Assembly (NCBI GenBank): GCA_012960805.1
Contig: DUAO01000010.1
Coordinates: forward strand, 1 to 40,906
Length of the DNA stretch: 40,906 nt
Direction of reading: 5' to 3'
Source: Flavobacteriales bacterium
Lineage (GTDB): Bacteria > Bacteroidota > Bacteroidia > Flavobacteriales > BACL11
Shown: positions 1 through 40,906 of the stretch, in pieces
Position numbering within the stretch: position 1 is the first letter of the stretch
How the letters are laid out: each line of letters opens with the position of its first letter
The notes under the pieces: generated by a model
The model's input: only the letters and a program-made list of their open reading frames with translations
The model's database searches: none
What the model was told of the DNA's origin: nothing
Made by a program: the position numbers and the translations under genes

Positions 1-1
1 G

Positions 2-253
2 TATAAATATGATTTGGAGTACGGTTCAGCTGAGGTTGAGGTGCATAAATCGGACATACAAAAAGGTTGGAATGTATTAGTTCATGATGACTTGTTAGCC
101 ACTGGCGGTACCGCTTGTGCAGCAGCAGAACTTATTTCTCAGTTAGATGCAAAAGTGGCTGGCTTTGCCTTTGTTATTAGTTTGGATTTTTTGCAAGGAA
201 ATAAGAGGTTAGCGAAATATTCAAAGAATATAATAAGTTTAAAAAATTATTAA
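2..253 (+). CDS. apt: Adenine phosphoribosyltransferase, C-terminal part (5' end lies outside the window)
   Basis: The frame is open from the window edge. The translation YKYDLEYGSAEVEVHKSDIQKGWNVLVHDDLLATGGTACAA contains the PRPP-binding VHDDLLATGGT motif typical of type I PRTases/APRT. Confidence 0.85.
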   Translation, partial: YKYDLEYGSAEVEVHKSDIQKGWNVLVHDDLLATGGTACAAAELISQLDAKVAGFAFVISLDFLQGNKRLAKYSKNIISLKNY

Positions 254-1393
254 ATGGATTTTACAATTACCGAAAATCAAAACATGATTGCTGATATGAT
301 TCAGCAATTTGGAAAACAAAATATCACTCCTTTTGTGCGTGAGTGGGACGATACTCAAACCTTCCCGGTTCAGGTATTTAAAAAATTAGGAGAATTAGGA
401 TTGATGGGCGTATTGGTCCCTACTGAATATGGAGGTTCAGGCTTTAGCTATACTGAATACGTAACAGCTATTGAACAGCTTTCTATTTTAGATCCATCTA
501 TTGGGCTTTCTATGGCAGCTCATAATTCCTTATGTACAGGTCATATTTTGCAATTTGGAAATGAGGATCAAAAGAAAAAATGGTTGCCAAAATTAGTAAC
601 TGCTGAGTGGATTGGCGCTTGGGGATTAACCGAACACAATTCAGGTTCTGATGCAGCAGGAATGTCAACTACTGCTGTAAAAGATGGGGATGATTGGGTG
701 CTAAATGGAGCCAAGAATTTTATTACACACGCTATTTCAGGAAATGTAGCTGTAGTTATTGTGCGAACAGGTTCAAAAGGAGATTCTCATGCTATGACAA
801 CTTTTGTAGTTGAAAAAGGAACTCCAGGCTTTACTTCAGGAAAGAAAGAAGATAAGTTAGGAATGCGCGCTTCAGAAACGGCTGAGCTTATTTTTGATAA
901 TTGCCGTATACCTGAAGAAAATATATTAGGAGAAGTTGGGGATGGATTTATTCAAGCAATGAAGGTGTTGGATGGCGGAAGAATATCTATTGCTGCTTTA
1001 TCTTTAGGGATTGCAAAAGGAGCTTATATTGCAGCTAAACAATACGCAAAGGAGCGTGAGCAATTTGGAAAACCAATTGCACATTTTCAAGCTATTGCCT
1101 TTAAATTGGCTGATATGGCAACTGAGATTGAAGCTTCAGAATTGCTTATTTATAGTGCTGCTGATAAAAAGAACAAAGGAGAACGAATGACTTTGGAGGG
1201 AGCAATGGCAAAATATTATTCGTCAGAAGTGGCTGTTAAAATAGCGAATGATGCCGTTCAGGTACTAGGCGGATATGGCTATACTAAGGATTTCCCGGTG
1301 GAGCGGTTTTATCGAGATTCTAAATTATGTACTATTGGTGAAGGAACTTCAGAAATGCAAAAATTAGTAATTGCCAAACAAATTACAGGATAA
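254..1393 (+). CDS. Acyl-CoA dehydrogenase (short/medium-chain type)
   Basis: 379 aa. The ACAD family signature is present throughout (GAWGLTEHNSGSDAAG, DGGRISIAA). The catalytic-base context IGEGTSEMQ lies near the C-terminus. The ATG directly follows the apt stop codon. Confidence 0.85.
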   Translation: MDFTITENQNMIADMIQQFGKQNITPFVREWDDTQTFPVQVFKKLGELGLMGVLVPTEYGGSGFSYTEYVTAIEQLSILDPSIGLSMAAHNSLCTGHILQFGNEDQKKKWLPKLVTAEWIGAWGLTEHNSGSDAAGMSTTAVKDGDDWVLNGAKNFITHAISGNVAVVIVRTGSKGDSHAMTTFVVEKGTPGFTSGKKEDKLGMRASETAELIFDNCRIPEENILGEVGDGFIQAMKVLDGGRISIAALSLGIAKGAYIAAKQYAKEREQFGKPIAHFQAIAFKLADMATEIEASELLIYSAADKKNKGERMTLEGAMAKYYSSEVAVKIANDAVQVLGGYGYTKDFPVERFYRDSKLCTIGEGTSEMQKLVIAKQITG

Positions 1394-1396
1394 TGT

Positions 1397-1426
1397 TTGT
1401 TTGTTGTCAAGATATTTATATTTTTG
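1397..1426 (+). promoter_or_regulatory. Bacteroidota sigma-A type promoter for rpsU (TTG-N19-TATTTTTG)
   Basis: TTG at 1397-1399, an exact 19-nt spacer, then TATTTTTG at 1419-1426. This matches the published Bacteroidetes -33/-7 consensus TTG...TAnnTTTG. It lies about 20 nt upstream of the rpsU ATG. Confidence 0.55.
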
Positions 1427-1448
1427 CAGCCCAAATTTAAAAAGAAAT

Positions 1449-1640
1449 ATGTTAGTAATACCAGTAAAAGACGGAGAGAATATTGATAGAGCGCTTAAGC
1501 GTTTTAAAAGAAAATTCTTAAAAACAGGAACTTTAAAGAGATTAAGAGCCAACAAACAATATATTAAGCCATCAGAAAGATTGCGTATTAAAAAGCAAAA
1601 AGCTGTTTATTCTGAAGCTCTTTTGAGAGAGATGGAATAA
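1449..1640 (+). CDS. rpsU: 30S ribosomal protein S21
   Basis: 63 aa, MLVIPVKDGENIDRALKRFKRKF..., the typical S21 N-terminus. I chose the internal ATG at 1449 over the 1371 ORF start. The upstream extension is non-conserved and overlaps the promoter. Confidence 0.9.
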   Translation: MLVIPVKDGENIDRALKRFKRKFLKTGTLKRLRANKQYIKPSERLRIKKQKAVYSEALLREME

Positions 1641-1664
1641 AAAAATATTTTATAATAATTAAAG

Positions 1665-1707
1665 CCTTTTTATTTGTAATTTCGTTACAAGTTTAAAGGT
1701 TTTTTTT
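1665..1707 (+). terminator. Probable rho-independent terminator after rpsU
   Basis: An imperfect long hairpin, CCTTTttATTTGTAA-tttcg-TTACAAgTttAAAGG (1665-1699), is followed by a T8 run (1700-1707) that abuts the next ATG. Confidence 0.45.
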
Positions 1708-2577
1708 ATGTTCAAAAATGAGTTTACACAATATATAGCTGCTGAAAAAAGATTTTCTGAACATACCATAAAATCGTATCTAACCGATTTAAATCAATTT
1801 ACTATTTATATTGGTGCTGAGTTTGAAATCCATGAGAATGTAAATGATATAAATTTCCAGATTATCAGAAGCTGGATTGCTTCAATGTTAGAAAAAGGGA
1901 TCAGTCCAAGGTCGGTAAATCGAAAAATATCGACACTTAAAACCTACTTTAAGTTTCTGTTAAGAAATGAATTCTTGCAGGAAAGCCCTATGCTGAAAGT
2001 TGTGGCTCCTAAATCCAAAAAACGCTTACCTGTTTTTATTGAAGAAGATCAAATGGAGTCTTTATTAACTGAAGTAGTTTTTGAAGATGGTTTTACTGGA
2101 CAGAGAAATAAACTTATTATTGAACTTTTTTATGTTACTGGGATTCGCCTTTCAGAACTTATAAATATAAAAATAAAGGATATTGACTTTCAAAATCAAT
2201 TGATTAAGGTTTTAGGAAAAAGAAATAAAGAGCGTCTTATTCCGCTTTCAGCTAGTATGATTCAGCTATTGAAAAGTTTTATTGAAGAAAATCAAATTAA
2301 TCATTTTCTTTTTTCTAATTTGGACGGGAATCAATTGTATACTAAAATGGTATACCGTATCGTTAATAAATATATCGGTAAAATTAGCAGTGTGAATAAT
2401 AAGAGCCCACATATATTAAGGCATACCTTTGCAACGCATATGTTGAATAATGGAGCTGATATTAATGCAATAAAAGAATTATTGGGGCATGCAAACTTGA
2501 GCGCGACACAAGTGTATACTCATAATACAATAGAAAAATTAAAAACTGTTTATAAACAAGCTCATCCCAGAGCATAA
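1708..2577 (+). CDS. Tyrosine site-specific recombinase, XerC/XerD family
   Basis: 289 aa. It has an N-terminal SAM-like core-binding domain. Catalytic residues are in context: TGIRLSEL (Arg), HILRHTFATH (His-x-x-Arg), LLGHANLSATQVYTH (His, Tyr nucleophile). Confidence 0.85.
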   Translation: MFKNEFTQYIAAEKRFSEHTIKSYLTDLNQFTIYIGAEFEIHENVNDINFQIIRSWIASMLEKGISPRSVNRKISTLKTYFKFLLRNEFLQESPMLKVVAPKSKKRLPVFIEEDQMESLLTEVVFEDGFTGQRNKLIIELFYVTGIRLSELINIKIKDIDFQNQLIKVLGKRNKERLIPLSASMIQLLKSFIEENQINHFLFSNLDGNQLYTKMVYRIVNKYIGKISSVNNKSPHILRHTFATHMLNNGADINAIKELLGHANLSATQVYTHNTIEKLKTVYKQAHPRA

Positions 2578-2589
2578 AAATAATTTATT

Positions 2590-2871
2590 ATGAATATTCA
2601 AATCCAAAGTGTACATTTTGCGGCAGACAAACAATTAAAAGACTTTATAAATAAAAAAGTTGAAAAGTTAATTTCTATTGATGATACTATGATTAATGCG
2701 GATATATATTTGAAAGTTGATAAACCAGAATCTCATGACAATAAAATTGCTGAAATAAAACTTCATTCTACTGCATCTAAATATTTTGCTAAAAAACAAG
2801 CTAATTCTTTTGAAGAATCCATTGATTTAGCGTCTCAAGCTTTGAAAAAACAAATCCTAAAAAACAAGTAA
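2590..2871 (+). CDS. hpf: Ribosome hibernation / ribosome-associated inhibitor protein (short HPF/RaiA family)
   Basis: 93 aa, MNIQIQSVHF...DKQLKDFINKKVEKL..., the typical sigma-54-modulation/S30EA family start. It occupies the conserved position between the xer gene and the tRNA-tuf block in Bacteroidota. Confidence 0.75.
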   Translation: MNIQIQSVHFAADKQLKDFINKKVEKLISIDDTMINADIYLKVDKPESHDNKIAEIKLHSTASKYFAKKQANSFEESIDLASQALKKQILKNK

Positions 2872-2927
2872 AAATAAGCCTAAAAATCTTCTTGTTTTAA
2901 ATATTTTAAAAAAACTATTCTTTTTGA

Positions 2928-2957
2928 TTGCTGGTATTAAAAACTTTAATAAATTTG
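2928..2957 (+). promoter_or_regulatory. Bacteroidota-type promoter for the tRNA-tuf transcription unit (TTG-N19-TAAATTTG)
   Basis: TTG at 2928-2930, an exact 19-nt spacer, then TAAATTTG at 2950-2957, followed by GCAGCC. It lies about 55 nt upstream of the first tRNA. Confidence 0.55.
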
Positions 2958-3013
2958 CAGCCCATTTGTAAAGGGGGATAGTTCATTTTATGATAGGCAT
3001 TAATTTAATATAA

Positions 3014-3087
3014 GCCGATATAGCTCAGTTGGCTAGAGCAGCTGATTTGTAATCAGCAGGTCGTGGGTTCGAGTCCCTCTATCGGCT
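3014..3087 (+). tRNA. tRNA-Thr (anticodon UGU)
   Basis: Hand-folded cloverleaf. Acceptor GCCGATA/TATCGGC, D-arm AGCTCAGTTGGCTAGAGC, anticodon stem GCTGA/TCAGC with loop TTTGTAA, T-arm GTGGGTTCGAGTCCCTC. 74 nt, no encoded CCA. Confidence 0.9.
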
Positions 3088-3097
3088 CTTATTTTAA

Positions 3098-3179
3098 GGG
3101 GGGATACTCAAGCGGTCAACGAGGGCAGACTGTAAATCTGCTGGCTACGCCTTCACAGGTTCGAATCCTGTTCCCCCCA
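3098..3179 (+). tRNA. tRNA-Tyr (anticodon GUA)
   Basis: Acceptor GGGGGGA/TCCCCCC, anticodon loop CTGTAAA, a long variable arm and T-arm ACAGGTTCGAATCCTGT. 82 nt, class II tRNA as expected for bacterial Tyr. Confidence 0.9.
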
Positions 3180-3196
3180 CATAAATTAATGAGATT

Positions 3197-3269
3197 GCGA
3201 GAGTAGCTCAGCTGGTAGAGCGTCAGCCTTCCAAGCTGAGGGTCGCGGGTTCGATTCCCGTCTCTCGCT
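3197..3269 (+). tRNA. tRNA-Gly (anticodon UCC)
   Basis: Acceptor GCGAGAG/CTCTCGC, anticodon stem TCAGC/GCTGA with loop CTTCCAA, T-loop GGTTCGATTCC. 73 nt. Confidence 0.9.
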
Positions 3270-3280
3270 CTTTATTTCTT

Positions 3281-3352
3281 GCCGGTGTAGCTCAGGGGTA
3301 GAGCGTTTCCTTGGTAAGGAAGAGGTCACGGGTTCAATTCCCGTCATTGGCT
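3281..3352 (+). tRNA. tRNA-Thr (anticodon GGU)
   Basis: Acceptor GCCGGTG/CATTGGC (two G-U pairs), anticodon stem TTTCC/GGAAG with loop TTGGTAA, T-loop GGTTCAATTCC. 72 nt. The Thr-Tyr-Gly-Thr-tuf order is the classic conserved arrangement. Confidence 0.85.
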
Positions 3353-3439
3353 CTAAACTAAAAGGAAAGAAAAAAGAAGTAGTAGTAAAATAAAAAGTAG
3401 AATTTATAACTAAATTATTAATAACTAAATTTAACAAAA

Positions 3440-4624
3440 ATGGCAAAAGAAAATTTTAAGCGTACCAAGCCACACTTGAATATTGGTACAATTGGTCATG
3501 TTGACCATGGGAAAACAACTTTAACAGCTGCAATTACAAAAGTATTAGCTGAGATAAATGGTACAGAAGTTCGTGATTTTGCATCTATTGATAATGCTCC
3601 TGAAGAAAAAGAAAGAGGTATTACAATTAATACATCTCATGTAGAATATGAAACAGAGAATAGACATTATGCTCACGTAGATTGTCCAGGTCACGCGGAT
3701 TACGTAAAAAACATGGTAACTGGTGCTGCACAGATGGATGGTGCAATTTTAGTTTGTGCTGCAACTGATGGTCCTATGCCTCAAACAAGAGAACACATCT
3801 TACTTGCCAGACAAGTAGGGGTTCCTAGTCTTGTAGTGTTTTTAAACAAAGCAGATATGGTAGATGATGAAGAGTTAATGGAATTAGTTGAAATGGAGAC
3901 TAGAGAATTATTATCTTTCTATGATTATGATGGTGATAATACTCCTATAATTACTGGATCTGCTTTAGGTGGATTGAATGGTGATGCAGAATGGACTCCA
4001 AAAATTATAGAATTAATGGCTGCTGTTGATGCTTATATTCCAGAGCCAGTAAGAGAAAATGAAAAGCCTTTCTTAATGCCAGTTGAAGATGTATTTACAA
4101 TTACAGGTAGAGGTACTGTAGCTACTGGTAGAATTGAGACTGGTGTTGCAAATACTGGTGATACTGTAGATATTATTGGTATGGGAGCTGAGAAATTAAG
4201 CTCTACAGTTACTGGTGTTGAGATGTTTAGAAAGATATTAGATAGAGGTGAGGCTGGTGATAATGTTGGTATTTTATTGAGAGGTATTGAGAAAACAGAT
4301 ATCAAAAGAGGAATGGTGATTTGTAAACCAGGATCTGTTAAACCACATGCTAAGTTTGAAGCTGAGGTATATATTTTGAAGAAAGAAGAGGGGGGTAGAC
4401 ATACTCCTTTTCATAATAAATATCGTCCACAGTTTTATATCAGAACAACTGATGTGACAGGTGAGATATTTTTACCTACTGGAACTGAGATGGTAATGCC
4501 TGGTGATAACTTAACTATTACTGTAGAGTTAATTGCTGGCGTTGCAATGAGTGAAGGATTAAGGTTCGCAATCCGAGAGGGTGGTAGAACTGTTGGAGCT
4601 GGACAAATTACTAAGTTACTTTAA
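3440..4624 (+). CDS. tuf: Translation elongation factor Tu
   Basis: 394 aa. G-domain motifs [17 protein letters not shown] and NKADMV are present. Similarity to EF-Tu is obvious over the full length. Confidence 0.98.
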
Positions 4625-4643
4625 AGTTAACCAATAAGTTTGA

Positions 4644-4680
4644 CAGTAAAGGAATAGTGATTTTTAGTATTCCTTTACTG
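4644..4680 (+). other. Perfect 13-bp stem-loop between tuf and tRNA-Trp (possible processing or attenuation structure)
   Basis: CAGTAAAGGAATA (4644-4656), an 11-nt loop, then TATTCCTTTACTG (4668-4680). No T-tract follows. tRNA-Trp begins 6 nt later. Confidence 0.4.
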
Positions 4681-4685
4681 TATAA

Positions 4686-4758
4686 ACGGGTGTAGCTCAA
4701 TTGGTAGAGTAGTAGTCTCCAAAACTATTGGCTGGGAGTTCGAGTCTCTCCACCCGTG
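4686..4758 (+). tRNA. tRNA-Trp (anticodon CCA)
   Basis: Acceptor ACGGGTG/CACCCGT, D-arm TAGCTCAATTGGTAGAGTA, anticodon stem GTAGT/ACTAT with loop CTCCAAA, T-loop AGTTCGAGTCT. 73 nt. It holds the conserved position upstream of secE-nusG. Confidence 0.88.
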
Positions 4759-4777
4759 CGATAAAAGAATTAAGAAA

Positions 4778-4972
4778 ATGGCAAATAAAGGAACATATAT
4801 TAAGGAGTCGTATGATGAGTTAATGAATAAAGTGAGTTGGCCAAGTTGGTCAGAATTACAAAGCAGTTCAATTGTTGTTGCAATTGCATCAGCGATAATT
4901 GCTTTAATTATTTATGTGATGGATTCAGCATTTAGTAATGTTATGAATTTGTTTTATAGTTTCTTTTCATAA
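4778..4972 (+). CDS. secE: Preprotein translocase subunit SecE
   Basis: 64 aa with a single C-terminal TM helix (IVVAIASAIIALIIYVMD). N-terminal motif ...ELMNKVSWPSWSEL. Conserved position between tRNA-Trp and nusG. Confidence 0.85.
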   Translation: MANKGTYIKESYDELMNKVSWPSWSELQSSSIVVAIASAIIALIIYVMDSAFSNVMNLFYSFFS

Positions 4973-4979
4973 TTAAGGG

Positions 4980-5534
4980 ATGGAGCAAGAAATAGAAAAT
5001 ATGAAATGGTATGTTCTCAGGGTGATGGGAGGTAAGGAGAGAAAGACTGTTTCTTTTATCGAAAAAGAAATTGATCGATTAGGGATGCAGGATTTTGTTG
5101 CTCAAATACTAATACCAACTGAAAAAGTTTATCAGATTAGAAATGGTAAAAAAGTAAGTAAAGAGAAAAATTTCTTCCCCGGCTATGTTCTGGTAGAAGC
5201 TAATTTGAAGGGTGAGATTCCACATATCTTAAAGAACGTTACTAATGTTTTAGGATTTTTGGGAGCCACTAAAGGAGGCGTTCCTGTACCTATGAGAAAG
5301 AGTGAGATTAATAAAATTCTAGGTAAAGTTGATGAAATGGCTCTTATTGATGAAAATATTAGTATTCCTTTTGTAGTTGGAGAAACGGTTAAGGTAATCG
5401 ATGGACCGTTTAATAGTTTTAATGCTGAGATTGAAGATATTGATGAACAAAAGAAGAAGTTAAAATTAATGGTAAAAATATTTGGGAGAAAAACCCCTTT
5501 AGAGTTAAATTTTATGCAAATAGAAAAAATATAA
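4980..5534 (+). CDS. nusG: Transcription termination/antitermination factor NusG
   Basis: 184 aa. NGN domain start [16 protein letters not shown]-terminal KOW motif [22 protein letters not shown]. The true start could be the ATG at codon 8. Confidence 0.93.
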
Positions 5535-5538
5535 TAAA

Positions 5539-5976
5539 ATGGCAAAAGAAATTTCAGCACTTATTAAATTGCAGATTAAAGGAGGGGCTGCAAATCCAGC
5601 ACCACCAATTGGTCCCGCATTAGGAGCGAAGGGTGTGAATATCATGGAATTCTGCAAGCAATTTAATGCAAGAACTCAGGATAAATCAGGGAGTATTGTT
5701 CCTGTGGTTATTACTGTATTCGCAGATAAATCATTTGAATTTATCATTAAAACCGCTCCTGCTGCCGCACAGCTCTTAGCTGCTGCTAAAAAGAAAAGTG
5801 GATCAGGTGAGCCTAATAAACTAAAGATTGCTACAGTTAATTGGGATCAAGTAAAGGCAATTGCAGAAGATAAAATGACAGATTTAAATGCTTTTAAAGT
5901 AGAATCAGCAATGAAGATGGTAGCGGGAACTGCAAGAAGTATGGGGGTAATTGTTAAAGGAGATTTTCCTTCATAA
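5539..5976 (+). CDS. rplK: 50S ribosomal protein L11
   Basis: 145 aa. [35 protein letters not shown] is the canonical L11 N-terminal domain. Confidence 0.97.
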
Positions 5977-5998
5977 ATAATATAAAATAGTTAAACTT

Positions 5999-6691
5999 AT
6001 GGCAACTAGTAAAAATAGAAAAAGTGCTTTAGAGAATGTTGATTTAAATAAATCATACAATTTAGATGAATCTTCAGCAATTGTGAAAGAAAATGCAAAA
6101 GCTAAATTTGACGAATCTATAGAATTAGCTGTAAGATTAGGAGTTGATCCTAGGCAAGCTAATCAAATGGTAAGAGGTGTTGCTTCTTTACCACATGGAA
6201 CGGGTAAAAATTTAAAAGTATTAGCTTTAGTAACTGCAGATAAAGAAATAGAGGCAAAAGAAGCAGGTGCTGATTATGCAGGTTTAGATGAGTACATTGA
6301 AAAAATTAAAGGAGGCTGGACTGATATTGATGTAATTGTCACTATGCCTTCATTAATGGGTAAAATTGGCGCTTTAGGTAAAGTATTAGGTCCAAGAGGA
6401 TTAATGCCAAACCCAAAATCAGGAACAGTAACCATGGATATTGCAAAGGCAGTATCTGATGTTAAGAAAGGAAAAATAGATTTTAAAGTAGAAAATAATG
6501 GAATAATTCATGTTTCTGTTGGTAAAGTATCTTTTGATTCAAATAAGATTGCTGAAAATGCTAACGAATTACTTCAAACTATTATTAAATTAAAGCCTTC
6601 TGCATCTAAAGGGACTTATATGAAAAGTATTTTTATGTCTAGTACTATGGGATTAGGTATTCAGGTTGACGCCAACTCATTAGTTGAATAA
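5999..6691 (+). CDS. rplA: 50S ribosomal protein L1
   Basis: 230 aa with L1 signatures: [24 protein letters not shown] and [19 protein letters not shown]. Confidence 0.97.
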
Positions 6692-6711
6692 ATTAAGAAA
6701 AGCGTAAAGAA

Positions 6712-7233
6712 ATGAATAAACAAGAAAAAAATCAATTGATTGAGGTCCTTGATGGGATGCTTAATGAAAATAAGAACTTTTATCTAGCAGATATATCTGG
6801 TTTAACTGCTGAAGAAAATAGTGCTTTAAGAAGACTATGTTATAAAAGAGAGGTTTCTTTACAAGTTGTAAAAAACACTCTTTTAAAGAAAGCTTTTGAA
6901 AAGAATACAACTGACTTTAGTGAATTGTATGACGTATTAGTTGGCAATACTTCAATTATGCAAGCTGAAGCGGCTAACGGTCCTGCAAAAGTGATTAAAG
7001 AATTTAGAACAAAGAATGAGAAGCCAATTTTAAAAGCGGCTTATCTTGAAGAGTCACTTTATATTGGAGATGAGAATTTAGCAGCTCTTTCAGACCTTAA
7101 GTCTAAAGATGAATTAATAGGTGATATTATCACATTATTACAATCTCCAGCGAAGAATGTTATCTTGGCTTTACAGTCAGGTGGCAACAAACTTTCAGGA
7201 ATTGTAAAAACTTTACAAGAAAAAACTTTATAA
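6712..7233 (+). CDS. rplJ: 50S ribosomal protein L10
   Basis: 173 aa. L10 family pattern (FYLADISGLTAEENSALRRLC...) and the conserved position between rplA and rplL. Confidence 0.93.
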   Translation: MNKQEKNQLIEVLDGMLNENKNFYLADISGLTAEENSALRRLCYKREVSLQVVKNTLLKKAFEKNTTDFSELYDVLVGNTSIMQAEAANGPAKVIKEFRTKNEKPILKAAYLEESLYIGDENLAALSDLKSKDELIGDIITLLQSPAKNVILALQSGGNKLSGIVKTLQEKTL

Positions 7234-7288
7234 AAAAAGAAATGCTTCCAACATTTAAAATAAATAAATAATTTAAAAACAAATAAAA

Positions 7289-7666
7289 ATGGCAGATTTA
7301 AAAAAATTCGCAGAAGAATTAGTTAACTTATCAGTAAAAGATGTTAACGAATTAGCTACTATACTTAAAGATGAGTATAGCATTGAGCCGGCAGCAGCGG
7401 CAGCAGCAGGACCAGCAGCAGGTGGTGGTCAAGCAGCAGAAGCGAGTGAAGAGCAAACAGAATTTGATGTTATCTTGAAAGAAGCAGGCGCTACTAAATT
7501 ACAAGTTGTTAAAGCTGTAAAAGAATTAACAGGTTTAGGGCTTAAAGAAGCAAAGGATATTGTTGATAGCGCTCCTAAAGCAGTTAAAGAAGGAGTTAGT
7601 AAGGCTGAGGCTGAAGGAATTCAGAAAGCATTAGAAGAAGCTGGAGCTGTAGTTGAGCTTAAGTAG
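7289..7666 (+). CDS. rplL: 50S ribosomal protein L7/L12
   Basis: 125 aa. It has an Ala/Gly-rich hinge and the C-terminal domain [28 protein letters not shown]... Confidence 0.97.
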
Positions 7667-7683
7667 TTTCTTTAGATGTTAAA

Positions 7684-7729
7684 GGTTTAAATCTTATGAA
7701 GCATTAAGATTTAACCCCTTACGTTTTTT
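7684..7729 (+). terminator. rplL-rpoB intergenic attenuator/terminator hairpin
   Basis: GGtTTAAATCTTA (7684-7696), an 8-nt loop, TAAGATTTAACC (7705-7716), then CCTTACG and T6 (7724-7729). It sits where a partial terminator between rplL and rpoB is known in other bacteria. Confidence 0.5.
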
Positions 7730-7765
7730 ACTGAATCCCTTTTTTCTCATCTAAAACTTACTACC

Positions 7766-10700
7766 TTGGCAACACAAAACAACACTCAAAGAATTAATTT
7801 TGCATCCATTAAAAAAACGGTTGATTTTCCGGATTTTTTAGATGTTCAGCTTCAAAGTTTCCAATCTTTTTTTCAAATAGGCACTACCTTAGAAGAAAGA
7901 AGAAATGAAAAGCTTTACAAAGCATTTGAAGAACTTTTCCCAATTACAGATTCAAGAAACAATTTTGTTCTTGAATTTATTGATTATACAATTGATCCTC
8001 CAAGATATTCTATTGAAGAATGTATTAATAGAGGACTTACTTTTAAAGTGCCATTAAAGGTAAAAATAAAGTTATATTGTACTGATCCTGATCATGAGGA
8101 ATTTGAAACTATCGTTCAGGATGTTTATTTCGGAAATATTCCGTTTATGACACCTAAAGGTAGTTTTGTGATTAATGGAGCTGAACGAGTTATTGTTTCT
8201 CAATTACACAGATCTCCAGGTGTATTCTTTGGACAAAGTTTCCATTCCAATGGAACAAAATTATATTCAGCAAGGGTAATTCCTTTTAAAGGTTCTTGGA
8301 TTGAGTTTACTACAGATATAAACAATGTAATGTATGCTTACATTGACAGAAAGAAAAAATTACCAGTTACTACTTTATTAAGAGCTATCGGTTACGAAAG
8401 CGACAGAGATATTCTTGAAATTTTTAATCTTGCTGATGAGGTGAAAGTTTCTAAAAGTGGATTAAAAAGAGTTATAGGAAGAAAATTAGCTGCCAGAGTA
8501 TTAAAGTCTTGGGTTGATGATTTTGTGGATGAAGATACTGGTGAATTAGTACCAATTGAAAGAAATGAAGTCATTCTTGAAAGAGATACTATTATTGAGA
8601 AATCACATATTGATGATATTTTGAATTCCGAGATTGAAACGATTTTATTGCATAAAGATGATGGAAATGCATCTGACCATGCTTTAGTATATAATACTTT
8701 ACAAAAAGATCCAACTAACTCTGAAGTTGAGGCAGTAAGACATATTTATAGACAATTGAGAAGTGCTGAGGCGCCGGATGATGAAACGGCAAGAGGAATT
8801 ATTGATAAATTATTTTTTTCTGATCAGAGATATAGCTTAGGTCATGTAGGGAGATTCAGAATTAATTCAAGATTAAAACTCGATATTCCTGAAGATAAAA
8901 TGGTGTTAACTAATGCAGATATTGTATCTATTATTAGTAATCTTATCTCATTAGTTAACTCAAAAGGGGATGTGGATGATATTGATCACTTGAGCAATAG
9001 AAGAATTAGAACGGTAGGTGAGCAACTTTCAAACCAATTTGCTGTTGGATTGAGTAGAATGGCAAGAACTATTCGTGAAAGAATGAATGTTAGAGATAAT
9101 GAAGTGTTTACCCCTATTGACTTGATTAATGCAAAGACTTTGTCTGCAGTAATTAATTCATTCTTTGGAACTTCACAATTATCTCAGTTCATGGATCAAA
9201 CTAATCCGCTTGCAGAGGTAACACACAAAAGAAGAATTTCTGCACTTGGGCCTGGTGGTTTAACAAGAGAAAGAGCAGGTTTTGAGGTGCGTGATGTTCA
9301 TTATACTCACTACGGAAGACTTTGTCCTATTGAAACTCCTGAGGGGCCAAATATTGGACTGATATCATCTTTAGCTGTTTTTGCTAAGATTAATAGTTTA
9401 GGGTTTATTGAAACTCCCTATAGAAATGTTGTAGAAGGAAAAATTGACATTTCAAAGGCGCCTGTTTATAAAACTGCAGAAGAGGAAGAACAAGAGATTA
9501 TTGCACAAGCTAATGCACCTCTCACTGAAGACGGATCGTTTGTAAATGATAGAATTCAGTCGAGAAGTGAGGCTGATTATTTAATTGCTGAGCCTAAGAA
9601 TGTAACTTTAATGGATGTAGCGCCAAATCAGATTGCATCTATTGCAGCATCATTAATTCCTTTCTTGGAACATGATGATGCCAACAGAGCGCTGATGGGG
9701 TCGAACATGATGCGTCAAGCGGTGCCTTTGTTAAGAACGGATGCGCCTATTGTTGGTACAGGAATTGAACCTTATGTTGCTCGTGATTCTAGAACCATGA
9801 TTAATGCAGAGGGTATAGGTAAAGTGACTTATGTTGATGCAAATACAATAAAAGTAAAATACACTAAAACTGAGGATGAAAAATTAGTAAGCTTTGATAA
9901 GGACGAAAAAACATATAGCTTAACTAAGTTCCAAAAAACGAATCAGAGAACGTGTATTAATATCCAGCCAATTGTTAGAGCTGGAGATAAAGTAACTAAA
10001 GGACAGGTGTTATGTGATGGTTATGCAACTGAAAATGGTGAATTAGCGATTGGTTGTAACTTGAAAGTCGCCTTCATGCCTTGGAAAGGATATAACTTTG
10101 AGGATGCAATTATCTTATCAGAAAGAGTGGTTAGAGAAGATTTATTCACTTCATTACATATTGAAGAGCACACCTCTAATGTTAGAGAAACAAAAAGGGG
10201 GGCTGAGGAATTAACAGCTGATATCCCTAATATTTCAGAAACAGCTACTAAAGATTTAGATGAATATGGCATGGTAAGAGTTGGCGCTCATGTTAAAACA
10301 GGGGATATTCTTATTGGTAAAATTACTCCTAAAGGAGAGTCAGATCCTACTCCAGAAGAAAAATTATTAAGAGCTATCTTTGGCGAAAAGGCAGGGGATG
10401 TAAAAGATGCGTCATTAAAAACTAAACCTTCTAATCAAGGGGTAATTATTGGTAAATCATTATTCTTAAAAACCATAAAAGATAAAAAAAGTAAATTAGA
10501 TGATAAGGAAGAACTAGAGCGTTTAGATGTTATTTTTGAAAAAGAAGCTTCTGTACTTAAAAATATTTTAGCTGCTAAACTTTATCAAATCATTGGAGGT
10601 AAGGCTTCAAAAGGGGTTCAGAATATTTTAGGAGAAGAAGTAATTCCTAAAAGCGAGAAATTTACTAAGAAAATGTTATTAGCAGTTGATTTTACTTTAG

Positions 10701-11575
10701 TTGATCCTTATAAATGGACAGGAAGTCAACCAAACAATATTTTAGTAAATAGAACGATTGAAAATTACCTTAGAATGTATAATGACATCTATGGTGAATA
10801 TAGAAGGAAGCGTTTTGCAATTACAATTGGTGATGAATTGCCGAATGGCGTTTTGCAATTAGCAAAAGTTCAGATTGCTCAGAAAAGAAAAGTTAAGGTT
10901 GGTGATAAGTTAGCAGGTCGTCATGGTAATAAAGGTATTGTGTCTCGTATTGTAAAAGATGAGGATATGCCTTTCTTAGAAGATGGAACTCCAGTTGATA
11001 TTATTTTAAATCCGTTAGGAGTACCTTCAAGAATGAATCTTGGACAGATTTATGAAACCATCTTAGGTTGGGCAGGACAAGAATTAGGTAAAAAATACTT
11101 TACTCCTGTATTTGATGGAGCAAGTTTGGATCAAATTAATATTGAAACTGATGAAGCCGGATTACCAAGACTAGGTCAAACTTATCTTTATGACGGGGGA
11201 ACAGGTGAGCGTTTTGAGCAAACAGCCACAGTTGGCATCATATATATGCTTAAATTAGGCCACTTAATTGACGATAAGATGCACGCTCGTTCTATCGGGC
11301 CATACTCCTTAATTACACAACAGCCACTTGGAGGTAAGGCTCAGAATGGAGGGCAAAGACTTGGAGAGATGGAGGTTTGGGCACTAGAAGGATATGGTGC
11401 TGCTAATATCCTACAAGAGATGCTTACTTTGAAATCGGATGATGTGATTGGTAGAGCTCAAGCATTTGAGGCAATAGTAAAAGGAAAAGAATTGCCAGAA
11501 CCAGGAATTCCAGAATCATTTAATGTATTACTACATGAATTGAACGGCTTAGGACTTAAAGTTTCATTTGAATAA
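7766..11575 (+). CDS. rpoB: DNA-directed RNA polymerase beta subunit (TTG start)
   Basis: 1269 aa with full-length beta-subunit similarity. The conserved N-terminus [19 protein letters not shown] begins 8 codons after the TTG at 7766. No in-frame ATG or GTG lies between the upstream stop (7712) and that motif. Confidence 0.97.
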
Positions 11576-11586
11576 TAATATTAATT

Positions 11587-14500
11587 ATGCGAAATAATAA
11601 AAATAATAAACAAACTCAGGATATCAATACTATCAAAATTAGTTTAACATCTCCTGAAGATATTTTAACAAAATCATTTGGTGAGGTTACAAAACCAGAA
11701 ACGATTAACTATAGAACGTATAAGCCAGAAAGTGGTGGATTATTCTGTGAAAGAGTTTTTGGTCCTACCAAAGATTTTGAATGCTATTGTGGAAAATATA
11801 AAAGAATCCGTTATAGAGGTATTGTATGTGATAGATGTGGTGTTGAAGTAACTGAAAAAAAAGTAAGAAGAGAGCGCATAGGACATATTAGTTTAGTTGT
11901 TCCCGTAGCTCACATTTGGTACTTCCGTACTTTACCTAACAAAATTGGTTATTTATTAGGGTTACCTTCTAAGAAATTAGACATGATTATTTACTATGAA
12001 CGATTTGTAGTAATTAATATAGGTGAAGGCGCTGTAAATACTGAAGGTGAAGCTGTAAAATATTTAGATTTTCTTACTGAAGAAGAGTATTTGGATATTT
12101 TGGATGCTCAGCCATTAGAGAATCAGTACTTAAGCGATGATGATCCTAAGAAATTTGTTGCAAAAATGGGAGCTGAGGCTATTCATGATTTGTTAGCAAA
12201 ATTAAACTTAGCTGATTTATCATATCAATTGAGAGATCAGGCAGCCAATGAAACTTCACAACAAAGAAAAACAGAGGCTTTAAAGCGTTTAAAAGTTGTT
12301 GAGTCTATGCGTGAAGGACAGTTGCATACTGAGAATAATCCTGAGTGGATGATAGTTAAAGTTATTTCTGTAATTCCGCCAGAATTAAGACCTTTAGTTC
12401 CTTTGGATGGCGGACGTTTTGCTACTTCTGATTTGAATGATTTATACAGGAGAGTAATTATCAGAAACAACAGATTGAAAAGATTAATGGAAATTAATGC
12501 TCCTGAAATTATCTTGAGAAATGAGAAAAGAATGTTGCAGGAAGCTGTAGATGCACTTTTTGATAATTCAAGAAAATCATCAGCCGTAAAAGCAGATGGT
12601 AAAAGAGCTTTAAAATCTTTATCAGATTCTTTAAAAGGAAAACAAGGTAGATTTCGTCAGAATTTATTGGGTAAAAGGGTAGATTATTCTGCTCGTTCGG
12701 TAATTATTGTAGGACCAGAATTGAAATTACACGAATGTGGATTACCTAAAGATATGGCTGCTGAATTATATAAGCCATTTATCATTAGAAAACTGACCGA
12801 AAGAGGTATTGTAAAAACAGTAAAAGCTGCTAAAAAAATTATTGACAGCAAAGAGCCTGTCGTTTGGGATATCTTAGAAAATGTGATGCATGGACATCCA
12901 GTTTTATTAAACAGAGCGCCTACACTTCATAGATTAGGTATTCAGGCCTTCCAACCTAAACTGATTGAAGGGAAAGCAATTCAATTACATCCATTAGCTT
13001 GTGCGGCTTTTAATGCCGATTTTGATGGAGATCAAATGGCAGTTCACTTACCTTTAGGTGCTCCTGCAATTTTGGAAGCTCAAGTATTAATGTTAGCTTC
13101 ACACAATATTTTGAATCCAGCAAATGGTGCTCCTATTACTGTTCCTTCACAGGATATGGTACTTGGTTTATATTACATGACTAAGGAAAAAAGAACAACG
13201 GATCAGGAAAAAGTAAAAGGAGAAGGAATGACTTTCTATGCATTAGAAGAGGTGAAGATTGCTTACAATGAAAAGCAAGTTGACTTACATGCAATGATTA
13301 AAGTAAGGGTTAATGATACTAAAGGAAAAAATGCTTTAATTGAAACAACTGTTGGGAGAGTTTTGTTTAATGAATTTGTTCCTGAACAAGTAGAGTTTGT
13401 AAATGAATTACTTACTAAAAAAGCATTGAGAGATATTATTGGGAATATACTTGAAAAATGCGGTGTAGCGCGTACTGTTCATTTCTTAGATGCAATTAAA
13501 ACGATCGGATTTAATATGGCATTTAAAGGTGGATTGTCATTTAACCTTGGCGATGTAATTGTTCCTGAAGAAAAAGAAGGTTTAATTACTGATGCTAATA
13601 AAAAAGTAGCTGAAATTAAAGTGAACTATGAAATGGGCTTTATCACTAATAATGAAAGATATAATCAAGTAATTGATATTTGGACAACAACTAATGCACG
13701 ATTAACAGATATTGTTATGAGAAATATTAGTTCTGACAAACAAGGATTTAATTCTGTATATATGATGCTTGATTCTGGAGCAAGAGGTTCTAAGGAACAA
13801 ATTCGTCAGTTATCTGGCATGAGAGGGTTAATGGCTAAGCCTAAAAAGTCAGGTGCTCACGGAGAATCAATTATCGAAAATCCGATTACAACTAATTTCA
13901 GAGAGGGTTTATCTATTTTAGAATACTTTATCTCTACTCACGGGGCCAGAAAAGGACTTGCAGATACAGCACTTAAAACGGCTGACGCTGGTTACTTAAC
14001 AAGAAGATTAGTTGATGTTGCGCAGGATGTTATTGTTACTGAAGAGGATTGTGATACATTAAGAGGACTAGAAATTTTTGCGCTAAAAAATAATGATGAT
14101 ATTATTGAAGTATTATCTGAACGAATTTCAGGTAGAGTAAGTTTACATGATGTGTATCATCCTAAAACTGAAAAGTTAATAATTGCTTCAAGCAATATGA
14201 TTACCGATACAATCGCAAAAGAGATTGATGCTGCAGGTATTGAAATGGTTGAAGTGCGTTCTGCATTAACTTGTAGTACGCGTAGAGGTATTTGCATTAA
14301 ATGTTACGGTAAATCATTATCGACTAACAGAATGGCGCAAGTAGGTGAGCCAGTTGGCGTAATTGCTGCTCAATCAGTTGGAGAGCCAGGCACACAACTT
14401 ACACTTAGAACTTTCCATGTTGGAGGTACTGCATCTAGATCAGAGGTAGATTCATCTATTGTAATTAAGAAAGATGGTAGATTAGAAATTGAAGACTTGA

Positions 14501-15900
14501 AGACAGTTAAGACCACTAATAAAGGTGGAGAGAAAGTTGAAATTGTAATTAGTAGAGCAGCTGAAACAAGAGTGATTGATGATAAGAATGGAGTTATCCT
14601 TTCTACAACAATTGTACCTTATGGCTCCACAATCTTCATTAAAGAAGGTGAAGTTAAGAAAGGAGACAAGATTTGTGAGTGGGATCCGTATAATGCTGTA
14701 ATTGTATCAGAAATTGCTGGTAAGGTTGAATTCAATGACATTAATGAAGGCGTTTCTTACCGTACTGAATCTGATGAACAAACTGGACACCAGGAAAAAG
14801 TAATTATAGATAGTAGAAATAGAAAACTCTCTCCATCTATTACTATTGGTGATAAAAATTATAGTGTACCTGTAGGTTCGCATTTAGCTGTTAATGATGC
14901 GGATAAAATTAAATCGGGTGCTATTTTAGCTAAGATTCCAAGGTCAGCAGGTTCATCTGGGGATATTACAGGGGGTCTTCCAAGAGTAACGGAAATGTTT
15001 GAAGCAAGAAATCCTTCTAATCCTGCAATAGTTTCTGAAATTGATGGTTCGGTTGCACTTGGAAAAATAAAAAGAGGAAACAAAGAGGTGATTATTACTT
15101 CTAAAAATGGGGAAACCAAAAAATACTTAATCAAATTAGCTAAGCACATTTTAGTACAGGAAAATGATTATGTAAAATCAGGAACTCCACTTTGTGATGG
15201 TGTACTGACTCCAGCTGATATTTTAGCGATTAAAGGGGTAGTAACTGTTCAGCAATATATTGTTAATGAGATTCAAGATGTATACCGTTTGCAAGGGGTA
15301 AAAATTAACGACAAGCACTTTGAGGTATTGGTAAGACAAATGATGCGTAAAGTGCAAATTGTTGATTCTGGTGATACTTATTTCTTAGAAAACTCATTGG
15401 TAGGGAAAGAAAGCTTCAATACGCAAAATGATAAGATATTTGGCATGAAGTACATTGTTGAGGCTGGAGATTCTGAAGAATTAAAAGTAGGACAGATTGT
15501 ATCGCAAAGACAATTAAGAGAAGAGAATTCAAGATTGAAGCGTAAGGACATGAAAGAAGTAGAGGCTAGAAATGCTGTTTCGGCAGTAGCCACACCAGTT
15601 CTTCAAGGAATTACAAGAGCTTCATTACAAGTAGATTCTTGGATTTCAGCCGCATCATTCCAGCAGACTACTAAAGTACTTAATGAAGCTTCAATTAATG
15701 CTAAGCACGATCACTTAATCGGACTGAAAGAGAATGTAATTATTGGTAAGAAAATACCAGCAGGCACAGGGTTAGTTCATTCTGCAGATATAATTGTTGG
15801 CTCGAAAGCTGAGTACGATAAATTAATGAATCCTGATACTGAGGAAGTTGCAATTGAAGAGGCTGTAGAGACTGCAACAGAAACTTCAGTTGAAGAATAA
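11587..15900 (+). CDS. rpoC: DNA-directed RNA polymerase beta' subunit
   Basis: 1437 aa. It has the zinc-binding [23 protein letters not shown] and the catalytic [12 protein letters not shown] motif. Confidence 0.98.
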
Positions 15901-15910
15901 AATAATAATT

Positions 15911-16225
15911 ATGTCAGAAGAAAAGAAAAAAGAAGGGTTAAATATTGAGCTTACTGAAGAAGTAGCTGAAGGAACTTATAGCAATTTGGCTATTATCAAT
16001 CATTCTCCATCAGAGTTTGTGGTTGATTTTATCCAAATGATGCCAGGAATTACTAAAGCAAAAGTAAAATCAAGAGTTATCCTGACTCCTCAACATGCAA
16101 AACGATTAATGAAAGCACTTGCTGATAATGTAAGTAAATTTGAAAATCAGCATGGTGAAATTAAGGATGTTGATCCTGTTGCAGGAATTCCAATGAACTT
16201 TGGAGGCCCTACACCATTGGCATAA
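15911..16225 (+). CDS. DUF3467 domain-containing protein
   Basis: 104 aa from the ATG at 15911. The core EGTYSNLAIINHSPSEFVVDFIQMMPG...VKSRVILTPQHAKRLMKAL matches the DUF3467 family commonly found downstream of rpoC in Bacteroidota. The 15890 start in the ORF track overlaps rpoC and adds non-conserved residues. Confidence 0.75.
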   Translation: MSEEKKKEGLNIELTEEVAEGTYSNLAIINHSPSEFVVDFIQMMPGITKAKVKSRVILTPQHAKRLMKALADNVSKFENQHGEIKDVDPVAGIPMNFGGPTPLA

Positions 16226-16245
16226 TTATAAAAGTTTATAAAACT

Positions 16246-16274
16246 AAAAAAGCCTGCAATTGCAGGCTTTTTTT
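16246..16274. terminator. Bidirectional rho-independent terminator between the convergent DUF3467 gene and pruA
   Basis: A5-AGCCTGC-aatt-GCAGGCT-T6. The perfect GC-containing stem is flanked by an A-tract and a T-tract, so it can act on both strands. Confidence 0.8.
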
Positions 16275-16295
16275 ATGTTCAATAATTAAAGTTGT

Positions 16296-17921
16296 TTATC
16301 CTAAGAAAGGATATTTGTAATCAGTTGCAGGCACAAAGGTTTCTTTAATTGTTCTTGGAGAAACCCATCTTAACAAATTTAAGATTGATCCTGCTTTATC
16401 ATTTGTGCCCGATCCTCTGGCGCCGCCAAAAGGTTGTTGTCCAACTACTGCTCCTGTTGGCTTGTCATTAATATAGAAGTTTCCTGCTGCATTTTCAAGC
16501 ACTTTAGTTGCATATTCAGCAGCATATCTATCCACTGATAAAATAGCACCTGTAAGTGCATATTCTGAAGTACTATCTACTAATTCTAGCGTTTCTTCCC
16601 ACTTTTCGGCATCATATACATAGATAGTCATTACAGGTCCAAATATTTCCTCCACCATAGTTTTGAACTTAGGATTTGTTGTTACAATAAGAGTTGGCTC
16701 AATAAAATAACCAGTTGATTTATCATAATTTCCTCCAGCAATAATTTCTGCATCATTAGCTTCTTTAGCATAATCAATGTAAGATGAAATACTATCAAAT
16801 GCTTTTTCAGAGATTACGGCATTTATAAAGTTTGAAGTATCTTCAGGAGAACCCATTTTGAAGCTTTTAGTATCTGCAATAATTTGAGTTTTTACATCTT
16901 CCCATAAGTTAGAAGGAATGTAAGCGCGAGAGGCAGCAGAACATTTCTGTCCTTGGAATTCAAAAGCACCTCTTGAGATAGCTGTTGCTACTTCAGCAGC
17001 TACTGCTGATTTGTGTGCGATAATAAAATCCTTACCACCCGTTTCACCAACTATTCTTGGGTAAGATTTATACTTCTCAATATTATTTCCAATATTTTTC
17101 CAAAGTGTTCGGAACACATCAGTAGAGCCAGTAAAATGAAGTCCTGCAAAGTTTTTGTCTTCAAATACTACTTTTGATATCTCTTTACCACTTACCGTTA
17201 CCATATTGATAACTCCATCAGGCAATCCTGCCGCTTGGAATATTTCCATGATTACTTGTGCAGAATAAATCTGTGTTTCAGCAGGTTTCCAAACCACTAC
17301 ATTACCAAGCATTGCAGGTGCAGCACAAAGGTTAGCGCAAATAGATGTAAAGTTAAAAGGGGTAAGCGCAAATACAAATCCTTCCAAAGGCCTGTGCTCT
17401 AGTCGGTTCCACATTCCTGGTTGTGATTCTGGCTGTTCCTTATATAGCTGACTCATGTACTGCACATTGAATTTAAAGAAATCAATCAATTCACAAGCGG
17501 CATCAACCTCTGCTTGAATTACATTTTTACTTTGAGCAAGCATGGTAGCTGCATTCAGTTTTGCACGAAATGGTCCTGCTAATAAATCAGCTGCTTTCAA
17601 AAAGATAGAGGCTCTGTGCTCCCAACTCATGTTTGCCCATTTTTTACGAGCAGCCATAGCAGCATCTATTGCATCACGCACTTCTTGTGCTCCACCATAG
17701 TTGGAAGTGCCGATTACATGTGCATGCTCATGCGGAGGCGTTAAATTCCTTTTATCATTAGTAAATACTTGTTTATCGCCAATATACATAGGTACATCAA
17801 CAGTAGTATTGTACATTCTTTTGTATTCTGCTAGTAATTCAGTGCGCTCAGGACTTCCTGGAGCATATCCTTTTACTGGTTCGTTTACCGCAATGGGTAC
17901 ATTATAAAATCCGTTTGACAT
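16296..17921 (-). CDS. pruA: L-glutamate gamma-semialdehyde (1-pyrroline-5-carboxylate) dehydrogenase
   Basis: 541 aa aldehyde dehydrogenase fold. Catalytic Glu context IVGETGGKDF and catalytic Cys context FEFQGQKCSAASRAY are present. The N-terminus FYNVPIAVNEPVKGYAPGSPER is typical of stand-alone P5CDH. Confidence 0.85.
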   Translation of the reverse strand: MSNGFYNVPIAVNEPVKGYAPGSPERTELLAEYKRMYNTTVDVPMYIGDKQVFTNDKRNLTPPHEHAHVIGTSNYGGAQEVRDAIDAAMAARKKWANMSWEHRASIFLKAADLLAGPFRAKLNAATMLAQSKNVIQAEVDAACELIDFFKFNVQYMSQLYKEQPESQPGMWNRLEHRPLEGFVFALTPFNFTSICANLCAAPAMLGNVVVWKPAETQIYSAQVIMEIFQAAGLPDGVINMVTVSGKEISKVVFEDKNFAGLHFTGSTDVFRTLWKNIGNNIEKYKSYPRIVGETGGKDFIIAHKSAVAAEVATAISRGAFEFQGQKCSAASRAYIPSNLWEDVKTQIIADTKSFKMGSPEDTSNFINAVISEKAFDSISSYIDYAKEANDAEIIAGGNYDKSTGYFIEPTLIVTTNPKFKTMVEEIFGPVMTIYVYDAEKWEETLELVDSTSEYALTGAILSVDRYAAEYATKVLENAAGNFYINDKPTGAVVGQQPFGGARGSGTNDKAGSILNLLRWVSPRTIKETFVPATDYKYPFLG

Positions 17922-17952
17922 TCTTTTAGTTTTTATTTAGACAATCAGTTTG

Positions 17953-17960
17953 CAAATTTA
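17953..17960 (-). promoter_or_regulatory. Candidate -7 box (TAAATTTG) for pruA
   Basis: The reverse complement of 17953-17960 is TAAATTTG, about 30 nt upstream of the pruA ATG (17921). I found no clean -33 TTG. Confidence 0.35.
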
Positions 17961-17974
17961 GTTATTTGCAATTA

Positions 17975-19315
17975 CTAAAAAAGTTCCTTGCTAGAAGTTT
18001 TTAAAAAACCTACAAATCTATCGTATCTATCTCCTACAGCACGGTAGTACACATACATATAATAATCGTTACGGGTTTGGTAATGCGTTCCTTCAATAAA
18101 GGATACATCCACACGATTAGTGCTAATATCTTGCAGGGCATAATGGTAGTTGTAATAGCCTTGTTTTAAGTACACACTTCCCTCATATTGTCTTTTCTGC
18201 TTGTTATAGTGTAATTTGAAATCTTCTTTCAGTTCCCAATCAGAAAAGCCACCCAACAAATACAAATCACCATAACTGATATTATCCATAGGCAAAGTAA
18301 AATGCACAAAAGCATAGTCTGCTTCTATTGCTGAAATTCTCCCCTCTTGTGATTTAATCAGAAAATTACCGTTAATATCTGGCTCAATAGAATAGCGATC
18401 AAAAGAGCGTTTTCTATCATTGAATAAATAAACTTGGTTGTATGTGCTATCATAAGTAATATTTTTTATTCTTTCCGATTGATATCTTAAACTTTTAAAA
18501 TCAAAATGACGAAATTCATTGTTTCCCCAAAAGGTATTATCGTCCTCATAATCGTAAATCAACTCATCATTTTTAACAAATAGAGGCGTTAAATCAGTTA
18601 TTGCATTATCCTCTTTGTTGTTTTGCTTAATGGTAACTTTTATATCAGAAAACGGGTCACCCACCACTAAGTTAGGATGCTTAATTGTAAAGTCAATTTC
18701 GTGCTTGGTTGTACGGTCCTCTGCTAAGGTTGCACGCCTCACTTGAGCTTCAATTGTAAGTTTGGTTTCCAGTACCATAAAGCGTTTGTATGCAATAGCA
18801 CTTCCTCCTTCTTCAAATATTTTAAATACATAATTTCCGGAAAGCATAGGTTTTATTTCCTCTGTTGGGAATTCAAAACTATAATGCGTGTATTTTTGTA
18901 GAGTATTGAAAGAAAATTCATAATTTGTTATTGGCTCATCAGTAAAACCACTTATGTATTCTGATTGCATTAAATCGCTTGCCGTCCAGTCAGCATTACA
19001 ATGAATGATAGTGTAATAATAATCCTTAATGTCAGCTTCCAAATCATCAAAACTGATTAGTAATTGCTCTTCAGAGTTTAAATTGATTATTGACAGGGAA
19101 AGTTCTTCCTCTTTTTTATGGCAAAGCAGGGTTTTTATTTGTGTATTGAAGGTTCCATTTTTATAAATAATTGCAGGTTCAGCAATGGTTATTGCTTCTG
19201 TAATGTTGCTGTCTACTACTGAATTGTTAGTGCTTGTTATTTCTTTTGTGCTATGGCATGATGTTATAAAAACAATATAAATAATCAGTAGTATTAGAAA
19301 GTTGTTAAATCTCAT
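17975..19315 (-). CDS. DUF5103 family lipoprotein (family currently named type IX secretion system plug protein)
   Basis: 446 aa with a lipoprotein signal (FITSC). The block LISFDDLEADIKDYYYTIIHCNADWTASDLMQSEYISGF...SGNYVFKIF matches my recollection of DUF5103 family conservation. The assignment is by recognition, not computation. Confidence 0.55.
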   Translation of the reverse strand: MRFNNFLILLIIYIVFITSCHSTKEITSTNNSVVDSNITEAITIAEPAIIYKNGTFNTQIKTLLCHKKEEELSLSIINLNSEEQLLISFDDLEADIKDYYYTIIHCNADWTASDLMQSEYISGFTDEPITNYEFSFNTLQKYTHYSFEFPTEEIKPMLSGNYVFKIFEEGGSAIAYKRFMVLETKLTIEAQVRRATLAEDRTTKHEIDFTIKHPNLVVGDPFSDIKVTIKQNNKEDNAITDLTPLFVKNDELIYDYEDDNTFWGNNEFRHFDFKSLRYQSERIKNITYDSTYNQVYLFNDRKRSFDRYSIEPDINGNFLIKSQEGRISAIEADYAFVHFTLPMDNISYGDLYLLGGFSDWELKEDFKLHYNKQKRQYEGSVYLKQGYYNYHYALQDISTNRVDVSFIEGTHYQTRNDYYMYVYYRAVGDRYDRFVGFLKTSSKELF

Positions 19316-19350
19316 TGAAAATTATGATTTAAATAGGTAAATAGTAACTG

Positions 19351-19366
19351 CAAATTTATACTTTTG
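19351..19366. promoter_or_regulatory. Back-to-back divergent -7 boxes (DUF5103 gene leftward, nqrA rightward)
   Basis: On the minus strand, TAAATTTG is the reverse complement of 19351-19358. TACTTTTG on the plus strand follows directly at 19359-19366. Both match TAnnTTTG and are correctly placed 20-35 nt upstream of their respective ATGs. Confidence 0.5.
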
Positions 19367-19392
19367 CAGCCGAAAAATCTAATTTAAAAAGG

Positions 19393-20745
19393 ATGTCTAA
19401 AGAAATAAGATTAAAAAAAGGTTTAATCATCAATTTAGTCGGTGAAGCCGAAAAAATATACGCATCCGTAAAAGCTACTGATCATTATGTAGTAAAGCCT
19501 ACAGACTTTCATGGGTTAACACCAAAACTAACTGTAAAGGTTGGAGATAAAGTGAAGGCAGGAAGTCCATTATTTTTTGATAAATATAACGATAAAGTAA
19601 ACTTCTGCTCCCCAGTAAGTGGTGAGGTAGTTGATATTGTAAGAGGAGCAAAAAGAAAAGTGCTAGAGATAGCCCTTAAAGCTGATGCTGAAATTGTTTA
19701 TGAAGGGTTTGCTACCGCTACCGCTGCTAGCTTGTCTCGCGAGCATATTATTGACGTTATGCTTAAATCAGGGGTGTGGCCATTTATAAGGCAAAAACCT
19801 TATGATATTATTGCAACCCCTACAGATATGCCAAAAGCAATTTTTATCTCTGCTTTTAATTCTGCACCTTTAGCAATAGATATTGATTTTGCTCTTTATG
19901 GAATGGATGAATTATTCCAAACTGGATTGGATTATATTGTAAAGTTAACTAATGGTAAAACGCATCTGAATATTGATGGAAATACTAATCCTTCAAAAGT
20001 ATTTAAAGGGGCAAAAGGAGTAGAATTAAATAAAATTACTGGATTGCATCCTGCAGGAAATGTAGGAGTACAGATTCATCATCTTAATCCTATTAATAAA
20101 GGAGAAGTTGTATGGTATTTGCAGCCTCAGGATGTGATAGCAATTGCAAAATTATTCACTGAAGGAAAGTATGATGTATCCCGCATTATCTCCTTAGCAG
20201 GATCTCAAATTTTAAAACCAAGATATTACCGTACAATTGCAGGAGCGTCTATTGCTAATTTATTAGTTAACAATCTGAAAGCAGGAGATAACAGAGTCAT
20301 TTCTGGTGATGTTTTAACCGGCCAGCATATTGATGCAGACGGAACTTTAGGGTTTTATCATACAACCGTTACTGTAATTGAAGAAGGAAAAGAGCAGGAA
20401 TTTTTAGGATGGATTATGCCAGGATTAGATAAATTTTCTGCAGGAAAAACATTTCTTTCTTGGTTAATGCCAAGTAAAAAATATGCTTTGAATGCAAATA
20501 TGCATGGCGAGGAACGCGCTTATGTAATGACAGGGGAATATGAAAAAGTATTACCTATGGATATTTATCCAACTCAATTAATTAAAGCCTGTATGATTGA
20601 GGATATTGAGTTGATGGAAAACTTAGGGATTTATGAAGTTTCTCCTGAAGATTTAGCACTTTGCGAATTTGTTTGTACTTCCAAAATTGAGGTGCAATCA
20701 ATTATTCGTCATGGTTTGGATTTAGTAAGAAAAGAAAATAGTTAA
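19393..20745 (+). CDS. nqrA: Na+-translocating NADH:quinone oxidoreductase subunit A
   Basis: 450 aa. It is the first gene of a six-gene nqr operon, with N-terminus IRLKKGLIINLVGEAEK and NqrA-like length and order. Confidence 0.9.
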   Translation: MSKEIRLKKGLIINLVGEAEKIYASVKATDHYVVKPTDFHGLTPKLTVKVGDKVKAGSPLFFDKYNDKVNFCSPVSGEVVDIVRGAKRKVLEIALKADAEIVYEGFATATAASLSREHIIDVMLKSGVWPFIRQKPYDIIATPTDMPKAIFISAFNSAPLAIDIDFALYGMDELFQTGLDYIVKLTNGKTHLNIDGNTNPSKVFKGAKGVELNKITGLHPAGNVGVQIHHLNPINKGEVVWYLQPQDVIAIAKLFTEGKYDVSRIISLAGSQILKPRYYRTIAGASIANLLVNNLKAGDNRVISGDVLTGQHIDADGTLGFYHTTVTVIEEGKEQEFLGWIMPGLDKFSAGKTFLSWLMPSKKYALNANMHGEERAYVMTGEYEKVLPMDIYPTQLIKACMIEDIELMENLGIYEVSPEDLALCEFVCTSKIEVQSIIRHGLDLVRKENS

Positions 20746-20746
20746 A

Positions 20747-21895
20747 ATGAAATTATTTAAAAATATTTTAGCGTCAGTAAAACCTCACTTTGAAAAAGGA
20801 GGGAAGCTTGAAAAAATGTATCCGGCATATGATGCTTTTGAAACATTTTTATTTGTTCCTGATCATACAACTCATGCAGGTTCTCACATTCGTGATGCTA
20901 TTGATTTGAAAAGAACAATGATTACAGTAGTGTTGGCATTAATGCCGGCTTTGTTTTTTGGAATGTGGAATGTAGGGCAATTGCACTTTACGGCTATTGG
21001 TGAAGAGTTTACGCTAATGTCAGCTTTTACTTTTGGTGCTTTAAAAATGTTACCACTTATTATTGTTTCCTATGCGGTTGGCTTAGGTGTAGAATTTGCT
21101 TTTGCTATTTCAAGAGGTCATTCAGTAAATGAGGGGTATTTAGTTACAGGAATGTTGATTCCTATGACTATGCCTATTGATGTCCCTTTATGGATGTTAG
21201 CTGTTTCAGTAGTGTTTGCAGTTATTATTGGTAAAGAAGTATTTGGTGGTACGGGCATGAATATTTTAAACCCTGCACTTACAGCAAGGGCATTCCTGTT
21301 CTTTGCTTACCCGTCATTTATGTCAGGTGATAAAGTATGGATTAATACTGGTGATTCAGCTACTGTTGATGGATTTTCAGGAGCCACACCTTTAGCCGAC
21401 TTAGCTGCTAACATCCCATTGGATATGAGTTTGATTGGCAGTTTCTTTTACGGAAATATAGCGGGTTCAGTAGGAGAAACTTCAACTTTGGCTATACTTA
21501 TCGGAGCAGGGATTTTATTAGTTACGGGTATTGCTTCATGGCGTACTATGATATCTGTATTTATTGGAGGTTATGTAATGGGGTTATTATTTAATCTGTG
21601 GGGAGCAAATGAGTTTATGATGATTCCTTCTTATGTACATTTATTATTAGGTGGTTTTGCATTTGGAGCTGTATTTATGGCAACTGATCCTGTTACCGCA
21701 GCACAAACTAATACAGCTAAATATATTGTTGGTTTCTTAATTGGAATGTTAGCAATACTGATAAGAGTATTCAATCCTGCATATCCCGAAGGGATGATGT
21801 TAGCCATCTTATTCATGAATGTATTTGCGCCACTAGTAGATCATTATGTAGTGGGAGCGAATATAAAAAGAAGATTAAAACGAGTAAAAGTATAA
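20747..21895 (+). CDS. nqrB: Na+-NQR subunit B
   Basis: 382 aa polytopic membrane protein. It contains the FMN-attachment motif GFSGATPL (SGAT threonine). Confidence 0.92.
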   Translation: MKLFKNILASVKPHFEKGGKLEKMYPAYDAFETFLFVPDHTTHAGSHIRDAIDLKRTMITVVLALMPALFFGMWNVGQLHFTAIGEEFTLMSAFTFGALKMLPLIIVSYAVGLGVEFAFAISRGHSVNEGYLVTGMLIPMTMPIDVPLWMLAVSVVFAVIIGKEVFGGTGMNILNPALTARAFLFFAYPSFMSGDKVWINTGDSATVDGFSGATPLADLAANIPLDMSLIGSFFYGNIAGSVGETSTLAILIGAGILLVTGIASWRTMISVFIGGYVMGLLFNLWGANEFMMIPSYVHLLLGGFAFGAVFMATDPVTAAQTNTAKYIVGFLIGMLAILIRVFNPAYPEGMMLAILFMNVFAPLVDHYVVGANIKRRLKRVKV

Positions 21896-21898
21896 TTT

Positions 21899-22663
21899 AT
21901 GGATGTAAATAAAAATTCGTACACTTTGGGTTTTGCCGCTATAATGGTAATTATTGTTGCTGCATTATTATCCGTTGCTTTTATTCAGTTAAAACCATTT
22001 CAAGATAGAAATATTGAATTAGAAAAAAAACAAAATATCTTAAGTTCAGTAGGTGTTAAGGTGAAAAGAGATGCTGCTGAGAAGGCTTATGATACTTATA
22101 TTACAAGTAAATTAGTACTTAATAATAAAGGAGAAGAAGTAGAGGGCTCTGCTTTTGATGTTGATTTAGGTAAAGAGATTAAAAAAGATGTAAATACTCA
22201 ACTATTACCACTATTTATTAGTGAAGTAGATGGAGCTAAAAGGTATATAATACCATTAAGAGGCAAGGGTCTTTGGGGGCCGATATGGGGCTTTATTGCA
22301 TTGGAAGATGATTTAAATAAGGTTTATGGTGCTGTATTTGATCATGAGAAGGAAACTCCAGGGTTAGGTGCTGAAATTAATACGCCAATGTTTCAAGATC
22401 CATTTGCTAGTAAAGCAATTTTCGAAGGAGAAGTGTTTACTTCAATTAAAGTTATAAAAGGAGGTCCTAAAGAAGGAGATATGCATGCTGTAGATGGAAT
22501 TTCAGGAGGTACAATTACTTCAGTTGGGGTTCATGATATGTTATCAGAAAGGTTAAGTATGTATTTGCCTTATTTTGCTAAAATAAAATCTGGCTTTGTG
22601 GTTGATTCTATTTTTTTGGAAATAGATTCAGTAGCAGTTGTCAATGATTCAATAATAAATTAA
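21899..22663 (+). CDS. nqrC: Na+-NQR subunit C
   Basis: 254 aa with a single N-terminal TM helix. It has the FMN-attachment motif DGISGGTITS, and GLWGPIWGFIAL is typical of NqrC. Confidence 0.9.
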   Translation: MDVNKNSYTLGFAAIMVIIVAALLSVAFIQLKPFQDRNIELEKKQNILSSVGVKVKRDAAEKAYDTYITSKLVLNNKGEEVEGSAFDVDLGKEIKKDVNTQLLPLFISEVDGAKRYIIPLRGKGLWGPIWGFIALEDDLNKVYGAVFDHEKETPGLGAEINTPMFQDPFASKAIFEGEVFTSIKVIKGGPKEGDMHAVDGISGGTITSVGVHDMLSERLSMYLPYFAKIKSGFVVDSIFLEIDSVAVVNDSIIN

Positions 22664-22667
22664 GATT

Positions 22668-23312
22668 ATGAGTAAAGATTCCTTATTTTCTAAAAAGAAT
22701 ATAAAATTATTAAGCGATCCGCTTAATGATGAGAATCCTATTACAGTACAGGCATTGGGTGTATGTTCCGCATTAGCAATTACAGTACAACTAAAGCCGG
22801 CAATTGTAATGGCAATTTCAGTAATGGTTGTATTGGCTGTTGCAAATGTCCTTATTTCACTAATGCGTAAATTAATTCCTTCTAGAATTAGAATTATTGT
22901 ACAGTTAGTGGTTATTGCTGCCTTAGTAATTTTAGTAGACCAAGTGCTAAAAGCTTTTGCTTATGATGTAAGTAAAGAGCTTTCAGTATTTGTAGGATTA
23001 ATTATTACTAACTGTATTATTATGGGCCGGCTGGAAGCTTTTGGAATGGCGAATGGACCTTGGGAGTCATTCCTTGATGGAATAGGCAGTTCCTTTGGTT
23101 ATGCATGGATATTAATTGTAGTTGCTTTCTTCCGCGAATTATTAGGTTCAGGTACCCTCTATGGTTATCCTGTGTTGGAAAAGATTGGATTGTATGAAAC
23201 TGGGTATGAAAATAATGGGATGATGATTTTACCACCAATGGCACTTATTACAGTAGGAATTATCATCTGGATTCAACGTATGAAAAACGAAAAATTAATA
23301 GAATCTAAATAA
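22668..23312 (+). CDS. nqrD: Na+-NQR subunit D
   Basis: 214 aa, six-TM NqrD/RnfE family ([26 protein letters not shown]). Confidence 0.9.
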
Positions 23313-23320
23313 ATAGCAAT

Positions 23321-23938
23321 ATGCAAGATTTAGCCAATATATTTATCAAGTCAATTTTTATTGACAATATGGTATTTGCCTATTTTTTAGGAATGTGTTC
23401 CTATTTGGCAGTTTCTAAAACGGTAAAAACTTCTATAGGATTAGGGGTCGCAGTAATTTTTGTTTTAGGTATTACTGTTCCAATAAATTACTTATTAGAA
23501 AACTATGTGCTTAAAGAAGGAGCCTTGGTTTGGTTGTCAGAAGAGTTTACCACTGTTGATTTGTCTTTTCTTTCCTTTATTATGTTTATTGCAGTTATTG
23601 CATCTATGGTGCAATTAGTAGAAATGGTCATTGAGAAGTTCTCCCCAGCACTTTATAGTTCATTAGGGATATTCTTGCCCCTAATTGCAGTAAACTGTGC
23701 CATTTTAGGAGGTTCACTTTTCATGCAAGAAAATGATTACACAAACATTACTGAAGCTACTGTATTTGGCTTAGGATCTGGTATTGGTTGGCTCTTAGCA
23801 ATTGTAGCATTAGGGTCAATTAGAGAGAAAATAAGATACTCAAATGTACCTCCAGCACTTAGAGGCTTGGGTATTACCTACATTATTACAGGACTTATGG
23901 GTATTGCGTTTATGAGTTTTATGGGTATTAAATTATAA
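23321..23938 (+). CDS. nqrE: Na+-NQR subunit E
   Basis: 205 aa, NqrE/RnfA family ([28 protein letters not shown]). Confidence 0.9.
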
Positions 23939-23954
23939 AAAGACGATTGATAGA

Positions 23955-25271
23955 ATGATATTATTAAGTACAATAACAACAATAGTAAGTAGTATAGTCG
24001 TTTTCCTTTTGGTTATTTTTACTTTGGTAGGTGTTTTGCTTTTTGTAAAAGCAAAATTATCTCCTTCAGGTAAAATCACTATTAAGATAAATGGAGAAAA
24101 AGAGATTGTAGTTGATGGTGGCAACACGCTATTGACAACTCTAAGTAATGAAGGGATATTTTTACCATCTGCTTGTGGTGGAGGCGGAACTTGTATTCAA
24201 TGTACTTGTCAAGTAAATTCAGGTGGAGGTGGTATTTTACCCACTGAGGAACCTCATTTTTCTCGTAAAGAAATTACTAATAATTACAGATTAAGTTGTC
24301 AGGTTAAGGTGAGGGAGGATATGGATATTCATATTCCAGAAGAAGTATTTGGAGTTAAAAAATGGGAAGCAACAGTTGTTTCAAATTATAATGTAGCAAC
24401 CTACATTAAGGAATTTATCATTGAGACCCCTGAAGATATGCCATATGAAGCCGGTGGGTATATTCAGATTGAAATTCCTAATTGTGAGATTCCTTTTTCT
24501 GAAATGGATATAACTGCACATCCTGAGGATCACGCTGGCGAACCAAATAAATTTGATAAGGATTGGGCAGAAGGACCGTTTGCAATGCGTCATTTGGTAA
24601 TGAAGAATGATGAGGATATCGTAAGAGCTTATTCTATGGCTTCTTATCCTGCTGAAGGAAGAAAAATTATGTTGAATGTCAGGGTTGCCGCCCCACCTTT
24701 TGATGGAGATAAAGGAACTTGGTCTGATATCAATCCTGGTATAGCTTCATCTTATATTTTTGGGTGTAAACCAGGCGATAAAGTAACTATTTCAGGACCT
24801 TATGGTGAGTTCTTCATCAATAACTCTGAAGCTGAGATGTTATATATTGGTGGTGGTGCTGGTATGGCACCAATGCGTTCACATCTATATGAACTTTTCA
24901 AGACCTTAAAAACAGGAAGAAAAGTTTCTTACTGGTATGGAGGTAGATCAAAAGCAGAGTTATTCTATATCGAACATTTTCGTTCTTTAGAAAGAGAGTT
25001 TTCGAATTTCAAGTTCTTCTTAGTGCTTTCGGATGCTCAAGAAGGAGATAATTGGACTACAATGAAAGATATGAATGATACAGAAGGAGATGGTTTTACC
25101 GGTTTTGTTCACCAAGTGGTAATTGACCAATATTTAACAAACCATGAAGCGCCAGAAGATATCGAATTATATTTTTGCGGACCACCAATGATGAATCAAG
25201 CAGTTCTCAAAATGGCTGATGATTGGGGAATTCCTGATGAGAATGTTCGATTTGATGACTTTGGAGGATAA
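23955..25271 (+). CDS. nqrF: Na+-NQR subunit F
   Basis: 438 aa. It has an N-terminal TM helix, the 2Fe-2S motif CGGGGTCIQCTC, the FAD motif RAYSMAS and the NADH motif GGGAGMAPMRS. Confidence 0.95.
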   Translation: MILLSTITTIVSSIVVFLLVIFTLVGVLLFVKAKLSPSGKITIKINGEKEIVVDGGNTLLTTLSNEGIFLPSACGGGGTCIQCTCQVNSGGGGILPTEEPHFSRKEITNNYRLSCQVKVREDMDIHIPEEVFGVKKWEATVVSNYNVATYIKEFIIETPEDMPYEAGGYIQIEIPNCEIPFSEMDITAHPEDHAGEPNKFDKDWAEGPFAMRHLVMKNDEDIVRAYSMASYPAEGRKIMLNVRVAAPPFDGDKGTWSDINPGIASSYIFGCKPGDKVTISGPYGEFFINNSEAEMLYIGGGAGMAPMRSHLYELFKTLKTGRKVSYWYGGRSKAELFYIEHFRSLEREFSNFKFFLVLSDAQEGDNWTTMKDMNDTEGDGFTGFVHQVVIDQYLTNHEAPEDIELYFCGPPMMNQAVLKMADDWGIPDENVRFDDFGG

Positions 25272-25288
25272 TAAAAATTATTTACATT

Positions 25289-25513
25289 CTATACATCATA
25301 TTTATTTTCACAACAATCTTTTTCTTTTTGTATTGGAGGACAAGGAATCGTTCCATAAGAACAATAGACACAACAATCTCCTTTTTTAGCTTTTAGTAAT
25401 TTATCACACTCTTTGCAGGTGTAAAGATACTCACATGCATTTAAAGACATTGTTTCAGACTCCTTATGCTTACAATAAGGGCAGGTAATAACTGAGACTA
25501 GTATTATATTCAT
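25289..25513 (-). CDS. Small Cys-rich protein with a GDCCVxC motif (zinc-ribbon-like N-terminus)
   Basis: 74 aa with 11 Cys residues. It has CPYC...CKEC knuckles followed by KKGDCCVYCSYG and a terminal DCC. Its ATG overlaps the stop of the upstream DUF1801 gene (TAATG). Confidence 0.6.
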   Translation of the reverse strand: MNIILVSVITCPYCKHKESETMSLNACEYLYTCKECDKLLKAKKGDCCVYCSYGTIPCPPIQKEKDCCENKYDV

Positions 25514-25968
25514 TACCGTTTATAATTTTTCTCATATAAATCTATCCAATCTTGAGGGGTCATTTTTGTGCACAATTCTGCAATTAATGCAAAAGGAATT
25601 TCTTCTATTTTTTTAAAACGAATACAACTTTTACCCATATCTAATTTTTTACTGCAGTGTTTTGGGTATTCACTTACAAACCATTGCATCAGTTCATGGT
25701 TAGCATAAATCCCCATATGGTAAAGGGCTATAAAATTCTTTTGTGAAGCCAAATTCATAAACGGTAGTGGAAGCTCAGGCGTGCAATGGTAACCATCAGG
25801 ATAAAGCGAATGAGGAACAATCCAAGCGGGCATACCATAGCCTAATTTCTCCTTAAAACCATTTGGTAAATTTTTGCTAATAGTGCTAATTAATTCGTTC
25901 ATTATTGCTTTTCTTTCCGCAGGAATATTTTCTAAGTATTCGGAAATGGAACTTGCTTTAACTTTCAT
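25513..25968 (-). CDS. DUF1801 (YdhG-like) domain-containing protein
   Basis: 151 aa. The pattern SISEYLENIPAERKAIMNELISTI...YGMPAW...NFIALYHMG...GKSCIRFKK matches the DUF1801 family. Confidence 0.7.
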   Translation of the reverse strand: MKVKASSISEYLENIPAERKAIMNELISTISKNLPNGFKEKLGYGMPAWIVPHSLYPDGYHCTPELPLPFMNLASQKNFIALYHMGIYANHELMQWFVSEYPKHCSKKLDMGKSCIRFKKIEEIPFALIAELCTKMTPQDWIDLYEKNYKR

Positions 25969-26072
25969 GTTACAAATATATAGAAATAGGTTATAATAGT
26001 GAATATTAAAAATTTTACATTTTTCTAGTTTCTTATATCTTATATCTAATTTCTTACTTCTATCTTTGCTCT

Positions 26073-27071
26073 ATGAAAAATATTAGCTGCTTCTTTATTA
26101 TTATTTTATCTGCATGTTCATCTTCTGACAATAGAATTTTAGTGACAAATTCTGGTGAGGCACAAGGAAGTTATTATCATATAAAATATATGTCAGCTAA
26201 TGGTGATAATTATAAATCACAAATTGATAGTATTTTGTTAGAAATAGATAGTTCTCTTTCAATTTATAAAGATTATTCGCTAATTTCAAAATTGAATAAT
26301 GGCGGAAATTTAAACACAGATTCTCTTTTTAATCAGGTGTTCAATGCTGCAAATAAAGTGTATCAGCAAACGGAAGGAAATTTTGATTGCTCGGTAAGAC
26401 CACTTGTAAAGGCTTGGGGCTTTTATAAAGATAAATTAGGCGATTCTTTGGTTGTGGACTCTTTAAAATTTAGAAAATTATTGCCTTATGTTGGTTTTGA
26501 TAAAATAAGGTTGATGGCTGATTCCTTAGTATTACCAAAAGGCATGAGTTTGGATTTTAATTCCATTGCACAAGGGTTTACGGTTGATCTTATTGCAAAA
26601 TTCTTGGAGAGTAAAAACATTAAGAATTATCTAGTAGAGGTTGGTGGTGAATTGTTGGCAAAAGGCAAAAATGCCGATGGTGATATTTGGCGTGTTGGTG
26701 TGGATAAACCATCAGAAGATATTGATATGAAAGAGCGTTTTCAGTTTATTCTGGATTTGGAAAATAAAGCTTTAGCCACATCAGGGAATTATAGGAAATT
26801 CTATGAGAAAAATGGCGTAAAATATGCTCACACTATTAATCCGTTTTCTGGATTTCCTGCACAAAACAGATTATTAAGTGCTACGGTAATTCATGATAAT
26901 TGCATGTTGGCTGATGCATACGCAACAGCTTTTATGGTTATGGGGGTAAAAAAGAGCAAACAATTTGCTCTAGAACATCCTGAGCTGGAAATTTATCTGG
27001 TTTATACAGGAAAAGATGGTAGTTGGCAAACTTATATTAGCTCAGATATGAAAAAGCGAATTATAAACTAG
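26073..27071 (+). CDS. apbE: FAD:protein FMN transferase ApbE (lipoprotein)
   Basis: 332 aa with lipobox LSAC. ApbE family blocks are present: FDCSVRPLVKAWGF, SIAQGFTVD, LATSGNYRKF, HTINPFSGFP and DAYATAFMVMG. Confidence 0.9.
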   Translation: MKNISCFFIIILSACSSSDNRILVTNSGEAQGSYYHIKYMSANGDNYKSQIDSILLEIDSSLSIYKDYSLISKLNNGGNLNTDSLFNQVFNAANKVYQQTEGNFDCSVRPLVKAWGFYKDKLGDSLVVDSLKFRKLLPYVGFDKIRLMADSLVLPKGMSLDFNSIAQGFTVDLIAKFLESKNIKNYLVEVGGELLAKGKNADGDIWRVGVDKPSEDIDMKERFQFILDLENKALATSGNYRKFYEKNGVKYAHTINPFSGFPAQNRLLSATVIHDNCMLADAYATAFMVMGVKKSKQFALEHPELEIYLVYTGKDGSWQTYISSDMKKRIIN

Positions 27072-27271
27072 GCATTTTCATTTTTACATTTCTCCTCTGG
27101 CTTAGCACCACAAATCCCACAAGCTTCACCTTCTTTGTTTAAAAAAGGACTTTGGCTCGCACAAGTACCTGAGAATTTTCCGTTTTTCTTGAAAAGAATT
27201 TTAATTCCAATTGCTGCAAATACAAAGGCAAGCATAAAAACAGTAATGAAAAAGATTTGTGAAAAGCTCAT
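27068..27271 (-). CDS. nqrM: (Na+)-NQR maturation protein NqrM
   Basis: 67 aa from the ATG at 27271. It has one N-terminal TM helix and the Cys motif GTCASQSPFLNKEGEACGICGAKPEEKC typical of NqrM/DUF539. The ORF-track start at 27298 is a GTG lying inside a TATTTTTG -7 box (27288-27295, minus strand). Confidence 0.8.
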   Translation of the reverse strand: MSFSQIFFITVFMLAFVFAAIGIKILFKKNGKFSGTCASQSPFLNKEGEACGICGAKPEEKCKNENA

Positions 27272-27295
27272 TGCACTTAATTTGTAACAAAAATA

Positions 27296-27334
27296 CACAA
27301 AAAGAAAGGGCTACTTAAATAGTAGCCCTTTTTT
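27296..27334 (-). terminator. Rho-independent terminator downstream of the 27354-29594 gene (hairpin usable on both strands)
   Basis: AAAGGGCTACT (27305-27315), loop taaat, AGTAGCCCTTT (27321-27331). T-rich tracts flank it on both strands. Confidence 0.7.
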
Positions 27335-27353
27335 ATAATCTGCAAATAAATTA

Positions 27354-29594
27354 CTATTTAGCAATAGTAATCTTTTGTATGAAAGTTTCATCTCCTTTTG
27401 TGATGTTTATAAAGTAAACGCCACTACTTAAAGCAGTCACATCAATAGTGTTTTGGTAATCAGTAGTTAATACTGCTTTTCCAAATACATCATAAATAGT
27501 TGCTGAAGTATAATTTCCATCAATAACTAATCTATCTTTTACCGGGTTAGGGTATAAGTTAAAAGAGAATGTATTAGGTTCTTCAATTGAGTTAGTATTA
27601 CAAGCAGCATTACATGTTGCCAATGCACTATAGTTTCCTATTCCTGTTCCTGGGTCTACACAACCATTTACAGGGTCACAATCCCAAGAGTCAACAATAT
27701 TTATACTAGTTAATGCTGTTTTTCCTGCATTCAAAATTTCACCTGTCACTGCATTAATAATCATAACAACAGTATGTGCTTTAGTCCAATTAAAACCAAC
27801 ATCATTATACCCCGCTAATGAATTTGTACTTACATCAGTAAATATATGATTGTATATTCCCAGATTCACAGTTCCTGAAGGAAGACTTCCAGCATCTCCT
27901 AAAATATCATTATTAGAAAGCGATCTGGCAACATGATCATATCCTCCAAAACTTGCTGAAGGTACTGGGGATGCTGCAGTATTAAAACTAAAACCATTAT
28001 TTACATTAGCAGGGAAAGTCATATTAGTACTATTTCCTGAACCTCCAGGGCCATAATAGTTCTCTTGATCCCAACTAGAATTACTGCTTTGTAAGTCATC
28101 CTCAACAATAACACATGATAACCTGAAGTCACCAATTATATTACCGAAAAATTCAGCCTCAGTTGCAACACTTATTTTATTTGTTGATTGATCATAAACT
28201 GCAGTAATGCTATTTACAATACAAGGGACAATATCAGTTACTCTAGTAGCATGCATAGTTGAAAAATAAGCTGGGTTATCTTCCAAAACTCTATCCACTC
28301 CTCCTCCTGGATATCCTCCAGGAATATATGTGCCAATATTATCATCATATGCACTAATAGTCATTGGGTCGCCATTATGTACGGCTATTCCAATAAAACT
28401 TGATGTTGACTCCATTTCTCCTAAAGCAACAGCCCCTCTTGGACACCATCCGCACCAAGTTCCAGTTTTTTCTTCTCCCACTGTGGTTTTAGCAGGGATA
28501 GAGGTTAATCCTGCAATAGTAGTCGTTAAAGTGTTATTAGATGTGTCTAAATCAGCTGCATATTCTAACCATACAGTTAATGAATTTGCAGCAAGACTAT
28601 TTACAATAAGTTGTGCAGAATGTGTAAAGTTGTAAGTCCCATTCATTATAATATTTAAACCAGTTAAATTATCAGTATAAGTATTTGTCCCGTCTGACCA
28701 TTTAACATCAATACTAGTGATAAGATTTAATCCTCCATTTGTAATAGTGCCTTTAATATCAACATTAGTTGGATTTACAACATAGGCATCAATATCTAAT
28801 GCTGTTAGGATAGGATCATCAACAGGAGGGTCGCCTAATTCATATGAAAAGAGTGAAATCCCTTGGCTTATTCCAATCATTGAATTTGTACCTGTAACAA
28901 AATTATTACAGACAAATAATCCACCTGCAAGTCCACTAGATCCAGTTCCTAAGTCAGTAGTAGCGTCATGACTAATGCCTGTTGGAATACCTGTCATGCT
29001 TAATTGTATAATATCAGCACCATTTCCTCCCTGATCAAAAGCCCATAAATAAGGTCCACCCGTAGAATATCCATCATAAGCCATGCCGTAAATCGCACCA
29101 AGTCCGTGAGTTACTGAAGAGATTGTTGAAAGGGTTGCTCCGGTCATACTAACAGACAAAATATCTGAACCGTAAGCGCCTGTCCAAAATCCTCCATTTC
29201 CATTATCTAACGCAGGGTCAAAAGTTAAATATCGACAAGCAGGTACAGATGTATTTATTGTTGATACTAACGTTTTGGTAATTGGATCTACTTGATAAAT
29301 TGCAGCAGCAGCAGTACCGATATAAATATAGTTTCCATCAGTTGTCATGCTTCTAGTTCCTGTTATTCCTGAGATAGTGAAATTACCTGTCATGTTGCCT
29401 AAAGCGTCTGCAGTGTAAATGTTATTATCTGCCCACTTAGAAACCCAGAATTCAGATCCTGTCCACATAACTCCAGCTAATCCACTTGCAGGTGAAAATG
29501 AGACAATTGGATCAACATCCAATTGAACGTTCCATAATTGTGCTTGTGTTTGTAGCCCAAAAGCTACAAAAAGAACTAATAATAATTTTTTCAT
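27354..29594 (-). CDS. T9SS-sorted secreted protein with propeller-like N-terminal region and an Omp28-like/thioredoxin-like WCGWCP domain
   Basis: 746 aa. Signal peptide MKKLLLVLFVAFGLQTQAQ. C-terminal T9SS sorting domain (NLYPNPVKDRLVI...GVYFINI...IAK). An internal EEKTGTWCGWCPRGAVAL...IGIAVHNGDP segment (CxxC at nt 28440-28457) resembles the EEFTGxxCxxCP region I recall from Omp28-related proteins. Confidence 0.7.
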   Translation of the reverse strand: MKKLLLVLFVAFGLQTQAQLWNVQLDVDPIVSFSPASGLAGVMWTGSEFWVSKWADNNIYTADALGNMTGNFTISGITGTRSMTTDGNYIYIGTAAAAIYQVDPITKTLVSTINTSVPACRYLTFDPALDNGNGGFWTGAYGSDILSVSMTGATLSTISSVTHGLGAIYGMAYDGYSTGGPYLWAFDQGGNGADIIQLSMTGIPTGISHDATTDLGTGSSGLAGGLFVCNNFVTGTNSMIGISQGISLFSYELGDPPVDDPILTALDIDAYVVNPTNVDIKGTITNGGLNLITSIDVKWSDGTNTYTDNLTGLNIIMNGTYNFTHSAQLIVNSLAANSLTVWLEYAADLDTSNNTLTTTIAGLTSIPAKTTVGEEKTGTWCGWCPRGAVALGEMESTSSFIGIAVHNGDPMTISAYDDNIGTYIPGGYPGGGVDRVLEDNPAYFSTMHATRVTDIVPCIVNSITAVYDQSTNKISVATEAEFFGNIIGDFRLSCVIVEDDLQSSNSSWDQENYYGPGGSGNSTNMTFPANVNNGFSFNTAASPVPSASFGGYDHVARSLSNNDILGDAGSLPSGTVNLGIYNHIFTDVSTNSLAGYNDVGFNWTKAHTVVMIINAVTGEILNAGKTALTSINIVDSWDCDPVNGCVDPGTGIGNYSALATCNAACNTNSIEEPNTFSFNLYPNPVKDRLVIDGNYTSATIYDVFGKAVLTTDYQNTIDVTALSSGVYFINITKGDETFIQKITIAK

Positions 29595-29625
29595 AAATCG
29601 TTTTTTTTGAAATTAAATAATCATA

Positions 29626-29633
29626 CAAACTTA
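29626..29633 (-). promoter_or_regulatory. Candidate -7 box (TAAGTTTG) for the 27354-29594 gene
   Basis: The reverse complement of 29626-29633 is TAAGTTTG, about 30 nt upstream of the ATG at 29594. Confidence 0.35.
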
Positions 29634-29668
29634 CTAAAAAACCAATTAGTTTAATCATACATTATAAT

Positions 29669-29676
29669 TATGTTTG
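29669..29676 (+). promoter_or_regulatory. Candidate -7 box (TATGTTTG) for mazG
   Basis: It matches TAnnTTTG and lies 21 nt upstream of the mazG ATG. There is no clean -33 TTG. Confidence 0.35.
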
Positions 29677-29697
29677 CAATCTATCTAACATCATGTA

Positions 29698-30474
29698 ATG
29701 GAAAATAAAACAAAAGCATTTGCACGTTTACTTACAATTATGGATGAGCTTAGGGAACAATGTCCTTGGGATCAAAAACAAACTATGGATAGTTTACGCT
29801 ACTTAACTATTGAGGAGCTATATGAACTTTCAGACGCTATTTTAGAAAAGGACATGCCAGAAATTAAGAAAGAATTAGGAGATATCCTTTTGCATATTAT
29901 TTTTTATTCTCGTATTGCTTCTGAAACAAATGATTTTGATATTGCTGATGTTATAAATGATATTTGCGAAAAATTAATACACCGACATCCTCATATTTAT
30001 GGAGATGTTAAAGTAGCAGATGAGAAAGAGGTTAAGAAGAATTGGGAGAAATTAAAATTAAAAGAAGGCAGAAAATCTGTTCTAGAGGGAGTTCCAAAAT
30101 CATTACCTGCTATTGTGAAAGCTTTCAGAATACAAGAAAAAGTAAGAGGCATTGGTTTTGATTGGGATAATAAATCACAAGTTTGGGAAAAGGTATTGGA
30201 AGAAATTGAAGAGCTAAAAGTAGAAATGAAAAAGGGGGATAATGATAGAATAGAGTCAGAATTTGGAGATGTACTTTTTGCACTTACTAACTATGCTCGA
30301 TTTATTAATGTGAACCCTGAAGATGCTTTAGAGCGAACAAATAAGCGTTTTATTAAACGCTTCCAGATTATGGAAGAAATGATTACTAAAGATGGGTTAA
30401 GTCTTTCTGATATGAAACTTTCTGAAATGGATGTGTATTGGGAACAAGCAAAACATATATATAAAAAGGTATAG
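29698..30474 (+). CDS. mazG: Nucleoside triphosphate pyrophosphohydrolase MazG
   Basis: 258 aa with tandem MazG domains. Motifs include CPWDQKQT, EELYELSDAI, ELGDILLHI, HRHPHIYG and the second-domain EFGDVLFAL. Confidence 0.9.
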   Translation: MENKTKAFARLLTIMDELREQCPWDQKQTMDSLRYLTIEELYELSDAILEKDMPEIKKELGDILLHIIFYSRIASETNDFDIADVINDICEKLIHRHPHIYGDVKVADEKEVKKNWEKLKLKEGRKSVLEGVPKSLPAIVKAFRIQEKVRGIGFDWDNKSQVWEKVLEEIEELKVEMKKGDNDRIESEFGDVLFALTNYARFINVNPEDALERTNKRFIKRFQIMEEMITKDGLSLSDMKLSEMDVYWEQAKHIYKKV

Positions 30475-30537
30475 TTAATATATAAATGGATGCATATTAT
30501 TATCATTGCAACTTAATTTTTTTAAAAAAATCAAAAA

Positions 30538-32112
30538 ATGAAACAAACACTAATTACCTTTACAATTCTTACTTCAGTATTATTTGTAAATGCACAAAGT
30601 TTTAACGGATTTGCACTTTATAATGCTCAAGGGTCAAATACAACCTATTTAATTGATGAAAATCAAAATATTGCTCATACTTGGAATATGAGCACTGAAT
30701 GTAACTATACTGTAGCTCTAAAAGAAAATGGAAATTTAATAAGAGGTACTAAAGGGAATACGAGTTTATTTAGCACTGGAAATATTGCCGCTGGAGGAGG
30801 TATGGTTCAAGAAATTGCTCCAGATGGGACTATAGTGTGGGAATATATTTATGCAAATAGCGACCATATAAGTCACCATGATCTAACATTAGTTGGTGAT
30901 AATGTTTTACTTACTGCTTATGAAAAGAAGACTTCTTCCGAGTTAAATGATGCTGGATTTAATAATGCAAGTTCTGAAAAATGGCCAACTCATTTTGTTG
31001 AGTTAGCACCTGATGGTAATGGAGGAGCTACAATTGTTTGGGAGTGGTATATTTGGGATCATATGTGTCAAGATACTGATCCTAATGGACCTAATTACAT
31101 TTCAAATATTGCAGACAGTCCTGAACTTATTGATATAAATATGATACAAAGTCAAGGAGGTCCAGGTGGAGGTGATTGGTTTCATGTAAATGGTGTCGAT
31201 TATAATGAGGATTTAGATCAAATTGTTTTCTCATCTCGTTTTGCATCTGAAATTTATATAATTGATCATTCTACAACAACTGCTGAGGCCGCTACTCACT
31301 CAGGAGGAAATTCTGGAATGGGTGGTGATATATTATACAGATGGGGAAATCCTTCAAATTACGGTATGTCAGGATCTCAAATTATTGATAATGCTGTGCA
31401 TGATGCCAGGTGGATTACTGATGATGGAAGACCAAACGGAGGATATCTACAAATTTTTAATAATAGTGGAGTAAGTAGTACTGTATCTGCAATAGATGGT
31501 ATTGAAACTCCTTTAGATCCTGCTACTGGATATACTTATTTAAGAACTTCTGGGCAAGCTTTCGGTCCTGCTTCATATACAACTAGATATGAATGTGCTT
31601 ATTCATCCTCTGGTCAATCAGCTTCTGATAGAATGTCAAACGGAAACTTATATGTGAATGCTTCTGGAGGGCAAGGAGGTGCAGGAGTAATGTATGAGGT
31701 AGATGAAAATGGGGCTGTAGTATGGGGACCTTATAATGCTCAATCTCAAAAAGGATTCAGGTATGAATGTGATTATCCTGGTATTATAGCACTTGAGCTA
31801 TTTATAAATACTGCAACAACATCTTGTTTTACAGCAACCGCTATAAATGATGTTGATGATAATGTAATTTCAATATTTCCTAATCCAACAAACGGATCAA
31901 TTAATATAGTAATAAACCAATCTATAAGTAGAATTAATGAAATTAGTATTTTTAATATTTTAGGTCAACCTGTGTATAATAAATCTATTAATGAGGCGGG
32001 TGAGATGGTGTTAAAAGTAGATTTGAGTGAATATTCAGAAGGAATATATATTCTTAATTTGTTTCATAATACTGGAAAAATAGATGCTAGACGAATATCG
32101 TATATTAAGTAA
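30538..32112 (+). CDS. Secreted arylsulfotransferase (ASST)-like beta-propeller protein with T9SS C-terminal domain
   Basis: 524 aa. Signal peptide ...LFVNAQS. The blocks SHHDLTLVGDNVLL, WEWYIWDH and DWFHVNGVDYNEDLDQIVFSSRFASEIYIIDH resemble the ASST family as I recall it. The T9SS CTD is IFPNPTNGSINI...GIYILNL.... The family call needs an HMM check. Confidence 0.5.
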   Translation: MKQTLITFTILTSVLFVNAQSFNGFALYNAQGSNTTYLIDENQNIAHTWNMSTECNYTVALKENGNLIRGTKGNTSLFSTGNIAAGGGMVQEIAPDGTIVWEYIYANSDHISHHDLTLVGDNVLLTAYEKKTSSELNDAGFNNASSEKWPTHFVELAPDGNGGATIVWEWYIWDHMCQDTDPNGPNYISNIADSPELIDINMIQSQGGPGGGDWFHVNGVDYNEDLDQIVFSSRFASEIYIIDHSTTTAEAATHSGGNSGMGGDILYRWGNPSNYGMSGSQIIDNAVHDARWITDDGRPNGGYLQIFNNSGVSSTVSAIDGIETPLDPATGYTYLRTSGQAFGPASYTTRYECAYSSSGQSASDRMSNGNLYVNASGGQGGAGVMYEVDENGAVVWGPYNAQSQKGFRYECDYPGIIALELFINTATTSCFTATAINDVDDNVISIFPNPTNGSINIVINQSISRINEISIFNILGQPVYNKSINEAGEMVLKVDLSEYSEGIYILNLFHNTGKIDARRISYIK

Positions 32113-32117
32113 ATATA

Positions 32118-34382
32118 ATGTTGTTAAAACGACTTCCTATTTGTATACTTTTATTATTGTTTTTTCATATTTCATTTTCACAAAATAGTTTTTATGATAC
32201 TGATAGTGTAAGAGAAATACGTATTAGTTTTTATAATACAAATTGGGATTATCTTTTAGATAGTCTGTATGTACAAGGTGATAACGATAGAATTTTAGCT
32301 GATATTGAAATAGATGGAGATTCCTATGATAGCGTTGGGATCCGTTATAAAGGGTTTAGTTCTGTTAGTGTAAATCGTCTAAAAAACCCCTTCAATATTA
32401 AGTTAGATTACATAATTGAAGGACAAGACCATCAAGGCGTAGACAAACTTAAACTTTCTAATGTTATTCAGGATCCTTCCTTTATCCGAGAGGTGTTGTC
32501 TTATGAAGTATGTCGTAAATACATGCCATCATCTCAGGCAAATTATGCAAATATCTTCATTAACGATACCCTTTGGGGTTTATACACAAATGTTGAAACA
32601 GTAAACAAAAGTTTCCTGATTGATCATTTTGATAGTAAGTATAATTCATTTTTTAAATGTAATCCTGAAAATTTAAATGTTCAAATTGGTGGAGAAAATG
32701 CTAACTTAAGCAACACTCATGGAACTGACAGTAGCGACTATTATCCATTTTATGCTCTAAAATCTGATTATGGATGGGAAGATTTATACAATCTGATTGA
32801 CACATTAAATAATGTTTCAGACAGCATTCATCACGTCTTAAATGTGGATAGAACCTTATGGATGCATGCTTTAAATTATTCAATGATAAATTTTGATTCT
32901 TATATAGGATATGGACAAAATTACTATTTATACAAAGATCAGGCAAATCAGTGGAATCCAATAATTTGGGATTTAAATATGTCGTTTGGAGGCTTTAAAT
33001 TAACAGATGCTTCACAACAATATTTTAATGGTTTTGATATTACTCAAGCTCAGAATATGGATCCTCTCACACATTATTATCATACTTCCCAGCCTCCTTT
33101 TAATACTTTGAGACCATTGTTAAAAAATTTATTTTCTTCTGAGAGAAATAGAAAAATGTATTTGGCACATATGCGAACAATAATGGAAGAGAATTTTGTT
33201 AATCAGGATTATTTTGTAAGGGGGCAAGCCTTACAGAATTTGATTGATCAGGATGTGCAAAATGATACTAATAAATTTTATACTTATTCTGATTTTATAA
33301 CAAACCTTACAAGTCAAGTTTCATTAGTGGCATCAATTTGTCCTGGTATTGCTCAATTAATGGATAGTCGCTCAACTTATTTAAGTTCATATTTAGGATA
33401 TTCAGGTGAACCTATAATTTCAAATATCGCTTATACTCCTCAAAATTTCATTTTAGGTGATGACATATGGATAACAGCAGAAGTGATAGACGCAACTTTT
33501 GCAAAAGTAGCTTACCGATTTGGAAAAAATGAACGATTTAAATCAGTAGAAATGCATGATGATGGTAACCATAATGACGGCACATCAGGTGATGGAATTT
33601 ATGGATGTAAAATAAGTAATTGCAGTAATTCATTAGATTACTATTTATATGCTGATAATGATTCTGCTGGAGTTTTCTCCCCAGCAAGAGCTGCTTATCA
33701 GTACTATACTATTCAAACTACTATTCAACCAGGAGATTTAGTTATAAATGAAGTTATGTCTAATAATATAAGTACAGTAACTGATAATAGCGGAAAATAT
33801 GAAGATTGGATTGAACTATATAATACAACCTCCTCTCCAATTTCAACAAATGGTTTGTTTATAACAGACACGCTTGCTTATCTTCACAAATGGAATTTAC
33901 CTAATCATATTATCCCACCTAATTCTTATTCTATTATTTGGGCTGATGAGGACGGAAACCAAGGAGAGGAGCATTCAAATTTTCAATTGTCTAATTTAGG
34001 AGAATCACTTATTTTATCTAATTCTGATAGTTCAGTTATTGATTCTATAACTTTTCTTCCTCAATTAGATGATATAGCTTTTGGAAGAAGCCCTAATGGT
34101 ATTGGATCTTTTACTATGCTAACACCAACCTTTAAAGCGAATAATGATTTCCCCAATTTAATTGATGAGATAAGTGAGAAAGTAATAATTTATCCTAATC
34201 CTTTTACTGATGTTTTATATTTGGAAAAGAAAGAGAAAATTGAAGTTAGGGATTTATTAGGTAAAATCATTTATAGCGCAGCAAGTGCAAATCGAATACA
34301 AACATCAGATTGGGATTCAGGGGTTTATTTCATATCTTTGAAAGATAAAAGACAGACTATAAAAGTTATTAAAATTAAATAG
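32118..34382 (+). CDS. CotH kinase-fold protein + lamin tail domain + T9SS C-terminal domain (paralog 1)
   Basis: 754 aa with a signal peptide. CotH blocks: KNPFNIKLDY, LKLSNVIQDPSFIREVLSYEVCRKYMP, ANIFINDTLWGLYTNVE and NYYLYKD...IIWDLNMSFG. LTD block: LVINEVMSNN...YEDWIELYN...SNFQLSNLGESLIL. CTD: IIYPNPFTDVLYL...GVYFISL. Confidence 0.85.
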   Translation: MLLKRLPICILLLLFFHISFSQNSFYDTDSVREIRISFYNTNWDYLLDSLYVQGDNDRILADIEIDGDSYDSVGIRYKGFSSVSVNRLKNPFNIKLDYIIEGQDHQGVDKLKLSNVIQDPSFIREVLSYEVCRKYMPSSQANYANIFINDTLWGLYTNVETVNKSFLIDHFDSKYNSFFKCNPENLNVQIGGENANLSNTHGTDSSDYYPFYALKSDYGWEDLYNLIDTLNNVSDSIHHVLNVDRTLWMHALNYSMINFDSYIGYGQNYYLYKDQANQWNPIIWDLNMSFGGFKLTDASQQYFNGFDITQAQNMDPLTHYYHTSQPPFNTLRPLLKNLFSSERNRKMYLAHMRTIMEENFVNQDYFVRGQALQNLIDQDVQNDTNKFYTYSDFITNLTSQVSLVASICPGIAQLMDSRSTYLSSYLGYSGEPIISNIAYTPQNFILGDDIWITAEVIDATFAKVAYRFGKNERFKSVEMHDDGNHNDGTSGDGIYGCKISNCSNSLDYYLYADNDSAGVFSPARAAYQYYTIQTTIQPGDLVINEVMSNNISTVTDNSGKYEDWIELYNTTSSPISTNGLFITDTLAYLHKWNLPNHIIPPNSYSIIWADEDGNQGEEHSNFQLSNLGESLILSNSDSSVIDSITFLPQLDDIAFGRSPNGIGSFTMLTPTFKANNDFPNLIDEISEKVIIYPNPFTDVLYLEKKEKIEVRDLLGKIIYSAASANRIQTSDWDSGVYFISLKDKRQTIKVIKIK

Positions 34383-34384
34383 AT

Positions 34385-35620
34385 ATGAAAAAGGTTTTAC
34401 TAATAATAATGTGCTTTATTGCAATGCAATTAGGCGCTCAAACTATTACAAACTACACTACAGCAGATGGTCTTGTTGATAATTTTGTAGAATGTATTGA
34501 TATAGATGTTAACGATAGTCTTTGGATTGGAACTTCTGTTGGTGTTCAAATGTTTAGTGGATCTTCAGGAACAGTTTATGATATGGTAAATTATCCTGGA
34601 ATGCTATCAGATAATATTAAAGTTATTAGCGGCACTTCTACTGGAGATATATGGATTGGTACAGATTATGGTGCAAGTAAATTGACAGCTGGTTTTAGCG
34701 GGATGTTTTGGCTATCTTATACAACTACAGATGGACTTATCAGTAACCAAGTAAAAAGTATTGATGAGGATGTAAATGGAGGAATATGGATTGGAACCAA
34801 CCAAGGCGTTTCTTATTTTGACGGTAATTCTTGGATATCTTATTCCTCTCCTGATTTGCATTGGAGTGGGGTGAATGCTATAGCTTTTGACTTAAATGGA
34901 GATAAGTGGTTTGCTTCACCACTAGGGGGTGTTACTCATTTTGATGGTGCAACTTTTACTAATTACGATACCTCAAATGGATTACTTTCACAAAATGTGA
35001 CCGCTTTACTTATAGATAATCAAGATAACAAGTGGATTGGAACAGACCTTGGAATGTCTGTTCTTAATGCTTCAAATTCATCTTTTATTGATTATATAGA
35101 GATGTATCCCCTTCCACCACCTCATGATTCTATAAACCCTGTAGTAGATATTGCAATGGATTCATACGGAAGAATATGGACTGCTATATATGTAGGATAT
35201 TTAGCAGAAGGCGGGATAGCAATGTGGGATGGTAATCAGTGGTTTGATTTTGATGTAAGTGATGGATTAATTGGACCAAATGTAAGAGGGTTAGCAATTG
35301 ATTCCCAAGACAATGTATGGGTAGCAACTAGTGCTGGGGTTTCTAAAATATCTTCTATTCCAAGTACAGTAAGTAATATTTCAAACTCTGTTGTTGAGGT
35401 GTATCCAAATCCAACTTTAGGTAAGGTTTATATTAATACTCAATCTGAAAACTTTAATACTATTGCTGTGTACAATAATATTGGTTCACTTGTTTATTCT
35501 GAAAACCTTAAGTGTCAACAAAAAATAGAGATAGATTTCTCATCTCTTACAAAAGGCCTTTACCACATTAACTTACATTCTGATAAAGGTGTTGAAAATC
35601 ATAAACTTCTTATTAAGTAG
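34385..35620 (+). CDS. Secreted 7-bladed two-component-regulator-propeller (Reg_prop) repeat protein with T9SS C-terminal domain
   Basis: 411 aa with a signal peptide. Seven repeats of the W[IVF]GT..G type are present (WIGTSVGV, WIGTDYGA, WIGTNQGV, WFASPLGGV, WIGTDLGM, WTAIYVGY, WVATSAGV). They are interleaved with T..dGL.sN.V motifs. CTD: VYPNPTLGKVYI...GLYHINL. Confidence 0.75.
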   Translation: MKKVLLIIMCFIAMQLGAQTITNYTTADGLVDNFVECIDIDVNDSLWIGTSVGVQMFSGSSGTVYDMVNYPGMLSDNIKVISGTSTGDIWIGTDYGASKLTAGFSGMFWLSYTTTDGLISNQVKSIDEDVNGGIWIGTNQGVSYFDGNSWISYSSPDLHWSGVNAIAFDLNGDKWFASPLGGVTHFDGATFTNYDTSNGLLSQNVTALLIDNQDNKWIGTDLGMSVLNASNSSFIDYIEMYPLPPPHDSINPVVDIAMDSYGRIWTAIYVGYLAEGGIAMWDGNQWFDFDVSDGLIGPNVRGLAIDSQDNVWVATSAGVSKISSIPSTVSNISNSVVEVYPNPTLGKVYINTQSENFNTIAVYNNIGSLVYSENLKCQQKIEIDFSSLTKGLYHINLHSDKGVENHKLLIK

Positions 35621-35658
35621 ATTTCTTTTTATTTTTTAACTTTACAAAAAAATATTTT

Positions 35659-37866
35659 ATGAAAAAAGTAGTGCTTATTTTAGGGTTGTTGTTTTTTACT
35701 TTTACTTCATTTAGTCAAGATGTTTTTGATGTTGGAATACGAAATATTGAAATCTTTTTTTCAGAACCAAATTGGGATGATACTCTAGATTTGTATTATG
35801 CCAATGATTTAGGTCAACGATTAATAGCTGACTCTGTTTTAATAGATGGTATAGCCGATCAAGATGTTGGAATAAAATATAAAGGCAATAGTTCATATAA
35901 TATTAATAATGTCAAAAATCCTTTAAATATTAGGTTGAATTATGTTAATAATGGTCAGTCAATTGATGGTTATAATGTGTTAAAATTATCAAATGGATTT
36001 AAGGATCCTACTTTAGTACGAGAAGTGTTGAGTTATGAAATTGCAAGAGAATACATGCCTTCTTCAAAGGCTACTTATGCTAATGTTTATATAAATGGGA
36101 ATTGGAATGGTATATATACTTGTATTCAATCAGTTGATGATGATTTTACAAATGAACATTTTTATGAGCGTAAAGGTCCTTTTTTTAAAGCTGATAATAC
36201 AAATATAATAGTTAGCGGTTGCCCTCCTGGGCCATTAGGAATATTAAGTTATTACACAGATACTAATTGTTACCAAAGAGCATATGAAATTCAATCCACT
36301 AATGATTGGACACAACTAGGTAATTTTCTAGATACATTAAACAATCATTTTACTGAGATTGAAACTGTCATGGATATTGATAGAGCACTTTGGATGATGG
36401 CTTTTGAGAATTTAACAGTATGCTTAGATGGCCCTATAAATGCAATTCCTCATAATTATTATTTATTTAAAGATAATAATGGGAGATTCAGTCCAATCAT
36501 TTGGGATATGAATCAAGCTTTTGGAACATTTACAAATGGGTTGCCAACTCCAGTAACAAATCAAAGCTTGCAGCAATTAGATGCTTTTTATGGAAGTACA
36601 AATAATCAAAATATTTTAACTAGCCAAATCTTTTCATCAGACCAATATAAGAGAATGTATATAGCGCACATGCGGACAATTATTAATGAGTATTTTTCTA
36701 ATAATCAGTATCATACTCGTGCATTACAATTACAACAATTGATTGACGCTTCAGTTGCAGCTGACCCAAATTTATTTTTTCCTTACGCAACTTTTCAAAC
36801 CAATCTCAATTCAACAATAGGTAATAATATTGGTTTAACAGAATTAATGGATGCTAGAGTTGCTTATTTACAAGGGTTAAGTGAATTTACAGCATCACCT
36901 CCATCTATCACAAATTTAAGCTCAAATCCAACAGCTGTTTTACCCCATAGTACTGTGAGTATTACTGCTGCTATTAGTAATACAAATTATGCTTATTTAG
37001 GATATCGATTTAAGTTTTCTGATAAGTTTGAAAAAATAGAAATGTATGATGATGGCTTGAATGGTGATGGTACTGCTGGAGATGGTATTTTTGGTGCAAC
37101 AATAAATATTGATGCTCGTGATGTTCAGTATTACATTTATGCTGAAAATACTAATGCCGGAATTTTCTCTCCTGAAAGAGCTGAAAAAGAATTTCACCAA
37201 TTAGTAGTAGTAAGTGGTTTGGTGATTAATGAAGTTATGGCAGCTAATTTTTCAGCAGTTGCTGATCAAAGTGGGGAGTTTGATGATTGGGTAGAATTGT
37301 ATAATGGTAATAATTTTAGCCTGAATCTTAATGGATATTATTTGTCTGACAGTGAGAATGATTTAACAAAATGGACATTCCCTAATGTTACTATTCCCGC
37401 TAATGACTATCTAATTATTTGGTGTGATACTGCTGGAGGTACTCAATCCGGATTACATACCACTTATCGCCTTTCAGCAGATCAAGAGGAAGTCTATTTA
37501 ACAGCCCCAACAGGAATTGTTATTGATGCCGTACATTATGTAAATATGCCAACTGATATGGGCTATGCTCGTGTGCCGAATGGAACAGGACCTATGCAAT
37601 ATCAAACACAAACTTATGATGATAATAACCAAAATGGAACAGGAATTGCTAATATAAATGTAAGTGGTAAAATGAGAGTATATCCTAATCCTAGTAATAA
37701 CAGAATCTATATATTGGGAGCAACTGAAAGTATAGCTATTTTTAATATGATGGGGCAAAAAGTATATACTGAAAATCAAATAAATTCTGTGGATATTACC
37801 AGTTGGGAAAATGGAATTTACTTTGTAAAATCAGGAAATAGTGTTGTTAAAATTTTAAAACAATAA
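35659..37866 (+). CDS. CotH kinase-fold protein + lamin tail domain + T9SS C-terminal domain (paralog 2)
   Basis: 735 aa with the same architecture as 32118-34382. Shared blocks include KNPLNIRLNY, LKLSNGFKDPTLVREVLSYEIAREYMP, HNYYLFKD...IIWDMNQAFG, LVINEVMAANF...FDDWVELYN and CTD VYPNPSNNRIYI...GIYFVKS. The two paralogs are clearly diverged, judged by eye. Confidence 0.85.
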   Translation: MKKVVLILGLLFFTFTSFSQDVFDVGIRNIEIFFSEPNWDDTLDLYYANDLGQRLIADSVLIDGIADQDVGIKYKGNSSYNINNVKNPLNIRLNYVNNGQSIDGYNVLKLSNGFKDPTLVREVLSYEIAREYMPSSKATYANVYINGNWNGIYTCIQSVDDDFTNEHFYERKGPFFKADNTNIIVSGCPPGPLGILSYYTDTNCYQRAYEIQSTNDWTQLGNFLDTLNNHFTEIETVMDIDRALWMMAFENLTVCLDGPINAIPHNYYLFKDNNGRFSPIIWDMNQAFGTFTNGLPTPVTNQSLQQLDAFYGSTNNQNILTSQIFSSDQYKRMYIAHMRTIINEYFSNNQYHTRALQLQQLIDASVAADPNLFFPYATFQTNLNSTIGNNIGLTELMDARVAYLQGLSEFTASPPSITNLSSNPTAVLPHSTVSITAAISNTNYAYLGYRFKFSDKFEKIEMYDDGLNGDGTAGDGIFGATINIDARDVQYYIYAENTNAGIFSPERAEKEFHQLVVVSGLVINEVMAANFSAVADQSGEFDDWVELYNGNNFSLNLNGYYLSDSENDLTKWTFPNVTIPANDYLIIWCDTAGGTQSGLHTTYRLSADQEEVYLTAPTGIVIDAVHYVNMPTDMGYARVPNGTGPMQYQTQTYDDNNQNGTGIANINVSGKMRVYPNPSNNRIYILGATESIAIFNMMGQKVYTENQINSVDITSWENGIYFVKSGNSVVKILKQ

Positions 37867-37868
37867 TT

Positions 37869-38285
37869 ATGAAAAAAATAGTTCTATTTTTAAGTCTTCT
37901 TATTAGTTTTTCCTCTTGCGAAAAAGAGGCTGGCGAAGGAGGTACTTCAGTAATTGAAGGGCAAGTATATAAAATACATACTTTTCAAAATTTCACAACA
38001 GGAGTATGGGATACTTTGTACTATCAATTGGATGCAGGAAAAGATGTGTACATTATTTATTCTGATAACCAAAGTGATGTATATGATGATAAATTTGAAA
38101 CTGATTATAATGGAATATACCGTTTTGAATATTTAAGAAAAGGAGATTATACTATCTATACTTATGCAGATAGCATTGATATGAATAATGTAAATTATGA
38201 TTATCCAATTTTCAAACACATCAAGATTAACTCAAATAATTCTGATAATAGTGTTGAAGACTTTGTAATTGAGAAAAATCAATAA
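37869..38285 (+). CDS. Small lipoprotein of unknown function (possible CarboxypepD_reg-like beta-sandwich)
   Basis: 138 aa with lipobox SFSSC. The pattern VIEGQVY...TDYNGIYRFEYLRKGDYTIYTY resembles carboxypeptidase-regulatory-like domains. It starts 2 nt after the CotH-2 stop. Confidence 0.55.
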   Translation: MKKIVLFLSLLISFSSCEKEAGEGGTSVIEGQVYKIHTFQNFTTGVWDTLYYQLDAGKDVYIIYSDNQSDVYDDKFETDYNGIYRFEYLRKGDYTIYTYADSIDMNNVNYDYPIFKHIKINSNNSDNSVEDFVIEKNQ

Positions 38286-39035
38286 GTGAATAGTCTACCT
38301 GCAATAATATCTGATTTCACTCCAATATCTTTAGGTGAAATGGATGACGTGAAATTAATGAGCCGTACAGATACTAAATTTGCTTTTCAAACAAATAAAT
38401 TGCCATTTCTTCTCAAAAGATTAATACCTTTTTATCGTGTTTTAGCCATTGATGGAAAGTTAATACATGATTACAAATCACTTTATTATGATACAGAGGA
38501 AAGAAAATTCTATATCGACCATCATAATAGTAGAGTAAACAGAAACAAAATCAGATTCCGAGAATATGTGGGGAGTGGACTGACTTTTTTGGAAATAAAA
38601 CGAAAAAACAACAAAGGGAAAACCATTAAAAAAAGAATGAAAGTAGATGCTATTACTAAAGAACTTTCAGAAAAACATAAAAAATATATTAAAAAAATCA
38701 TTGGAAAAAAGCTAGTAGTAAATGCTAAACAATGGATTAATTTTAGTCGCATTACTTTGGTGCATAAAACTCAGAAAGAGCGATTAACTATTGATATAAA
38801 TCTTACATTTGAAAATGAAAAATTAAGTGGAGAGTTAAAACAAATTATTATAGCTGAGGTTAAGCAAGAAAAAATGAGCAGGTCTTCTGATTTTATGAAA
38901 ATTGCAAAAGAAATGAGTATCTTGCCAATCCGATTAAGCAAGTATTGTATAACAACATTACAGCTTAATCCTGATGTTAAACAAAATAGATTTAAAGAAA
39001 AATTATTATTTATTAATAAATTAAAACAAGCATAA
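38286..39035 (+). CDS. VTC domain (polyphosphate polymerase-like, triphosphate-tunnel fold) protein, GTG start
   Basis: 249 aa with no signal peptide. Blocks FTPISLGEMDDVKLMSRTDTKFAF, YKSLYYDTEERKFY, NKIRFREY, FLEIKRKNNKGKTIKKR and IIAEVKQE match bacterial VTC-domain proteins. The conserved N-terminal block precedes the first ATG, so the GTG at 38286 is the likely start. Confidence 0.8.
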   Translation: MNSLPAIISDFTPISLGEMDDVKLMSRTDTKFAFQTNKLPFLLKRLIPFYRVLAIDGKLIHDYKSLYYDTEERKFYIDHHNSRVNRNKIRFREYVGSGLTFLEIKRKNNKGKTIKKRMKVDAITKELSEKHKKYIKKIIGKKLVVNAKQWINFSRITLVHKTQKERLTIDINLTFENEKLSGELKQIIIAEVKQEKMSRSSDFMKIAKEMSILPIRLSKYCITTLQLNPDVKQNRFKEKLLFINKLKQA

Positions 39036-39676
39036 TGGAATTATTACTTATTCTACTAGATAGCATTGAGTTTTTAGGCACTCCACTTTTTGATTCTGAG
39101 GATTTTTTGAAACTTATTGTTAAGACGGTTTTCAATTTAATAATTATTACTGTAATTATAAGATATATCTATTATCCTGTAACAAAGAACAAGGACTATT
39201 TATTTACTTATTTTCTTATTAGTATGACAGTTTTCTTGCTTTGCGTGCTTTTAGATAGTGTAAAATTACAATTAGGATTTGCACTTGGACTTTTTGCAAT
39301 ATTTGGTATTATTCGTTACCGAACCGATCCCATTGCTATTAAGGAAATGACTTATTTATTTTTAGTGATTGGAATTTCAGTTGTTAATGCACTTTCAAAT
39401 AAAAAGATTAGTTATGCTGAGCTTGTGTTTGCTAATCTTATGATTGTTTTTCTTACCTATGGAATGGAAAAAATATGGTTATTAAGACATCAAAGCAGAA
39501 AAAACATTACATATGAAAAAATTGAATTAATAGTACCAGAAAAGCGAGAAGAATTAATAGCTGATTTAAAAGCAAGAACAGGTATAGATGTTATTCGTGT
39601 TGAAATTAGAAGAATTGACTTTTTAAGAGATACGGCTAACTTGCGAATTTTCTATTATGAGGAAGATTCTGAATAA
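39035..39676 (+). CDS. DUF4956 domain-containing inner-membrane protein
   Basis: 213 aa with about 5 predicted TM helices. The conserved core is LGFALGLFAIFGIIRYRTDPIAIKEMTYLF. The soluble C-terminal tail is about 70 aa. Its ATG overlaps the VTC stop (TAATG). Confidence 0.75.
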   Translation: MELLLILLDSIEFLGTPLFDSEDFLKLIVKTVFNLIIITVIIRYIYYPVTKNKDYLFTYFLISMTVFLLCVLLDSVKLQLGFALGLFAIFGIIRYRTDPIAIKEMTYLFLVIGISVVNALSNKKISYAELVFANLMIVFLTYGMEKIWLLRHQSRKNITYEKIELIVPEKREELIADLKARTGIDVIRVEIRRIDFLRDTANLRIFYYEEDSE

Positions 39677-40301
39677 ATTCATTCTAATTTTCATTTTACC
39701 AATTTCTGTTTTTTCTCAAGAAAATGATTTCCAAACTTGGGCTTCTATTTCGGCAAGTAAAAAGATAATAAAGAAAACAAATCTGACCATAAAACAAGGT
39801 GTTCGCTTTAGAGAAAATTCGTCTCTTTATTCTAAGCTTTTTACAGATTTAAAAATCAAAAGCAAATACAATAAACATTTCAGCTTTGCTATTGGTTATC
39901 GCTTTTCTAATGATTGGAATAAGCAATTGGAGTTAAGCCAAAAAAACAGATTTTATTCTGACATTTACTATAAAGACAAATACAAAAAAAGGTTTTTGTT
40001 TGATGCGCGAGCCAGATTGCAAACACAAGGAAATATAGAAGAGTATGCTGCTACATTTAGGCATAAATCAGCATTGGCTTACAATATTCCAAAAACAAAA
40101 TTGGAGCCATCAGTTGCTTTGGAATATTTCCTGCCTTTTGAAAATATGCTAATAGATAAATTGCGTTATACAATTGGACTTTCTCATCCCATTACAAAAG
40201 ATTTGGATGCTGAAATAGCATATAGAATTCAACAAGAGTTTTATACCAATAATCCGCAAACTCTTTTTATCTTTGAAGGAAAATTAGCTTACGATTTTTA
40301 A
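39657..40301 (+). CDS. DUF2490 domain-containing predicted outer-membrane beta-barrel protein
   Basis: 214 aa. Signal peptide ...PISVFSQ, then ENDFQTW. The sequence shows alternating amphipathic strand patterns and ends in a terminal aromatic residue (LAYDF), as in OMP beta-signals. It overlaps DUF4956 by 20 nt. Confidence 0.65.
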   Translation: MRKILNKFILIFILPISVFSQENDFQTWASISASKKIIKKTNLTIKQGVRFRENSSLYSKLFTDLKIKSKYNKHFSFAIGYRFSNDWNKQLELSQKNRFYSDIYYKDKYKKRFLFDARARLQTQGNIEEYAATFRHKSALAYNIPKTKLEPSVALEYFLPFENMLIDKLRYTIGLSHPITKDLDAEIAYRIQQEFYTNNPQTLFIFEGKLAYDF

Positions 40302-40307
40302 AATATT

Positions 40308-40796
40308 ATGAAAGAAAAGAAAATTGAACTCTCATTTATTTCAGCAGAATTAAGCGAACTCAGTACGCAGGAGAAGCAATTAGTTGCCAATGCAAAATCA
40401 GCAGTTACTACTGCTTATGCTCCATATTCAGGTTTTTTGGTTGGCGCAAGTGTATTACTAGATAATGGAGAAATTATAAATGGATCCAATCAGGAAAATG
40501 TTGCATATCCTTCAGGGCTTTGCGCGGAAAGGGTAGCACTCTTTTATGCTGGAGCACGCTTTCCGGATGCAAAAATAAAAACAATTGCCGTATCAGTTAT
40601 GTCTAAAAACTTTAAGGTAACGGATGTTATTTCTCCTTGTGGTGCATGTAGGCAAGTAATGGCAGAATATGAGGATAAGCAAGAACAAGCAATAAAAGTA
40701 ATTTTACACTCCCCAACGGATCAGGTTCTTATTGCAAATACTGTTGAGTCTTTGCTGCCATTTATGTTTAAAAGCCCTTTACTAAAGCAGCACTAG
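40308..40796 (+). CDS. cdd: Cytidine deaminase
   Basis: 162 aa with zinc-binding/catalytic motifs CAERVAL and SPCGACRQVM. Confidence 0.88.
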   Translation: MKEKKIELSFISAELSELSTQEKQLVANAKSAVTTAYAPYSGFLVGASVLLDNGEIINGSNQENVAYPSGLCAERVALFYAGARFPDAKIKTIAVSVMSKNFKVTDVISPCGACRQVMAEYEDKQEQAIKVILHSPTDQVLIANTVESLLPFMFKSPLLKQH

Positions 40797-40814
40797 TTTC
40801 CTTATATTTACCGC

Positions 40815-40906
40815 ATGGATATTTTAGATACTCCTATTGATTTTTTGAAGGGGGTTGGTCCGGCTAGGGCTGACTTGCTAAAAAAAGAGTTGCGTATTTT
40901 TACCTA
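40815..40906 (+). CDS. recG: ATP-dependent DNA helicase RecG, N-terminal 30 codons (3' end lies outside the window)
   Basis: MDILDTPIDFLKGVGPARADLLKKELRIFT matches the conserved Bacteroidota RecG N-terminus (..L.GVGP.RA.LL.KEL.I.T). Only a short fragment is visible. Confidence 0.55.
   Translation, partial: MDILDTPIDFLKGVGPARADLLKKELRIFT

Follow-up and report, generated by a model that had tools for sequence, protein, structure and literature searches.

A CotH, VTC and DUF4956 gene cluster of marine Flavobacteriales as a possible T9SS form of an envelope phosphate-polymer module

Eight co-directional genes on the chromosome of a marine Flavobacteriales bacterium encode four exported T9SS cargo proteins, two of them CotH kinase-like, followed by a lipoprotein, a VTC-domain protein, a DUF4956 membrane protein and a DUF2490 beta-barrel. 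The locus is interpreted as a conserved envelope phosphate-polymer module in its diderm form (Bacteroidota, T9SS), serving surface enzymes, a reading with a probability of about 0.4. The trio of CotH, polyphosphate-polymerase-like and DUF4956 proteins is already known from Gram-positive pel operons, to which it is accessory (Whitfield 2020, PMC7112168; mBio 2025, PMC12345266). What is new is a diderm form with T9SS export that stands apart from pel; the preliminary description of this DNA, which held the composition to be without a characterised bacterial counterpart, is superseded by these two studies and their mutants as far as the trio is concerned. The cluster may indicate by what route extracellular enzymes are supplied with phosphate energy.

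Gene cluster and genomic context

The window, i.e. the whole analysed stretch of 40,906 nucleotides, contains the cluster at 30538-40301 as eight plus-strand ORFs between two context genes:

29698..30474, plus strand: mazG (context; NF007113, 4.8e-99)
30538..32112, plus strand: ASST-like T9SS cargo protein, 524 aa (Pfam, TIGR04183)
32118..34382, plus strand: CotH paralogue 1, 754 aa (Pfam)
34385..35620, plus strand: Reg_prop-type beta-propeller T9SS cargo protein, 411 aa (Pfam)
35659..37866, plus strand: CotH paralogue 2, 735 aa (Pfam, match to 5jd9)
37869..38285, plus strand: transthyretin / CarboxypepD_reg-like lipoprotein, 138 aa (lipobox)
38286..39035, plus strand, GTG start: VTC-domain protein, 249 aa (Pfam)
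39035..39676, plus strand: DUF4956 inner-membrane protein, 213 aa (Pfam)
39657..40301, plus strand: DUF2490 outer-membrane beta-barrel, 214 aa (Pfam)
40308..40796, plus strand: cdd, cytidine deaminase (context; TIGR01354 / NF004064)

Nine genes had been counted initially, while the seven distances and the division into first four and last four products given in the same description add up to eight. The ORF coordinates agree with the strand and with the successive gaps of 5, 2, 38, 2, 0, -1 and -20 nt reported there. The Pfam matches exceed the gathering score, all proposed domain calls were confirmed, and TIGR04183 was found in the four cargo proteins. A consensus scan of 29000-40906 detected no plus-strand terminator-like site, all 7 sites found being on the minus strand, in line with the uninterrupted string described before. 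The VTC stop and the DUF4956 start share 1 nt, the DUF2490 gene overlaps the DUF4956 gene by 20 nt, and such stop/start overlaps run from the lipoprotein gene through DUF2490. Spacings of 2, 0, -1 and -20 nt point to one translation unit; the eight genes form a conserved, probably co-translated cluster. A gap of 63 nt separates mazG from the first cluster gene, and a motif search located a Bacteroidota -7-like motif (TAnnTTTG) at 29669. The cdd gene starts 6 nt past the DUF2490 gene and may be co-transcribed with the cluster.

The flanking mazG and cdd genes had been taken as a sign of an accessory insertion. Their positions are correct; the insertion is not supported. In relatives with 65-80% identical VTC proteins the module likewise lies between mazG and cdd (mazG has the same position in L001, L004, L005, L009 and others), and the window itself is core chromosome (tuf, rpoBC, nqr). 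Window neighbours include mazG, cdd, nqr, ApbE and rpoBC.

T9SS cargo and CotH proteins

The four cargo proteins have signal-like N-termini by inspection, and Por_Secre_tail (PF18962) and the TIGR04183 type A CTD are present in each. The organism possesses a T9SS, as indicated by a plug protein at 17975-19315 and further CTD cargo in the same window. Signal peptide, type A CTD and a T9SS in the organism, the marks of type A cargo, thus coincide for 4/4 proteins. The 524-aa protein (Arylsulfotrans 1.6e-11, Por_Secre_tail 2.4e-12 in Pfam) comprises an ASST-like propeller (residues 26-248) and a type A sorting domain (446-515). Homologues of its N-terminal domain occur in 16 of 97 loci, all 16 with CotH. 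The 411-aa protein carries a signal peptide, Reg_prop (3e-18) and CTD (4.8e-13) in Pfam; homologues of its N-terminal part are present in 10 loci, again all with CotH.

The two CotH paralogues are 37% identical over their full length and score 131.8 and 142 bits against the CotH cut-off (PF08757) of 23.8. Paralogue 1 (Pfam CotH 5.3e-38, LTD 5.3e-14, CTD 1.8e-10) is ordered as signal peptide, CotH domain, choice-of-anchor-X motif, lamin-tail domain and T9SS CTD. Paralogue 2, likewise with a signal peptide (CotH 4.1e-41, LTD 8.6e-16, CTD 1.5e-09), is the copy retained in the five-gene core of relatives. Two copies are also present in loci L002, L007, L011, L013, L014, L016 and L089.

Paralogue 2 matches CotH of Bacillus cereus (5jd9) in phmmer at 7.6e-07. 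In 5jd9 the positions aligned with its D257 and D283 are D224 and D247 (chain numbering), the equivalents of D228 and D251 of B. subtilis; the 5jd9 pair is 23 residues apart, the same spacing as in B. subtilis. Both aspartates are at least 95% conserved in 32 homologues, and in 127/130 of a wider set. Paralogue 1 keeps the equivalents in the motifs FDSY and WDLN. Judged by these alignments, the catalytic and the metal-binding Asp are retained in both paralogues. No residue was found that separates VTC-linked from unlinked CotH domains, hence there is no sign of an altered donor site. The cluster proteins have the CotH Pfam domain, both catalytic Asp and the surrounding motifs in common with the Bacillus spore-coat protein (5jd9/5jda). 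They differ in being about twice as long, in carrying LTD and T9SS sorting domains and in being exported, whereas the substrates of Bacillus CotH are CotB and CotG of the spore coat, inside a mother cell that supplies ATP.

VTC-domain protein and DUF4956 membrane protein

The 249-aa VTC protein (PF09359, 8.2e-20; 71.8 bits, cut-off 23) is a VTC domain alone, without SPX and without a fused three-helix VTC TM domain. It lacks a signal sequence and is cytoplasmic. Relatives are named 'polyphosphate polymerase domain-containing protein' by NCBI, and the family profile matches Vtc2 (3g3o) at 2.7e-05 and Vtc4 (3g3q) at 1.4e-04. Hothorn reportedly found in 2009 that the Vtc4 tunnel residues K200, R264, R266, K281, E426, S457 and K458 are required for the polymerase. 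They align, with the numbering checked, with K31, R90, R92, K105, E191, S218 and K219, invariant in 60 relatives; the alignment score of the last segment is weak, but its motifs match exactly. The protein has the full Vtc4 catalytic residue set, and it is apparently translationally coupled to DUF4956. Catalytic residues are intact in both enzyme types, CotH and VTC. Bacterial members have a near-invariant Asp (D29), two residues ahead of the strand-1 Lys, where Vtc4 has Thr; strand 1 accordingly reads R-x-D-x-K in the cluster protein and R-Q-T-T-K in Vtc4.

The eukaryotic VTC complex combines the catalytic tunnel domain of Vtc4 with a transmembrane channel of Vtc1/2/3/4. The VTC domain, invariant counterparts of the tunnel residues and an obligate association with a membrane protein are common to both systems, and this association fits a synthesis coupled to translocation out of the cytoplasm. 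In the cluster, the VTC domain is a separate protein, unfused to TM helices, and the membrane partner is DUF4956 (five helices and an ACT-like domain) instead of the three-helix DUF202-type of the eukaryotic complex. In the literature searched, no biochemical activity of any bacterial VTC-domain or DUF4956 protein was found.

The DUF4956 protein (Pfam, 9.9e-55) is modelled with five helices followed by a C-terminal beta-alpha-beta-beta domain, at low confidence (AF2 pLDDT 65). The C-terminal domain gave weak ACT-like structural matches, and the low-confidence model matched no channel structure. R43, R94, T97 and D199 are invariant. The Streptococcus intermedius study proposed an MgtC family membership for DUF4956. 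An hhalign comparison of a DUF4956 profile (40 sequences) with E. coli YhiD gave a probability of 0.14%, a weak test given the single-sequence template, and no MgtC Pfam match was obtained at E <= 0.01.

Lipoprotein and DUF2490 barrel

The 138-aa lipoprotein has a lipobox (...SFSSC) with Cys17, at least 90% conserved in 30 homologues, and consists of one beta-sandwich with sub-threshold CarboxypepD_reg / fn3_3 / SdrD_B matches in 23/30 homologues. It travels with DUF2490: both occur in 26 of 50 loci, neither in 22, and each of the two alone in 1. The DUF2490 protein (PF10677; TC 1.B.81) matches at 5.2e-23 (82.2 bits, cut-off 29.8), begins with a signal-like N-terminus and ends in ...YDF with the terminal Phe. 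Its AF2 model (pLDDT 85, pTM 0.75, 11 DSSP strands) confidently predicts a beta-barrel. The best TM-scores were obtained with the 12-strand barrels KdgM, NanC and EspP (~0.5-0.6 to KdgM), none of them at a Foldseek E <= 1e-3. The predicted lumen is rich in conserved Arg and Lys: of its inward-facing columns, 12 reach at least 70% basic residues, against 3 that are acidic. Set beside the acidic-oligosaccharide porins KdgM and NanC, and the idea of a phosphate-selective OprP/OprO type, the model is a small barrel of similar size with many conserved basic residues facing inward; sequence and Foldseek E-values are not significant. According to a preprint, some modelled DUF2490 proteins (238/2,789) contain buried networks of salt bridges; the barrel may therefore be closed and not form a pore.

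The predicted locations hold: lipobox Cys17, VTC without a signal, five-helix DUF4956 model, DUF2490 with signal and terminal Phe. The compartment logic proposed before is borne out by the same predictions, with a cytoplasmic VTC, an inner-membrane DUF4956, lipoprotein and outer-membrane barrel, and T9SS-exported cargo.

Comparative gene neighbourhoods

VTC adjoins DUF4956 in 80/81 loci. The two genes likewise lie side by side in Deinococcus, Aminobacter and Shinella plasmids, three other lineages from two further phyla. Lipoprotein and DUF2490 join the pair in about half of the Bacteroidota loci. Among 50 VTC-anchored loci with sufficient flank, 21 are without CotH, lipoprotein and DUF2490, 9 have lipoprotein and DUF2490 without CotH, and 17 contain the full set; CotH without DUF2490 occurred once. 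The layers are nested: CotH+LTD+CTD proteins are found almost only where lipoprotein and DUF2490 are present, and ASST-like and propeller cargo only in CotH loci.

Anchored on CotH, VTC lies downstream in 20/20 loci of the close clade (CotH identity at least 64%) and in 1/30 of the CotH+LTD+CTD genes at 41-48% identity, co-occurrence statistics that ignore kinship among the genomes. The linkage is facultative in both directions, and many VTC+DUF4956 pairs stand alone among housekeeping genes. The gene order is repeated in dozens of genomes, and the same block recurs at 37% VTC identity at a different chromosomal site. CotH and the VTC set also meet in distant lineages in varied arrangements (L092, L150, L151, L154, L176); in L150, L151, L154 and L176 these are divergent, direct or spaced and involve distant CotH lineages. 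The proposed co-conservation of CotH with VTC, DUF4956 and DUF2490 therefore stands far above chance in the close clade, and recurs in distant lineages and Gram-positive phyla; as a fixed association it fails, with the pair alone in 21/50 loci and the 1/30 at 41-48% identity.

The cdd gene, in one orientation or the other, adjoins VTC/DUF4956 in 37/81 loci; many loci lack it. Other lineages place a different exported phospho-enzyme beside the pair. A phytase-like esterase was found there in Alphaproteobacteria and an acid phosphatase with phnDCE nearby in Deinococcus. A purple acid phosphatase also lies nearby among the other lineages.

Relation to the pel-associated trio

The pel-linked trio occurs in Bacillota and Actinomycetota, is represented in S. 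intermedius by SIR_1594-1592, and was found by its authors solely within pel loci (PMC7112168, PMC12345266). Both sets consist of the same three families, contiguous and co-directional, with the lipoprotein gene inserted here between CotH and VTC. They share a secreted CotH with an Ig-like C-terminal domain, a cytoplasmic VTC-like protein with intact tunnel residues, and a DUF4956 protein with several TM helices and a C-terminal ACT-like domain. The pel set immediately follows pelDEADAFG, as a rule together with a DUF4832 glycoside hydrolase, whereas the cluster is part of the core chromosome in marine Flavobacteriales, independent of pel; neither the window nor the related loci examined contained a pel-like or DUF4832 gene. 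The cluster further differs in its order (CotH-lipoprotein-VTC-DUF4956), in LTD instead of FN3 after the CotH domain, and in T9SS export. It adds an outer-membrane lipoprotein, the DUF2490 barrel, a second CotH, and ASST-like and Reg_prop cargo. Missing outer-membrane parts are expected in the Gram-positive trio, since these cells have no outer membrane.

In S. intermedius, deletion of CotH or DUF4956 altered aggregation, and the VTC deletion had no phenotype, which argues against a simple chain in which VTC feeds CotH. The authors favour cytoplasmic polyphosphate and a role in phosphate metabolism.

Proposed function and alternatives

In the envelope phosphate-polymer module, VTC would form polyphosphate from cytoplasmic nucleotide and would hand it to DUF4956 for passage through the inner membrane, in the manner of Vtc4 and its own transmembrane channel. 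Lipoprotein and DUF2490 may convey the polyanion as far as the outer membrane or across it. Surface CotH enzymes would act with or on the polyanion, perhaps using polyphosphate as phosphoryl donor or (poly)phosphorylating polyanion-binding components of surface or matrix. The likely physiological outcome, which the Gram-positive homologues suggest, is a modified cell surface or matrix (adhesion, aggregation). A donor role of polyphosphate for CotH kinases is a hypothesis. Its stronger version, a trans-envelope polyphosphate synthase-exporter (VTC, DUF4956 and, in diderms, lipoprotein and DUF2490) whose exported product is phosphoryl donor or transferred group for extracellular CotH kinases, is rather improbable. 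If true, polyphosphate export would solve the energising of extracellular kinases where ATP is absent.

A cytoplasmic phosphate-homeostasis unit with co-regulated surface proteins is somewhat unlikely. VTC would then make or trim polyphosphate or hydrolyse triphosphate in the cytoplasm, with DUF4956 as anchor or sensor and its ACT-like domain binding a ligand; lipoprotein and DUF2490 would import a phosphorus compound, and the T9SS cargo would be clustered by a common signal, e.g. phosphate supply. The frequently solitary VTC-DUF4956 pairs, the phnDCE, acid phosphatase, phytase-like and purple acid phosphatase neighbours, the cytoplasmic role preferred for S. intermedius and the weak ACT-like matches speak for this explanation. 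However, the strict nesting of CotH with the outer-membrane parts is hard to reconcile with co-regulation alone, the stop/start overlaps tie the lipoprotein to DUF2490 through VTC and DUF4956, the Gram-positive trio likewise has a secreted CotH, and the DUF4956 profile lacks similarity to the MgtC-family YhiD (single-sequence template). It is quite unlikely that the arrangement is inherited synteny without functional coupling, i.e. that ordinary T9SS proteins landed beside VTC-DUF4956-DUF2490 in one Flavobacteriales lineage. All 20 VTC-linked CotH-anchored loci belong to one clade, with the same mazG...cdd site throughout and an almost unlinked group at 41-48% identity, and the neglect of kinship in the tests adds to this. 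Evidence against such inheritance comes from the block at a different chromosomal site with a VTC protein of 37% identity, the varied arrangements in distant CotH lineages, the trio beside pel operons in Bacillota and Actinomycetota, and the gaps that suggest a single translation unit.

MazG is an NTP pyrophosphohydrolase, and the tunnel-enzyme superfamily includes triphosphatases and cyclases. VTC might be a triphosphate tunnel hydrolase acting on NTPs or triphosphate together with mazG and cdd, unrelated to polyphosphate. The co-directional mazG and cdd genes at 63 and 6 nt, the recurrence of cdd (37/81) and D29 in place of the Vtc4 Thr are compatible with such a role in nucleotide metabolism, which is nevertheless very unlikely: the orientation and presence of cdd vary, the obligate partner of VTC is a membrane protein and not a nucleotide enzyme, and the matching residues are those of Vtc4, in a protein above the gathering score of Pfam VTC.

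Gene content and genomic context

Eight plus-strand genes occupy positions 30538-40301, and not nine as counted in the preliminary description. The first four encode cargo, i.e. T9SS-exported proteins with a C-terminal sorting domain (CTD). The cluster and its flank genes are as follows.

30538-32112, +, Arylsulfotrans (ASST-like) + T9SS CTD cargo; Pfam above gathering score
32118-34382, +, CotH + LTD + CTD cargo, first copy; Pfam above gathering score
34385-35620, +, Reg_prop + CTD cargo; Pfam above gathering score
35659-37866, +, CotH + LTD + CTD cargo, second copy; Pfam above gathering score
37869-38285, +, 138-aa lipoprotein; without Pfam match, lipobox ending at Cys17
38286-39035, +, VTC protein (249 aa), GTG start; Pfam above gathering score
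39035-39676, +, DUF4956; Pfam above gathering score
39657-40301, +, DUF2490; Pfam above gathering score
63 nt upstream of the cluster, mazG; flank gene
40308-40796, cdd (cytidine deaminase), start 6 nt past DUF2490; flank gene

The intergenic distances described before (5, 2, 38, 2, 0, -1 and -20 nt) were reproduced by the ORF coordinates. A consensus scan yielded zero plus-strand terminator-like hairpins across 29000-40906, in agreement with the reported absence of an internal terminator. The earlier domain calls were recovered as Pfam matches for all products except the 138-aa protein. The sorting domain of the first four products was assigned to type A by NCBIfam in all four. Inspection of the translations confirmed signal-like N-termini on the cargo proteins and DUF2490. 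The locations predicted for the last four products also held, with a lipobox on the small protein, no signal sequence on the VTC protein and a terminal YDF in DUF2490. The two CotH proteins share 37% identity over their full length and are, judged by sequence, old paralogues.

An accessory insertion had been proposed for the cluster. This remark did not hold, as the surrounding window is core chromosome and shares synteny with relatives. A foreign island was rejected on the same synteny; the GC content drops only a little, to 0.27-0.28, over the final 2 kb. The remaining genes comprise a tRNA cluster, tuf, rpoBC, an aldehyde dehydrogenase gene, a T9SS plug protein gene, nqrA-F, ApbE and another CTD protein gene. 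The plug protein (T9SS_plug_1st domain; 17975-19315, minus strand) is encoded between the aldehyde dehydrogenase gene and the nqr operon; the organism therefore has a T9SS. The other CTD protein (746 aa, no other Pfam domain) is encoded at 27354-29594 on the minus strand, directly upstream of mazG. At the equivalent position in the related locus L001, the gene product has an Omp28 domain. A gene for a XerC/D-type tyrosine recombinase (1708-2577, plus strand) lies shortly before tuf and the tRNA-Thr/Tyr/Gly/Thr cluster (3014-3353); it probably encodes the housekeeping recombinase and is not part of a mobile element.

Rfam and tRNA scans gave zero matches inside the cluster. Counts of the sigma-70 and the Bacteroidota TAnnTTTG promoter motifs were at chance level, so transcript starts cannot be placed. 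The sole well-sited promoter motif precedes mazG. The cdd gene, 6 nt past DUF2490, may be co-transcribed with the cluster.

Catalytic residues of the VTC and CotH proteins

Queried singly against the PDB, the VTC protein returned noise only. The family profile matches the crystal structures of Vtc2 and Vtc4, and an alignment of 60 sequences contains 21 invariant positions. K31, R90, R92, K105, E191, S218 and K219 align with Vtc4 K200, R264, R266, K281, E426, S457 and K458 (offset checked). These Vtc4 residues were reportedly found by Hothorn et al. in 2009 to be required for polymerase activity. Compared with Vtc4, the bacterial protein has an almost invariant Asp (D29) in place of the Thr that sits two positions ahead of the lysine of strand 1, and it lacks an SPX domain and a Vtc1-type transmembrane (TM) domain.

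The putative catalytic pair of CotH, D257 and D283, was assigned by alignment to B. cereus CotH and by reference to the published B. subtilis residues D228 and D251. Both residues are kept in 95% or more of the 32 linked homologues (CotH genes with a neighbouring VTC gene) and in 127 of 130 among all collected CotH domains. Residues separating VTC-linked from unlinked CotH domains were sought as a sign of a changed donor; none was found, and thus the sequence gives no hint of a special donor.

DUF4956, lipoprotein and DUF2490

The AF2 model of DUF4956 is weak (pLDDT 65) and consists of five helices followed by a beta-alpha-beta-beta domain. Foldseek found nothing at E ≤ 0.001 with this model; faint ACT-domain-like matches covered the last 60 residues. 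Invariant residues, among them Arg43, Arg94 and several more, are located in or around the predicted helices. A relationship to MgtC was not supported, as a profile hhalign comparison with E. coli YhiD, a member of the MgtC family, was negative.

The lipoprotein is a single transthyretin/CarboxypepD_reg-like sandwich according to sub-threshold matches in 23 of 30 homologues. DUF2490 was modelled as a small barrel (AF2, pLDDT 85). Its best TM-scores were obtained with the 12-strand barrels KdgM and NanC and with autotransporter beta-domains, all generic barrel matches with no significant Foldseek E-value. Among 32 diverse homologues, 12 predicted inward columns contain at least 70% Lys/Arg, versus 3 acidic ones, where inward columns were assigned heuristically from model strands and the hydrophobic/polar alternation. 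The modelled interior would fit polyanion binding. DUF2490 has been listed as a putative porin family (PMC4827864). A 2026 preprint describes it as an outer-membrane barrel and, for 238 of the 2,789 members with a model, reports a full network of buried charges; because of such networks the barrel may be closed.

Distribution of the VTC and CotH genes

The VTC protein family comprises 3612 cluster representatives at E ≤ 0.001 (clusters of 50% identity). NCBI names the relatives 'polyphosphate polymerase domain-containing protein'. A genome scan located them in at least 584 species genomes, from which the best 80 loci were fetched, mostly of Flavobacteriales and other Bacteroidota. Loci of the scans are cited by L numbers (L001 and so on). 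The fetched VTC loci were annotated with iterated HMMs built on the window proteins, and counts are raw, ignoring kinship.

VTC is adjoined by DUF4956 in 80 of 81 loci; the lipoprotein occurs in 43, DUF2490 in 43 and CotH in about 25-28 of the 81. Fifty loci had sufficient flanking DNA for nesting counts. VTC and DUF4956 stand alone in 21 of these, lipoprotein and DUF2490 are added without CotH in 9, and the full set is present in 17, leaving 3 odd cases. Lipoprotein and DUF2490 are found together in 26 loci, each without the other in 1, and neither in 22. A single locus has CotH without DUF2490. ASST-like (16 loci) and Reg_prop N-terminal domains (10 loci) were detected exclusively in CotH-bearing loci.

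The eight-gene form also occurs in L002, L007, L011, L013, L014 and L016, and L089 has a nine-gene form with an M43 peptidase as extra cargo. In a relative with 80% VTC identity, a five-gene core occupies this site, in the order mazG, CotH, small protein, VTC, DUF4956, DUF2490, cdd. Another, with only 37% VTC identity and a different chromosomal context, has the order ASST-like, CTD protein, CotH, two small proteins, VTC, DUF4956, DUF2490. Pairs of VTC and DUF4956 without CotH are neighbored by housekeeping genes (such as LpxK, GatB, PurT and RecG) or by porV-porU.

Searching metagenomes with the CotH domain as anchor gave 80 loci, again counted raw and regardless of kinship. In the clade with at least 64% CotH identity to the window, lipoprotein-VTC lies immediately 3' of CotH in 20 of 20 loci with at least 1.5 kb downstream. 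At 41-48% identity, it is directly downstream in just 1 of 30, and VTC lies within 4 kb on either side in 2 of 21. These stand-alone CotH genes have the same CotH+LTD+CTD architecture. Distant linked cases vary in layout: divergent genes in L150, VTC directly 3' of CotH in L151, a distance of 3 kb between CotH and VTC in L154, and a gap between lipoprotein and VTC in L176. This variation argues for repeated association over a single inherited block. In this census, with counts uncorrected for kinship, the CotH-VTC link proposed earlier proved real and recurrent; it is not obligate, since CotH-less pairs and stand-alone CotH genes make it facultative in both directions.

Outside Bacteroidota, VTC and DUF4956 are adjacent on large plasmids. 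A Deinococcus pair has an acid phosphatase and phnDCE nearby. Plasmids of Aminobacter and Shinella show the order DUF4956, VTC and a third gene annotated 'esterase-like activity of phytase family protein' (L087:7409-9721, L088:7397-9723). By sequence annotation, a phosphoesterase-type protein holds the place of CotH in these Alphaproteobacteria. A plasmid tblastn search with the CotH domain gave three weak Firmicutes matches, and zero records were shared with the VTC matches in the same collection.

Relation to published systems

A contiguous accessory group of cotH, 'poly-phosphate polymerase', DUF4956 and DUF4832 has been reported beside pel operons in streptococci, clostridia and bifidobacteria (Whitfield et al., 2020, PMC7112168). 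NELoc-2 of C. perfringens harbors VTC, a membrane protein annotated 'tubulin/FtsZ' and CotH (PMC2879425). For S. intermedius (preprint and mBio 2025), SIR_1594 was modelled as a CotH that is secreted and has an FN3 domain, SIR_1593 as a cytoplasmic Vtc4-like tunnel enzyme and SIR_1592 as a protein with four TM helices and an ACT domain at its C terminus. Strains deleted for SIR_1592 or SIR_1594 aggregated less than half as much in sputum medium and had altered Pel levels, while deletion of SIR_1593 had no evident effect. The authors did not find the trio outside pel loci (PMC12345266).

The Flavobacteriales locus corrects this statement. Its trio is independent of pel, and the function of the trio is therefore separable from the Pel polysaccharide. 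In contrast to the Flavobacteriales form, the Gram-positive trio lacks the outer-membrane parts, lipoprotein and DUF2490. The earlier assertion that no system of this composition had been characterized stands only in part: the trio has been published with mutants, whereas a mechanism is absent and the Bacteroidota/T9SS form is new. Also new are the two added outer-membrane components, the second CotH copy accompanied by ASST-like and propeller cargo, and the wide occurrence in marine Flavobacteriales. Apart from the two pel papers, the literature search retrieved no functional study joining CotH and polyphosphate (polyP) and no characterization of a VTC-domain or DUF4956 protein from bacteria; it also retrieved no proposal of polyP export to or use by CotH.

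Proposed mechanism and alternatives

The module is conserved, its genes co-occur, and the catalytic residues are intact. The preferred reading, with a probability of roughly 0.4, is a trans-envelope module in which a phosphate polymer is made at the inner membrane, delivered to the envelope and used or modified by exported enzymes. The VTC tunnel enzyme would synthesize polyP on the cytoplasmic side of the inner membrane, and DUF4956 would translocate it over this membrane. Lipoprotein and DUF2490 would perform the outer-membrane step. T9SS-exported CotH enzymes would then use or modify the polymer, the chemical link to CotH being putative. This order is favored by the alignment of compartments (cytoplasmic enzyme, inner-membrane partner, outer-membrane lipoprotein and barrel, T9SS-exported enzymes), by stop/start overlaps and the nesting of accessory layers, by Gram-positive versions without outer-membrane parts, and by the occurrence in Alphaproteobacteria of other exported phospho-enzymes in the place of CotH. 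That polyP serves as phosphoryl donor for the surface CotH kinases is an appealing idea, though a doubtful one: the VTC deletion is silent in S. intermedius, many CotH genes are unlinked, and CotH domains show no donor-site differences.

A cytoplasmic phosphate-homeostasis unit with co-regulated surface proteins is a weaker candidate, though one of some weight; the VTC-DUF4956 pair often occurs without CotH, and the nesting of the accessory layers speaks for the trans-envelope module. Inherited synteny with no functional coupling is rather improbable, given the varied layouts of the distant linked loci. A nucleotide-metabolism tunnel hydrolase acting with the flanking mazG and cdd would be most surprising.

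If the trans-envelope module is correct, a second bacterial polyP route of the eukaryotic VTC type would exist besides PPK1 and PPK2, and it would place the polymer outside the cytoplasm. It would also offer a testable answer to the phosphoryl supply of kinase-fold enzymes on the cell surface, a question that the locus turns into straightforward experiments. The module is common in marine Flavobacteriales, with a VTC relative in more than 584 species genomes and a CotH relative on hundreds of metagenome contigs. If it functions in surface chemistry, aggregation or phosphorus handling, it would thus matter for particle-attached ocean bacteria.

Additional observations in related loci

Lcl_C-domain proteins are repeatedly encoded beside stand-alone CotH+LTD+CTD genes (L134:12211-13503, L135:8201-9760, L160:12656-14248), two of them with a T9SS CTD; in L135 a LytTR two-component system is next. 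They may be partners or substrates of unlinked CotH kinases. In several Flavobacteriales, stand-alone VTC-DUF4956 pairs are convergent to ispF (YgbB), porV and porU, namely in L019, L029, L034, L038, L044, L057, L058 and L082-L085. The porU product is a Peptidase_C25 protein of ~1280 aa, and porP/sprF lies just beyond (e.g. L082:9141-16257). This could be plain synteny or hint at a T9SS connection without CotH.

Of the 81 loci, 37 have cdd next to VTC-DUF4956, in one orientation or the other. Unpaired VTC genes are rare exceptions: DUF4956 was not called in L095 (VTC at 1925-2683, UPRTase next after a 233-nt gap) and not detected in L072. Extra lipoprotein-DUF2490 copies occur in L059:5079-9504, where they lie on the other strand next to several propeller+CTD genes, and in L079:15590-16600; the outer-membrane pair therefore behaves as a unit able to duplicate independently of VTC.

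Bacteroidota-like VTC-DUF4956 pairs (46-48% VTC identity to the window) in L054, L056, L060 and L045 come from genome bins assigned to Methanoperedens, Heimdallarchaeota, Comamonadaceae and Arenicella. Protein P0337 bears a Euryarchaeota label, although porV and porU lie on its contig. These assignments probably stem from contaminated bins. L089 and L090 are near-identical 200-kb contigs from one sample, in one of which several genes, including recG, the propeller gene and both copies of CotH, are broken up; the fragments look like assembly or long-read frameshift errors, not pseudogenes.

Follow-up and report, generated by a model that had tools for sequence, protein, structure and literature searches.

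Described polyphosphate-forming systems and related gene clusters

In the textbook view, as given in a 2025 review, bacterial polyphosphate (polyP) stems from PPK1 and PPK2, the prokaryotic type of enzyme, while VTC represents the eukaryotic type. The closest described VTC complex is that of yeast (3G3Q, 3G3R, 7YTJ and 8I6V), in which a soluble tunnel domain is combined with a membrane component. According to Liu et al., the Vtc4 residues K200, R264, R266, K281, R361, S457, K458 and E426 are needed for, or bind, triphosphate-Mn. K458 is the sole position that differs in the inactive Vtc2 and Vtc3 (Ile or Leu there), and the exchange Y359F in Vtc4 lowers polyP in yeast (Liu et al.). The product proposed below, polyphosphate formed from a nucleoside triphosphate, is also that of PPK1 and PPK2, the folds of which are unrelated to VTC. 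To our knowledge, PPK enzymes do not couple synthesis to export.

A neighbourhood of CotH, VTC and DUF4956 genes had been described before, in the pel loci of Gram-positive bacteria (Whitfield et al. 2020; mBio 2025). The same genes are found in streptococcal pel loci, in a disease-associated locus of Clostridium perfringens and in gut Bacteroides. In Streptococcus intermedius (SIR_1594 to SIR_1592), the three families are adjacent as in the locus described here and CotH is predicted to be secreted. The AlphaFold model of SIR_1593 was reported to be Vtc4-like with catalytic residues (mBio 2025), and DUF4956 was not proposed as a polyP conduit in either study (Whitfield et al. 2020; mBio 2025). 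For any bacterial member of the VTC system, no activity, interaction or localisation data were found in the literature searched.

The DNA analysed here (the window) comprises 40,906 nucleotides from a marine Flavobacteriales bacterium. The region at 37869 to 40301 is interpreted as the central part of a conserved system in bacteria, arranged around a VTC-type polyphosphate polymerase with an exported product, a reading to which we assign a probability of roughly one half.

Organization of the gene cluster

Four tightly packed genes on the forward strand (37869 to 40301) encode a lipoprotein-like protein, a VTC-domain protein (PF09359), a DUF4956 protein and a DUF2490 protein. The gene of the small lipoprotein-like protein (37869..38285, 138 aa) has its ATG 2 nt past the stop codon of the upstream cotH gene, and its TAA is abutted by the GTG start codon of the VTC gene (38286..39035, 249 aa); both junctions were read directly. 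The sequence TAATG at 39033-39037 is common to the end of the VTC gene and the start of the gene encoding the inner-membrane protein DUF4956 (39035..39676, 213 aa), the last 20 nt of which (39657-39676) overlap with the gene of the outer-membrane beta-barrel DUF2490 (39657..40301, 214 aa). The TAATG coupling, the 20-nt overlap and the lipoprotein gene immediately in front of the VTC gene had been pointed out in a preliminary description made from the sequence alone, and all three were confirmed at the junctions. The inventory of four genes given there was correct, but the secreted CotH kinases encoded upstream had been missed.

These upstream genes, also on the forward strand, encode a first CotH kinase-like protein (CotH1, 32118..34382), a secreted beta-propeller protein (34385..35620) and a second CotH kinase-like protein (CotH2, 35659..37866), and they are packed against each other as well as against the four downstream genes. 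A search for a terminator-like site on the forward strand of the cluster found none. Compared to the Gram-positive pel loci, the cluster has no pel operon nearby, adds the DUF2490 barrel and the small lipoprotein, and contains two paralogous cotH genes whose products both carry a lamin-tail domain as well as a type IX tail.

The VTC-domain protein

The only Pfam match of the 249-aa protein was VTC (71.8 bits with a cut-off of 23, E=8.2e-20, residues 27-226). The protein is predicted to be soluble; no hydrophobic segment was detected by hydropathy, in line with the earlier reading of this ORF as free of transmembrane (TM) segments. When a profile of 81 homologues was compared to the PDB, only yeast Vtc2 (2.4e-5) and Vtc4 (6.1e-5) were retrieved. 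An AF2 model of the protein alone reached a pLDDT of 95.6 and a pTM of 0.90. With this model as Foldseek query, the 13 best PDB matches were yeast Vtc4, Vtc3 and Vtc2 (E 2.7e-12 to 6.8e-10), with TM-scores over the query of 0.53-0.64 (approximately 0.63); YgiF, thiamine triphosphatase, AtTTM3 and CYTH proteins ranked below the yeast VTC subunits.

The protein shares with the yeast complex the Pfam domain, the tunnel fold and the triphosphate- and metal-binding residues. Vtc4 K200, R264, R266, K281, R361, S457 and E426 correspond to K31, R90, R92, K105, R155, S218 and E191, respectively. The equivalent of Lys458 is K219, which is invariant in all 81 homologues and in copies from other phyla. 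The other Vtc4-equivalent residues that are invariant among the 81 homologues are K31, R90, R92, E103, K105, K115, R117, R155, D170, E191, K193 and S218, and R166 is conserved as well, with Lys in one homologue. VTC copies from Gammaproteobacteria, Deinococcus and Aminobacter likewise have the residue set of Liu et al. unchanged. Four motifs that had been picked out as typical of a triphosphate tunnel are real, and their strands carry the Vtc4-equivalent residues: RTDTKF corresponds to K200, KIRFREY to R264/R266, FLEIKRK to E279/K281 and IIAEVKQE to E426/K428. Sequence and model together support the assignment as a Vtc4-like triphosphate-tunnel enzyme with intact catalytic residues, and the protein may well act as a polyphosphate polymerase. 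It differs from the yeast protein in its small size, and both the SPX domain and the fused DUF202 domain with three TM helices are missing.

The only change among the triphosphate- and metal-binding residues affects Tyr359 of Vtc4, which is Phe (F153) in the window protein. Among the 81 homologues, this position is occupied by Phe in 57, by Tyr in 23 and by Cys in one; gammaproteobacterial copies have Tyr. The presence of Phe at this position, here and in 57/81 homologues, was counted against an explanation centred on a polymerase.

The tunnel fold is common to triphosphatases and CYTH enzymes, several of which are among the structural matches, and Phe at the Tyr359 position prevails in bacterial members. 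Both observations would suit a hydrolase of tripolyphosphate or nucleotides, or an enzyme forming a signalling nucleotide at the membrane, with DUF4956 as its sensor. This is improbable, given that the yeast VTC subunits scored above all hydrolases in sequence as well as structure searches and that the Lys458 equivalent, which distinguishes the polymerase from the other VTC paralogues, is invariant. Moreover, cytoplasmic signalling hardly accounts for the linkage of VTC to genes of a phosphate-selective porin and of exported enzymes (see below). The bacterial VTC-type family retrieved by the search comprises 3612 clusters at 50% identity.

DUF4956 and the conserved gene neighbourhood

The gene following VTC encodes a protein matching PF16316 over the full model length (185 bits, E=1e-54). 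By hydropathy, about five hydrophobic helices were located (roughly at residues 24-46, 55-74, 78-93, 105-120 and 128-146), followed by a C-terminal soluble tail of approximately 60-70 aa, which agrees with the topology initially proposed; the tail is predicted to be cytoplasmic. The published AlphaFold model of a streptococcal homologue has four TM helices. Members from different phyla retain the signature GLFA.F..(I/L)RYRT....IKEMTYLF.

Among 80 Bacteroidota loci, DUF4956 comes next after VTC in 78 and DUF2490 after DUF4956 in 75; a gene order of this constancy exceeds chance. DUF4956 adjacent to VTC was also found in four further lineages, including Deinococcus and six Alteromonadales loci. 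The earlier claim that the tunnel domain and the membrane part are separate polypeptides is borne out. In one Pseudoalteromonas locus, DUF4956 and the porin are kept and only a fragment of VTC is left, which was counted against the export reading.

The idea of a split analogue of the yeast complex held only in part: tunnel and membrane component are indeed separate, but no similarity of DUF4956 to the membrane domain of Vtc1/Vtc4 (DUF202) was detected. Twelve DUF4956 proteins gave no match to DUF202 even at E up to 10, and DUF4956 has no detectable similarity to any solved structure. With its four to five TM helices and C-terminal soluble domain in place of DUF202/Vtc1, DUF4956 would be analogous rather than homologous to the yeast channel. 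A monomer of four to five helices alone does not make a pore. A contact of DUF4956 with the VTC protein and a channel function are proposed here, and DUF4956 may be a membrane partner of, or a conduit for, the VTC enzyme. The missing similarity to the yeast channel was counted among the points against the export reading.

The same missing similarity also speaks for polyP that remains in the cytoplasm, as was suggested as a possibility for S. intermedius in a 2024 preprint. DUF4956, described by the same authors as an MgtC-like membrane domain with an ACT domain, would then be an anchor or sensor whose C-terminal ACT-like domain binds a small ligand, the porin would import phosphate and CotH would have nothing to do with polyP. 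Against this, sequence comparison gave no support for MgtC: no MgtC match was obtained in Pfam at E up to 10, and hhalign of the DUF4956 profile with E. coli YhiD gave a probability of 0.07. As the template was a single sequence, a relationship at the level of the fold may still exist. Cytoplasmic storage also accounts neither for the translational coupling of the outer-membrane gene to DUF4956 nor for exported CotH proteins that travel with VTC and DUF4956 in several phyla.

The outer-membrane component

The last gene of the cluster encodes a protein of the DUF2490 family (PF10677, 82 bits, E=5e-23), which TCDB places among the putative porins (1.B.81). Both the N-terminal signal peptide (MRKILNKFILIFILPISVFS/QE) and the C-terminal LAYDF expected from the preliminary description are present, and its view of the barrel as part of the unit fits the position of DUF2490 in 75/80 loci. 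The mature protein (approximately 190 residues) has a net charge of +11. Eight basic positions (R50, R98, R118, R120, R135, K137, R170 and R190) are 92-99% conserved, several of them as i/i+2 pairs, compared to a single conserved Glu. In a preprint, buried charge networks were described within some predicted DUF2490 barrels, so that the lumen may be filled. Both this and the small size of the protein were counted against the export reading.

A second type of outer-membrane protein occupies this slot in Alteromonadales. In 6/6 loci, genes for CotH, VTC, DUF4956 and Porin_O_P are located on the same strand and tightly coupled, the porin gene often overlapping that of DUF4956. The first three components, their order, strand and coupling as well as the catalytic residues of VTC are as in the window, while DUF2490 is replaced by a porin of approximately 360 aa of the phosphate-selective OprO/OprP type. 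The place of DUF2490 is hence taken by a known phosphate-anion porin. No description of this CotH-VTC-DUF4956-Porin_O_P cassette was found in the literature searched. The earlier suggestion of a barrel passing a phosphate polyanion gains independent support from this replacement and from the conserved Arg/Lys residues of DUF2490, which is accordingly best described as a putative conduit for phosphate polyanions. For the Gram-positive clusters, no outer-membrane gene is listed.

OprO/OprP porins are uptake channels for phosphate species. The comparative evidence therefore sets the substrate class and not the direction of transport, and uptake by this porin family would also be compatible with polyP stored in the cytoplasm. 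A storage enzyme, though, would have no need of its own porin encoded together with secreted proteins in one operon, and together with the points raised above we regard storage as unlikely. The outward direction is an assumption of the export reading.

CotH kinase-like proteins

CotH1 and CotH2 matched CotH in Pfam with E=5e-38 and E=4e-41, respectively, and both carry LTD (lamin-tail) and Por_Secre_tail (type IX) domains. The N-terminus of CotH2 contains a signal-like segment as judged by hydropathy. In an alignment with B. cereus CotH (5JD9), the catalytic Asp residues of CotH2 are kept in CLDGP and IIWDMN (FDG and WD positions); their spacing is 23 residues in B. cereus CotH, as for D228-D251 in B. 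subtilis. The translation of cotH1 contains the motifs NFDSY and IIWDLN, and the upstream position of this gene is conserved in related loci.

Genes for CotH accompany the VTC system in the window, in Mariniflexile, Deinococcus, 6/6 Alteromonadales loci, Streptococcus, Clostridium and Bifidobacterium. The export signals differ: the window proteins are type IX secretion cargo, those of Mariniflexile and Gammaproteobacteria have a lipoprotein signal (approximately 860 aa large lipoproteins in Alteromonadales) and that of Streptococcus has a secretion signal. Judged by gene content and predicted signals, exported CotH kinase-like proteins are a core part of the VTC/DUF4956 system across phyla.

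CotH belongs to a phosphotransferase family, and in B. subtilis it is responsible for heavy phosphorylation of Ser-rich coat proteins. The product might be phosphate or a short phosphoanhydride chain which CotH or Cthe_2159-type proteins attach to an exopolysaccharide such as Pel or to surface proteins, instead of free polyP. In favour of such a linked product, the module adjoins Gram-positive pel operons and its loss alters Pel level and aggregation; furthermore, genes for Cthe_2159-family carbohydrate-binding proteins flank the VTC/DUF4956/DUF2490 trio in 32/80 Bacteroidota loci. Within the window, however, no polysaccharide synthesis genes, including a pel operon, were found near the cluster, and there is no evidence of any CotH using a donor other than ATP. 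We consider this alternative quite unlikely. It overlaps with the export of free polyP and differs from it in the fate of the product only.

Proposed function of the system

The data support a split VTC-like machine that spans the envelope and handles a phosphate polyanion, with extracytoplasmic CotH enzymes as the probable users. At the cytoplasmic face, the 249-aa tunnel enzyme would polymerise the gamma-phosphate of ATP, or of another NTP, into polyphosphate. Catalysis would proceed as in yeast Vtc4 and involve a divalent metal, bound by E191, together with the basic residues of the tunnel. DUF4956 would take the nascent chain from the VTC enzyme and hand it over to the periplasm, and the cationic DUF2490 barrel would allow the chain to cross the outer membrane. 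At the cell surface, the polyP may be used or processed by the CotH kinase-like enzymes of the operon, which are type IX secretion cargo, in the simplest case as a phosphoryl donor where ATP is absent. Compared to yeast VTC, the system would add an outer-membrane barrel and exported CotH enzymes, and the product would end up in the periplasm or at the cell surface, not in a vacuole. Neither this export model nor the outer-membrane component was found in the literature searched. As to the overall interpretation in the preliminary description, the Vtc4-like tunnel enzyme and the barrel as part of the unit stood, similarity of DUF4956 to the yeast channel was not detected, and CotH had been overlooked.

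In S. intermedius, deletion of DUF4956 or CotH lowered aggregation, whereas deletion of VTC did not, which fits poorly with a strictly linear pathway. The most far-reaching version of the model, a four-part machine (VTC, DUF4956, DUF2490 or OprO/P, and CotH) that in several phyla extrudes polyP to supply phosphoryl groups or energy to kinase-type reactions of the periplasm or cell surface, is doubtful.

If the model were true, a third, exported route of bacterial polyP synthesis and the first dedicated bacterial path for polyP export would be added, in the form of a bacterial system plausibly related to the eukaryotic VTC complex and encoded by a small cassette of three or four genes. It would also offer an answer to the absence of ATP in periplasmic and surface compartments and give a rationale for extracytoplasmic CotH kinases. 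VTC-system genes are found in abundant marine Flavobacteriales as well as in pel loci, the C. perfringens disease locus and gut Bacteroides, so that the function is relevant to biofilms, to interactions with the host and to the cycling of phosphorus in the sea.

Accessory genes

The beta-propeller protein encoded between both cotH genes contains Reg_prop repeats and a Por_Secre_tail (type IX), and its gene has the same position in related marine Flavobacteriales loci. The N-terminus of the lipoprotein-like protein (MKKIVLFLSLLISFSSC) is a signal peptide with a lipobox-like Cys at its end. The protein was not assigned to any family with confidence, the only Pfam match being a sub-threshold one to SdrD_B. 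Its gene is a clade-specific accessory gene; 33 loci, most of them from Flavobacteriales, have it immediately in front of VTC.

Gene organization of the cluster

The four plus-strand genes at 37869-40301, singled out in the preliminary description, are part of a longer, tightly spaced run of genes on the same strand. The first of the four (37869-38285) encodes a lipoprotein-like protein of 138 amino acids, the signal peptide of which ends with a lipobox-like cysteine (MKKIVLFLSLLISFSSC). It is followed by the genes for the VTC protein (38286-39035, 249 amino acids; Pfam VTC, E = 8.2e-20), a DUF4956 protein (39035-39676, 213 amino acids; Pfam DUF4956, E = 1e-54) and a DUF2490 protein (39657-40301, 214 amino acids; Pfam DUF2490, E = 5e-23). 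No NCBIfam model matched any of the latter three. Read at the junctions, the TAA of the lipoprotein gene directly adjoins the GTG start codon of the VTC gene (38286), a start supported by the conservation of residues 1-18 among close homologues. The VTC gene end and the DUF4956 gene start share a TAATG, and the DUF4956 and DUF2490 genes overlap by 20 nt. Coordinates, families and junctions are all in line with what had been described from the sequence before. The small lipoprotein carries acidic residues immediately after the lipobox cysteine (C-EKEAGEGG), a stretch resembling the surface-export signal of Bacteroidota; its sole family match, SdrD_B-like, was below threshold.

Four further plus-strand genes are located immediately upstream, with gaps of 2-38 nt. 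A type IX secretion cargo protein that contains an arylsulfotransferase-like propeller (30538-32112) is encoded 5 nt before CotH1 (32118-34382), and a beta-propeller protein (34385-35620) lies between CotH1 and CotH2 (35659-37866). In both CotH proteins, a CotH kinase domain with intact catalytic Asp positions is combined with a lamin-tail domain and, at the C-terminus, a type IX secretion domain. The terminator scan detected no terminator-like site on the plus strand from 29.5 to 40.9 kb, the window end, and the operon may begin with the cargo gene at 30538-32112. Sigma-70-like promoter sites were fewer in the window than in shuffled sequences, as expected for Bacteroidota; the promoter and terminator scans were both uninformative. 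Six nucleotides after the DUF2490 gene, a cytidine deaminase is encoded (40308-40796), as in most related marine Flavobacteriales loci; it has no obvious link to the VTC system.

Elsewhere the window holds core chromosomal genes (tuf-nusG-rplKAJL-rpoBC, the Nqr operon, ApbE and the gene for a plug protein of type IX secretion), so that no obvious mobile element carries the cluster. The plug-protein gene (17975-19315) and a gene for a large type IX cargo protein of unknown family (27354-29594) are both on the minus strand. The source organism belongs to a clade of marine Flavobacteriales/Cryomorphaceae represented mostly by MAGs.

Fold and catalytic residues of the VTC protein

After clustering at 50%, a library-wide search gave 3612 representatives of the VTC family, most of them stand-alone proteins approximately 250 amino acids long. 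A PDB search with the VTC protein as single sequence gave only spurious weak matches (e.g. PvuII and a kinesin), and a profile was therefore built from diverse homologues. This profile of 81 homologues matched only two PDB sequences, those of the Vtc2 and Vtc4 tunnel domains of yeast. An AF2 model built from 36 close homologues (79-96% identity) reached a pLDDT of 47 and was set aside for one based on the 81 diverse sequences (pLDDT 95.6, pTM 0.90). The 13 best matches of the latter model in the PDB were all yeast VTC subunits, followed at lower rank by further tunnel enzymes, E. coli YgiF among them, which bears out the triphosphate-tunnel fold proposed earlier. By sequence and predicted structure, the protein thus belongs to the VTC tunnel family.

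With the alignment numbering verified against Vtc4, K31 of the window protein corresponds to Vtc4 K200, R90/R92 to R264/R266, E103/K105 to E279/K281, K115/R117 to K294/R296, R155 to R361, R166/D170 to R373/D377, E191/K193 to E426/K428 and S218/K219 to S457/K458. According to a cryo-EM study of yeast VTC, E426 holds a Mn ion, and triphosphate is coordinated by K200, R264, R266, K281, R361, K458, S457 and Y359, each of which is required for polyphosphate (polyP) accumulation; the inactive Vtc2 and Vtc3 paralogues differ at K458 alone. The mapped positions are invariant in all 81 bacterial sequences except for R166 (Lys in one), and identical also in the copies from Gammaproteobacteria, Deinococcus and Aminobacter. 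The only difference is at Y359, replaced by Phe in the window protein (57 Phe, 23 Tyr and one Cys among the 81). Residue mapping, model and structural matches together mark the protein as a Vtc4-like tunnel enzyme whose catalytic set is complete. That the enzyme is a non-polymerase, as tunnel enzymes of other kinds also appear in the structural search, is improbable beside this set and the ranking of the matches.

In contrast to yeast Vtc4, the window protein has neither an SPX domain nor a membrane domain; hydropathy revealed no hydrophobic segment, as had been noted. Lacking both the SPX domain and the DUF202 subunits, the window system falls outside the eukaryotic VTC complex.

Conservation of the gene order

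The neighbourhood was scanned with iterated profiles in 80 species-level Bacteroidota loci encoding VTC relatives. VTC is directly followed by DUF4956 in 78 of them (one of the two exceptions reaches a contig end), and DUF4956 directly by DUF2490 in 75, including the divergent rumen Paludibacteraceae. Pfam agreed with the profile-based DUF2490 assignment in one case. Only adjacency and conserved overlaps were used, because N-terminal extensions of DUF4956 in some loci make start-codon estimates, and with them intergenic distances, unreliable there; the 20-nt overlap of DUF4956 and DUF2490 recurs in 25 of the loci. A CotH gene is found within 10 kb in 31/80 loci, in Mariniflexile directly after DUF2490. 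Beside the VTC-DUF4956-DUF2490 trio, a Cthe_2159-type carbohydrate-binding protein is encoded in 32/80 loci, chiefly of rumen lineages. In rumen Paludibacteraceae (loci L038-L079; e.g. L041, 8289-9995), one to four beta-helix proteins of this family are present in place of CotH, while the Flavobacteriaceae locus L035 encodes both.

Outside the Bacteroidota, a Deinococcus plasmid carries the order CotH, VTC, DUF4956. In Aminobacter (L083, 6962-9214) the order is reversed, with DUF4956 and VTC followed by a phytase-like esterase, which is likewise an extracytoplasmic enzyme related to phosphate. Chance adjacency was rejected, since Bacteroidota, Gammaproteobacteria and Deinococcota share the order amid unrelated flanks. 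A metagenomic DUF4956 protein of 384 amino acids (P0271), considered as a VTC-DUF4956 fusion, was rejected as such; part of its DUF4956 domain is duplicated in tandem, probably as an assembly or duplication artefact.

Membrane and outer membrane components

In the DUF4956 protein, about five hydrophobic helices precede a soluble tail at the C-terminus, as first described. It contains an invariant signature, GLFA.F..(I/L)RYRT....IKEMTYLF, around the loop that links helices three and four, and conserved polar residues in the later helices. Its profile returned only close marine relatives. No relative was found among solved structures, and no match to MgtC or to DUF202, the yeast channel-subunit family, in Pfam; hhalign against the MgtC-family protein YhiD of E. 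coli, used as a single-sequence template, gave no signal (probability 0.07). The streptococcal homologue is described in the literature as MgtC-like plus an ACT domain.

DUF2490 is catalogued as a putative porin family. Across 77 DUF2490 sequences of these loci, conservation is highest (92-99%) at R50, R98, R118, R120, R135, K137, R170 and R190, with E156 as the only acidic position at this level; several more Lys positions are also conserved. The mature protein has a net charge of +11. Pairs such as R118/R120 and R135/K137, two residues apart, would on a strand point to one side, which fits a putative cationic lumen. A recent preprint reported buried charge networks within some predicted DUF2490 barrels, which calls for caution regarding lumen openness.

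On a Pseudoalteromonas megaplasmid (L081, 6216-8594), a porin gene (Pfam phosphate-selective porin O/P, E = 2.4e-47) starts 1 nt after DUF4956. Both are intact, whereas the lamin-tail and VTC genes are present only as fragments (a short one for the former, approximately 107 amino acids for the latter), and the locus looks decayed. Six Alteromonadales contigs (Colwelliaceae, Shewanella holmiensis, Paraglaciecola-like and three others), chosen from a homologue search with this DUF4956 protein, all contain a CotH-VTC-DUF4956-Porin_O_P cassette between unrelated flanks. CotH is here a protein of approximately 860 amino acids that has a lipoprotein signal as well as lamin-tail domains, DUF4956 begins 1-10 nt after VTC, and the porin gene overlaps DUF4956 in four cassettes and starts directly after it in a fifth. 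The slot of DUF2490 in Bacteroidota is thus filled in Gammaproteobacteria by a member of a porin family that owes its name to phosphate-anion selectivity. OprO of Pseudomonas aeruginosa is described as polyphosphate/pyrophosphate-selective. The porin sets the substrate class, not the direction of transport. In three of the six loci (L085, 1-2182; L086, 1-2121; L089, 1-1210), an OmpR-type two-component system is encoded before the cassette on the same strand, and genes for a small calcium-binding (EF-hand) protein and for a family-less protein of approximately 150 amino acids follow it, which hints at calcium-linked regulation.

Putative role in polyphosphate synthesis and export

The reading we favour, at a probability of about 0.5, is that the system both synthesizes and exports polyP. 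The VTC protein would polymerise ATP phosphate at the inner membrane face in contact with DUF4956, which would carry the chain across the inner membrane. Passage through the outer membrane would occur via the cationic DUF2490 barrel, or via an OprO/P-type porin in Gammaproteobacteria, and the exported CotH enzymes may act together with polyP. The split, envelope-spanning VTC system initially proposed is supported in part: the Vtc4-like enzyme holds, and the porin replacement strengthens the proposal, which was incomplete without CotH.

Whitfield et al. reported a group of cotH, polyphosphate polymerase and DUF4956 genes beside Gram-positive pel operons, and no outer-membrane gene is listed for the published Gram-positive clusters. 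In Streptococcus intermedius, where the polymerase was modelled as Vtc4-like, deletion of the DUF4956 or CotH gene lowered Pel-dependent aggregation and deletion of the VTC gene did not; the readout was aggregation. These phenotypes, and the Pseudoalteromonas locus with its decayed VTC, disfavour a simple linear pathway. The S. intermedius preprint suggested that polyP stays cytoplasmic, other VTC subunits being absent. Cytoplasmic storage with DUF4956 as a membrane regulator would accord with this suggestion, and is unlikely beside the outer-membrane protein genes that follow DUF4956 in Bacteroidota and Alteromonadales. Slightly less likely still is a final attachment of phosphate to a surface polymer or surface protein: the exported CotH kinase-like proteins and the Cthe_2159-type proteins would suit it.

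A 2025 review still keeps two types of polyP polymerase apart, PPK in prokaryotes and VTC in eukaryotes. The literature searched contained no biochemical study of any bacterial VTC-domain protein; neither an outer-membrane partner nor a role of DUF4956 as conduit for polyP was brought up there. The proposed system-level architecture is a new variant. For Bacteroides thetaiotaomicron, in which the DUF4956/DUF2490 pair is BT3498-99, a single, non-significant transcriptome entry was found for BT3497-3500. The NELoc-2 locus of Clostridium perfringens includes two VTC-domain genes and one CotH gene.
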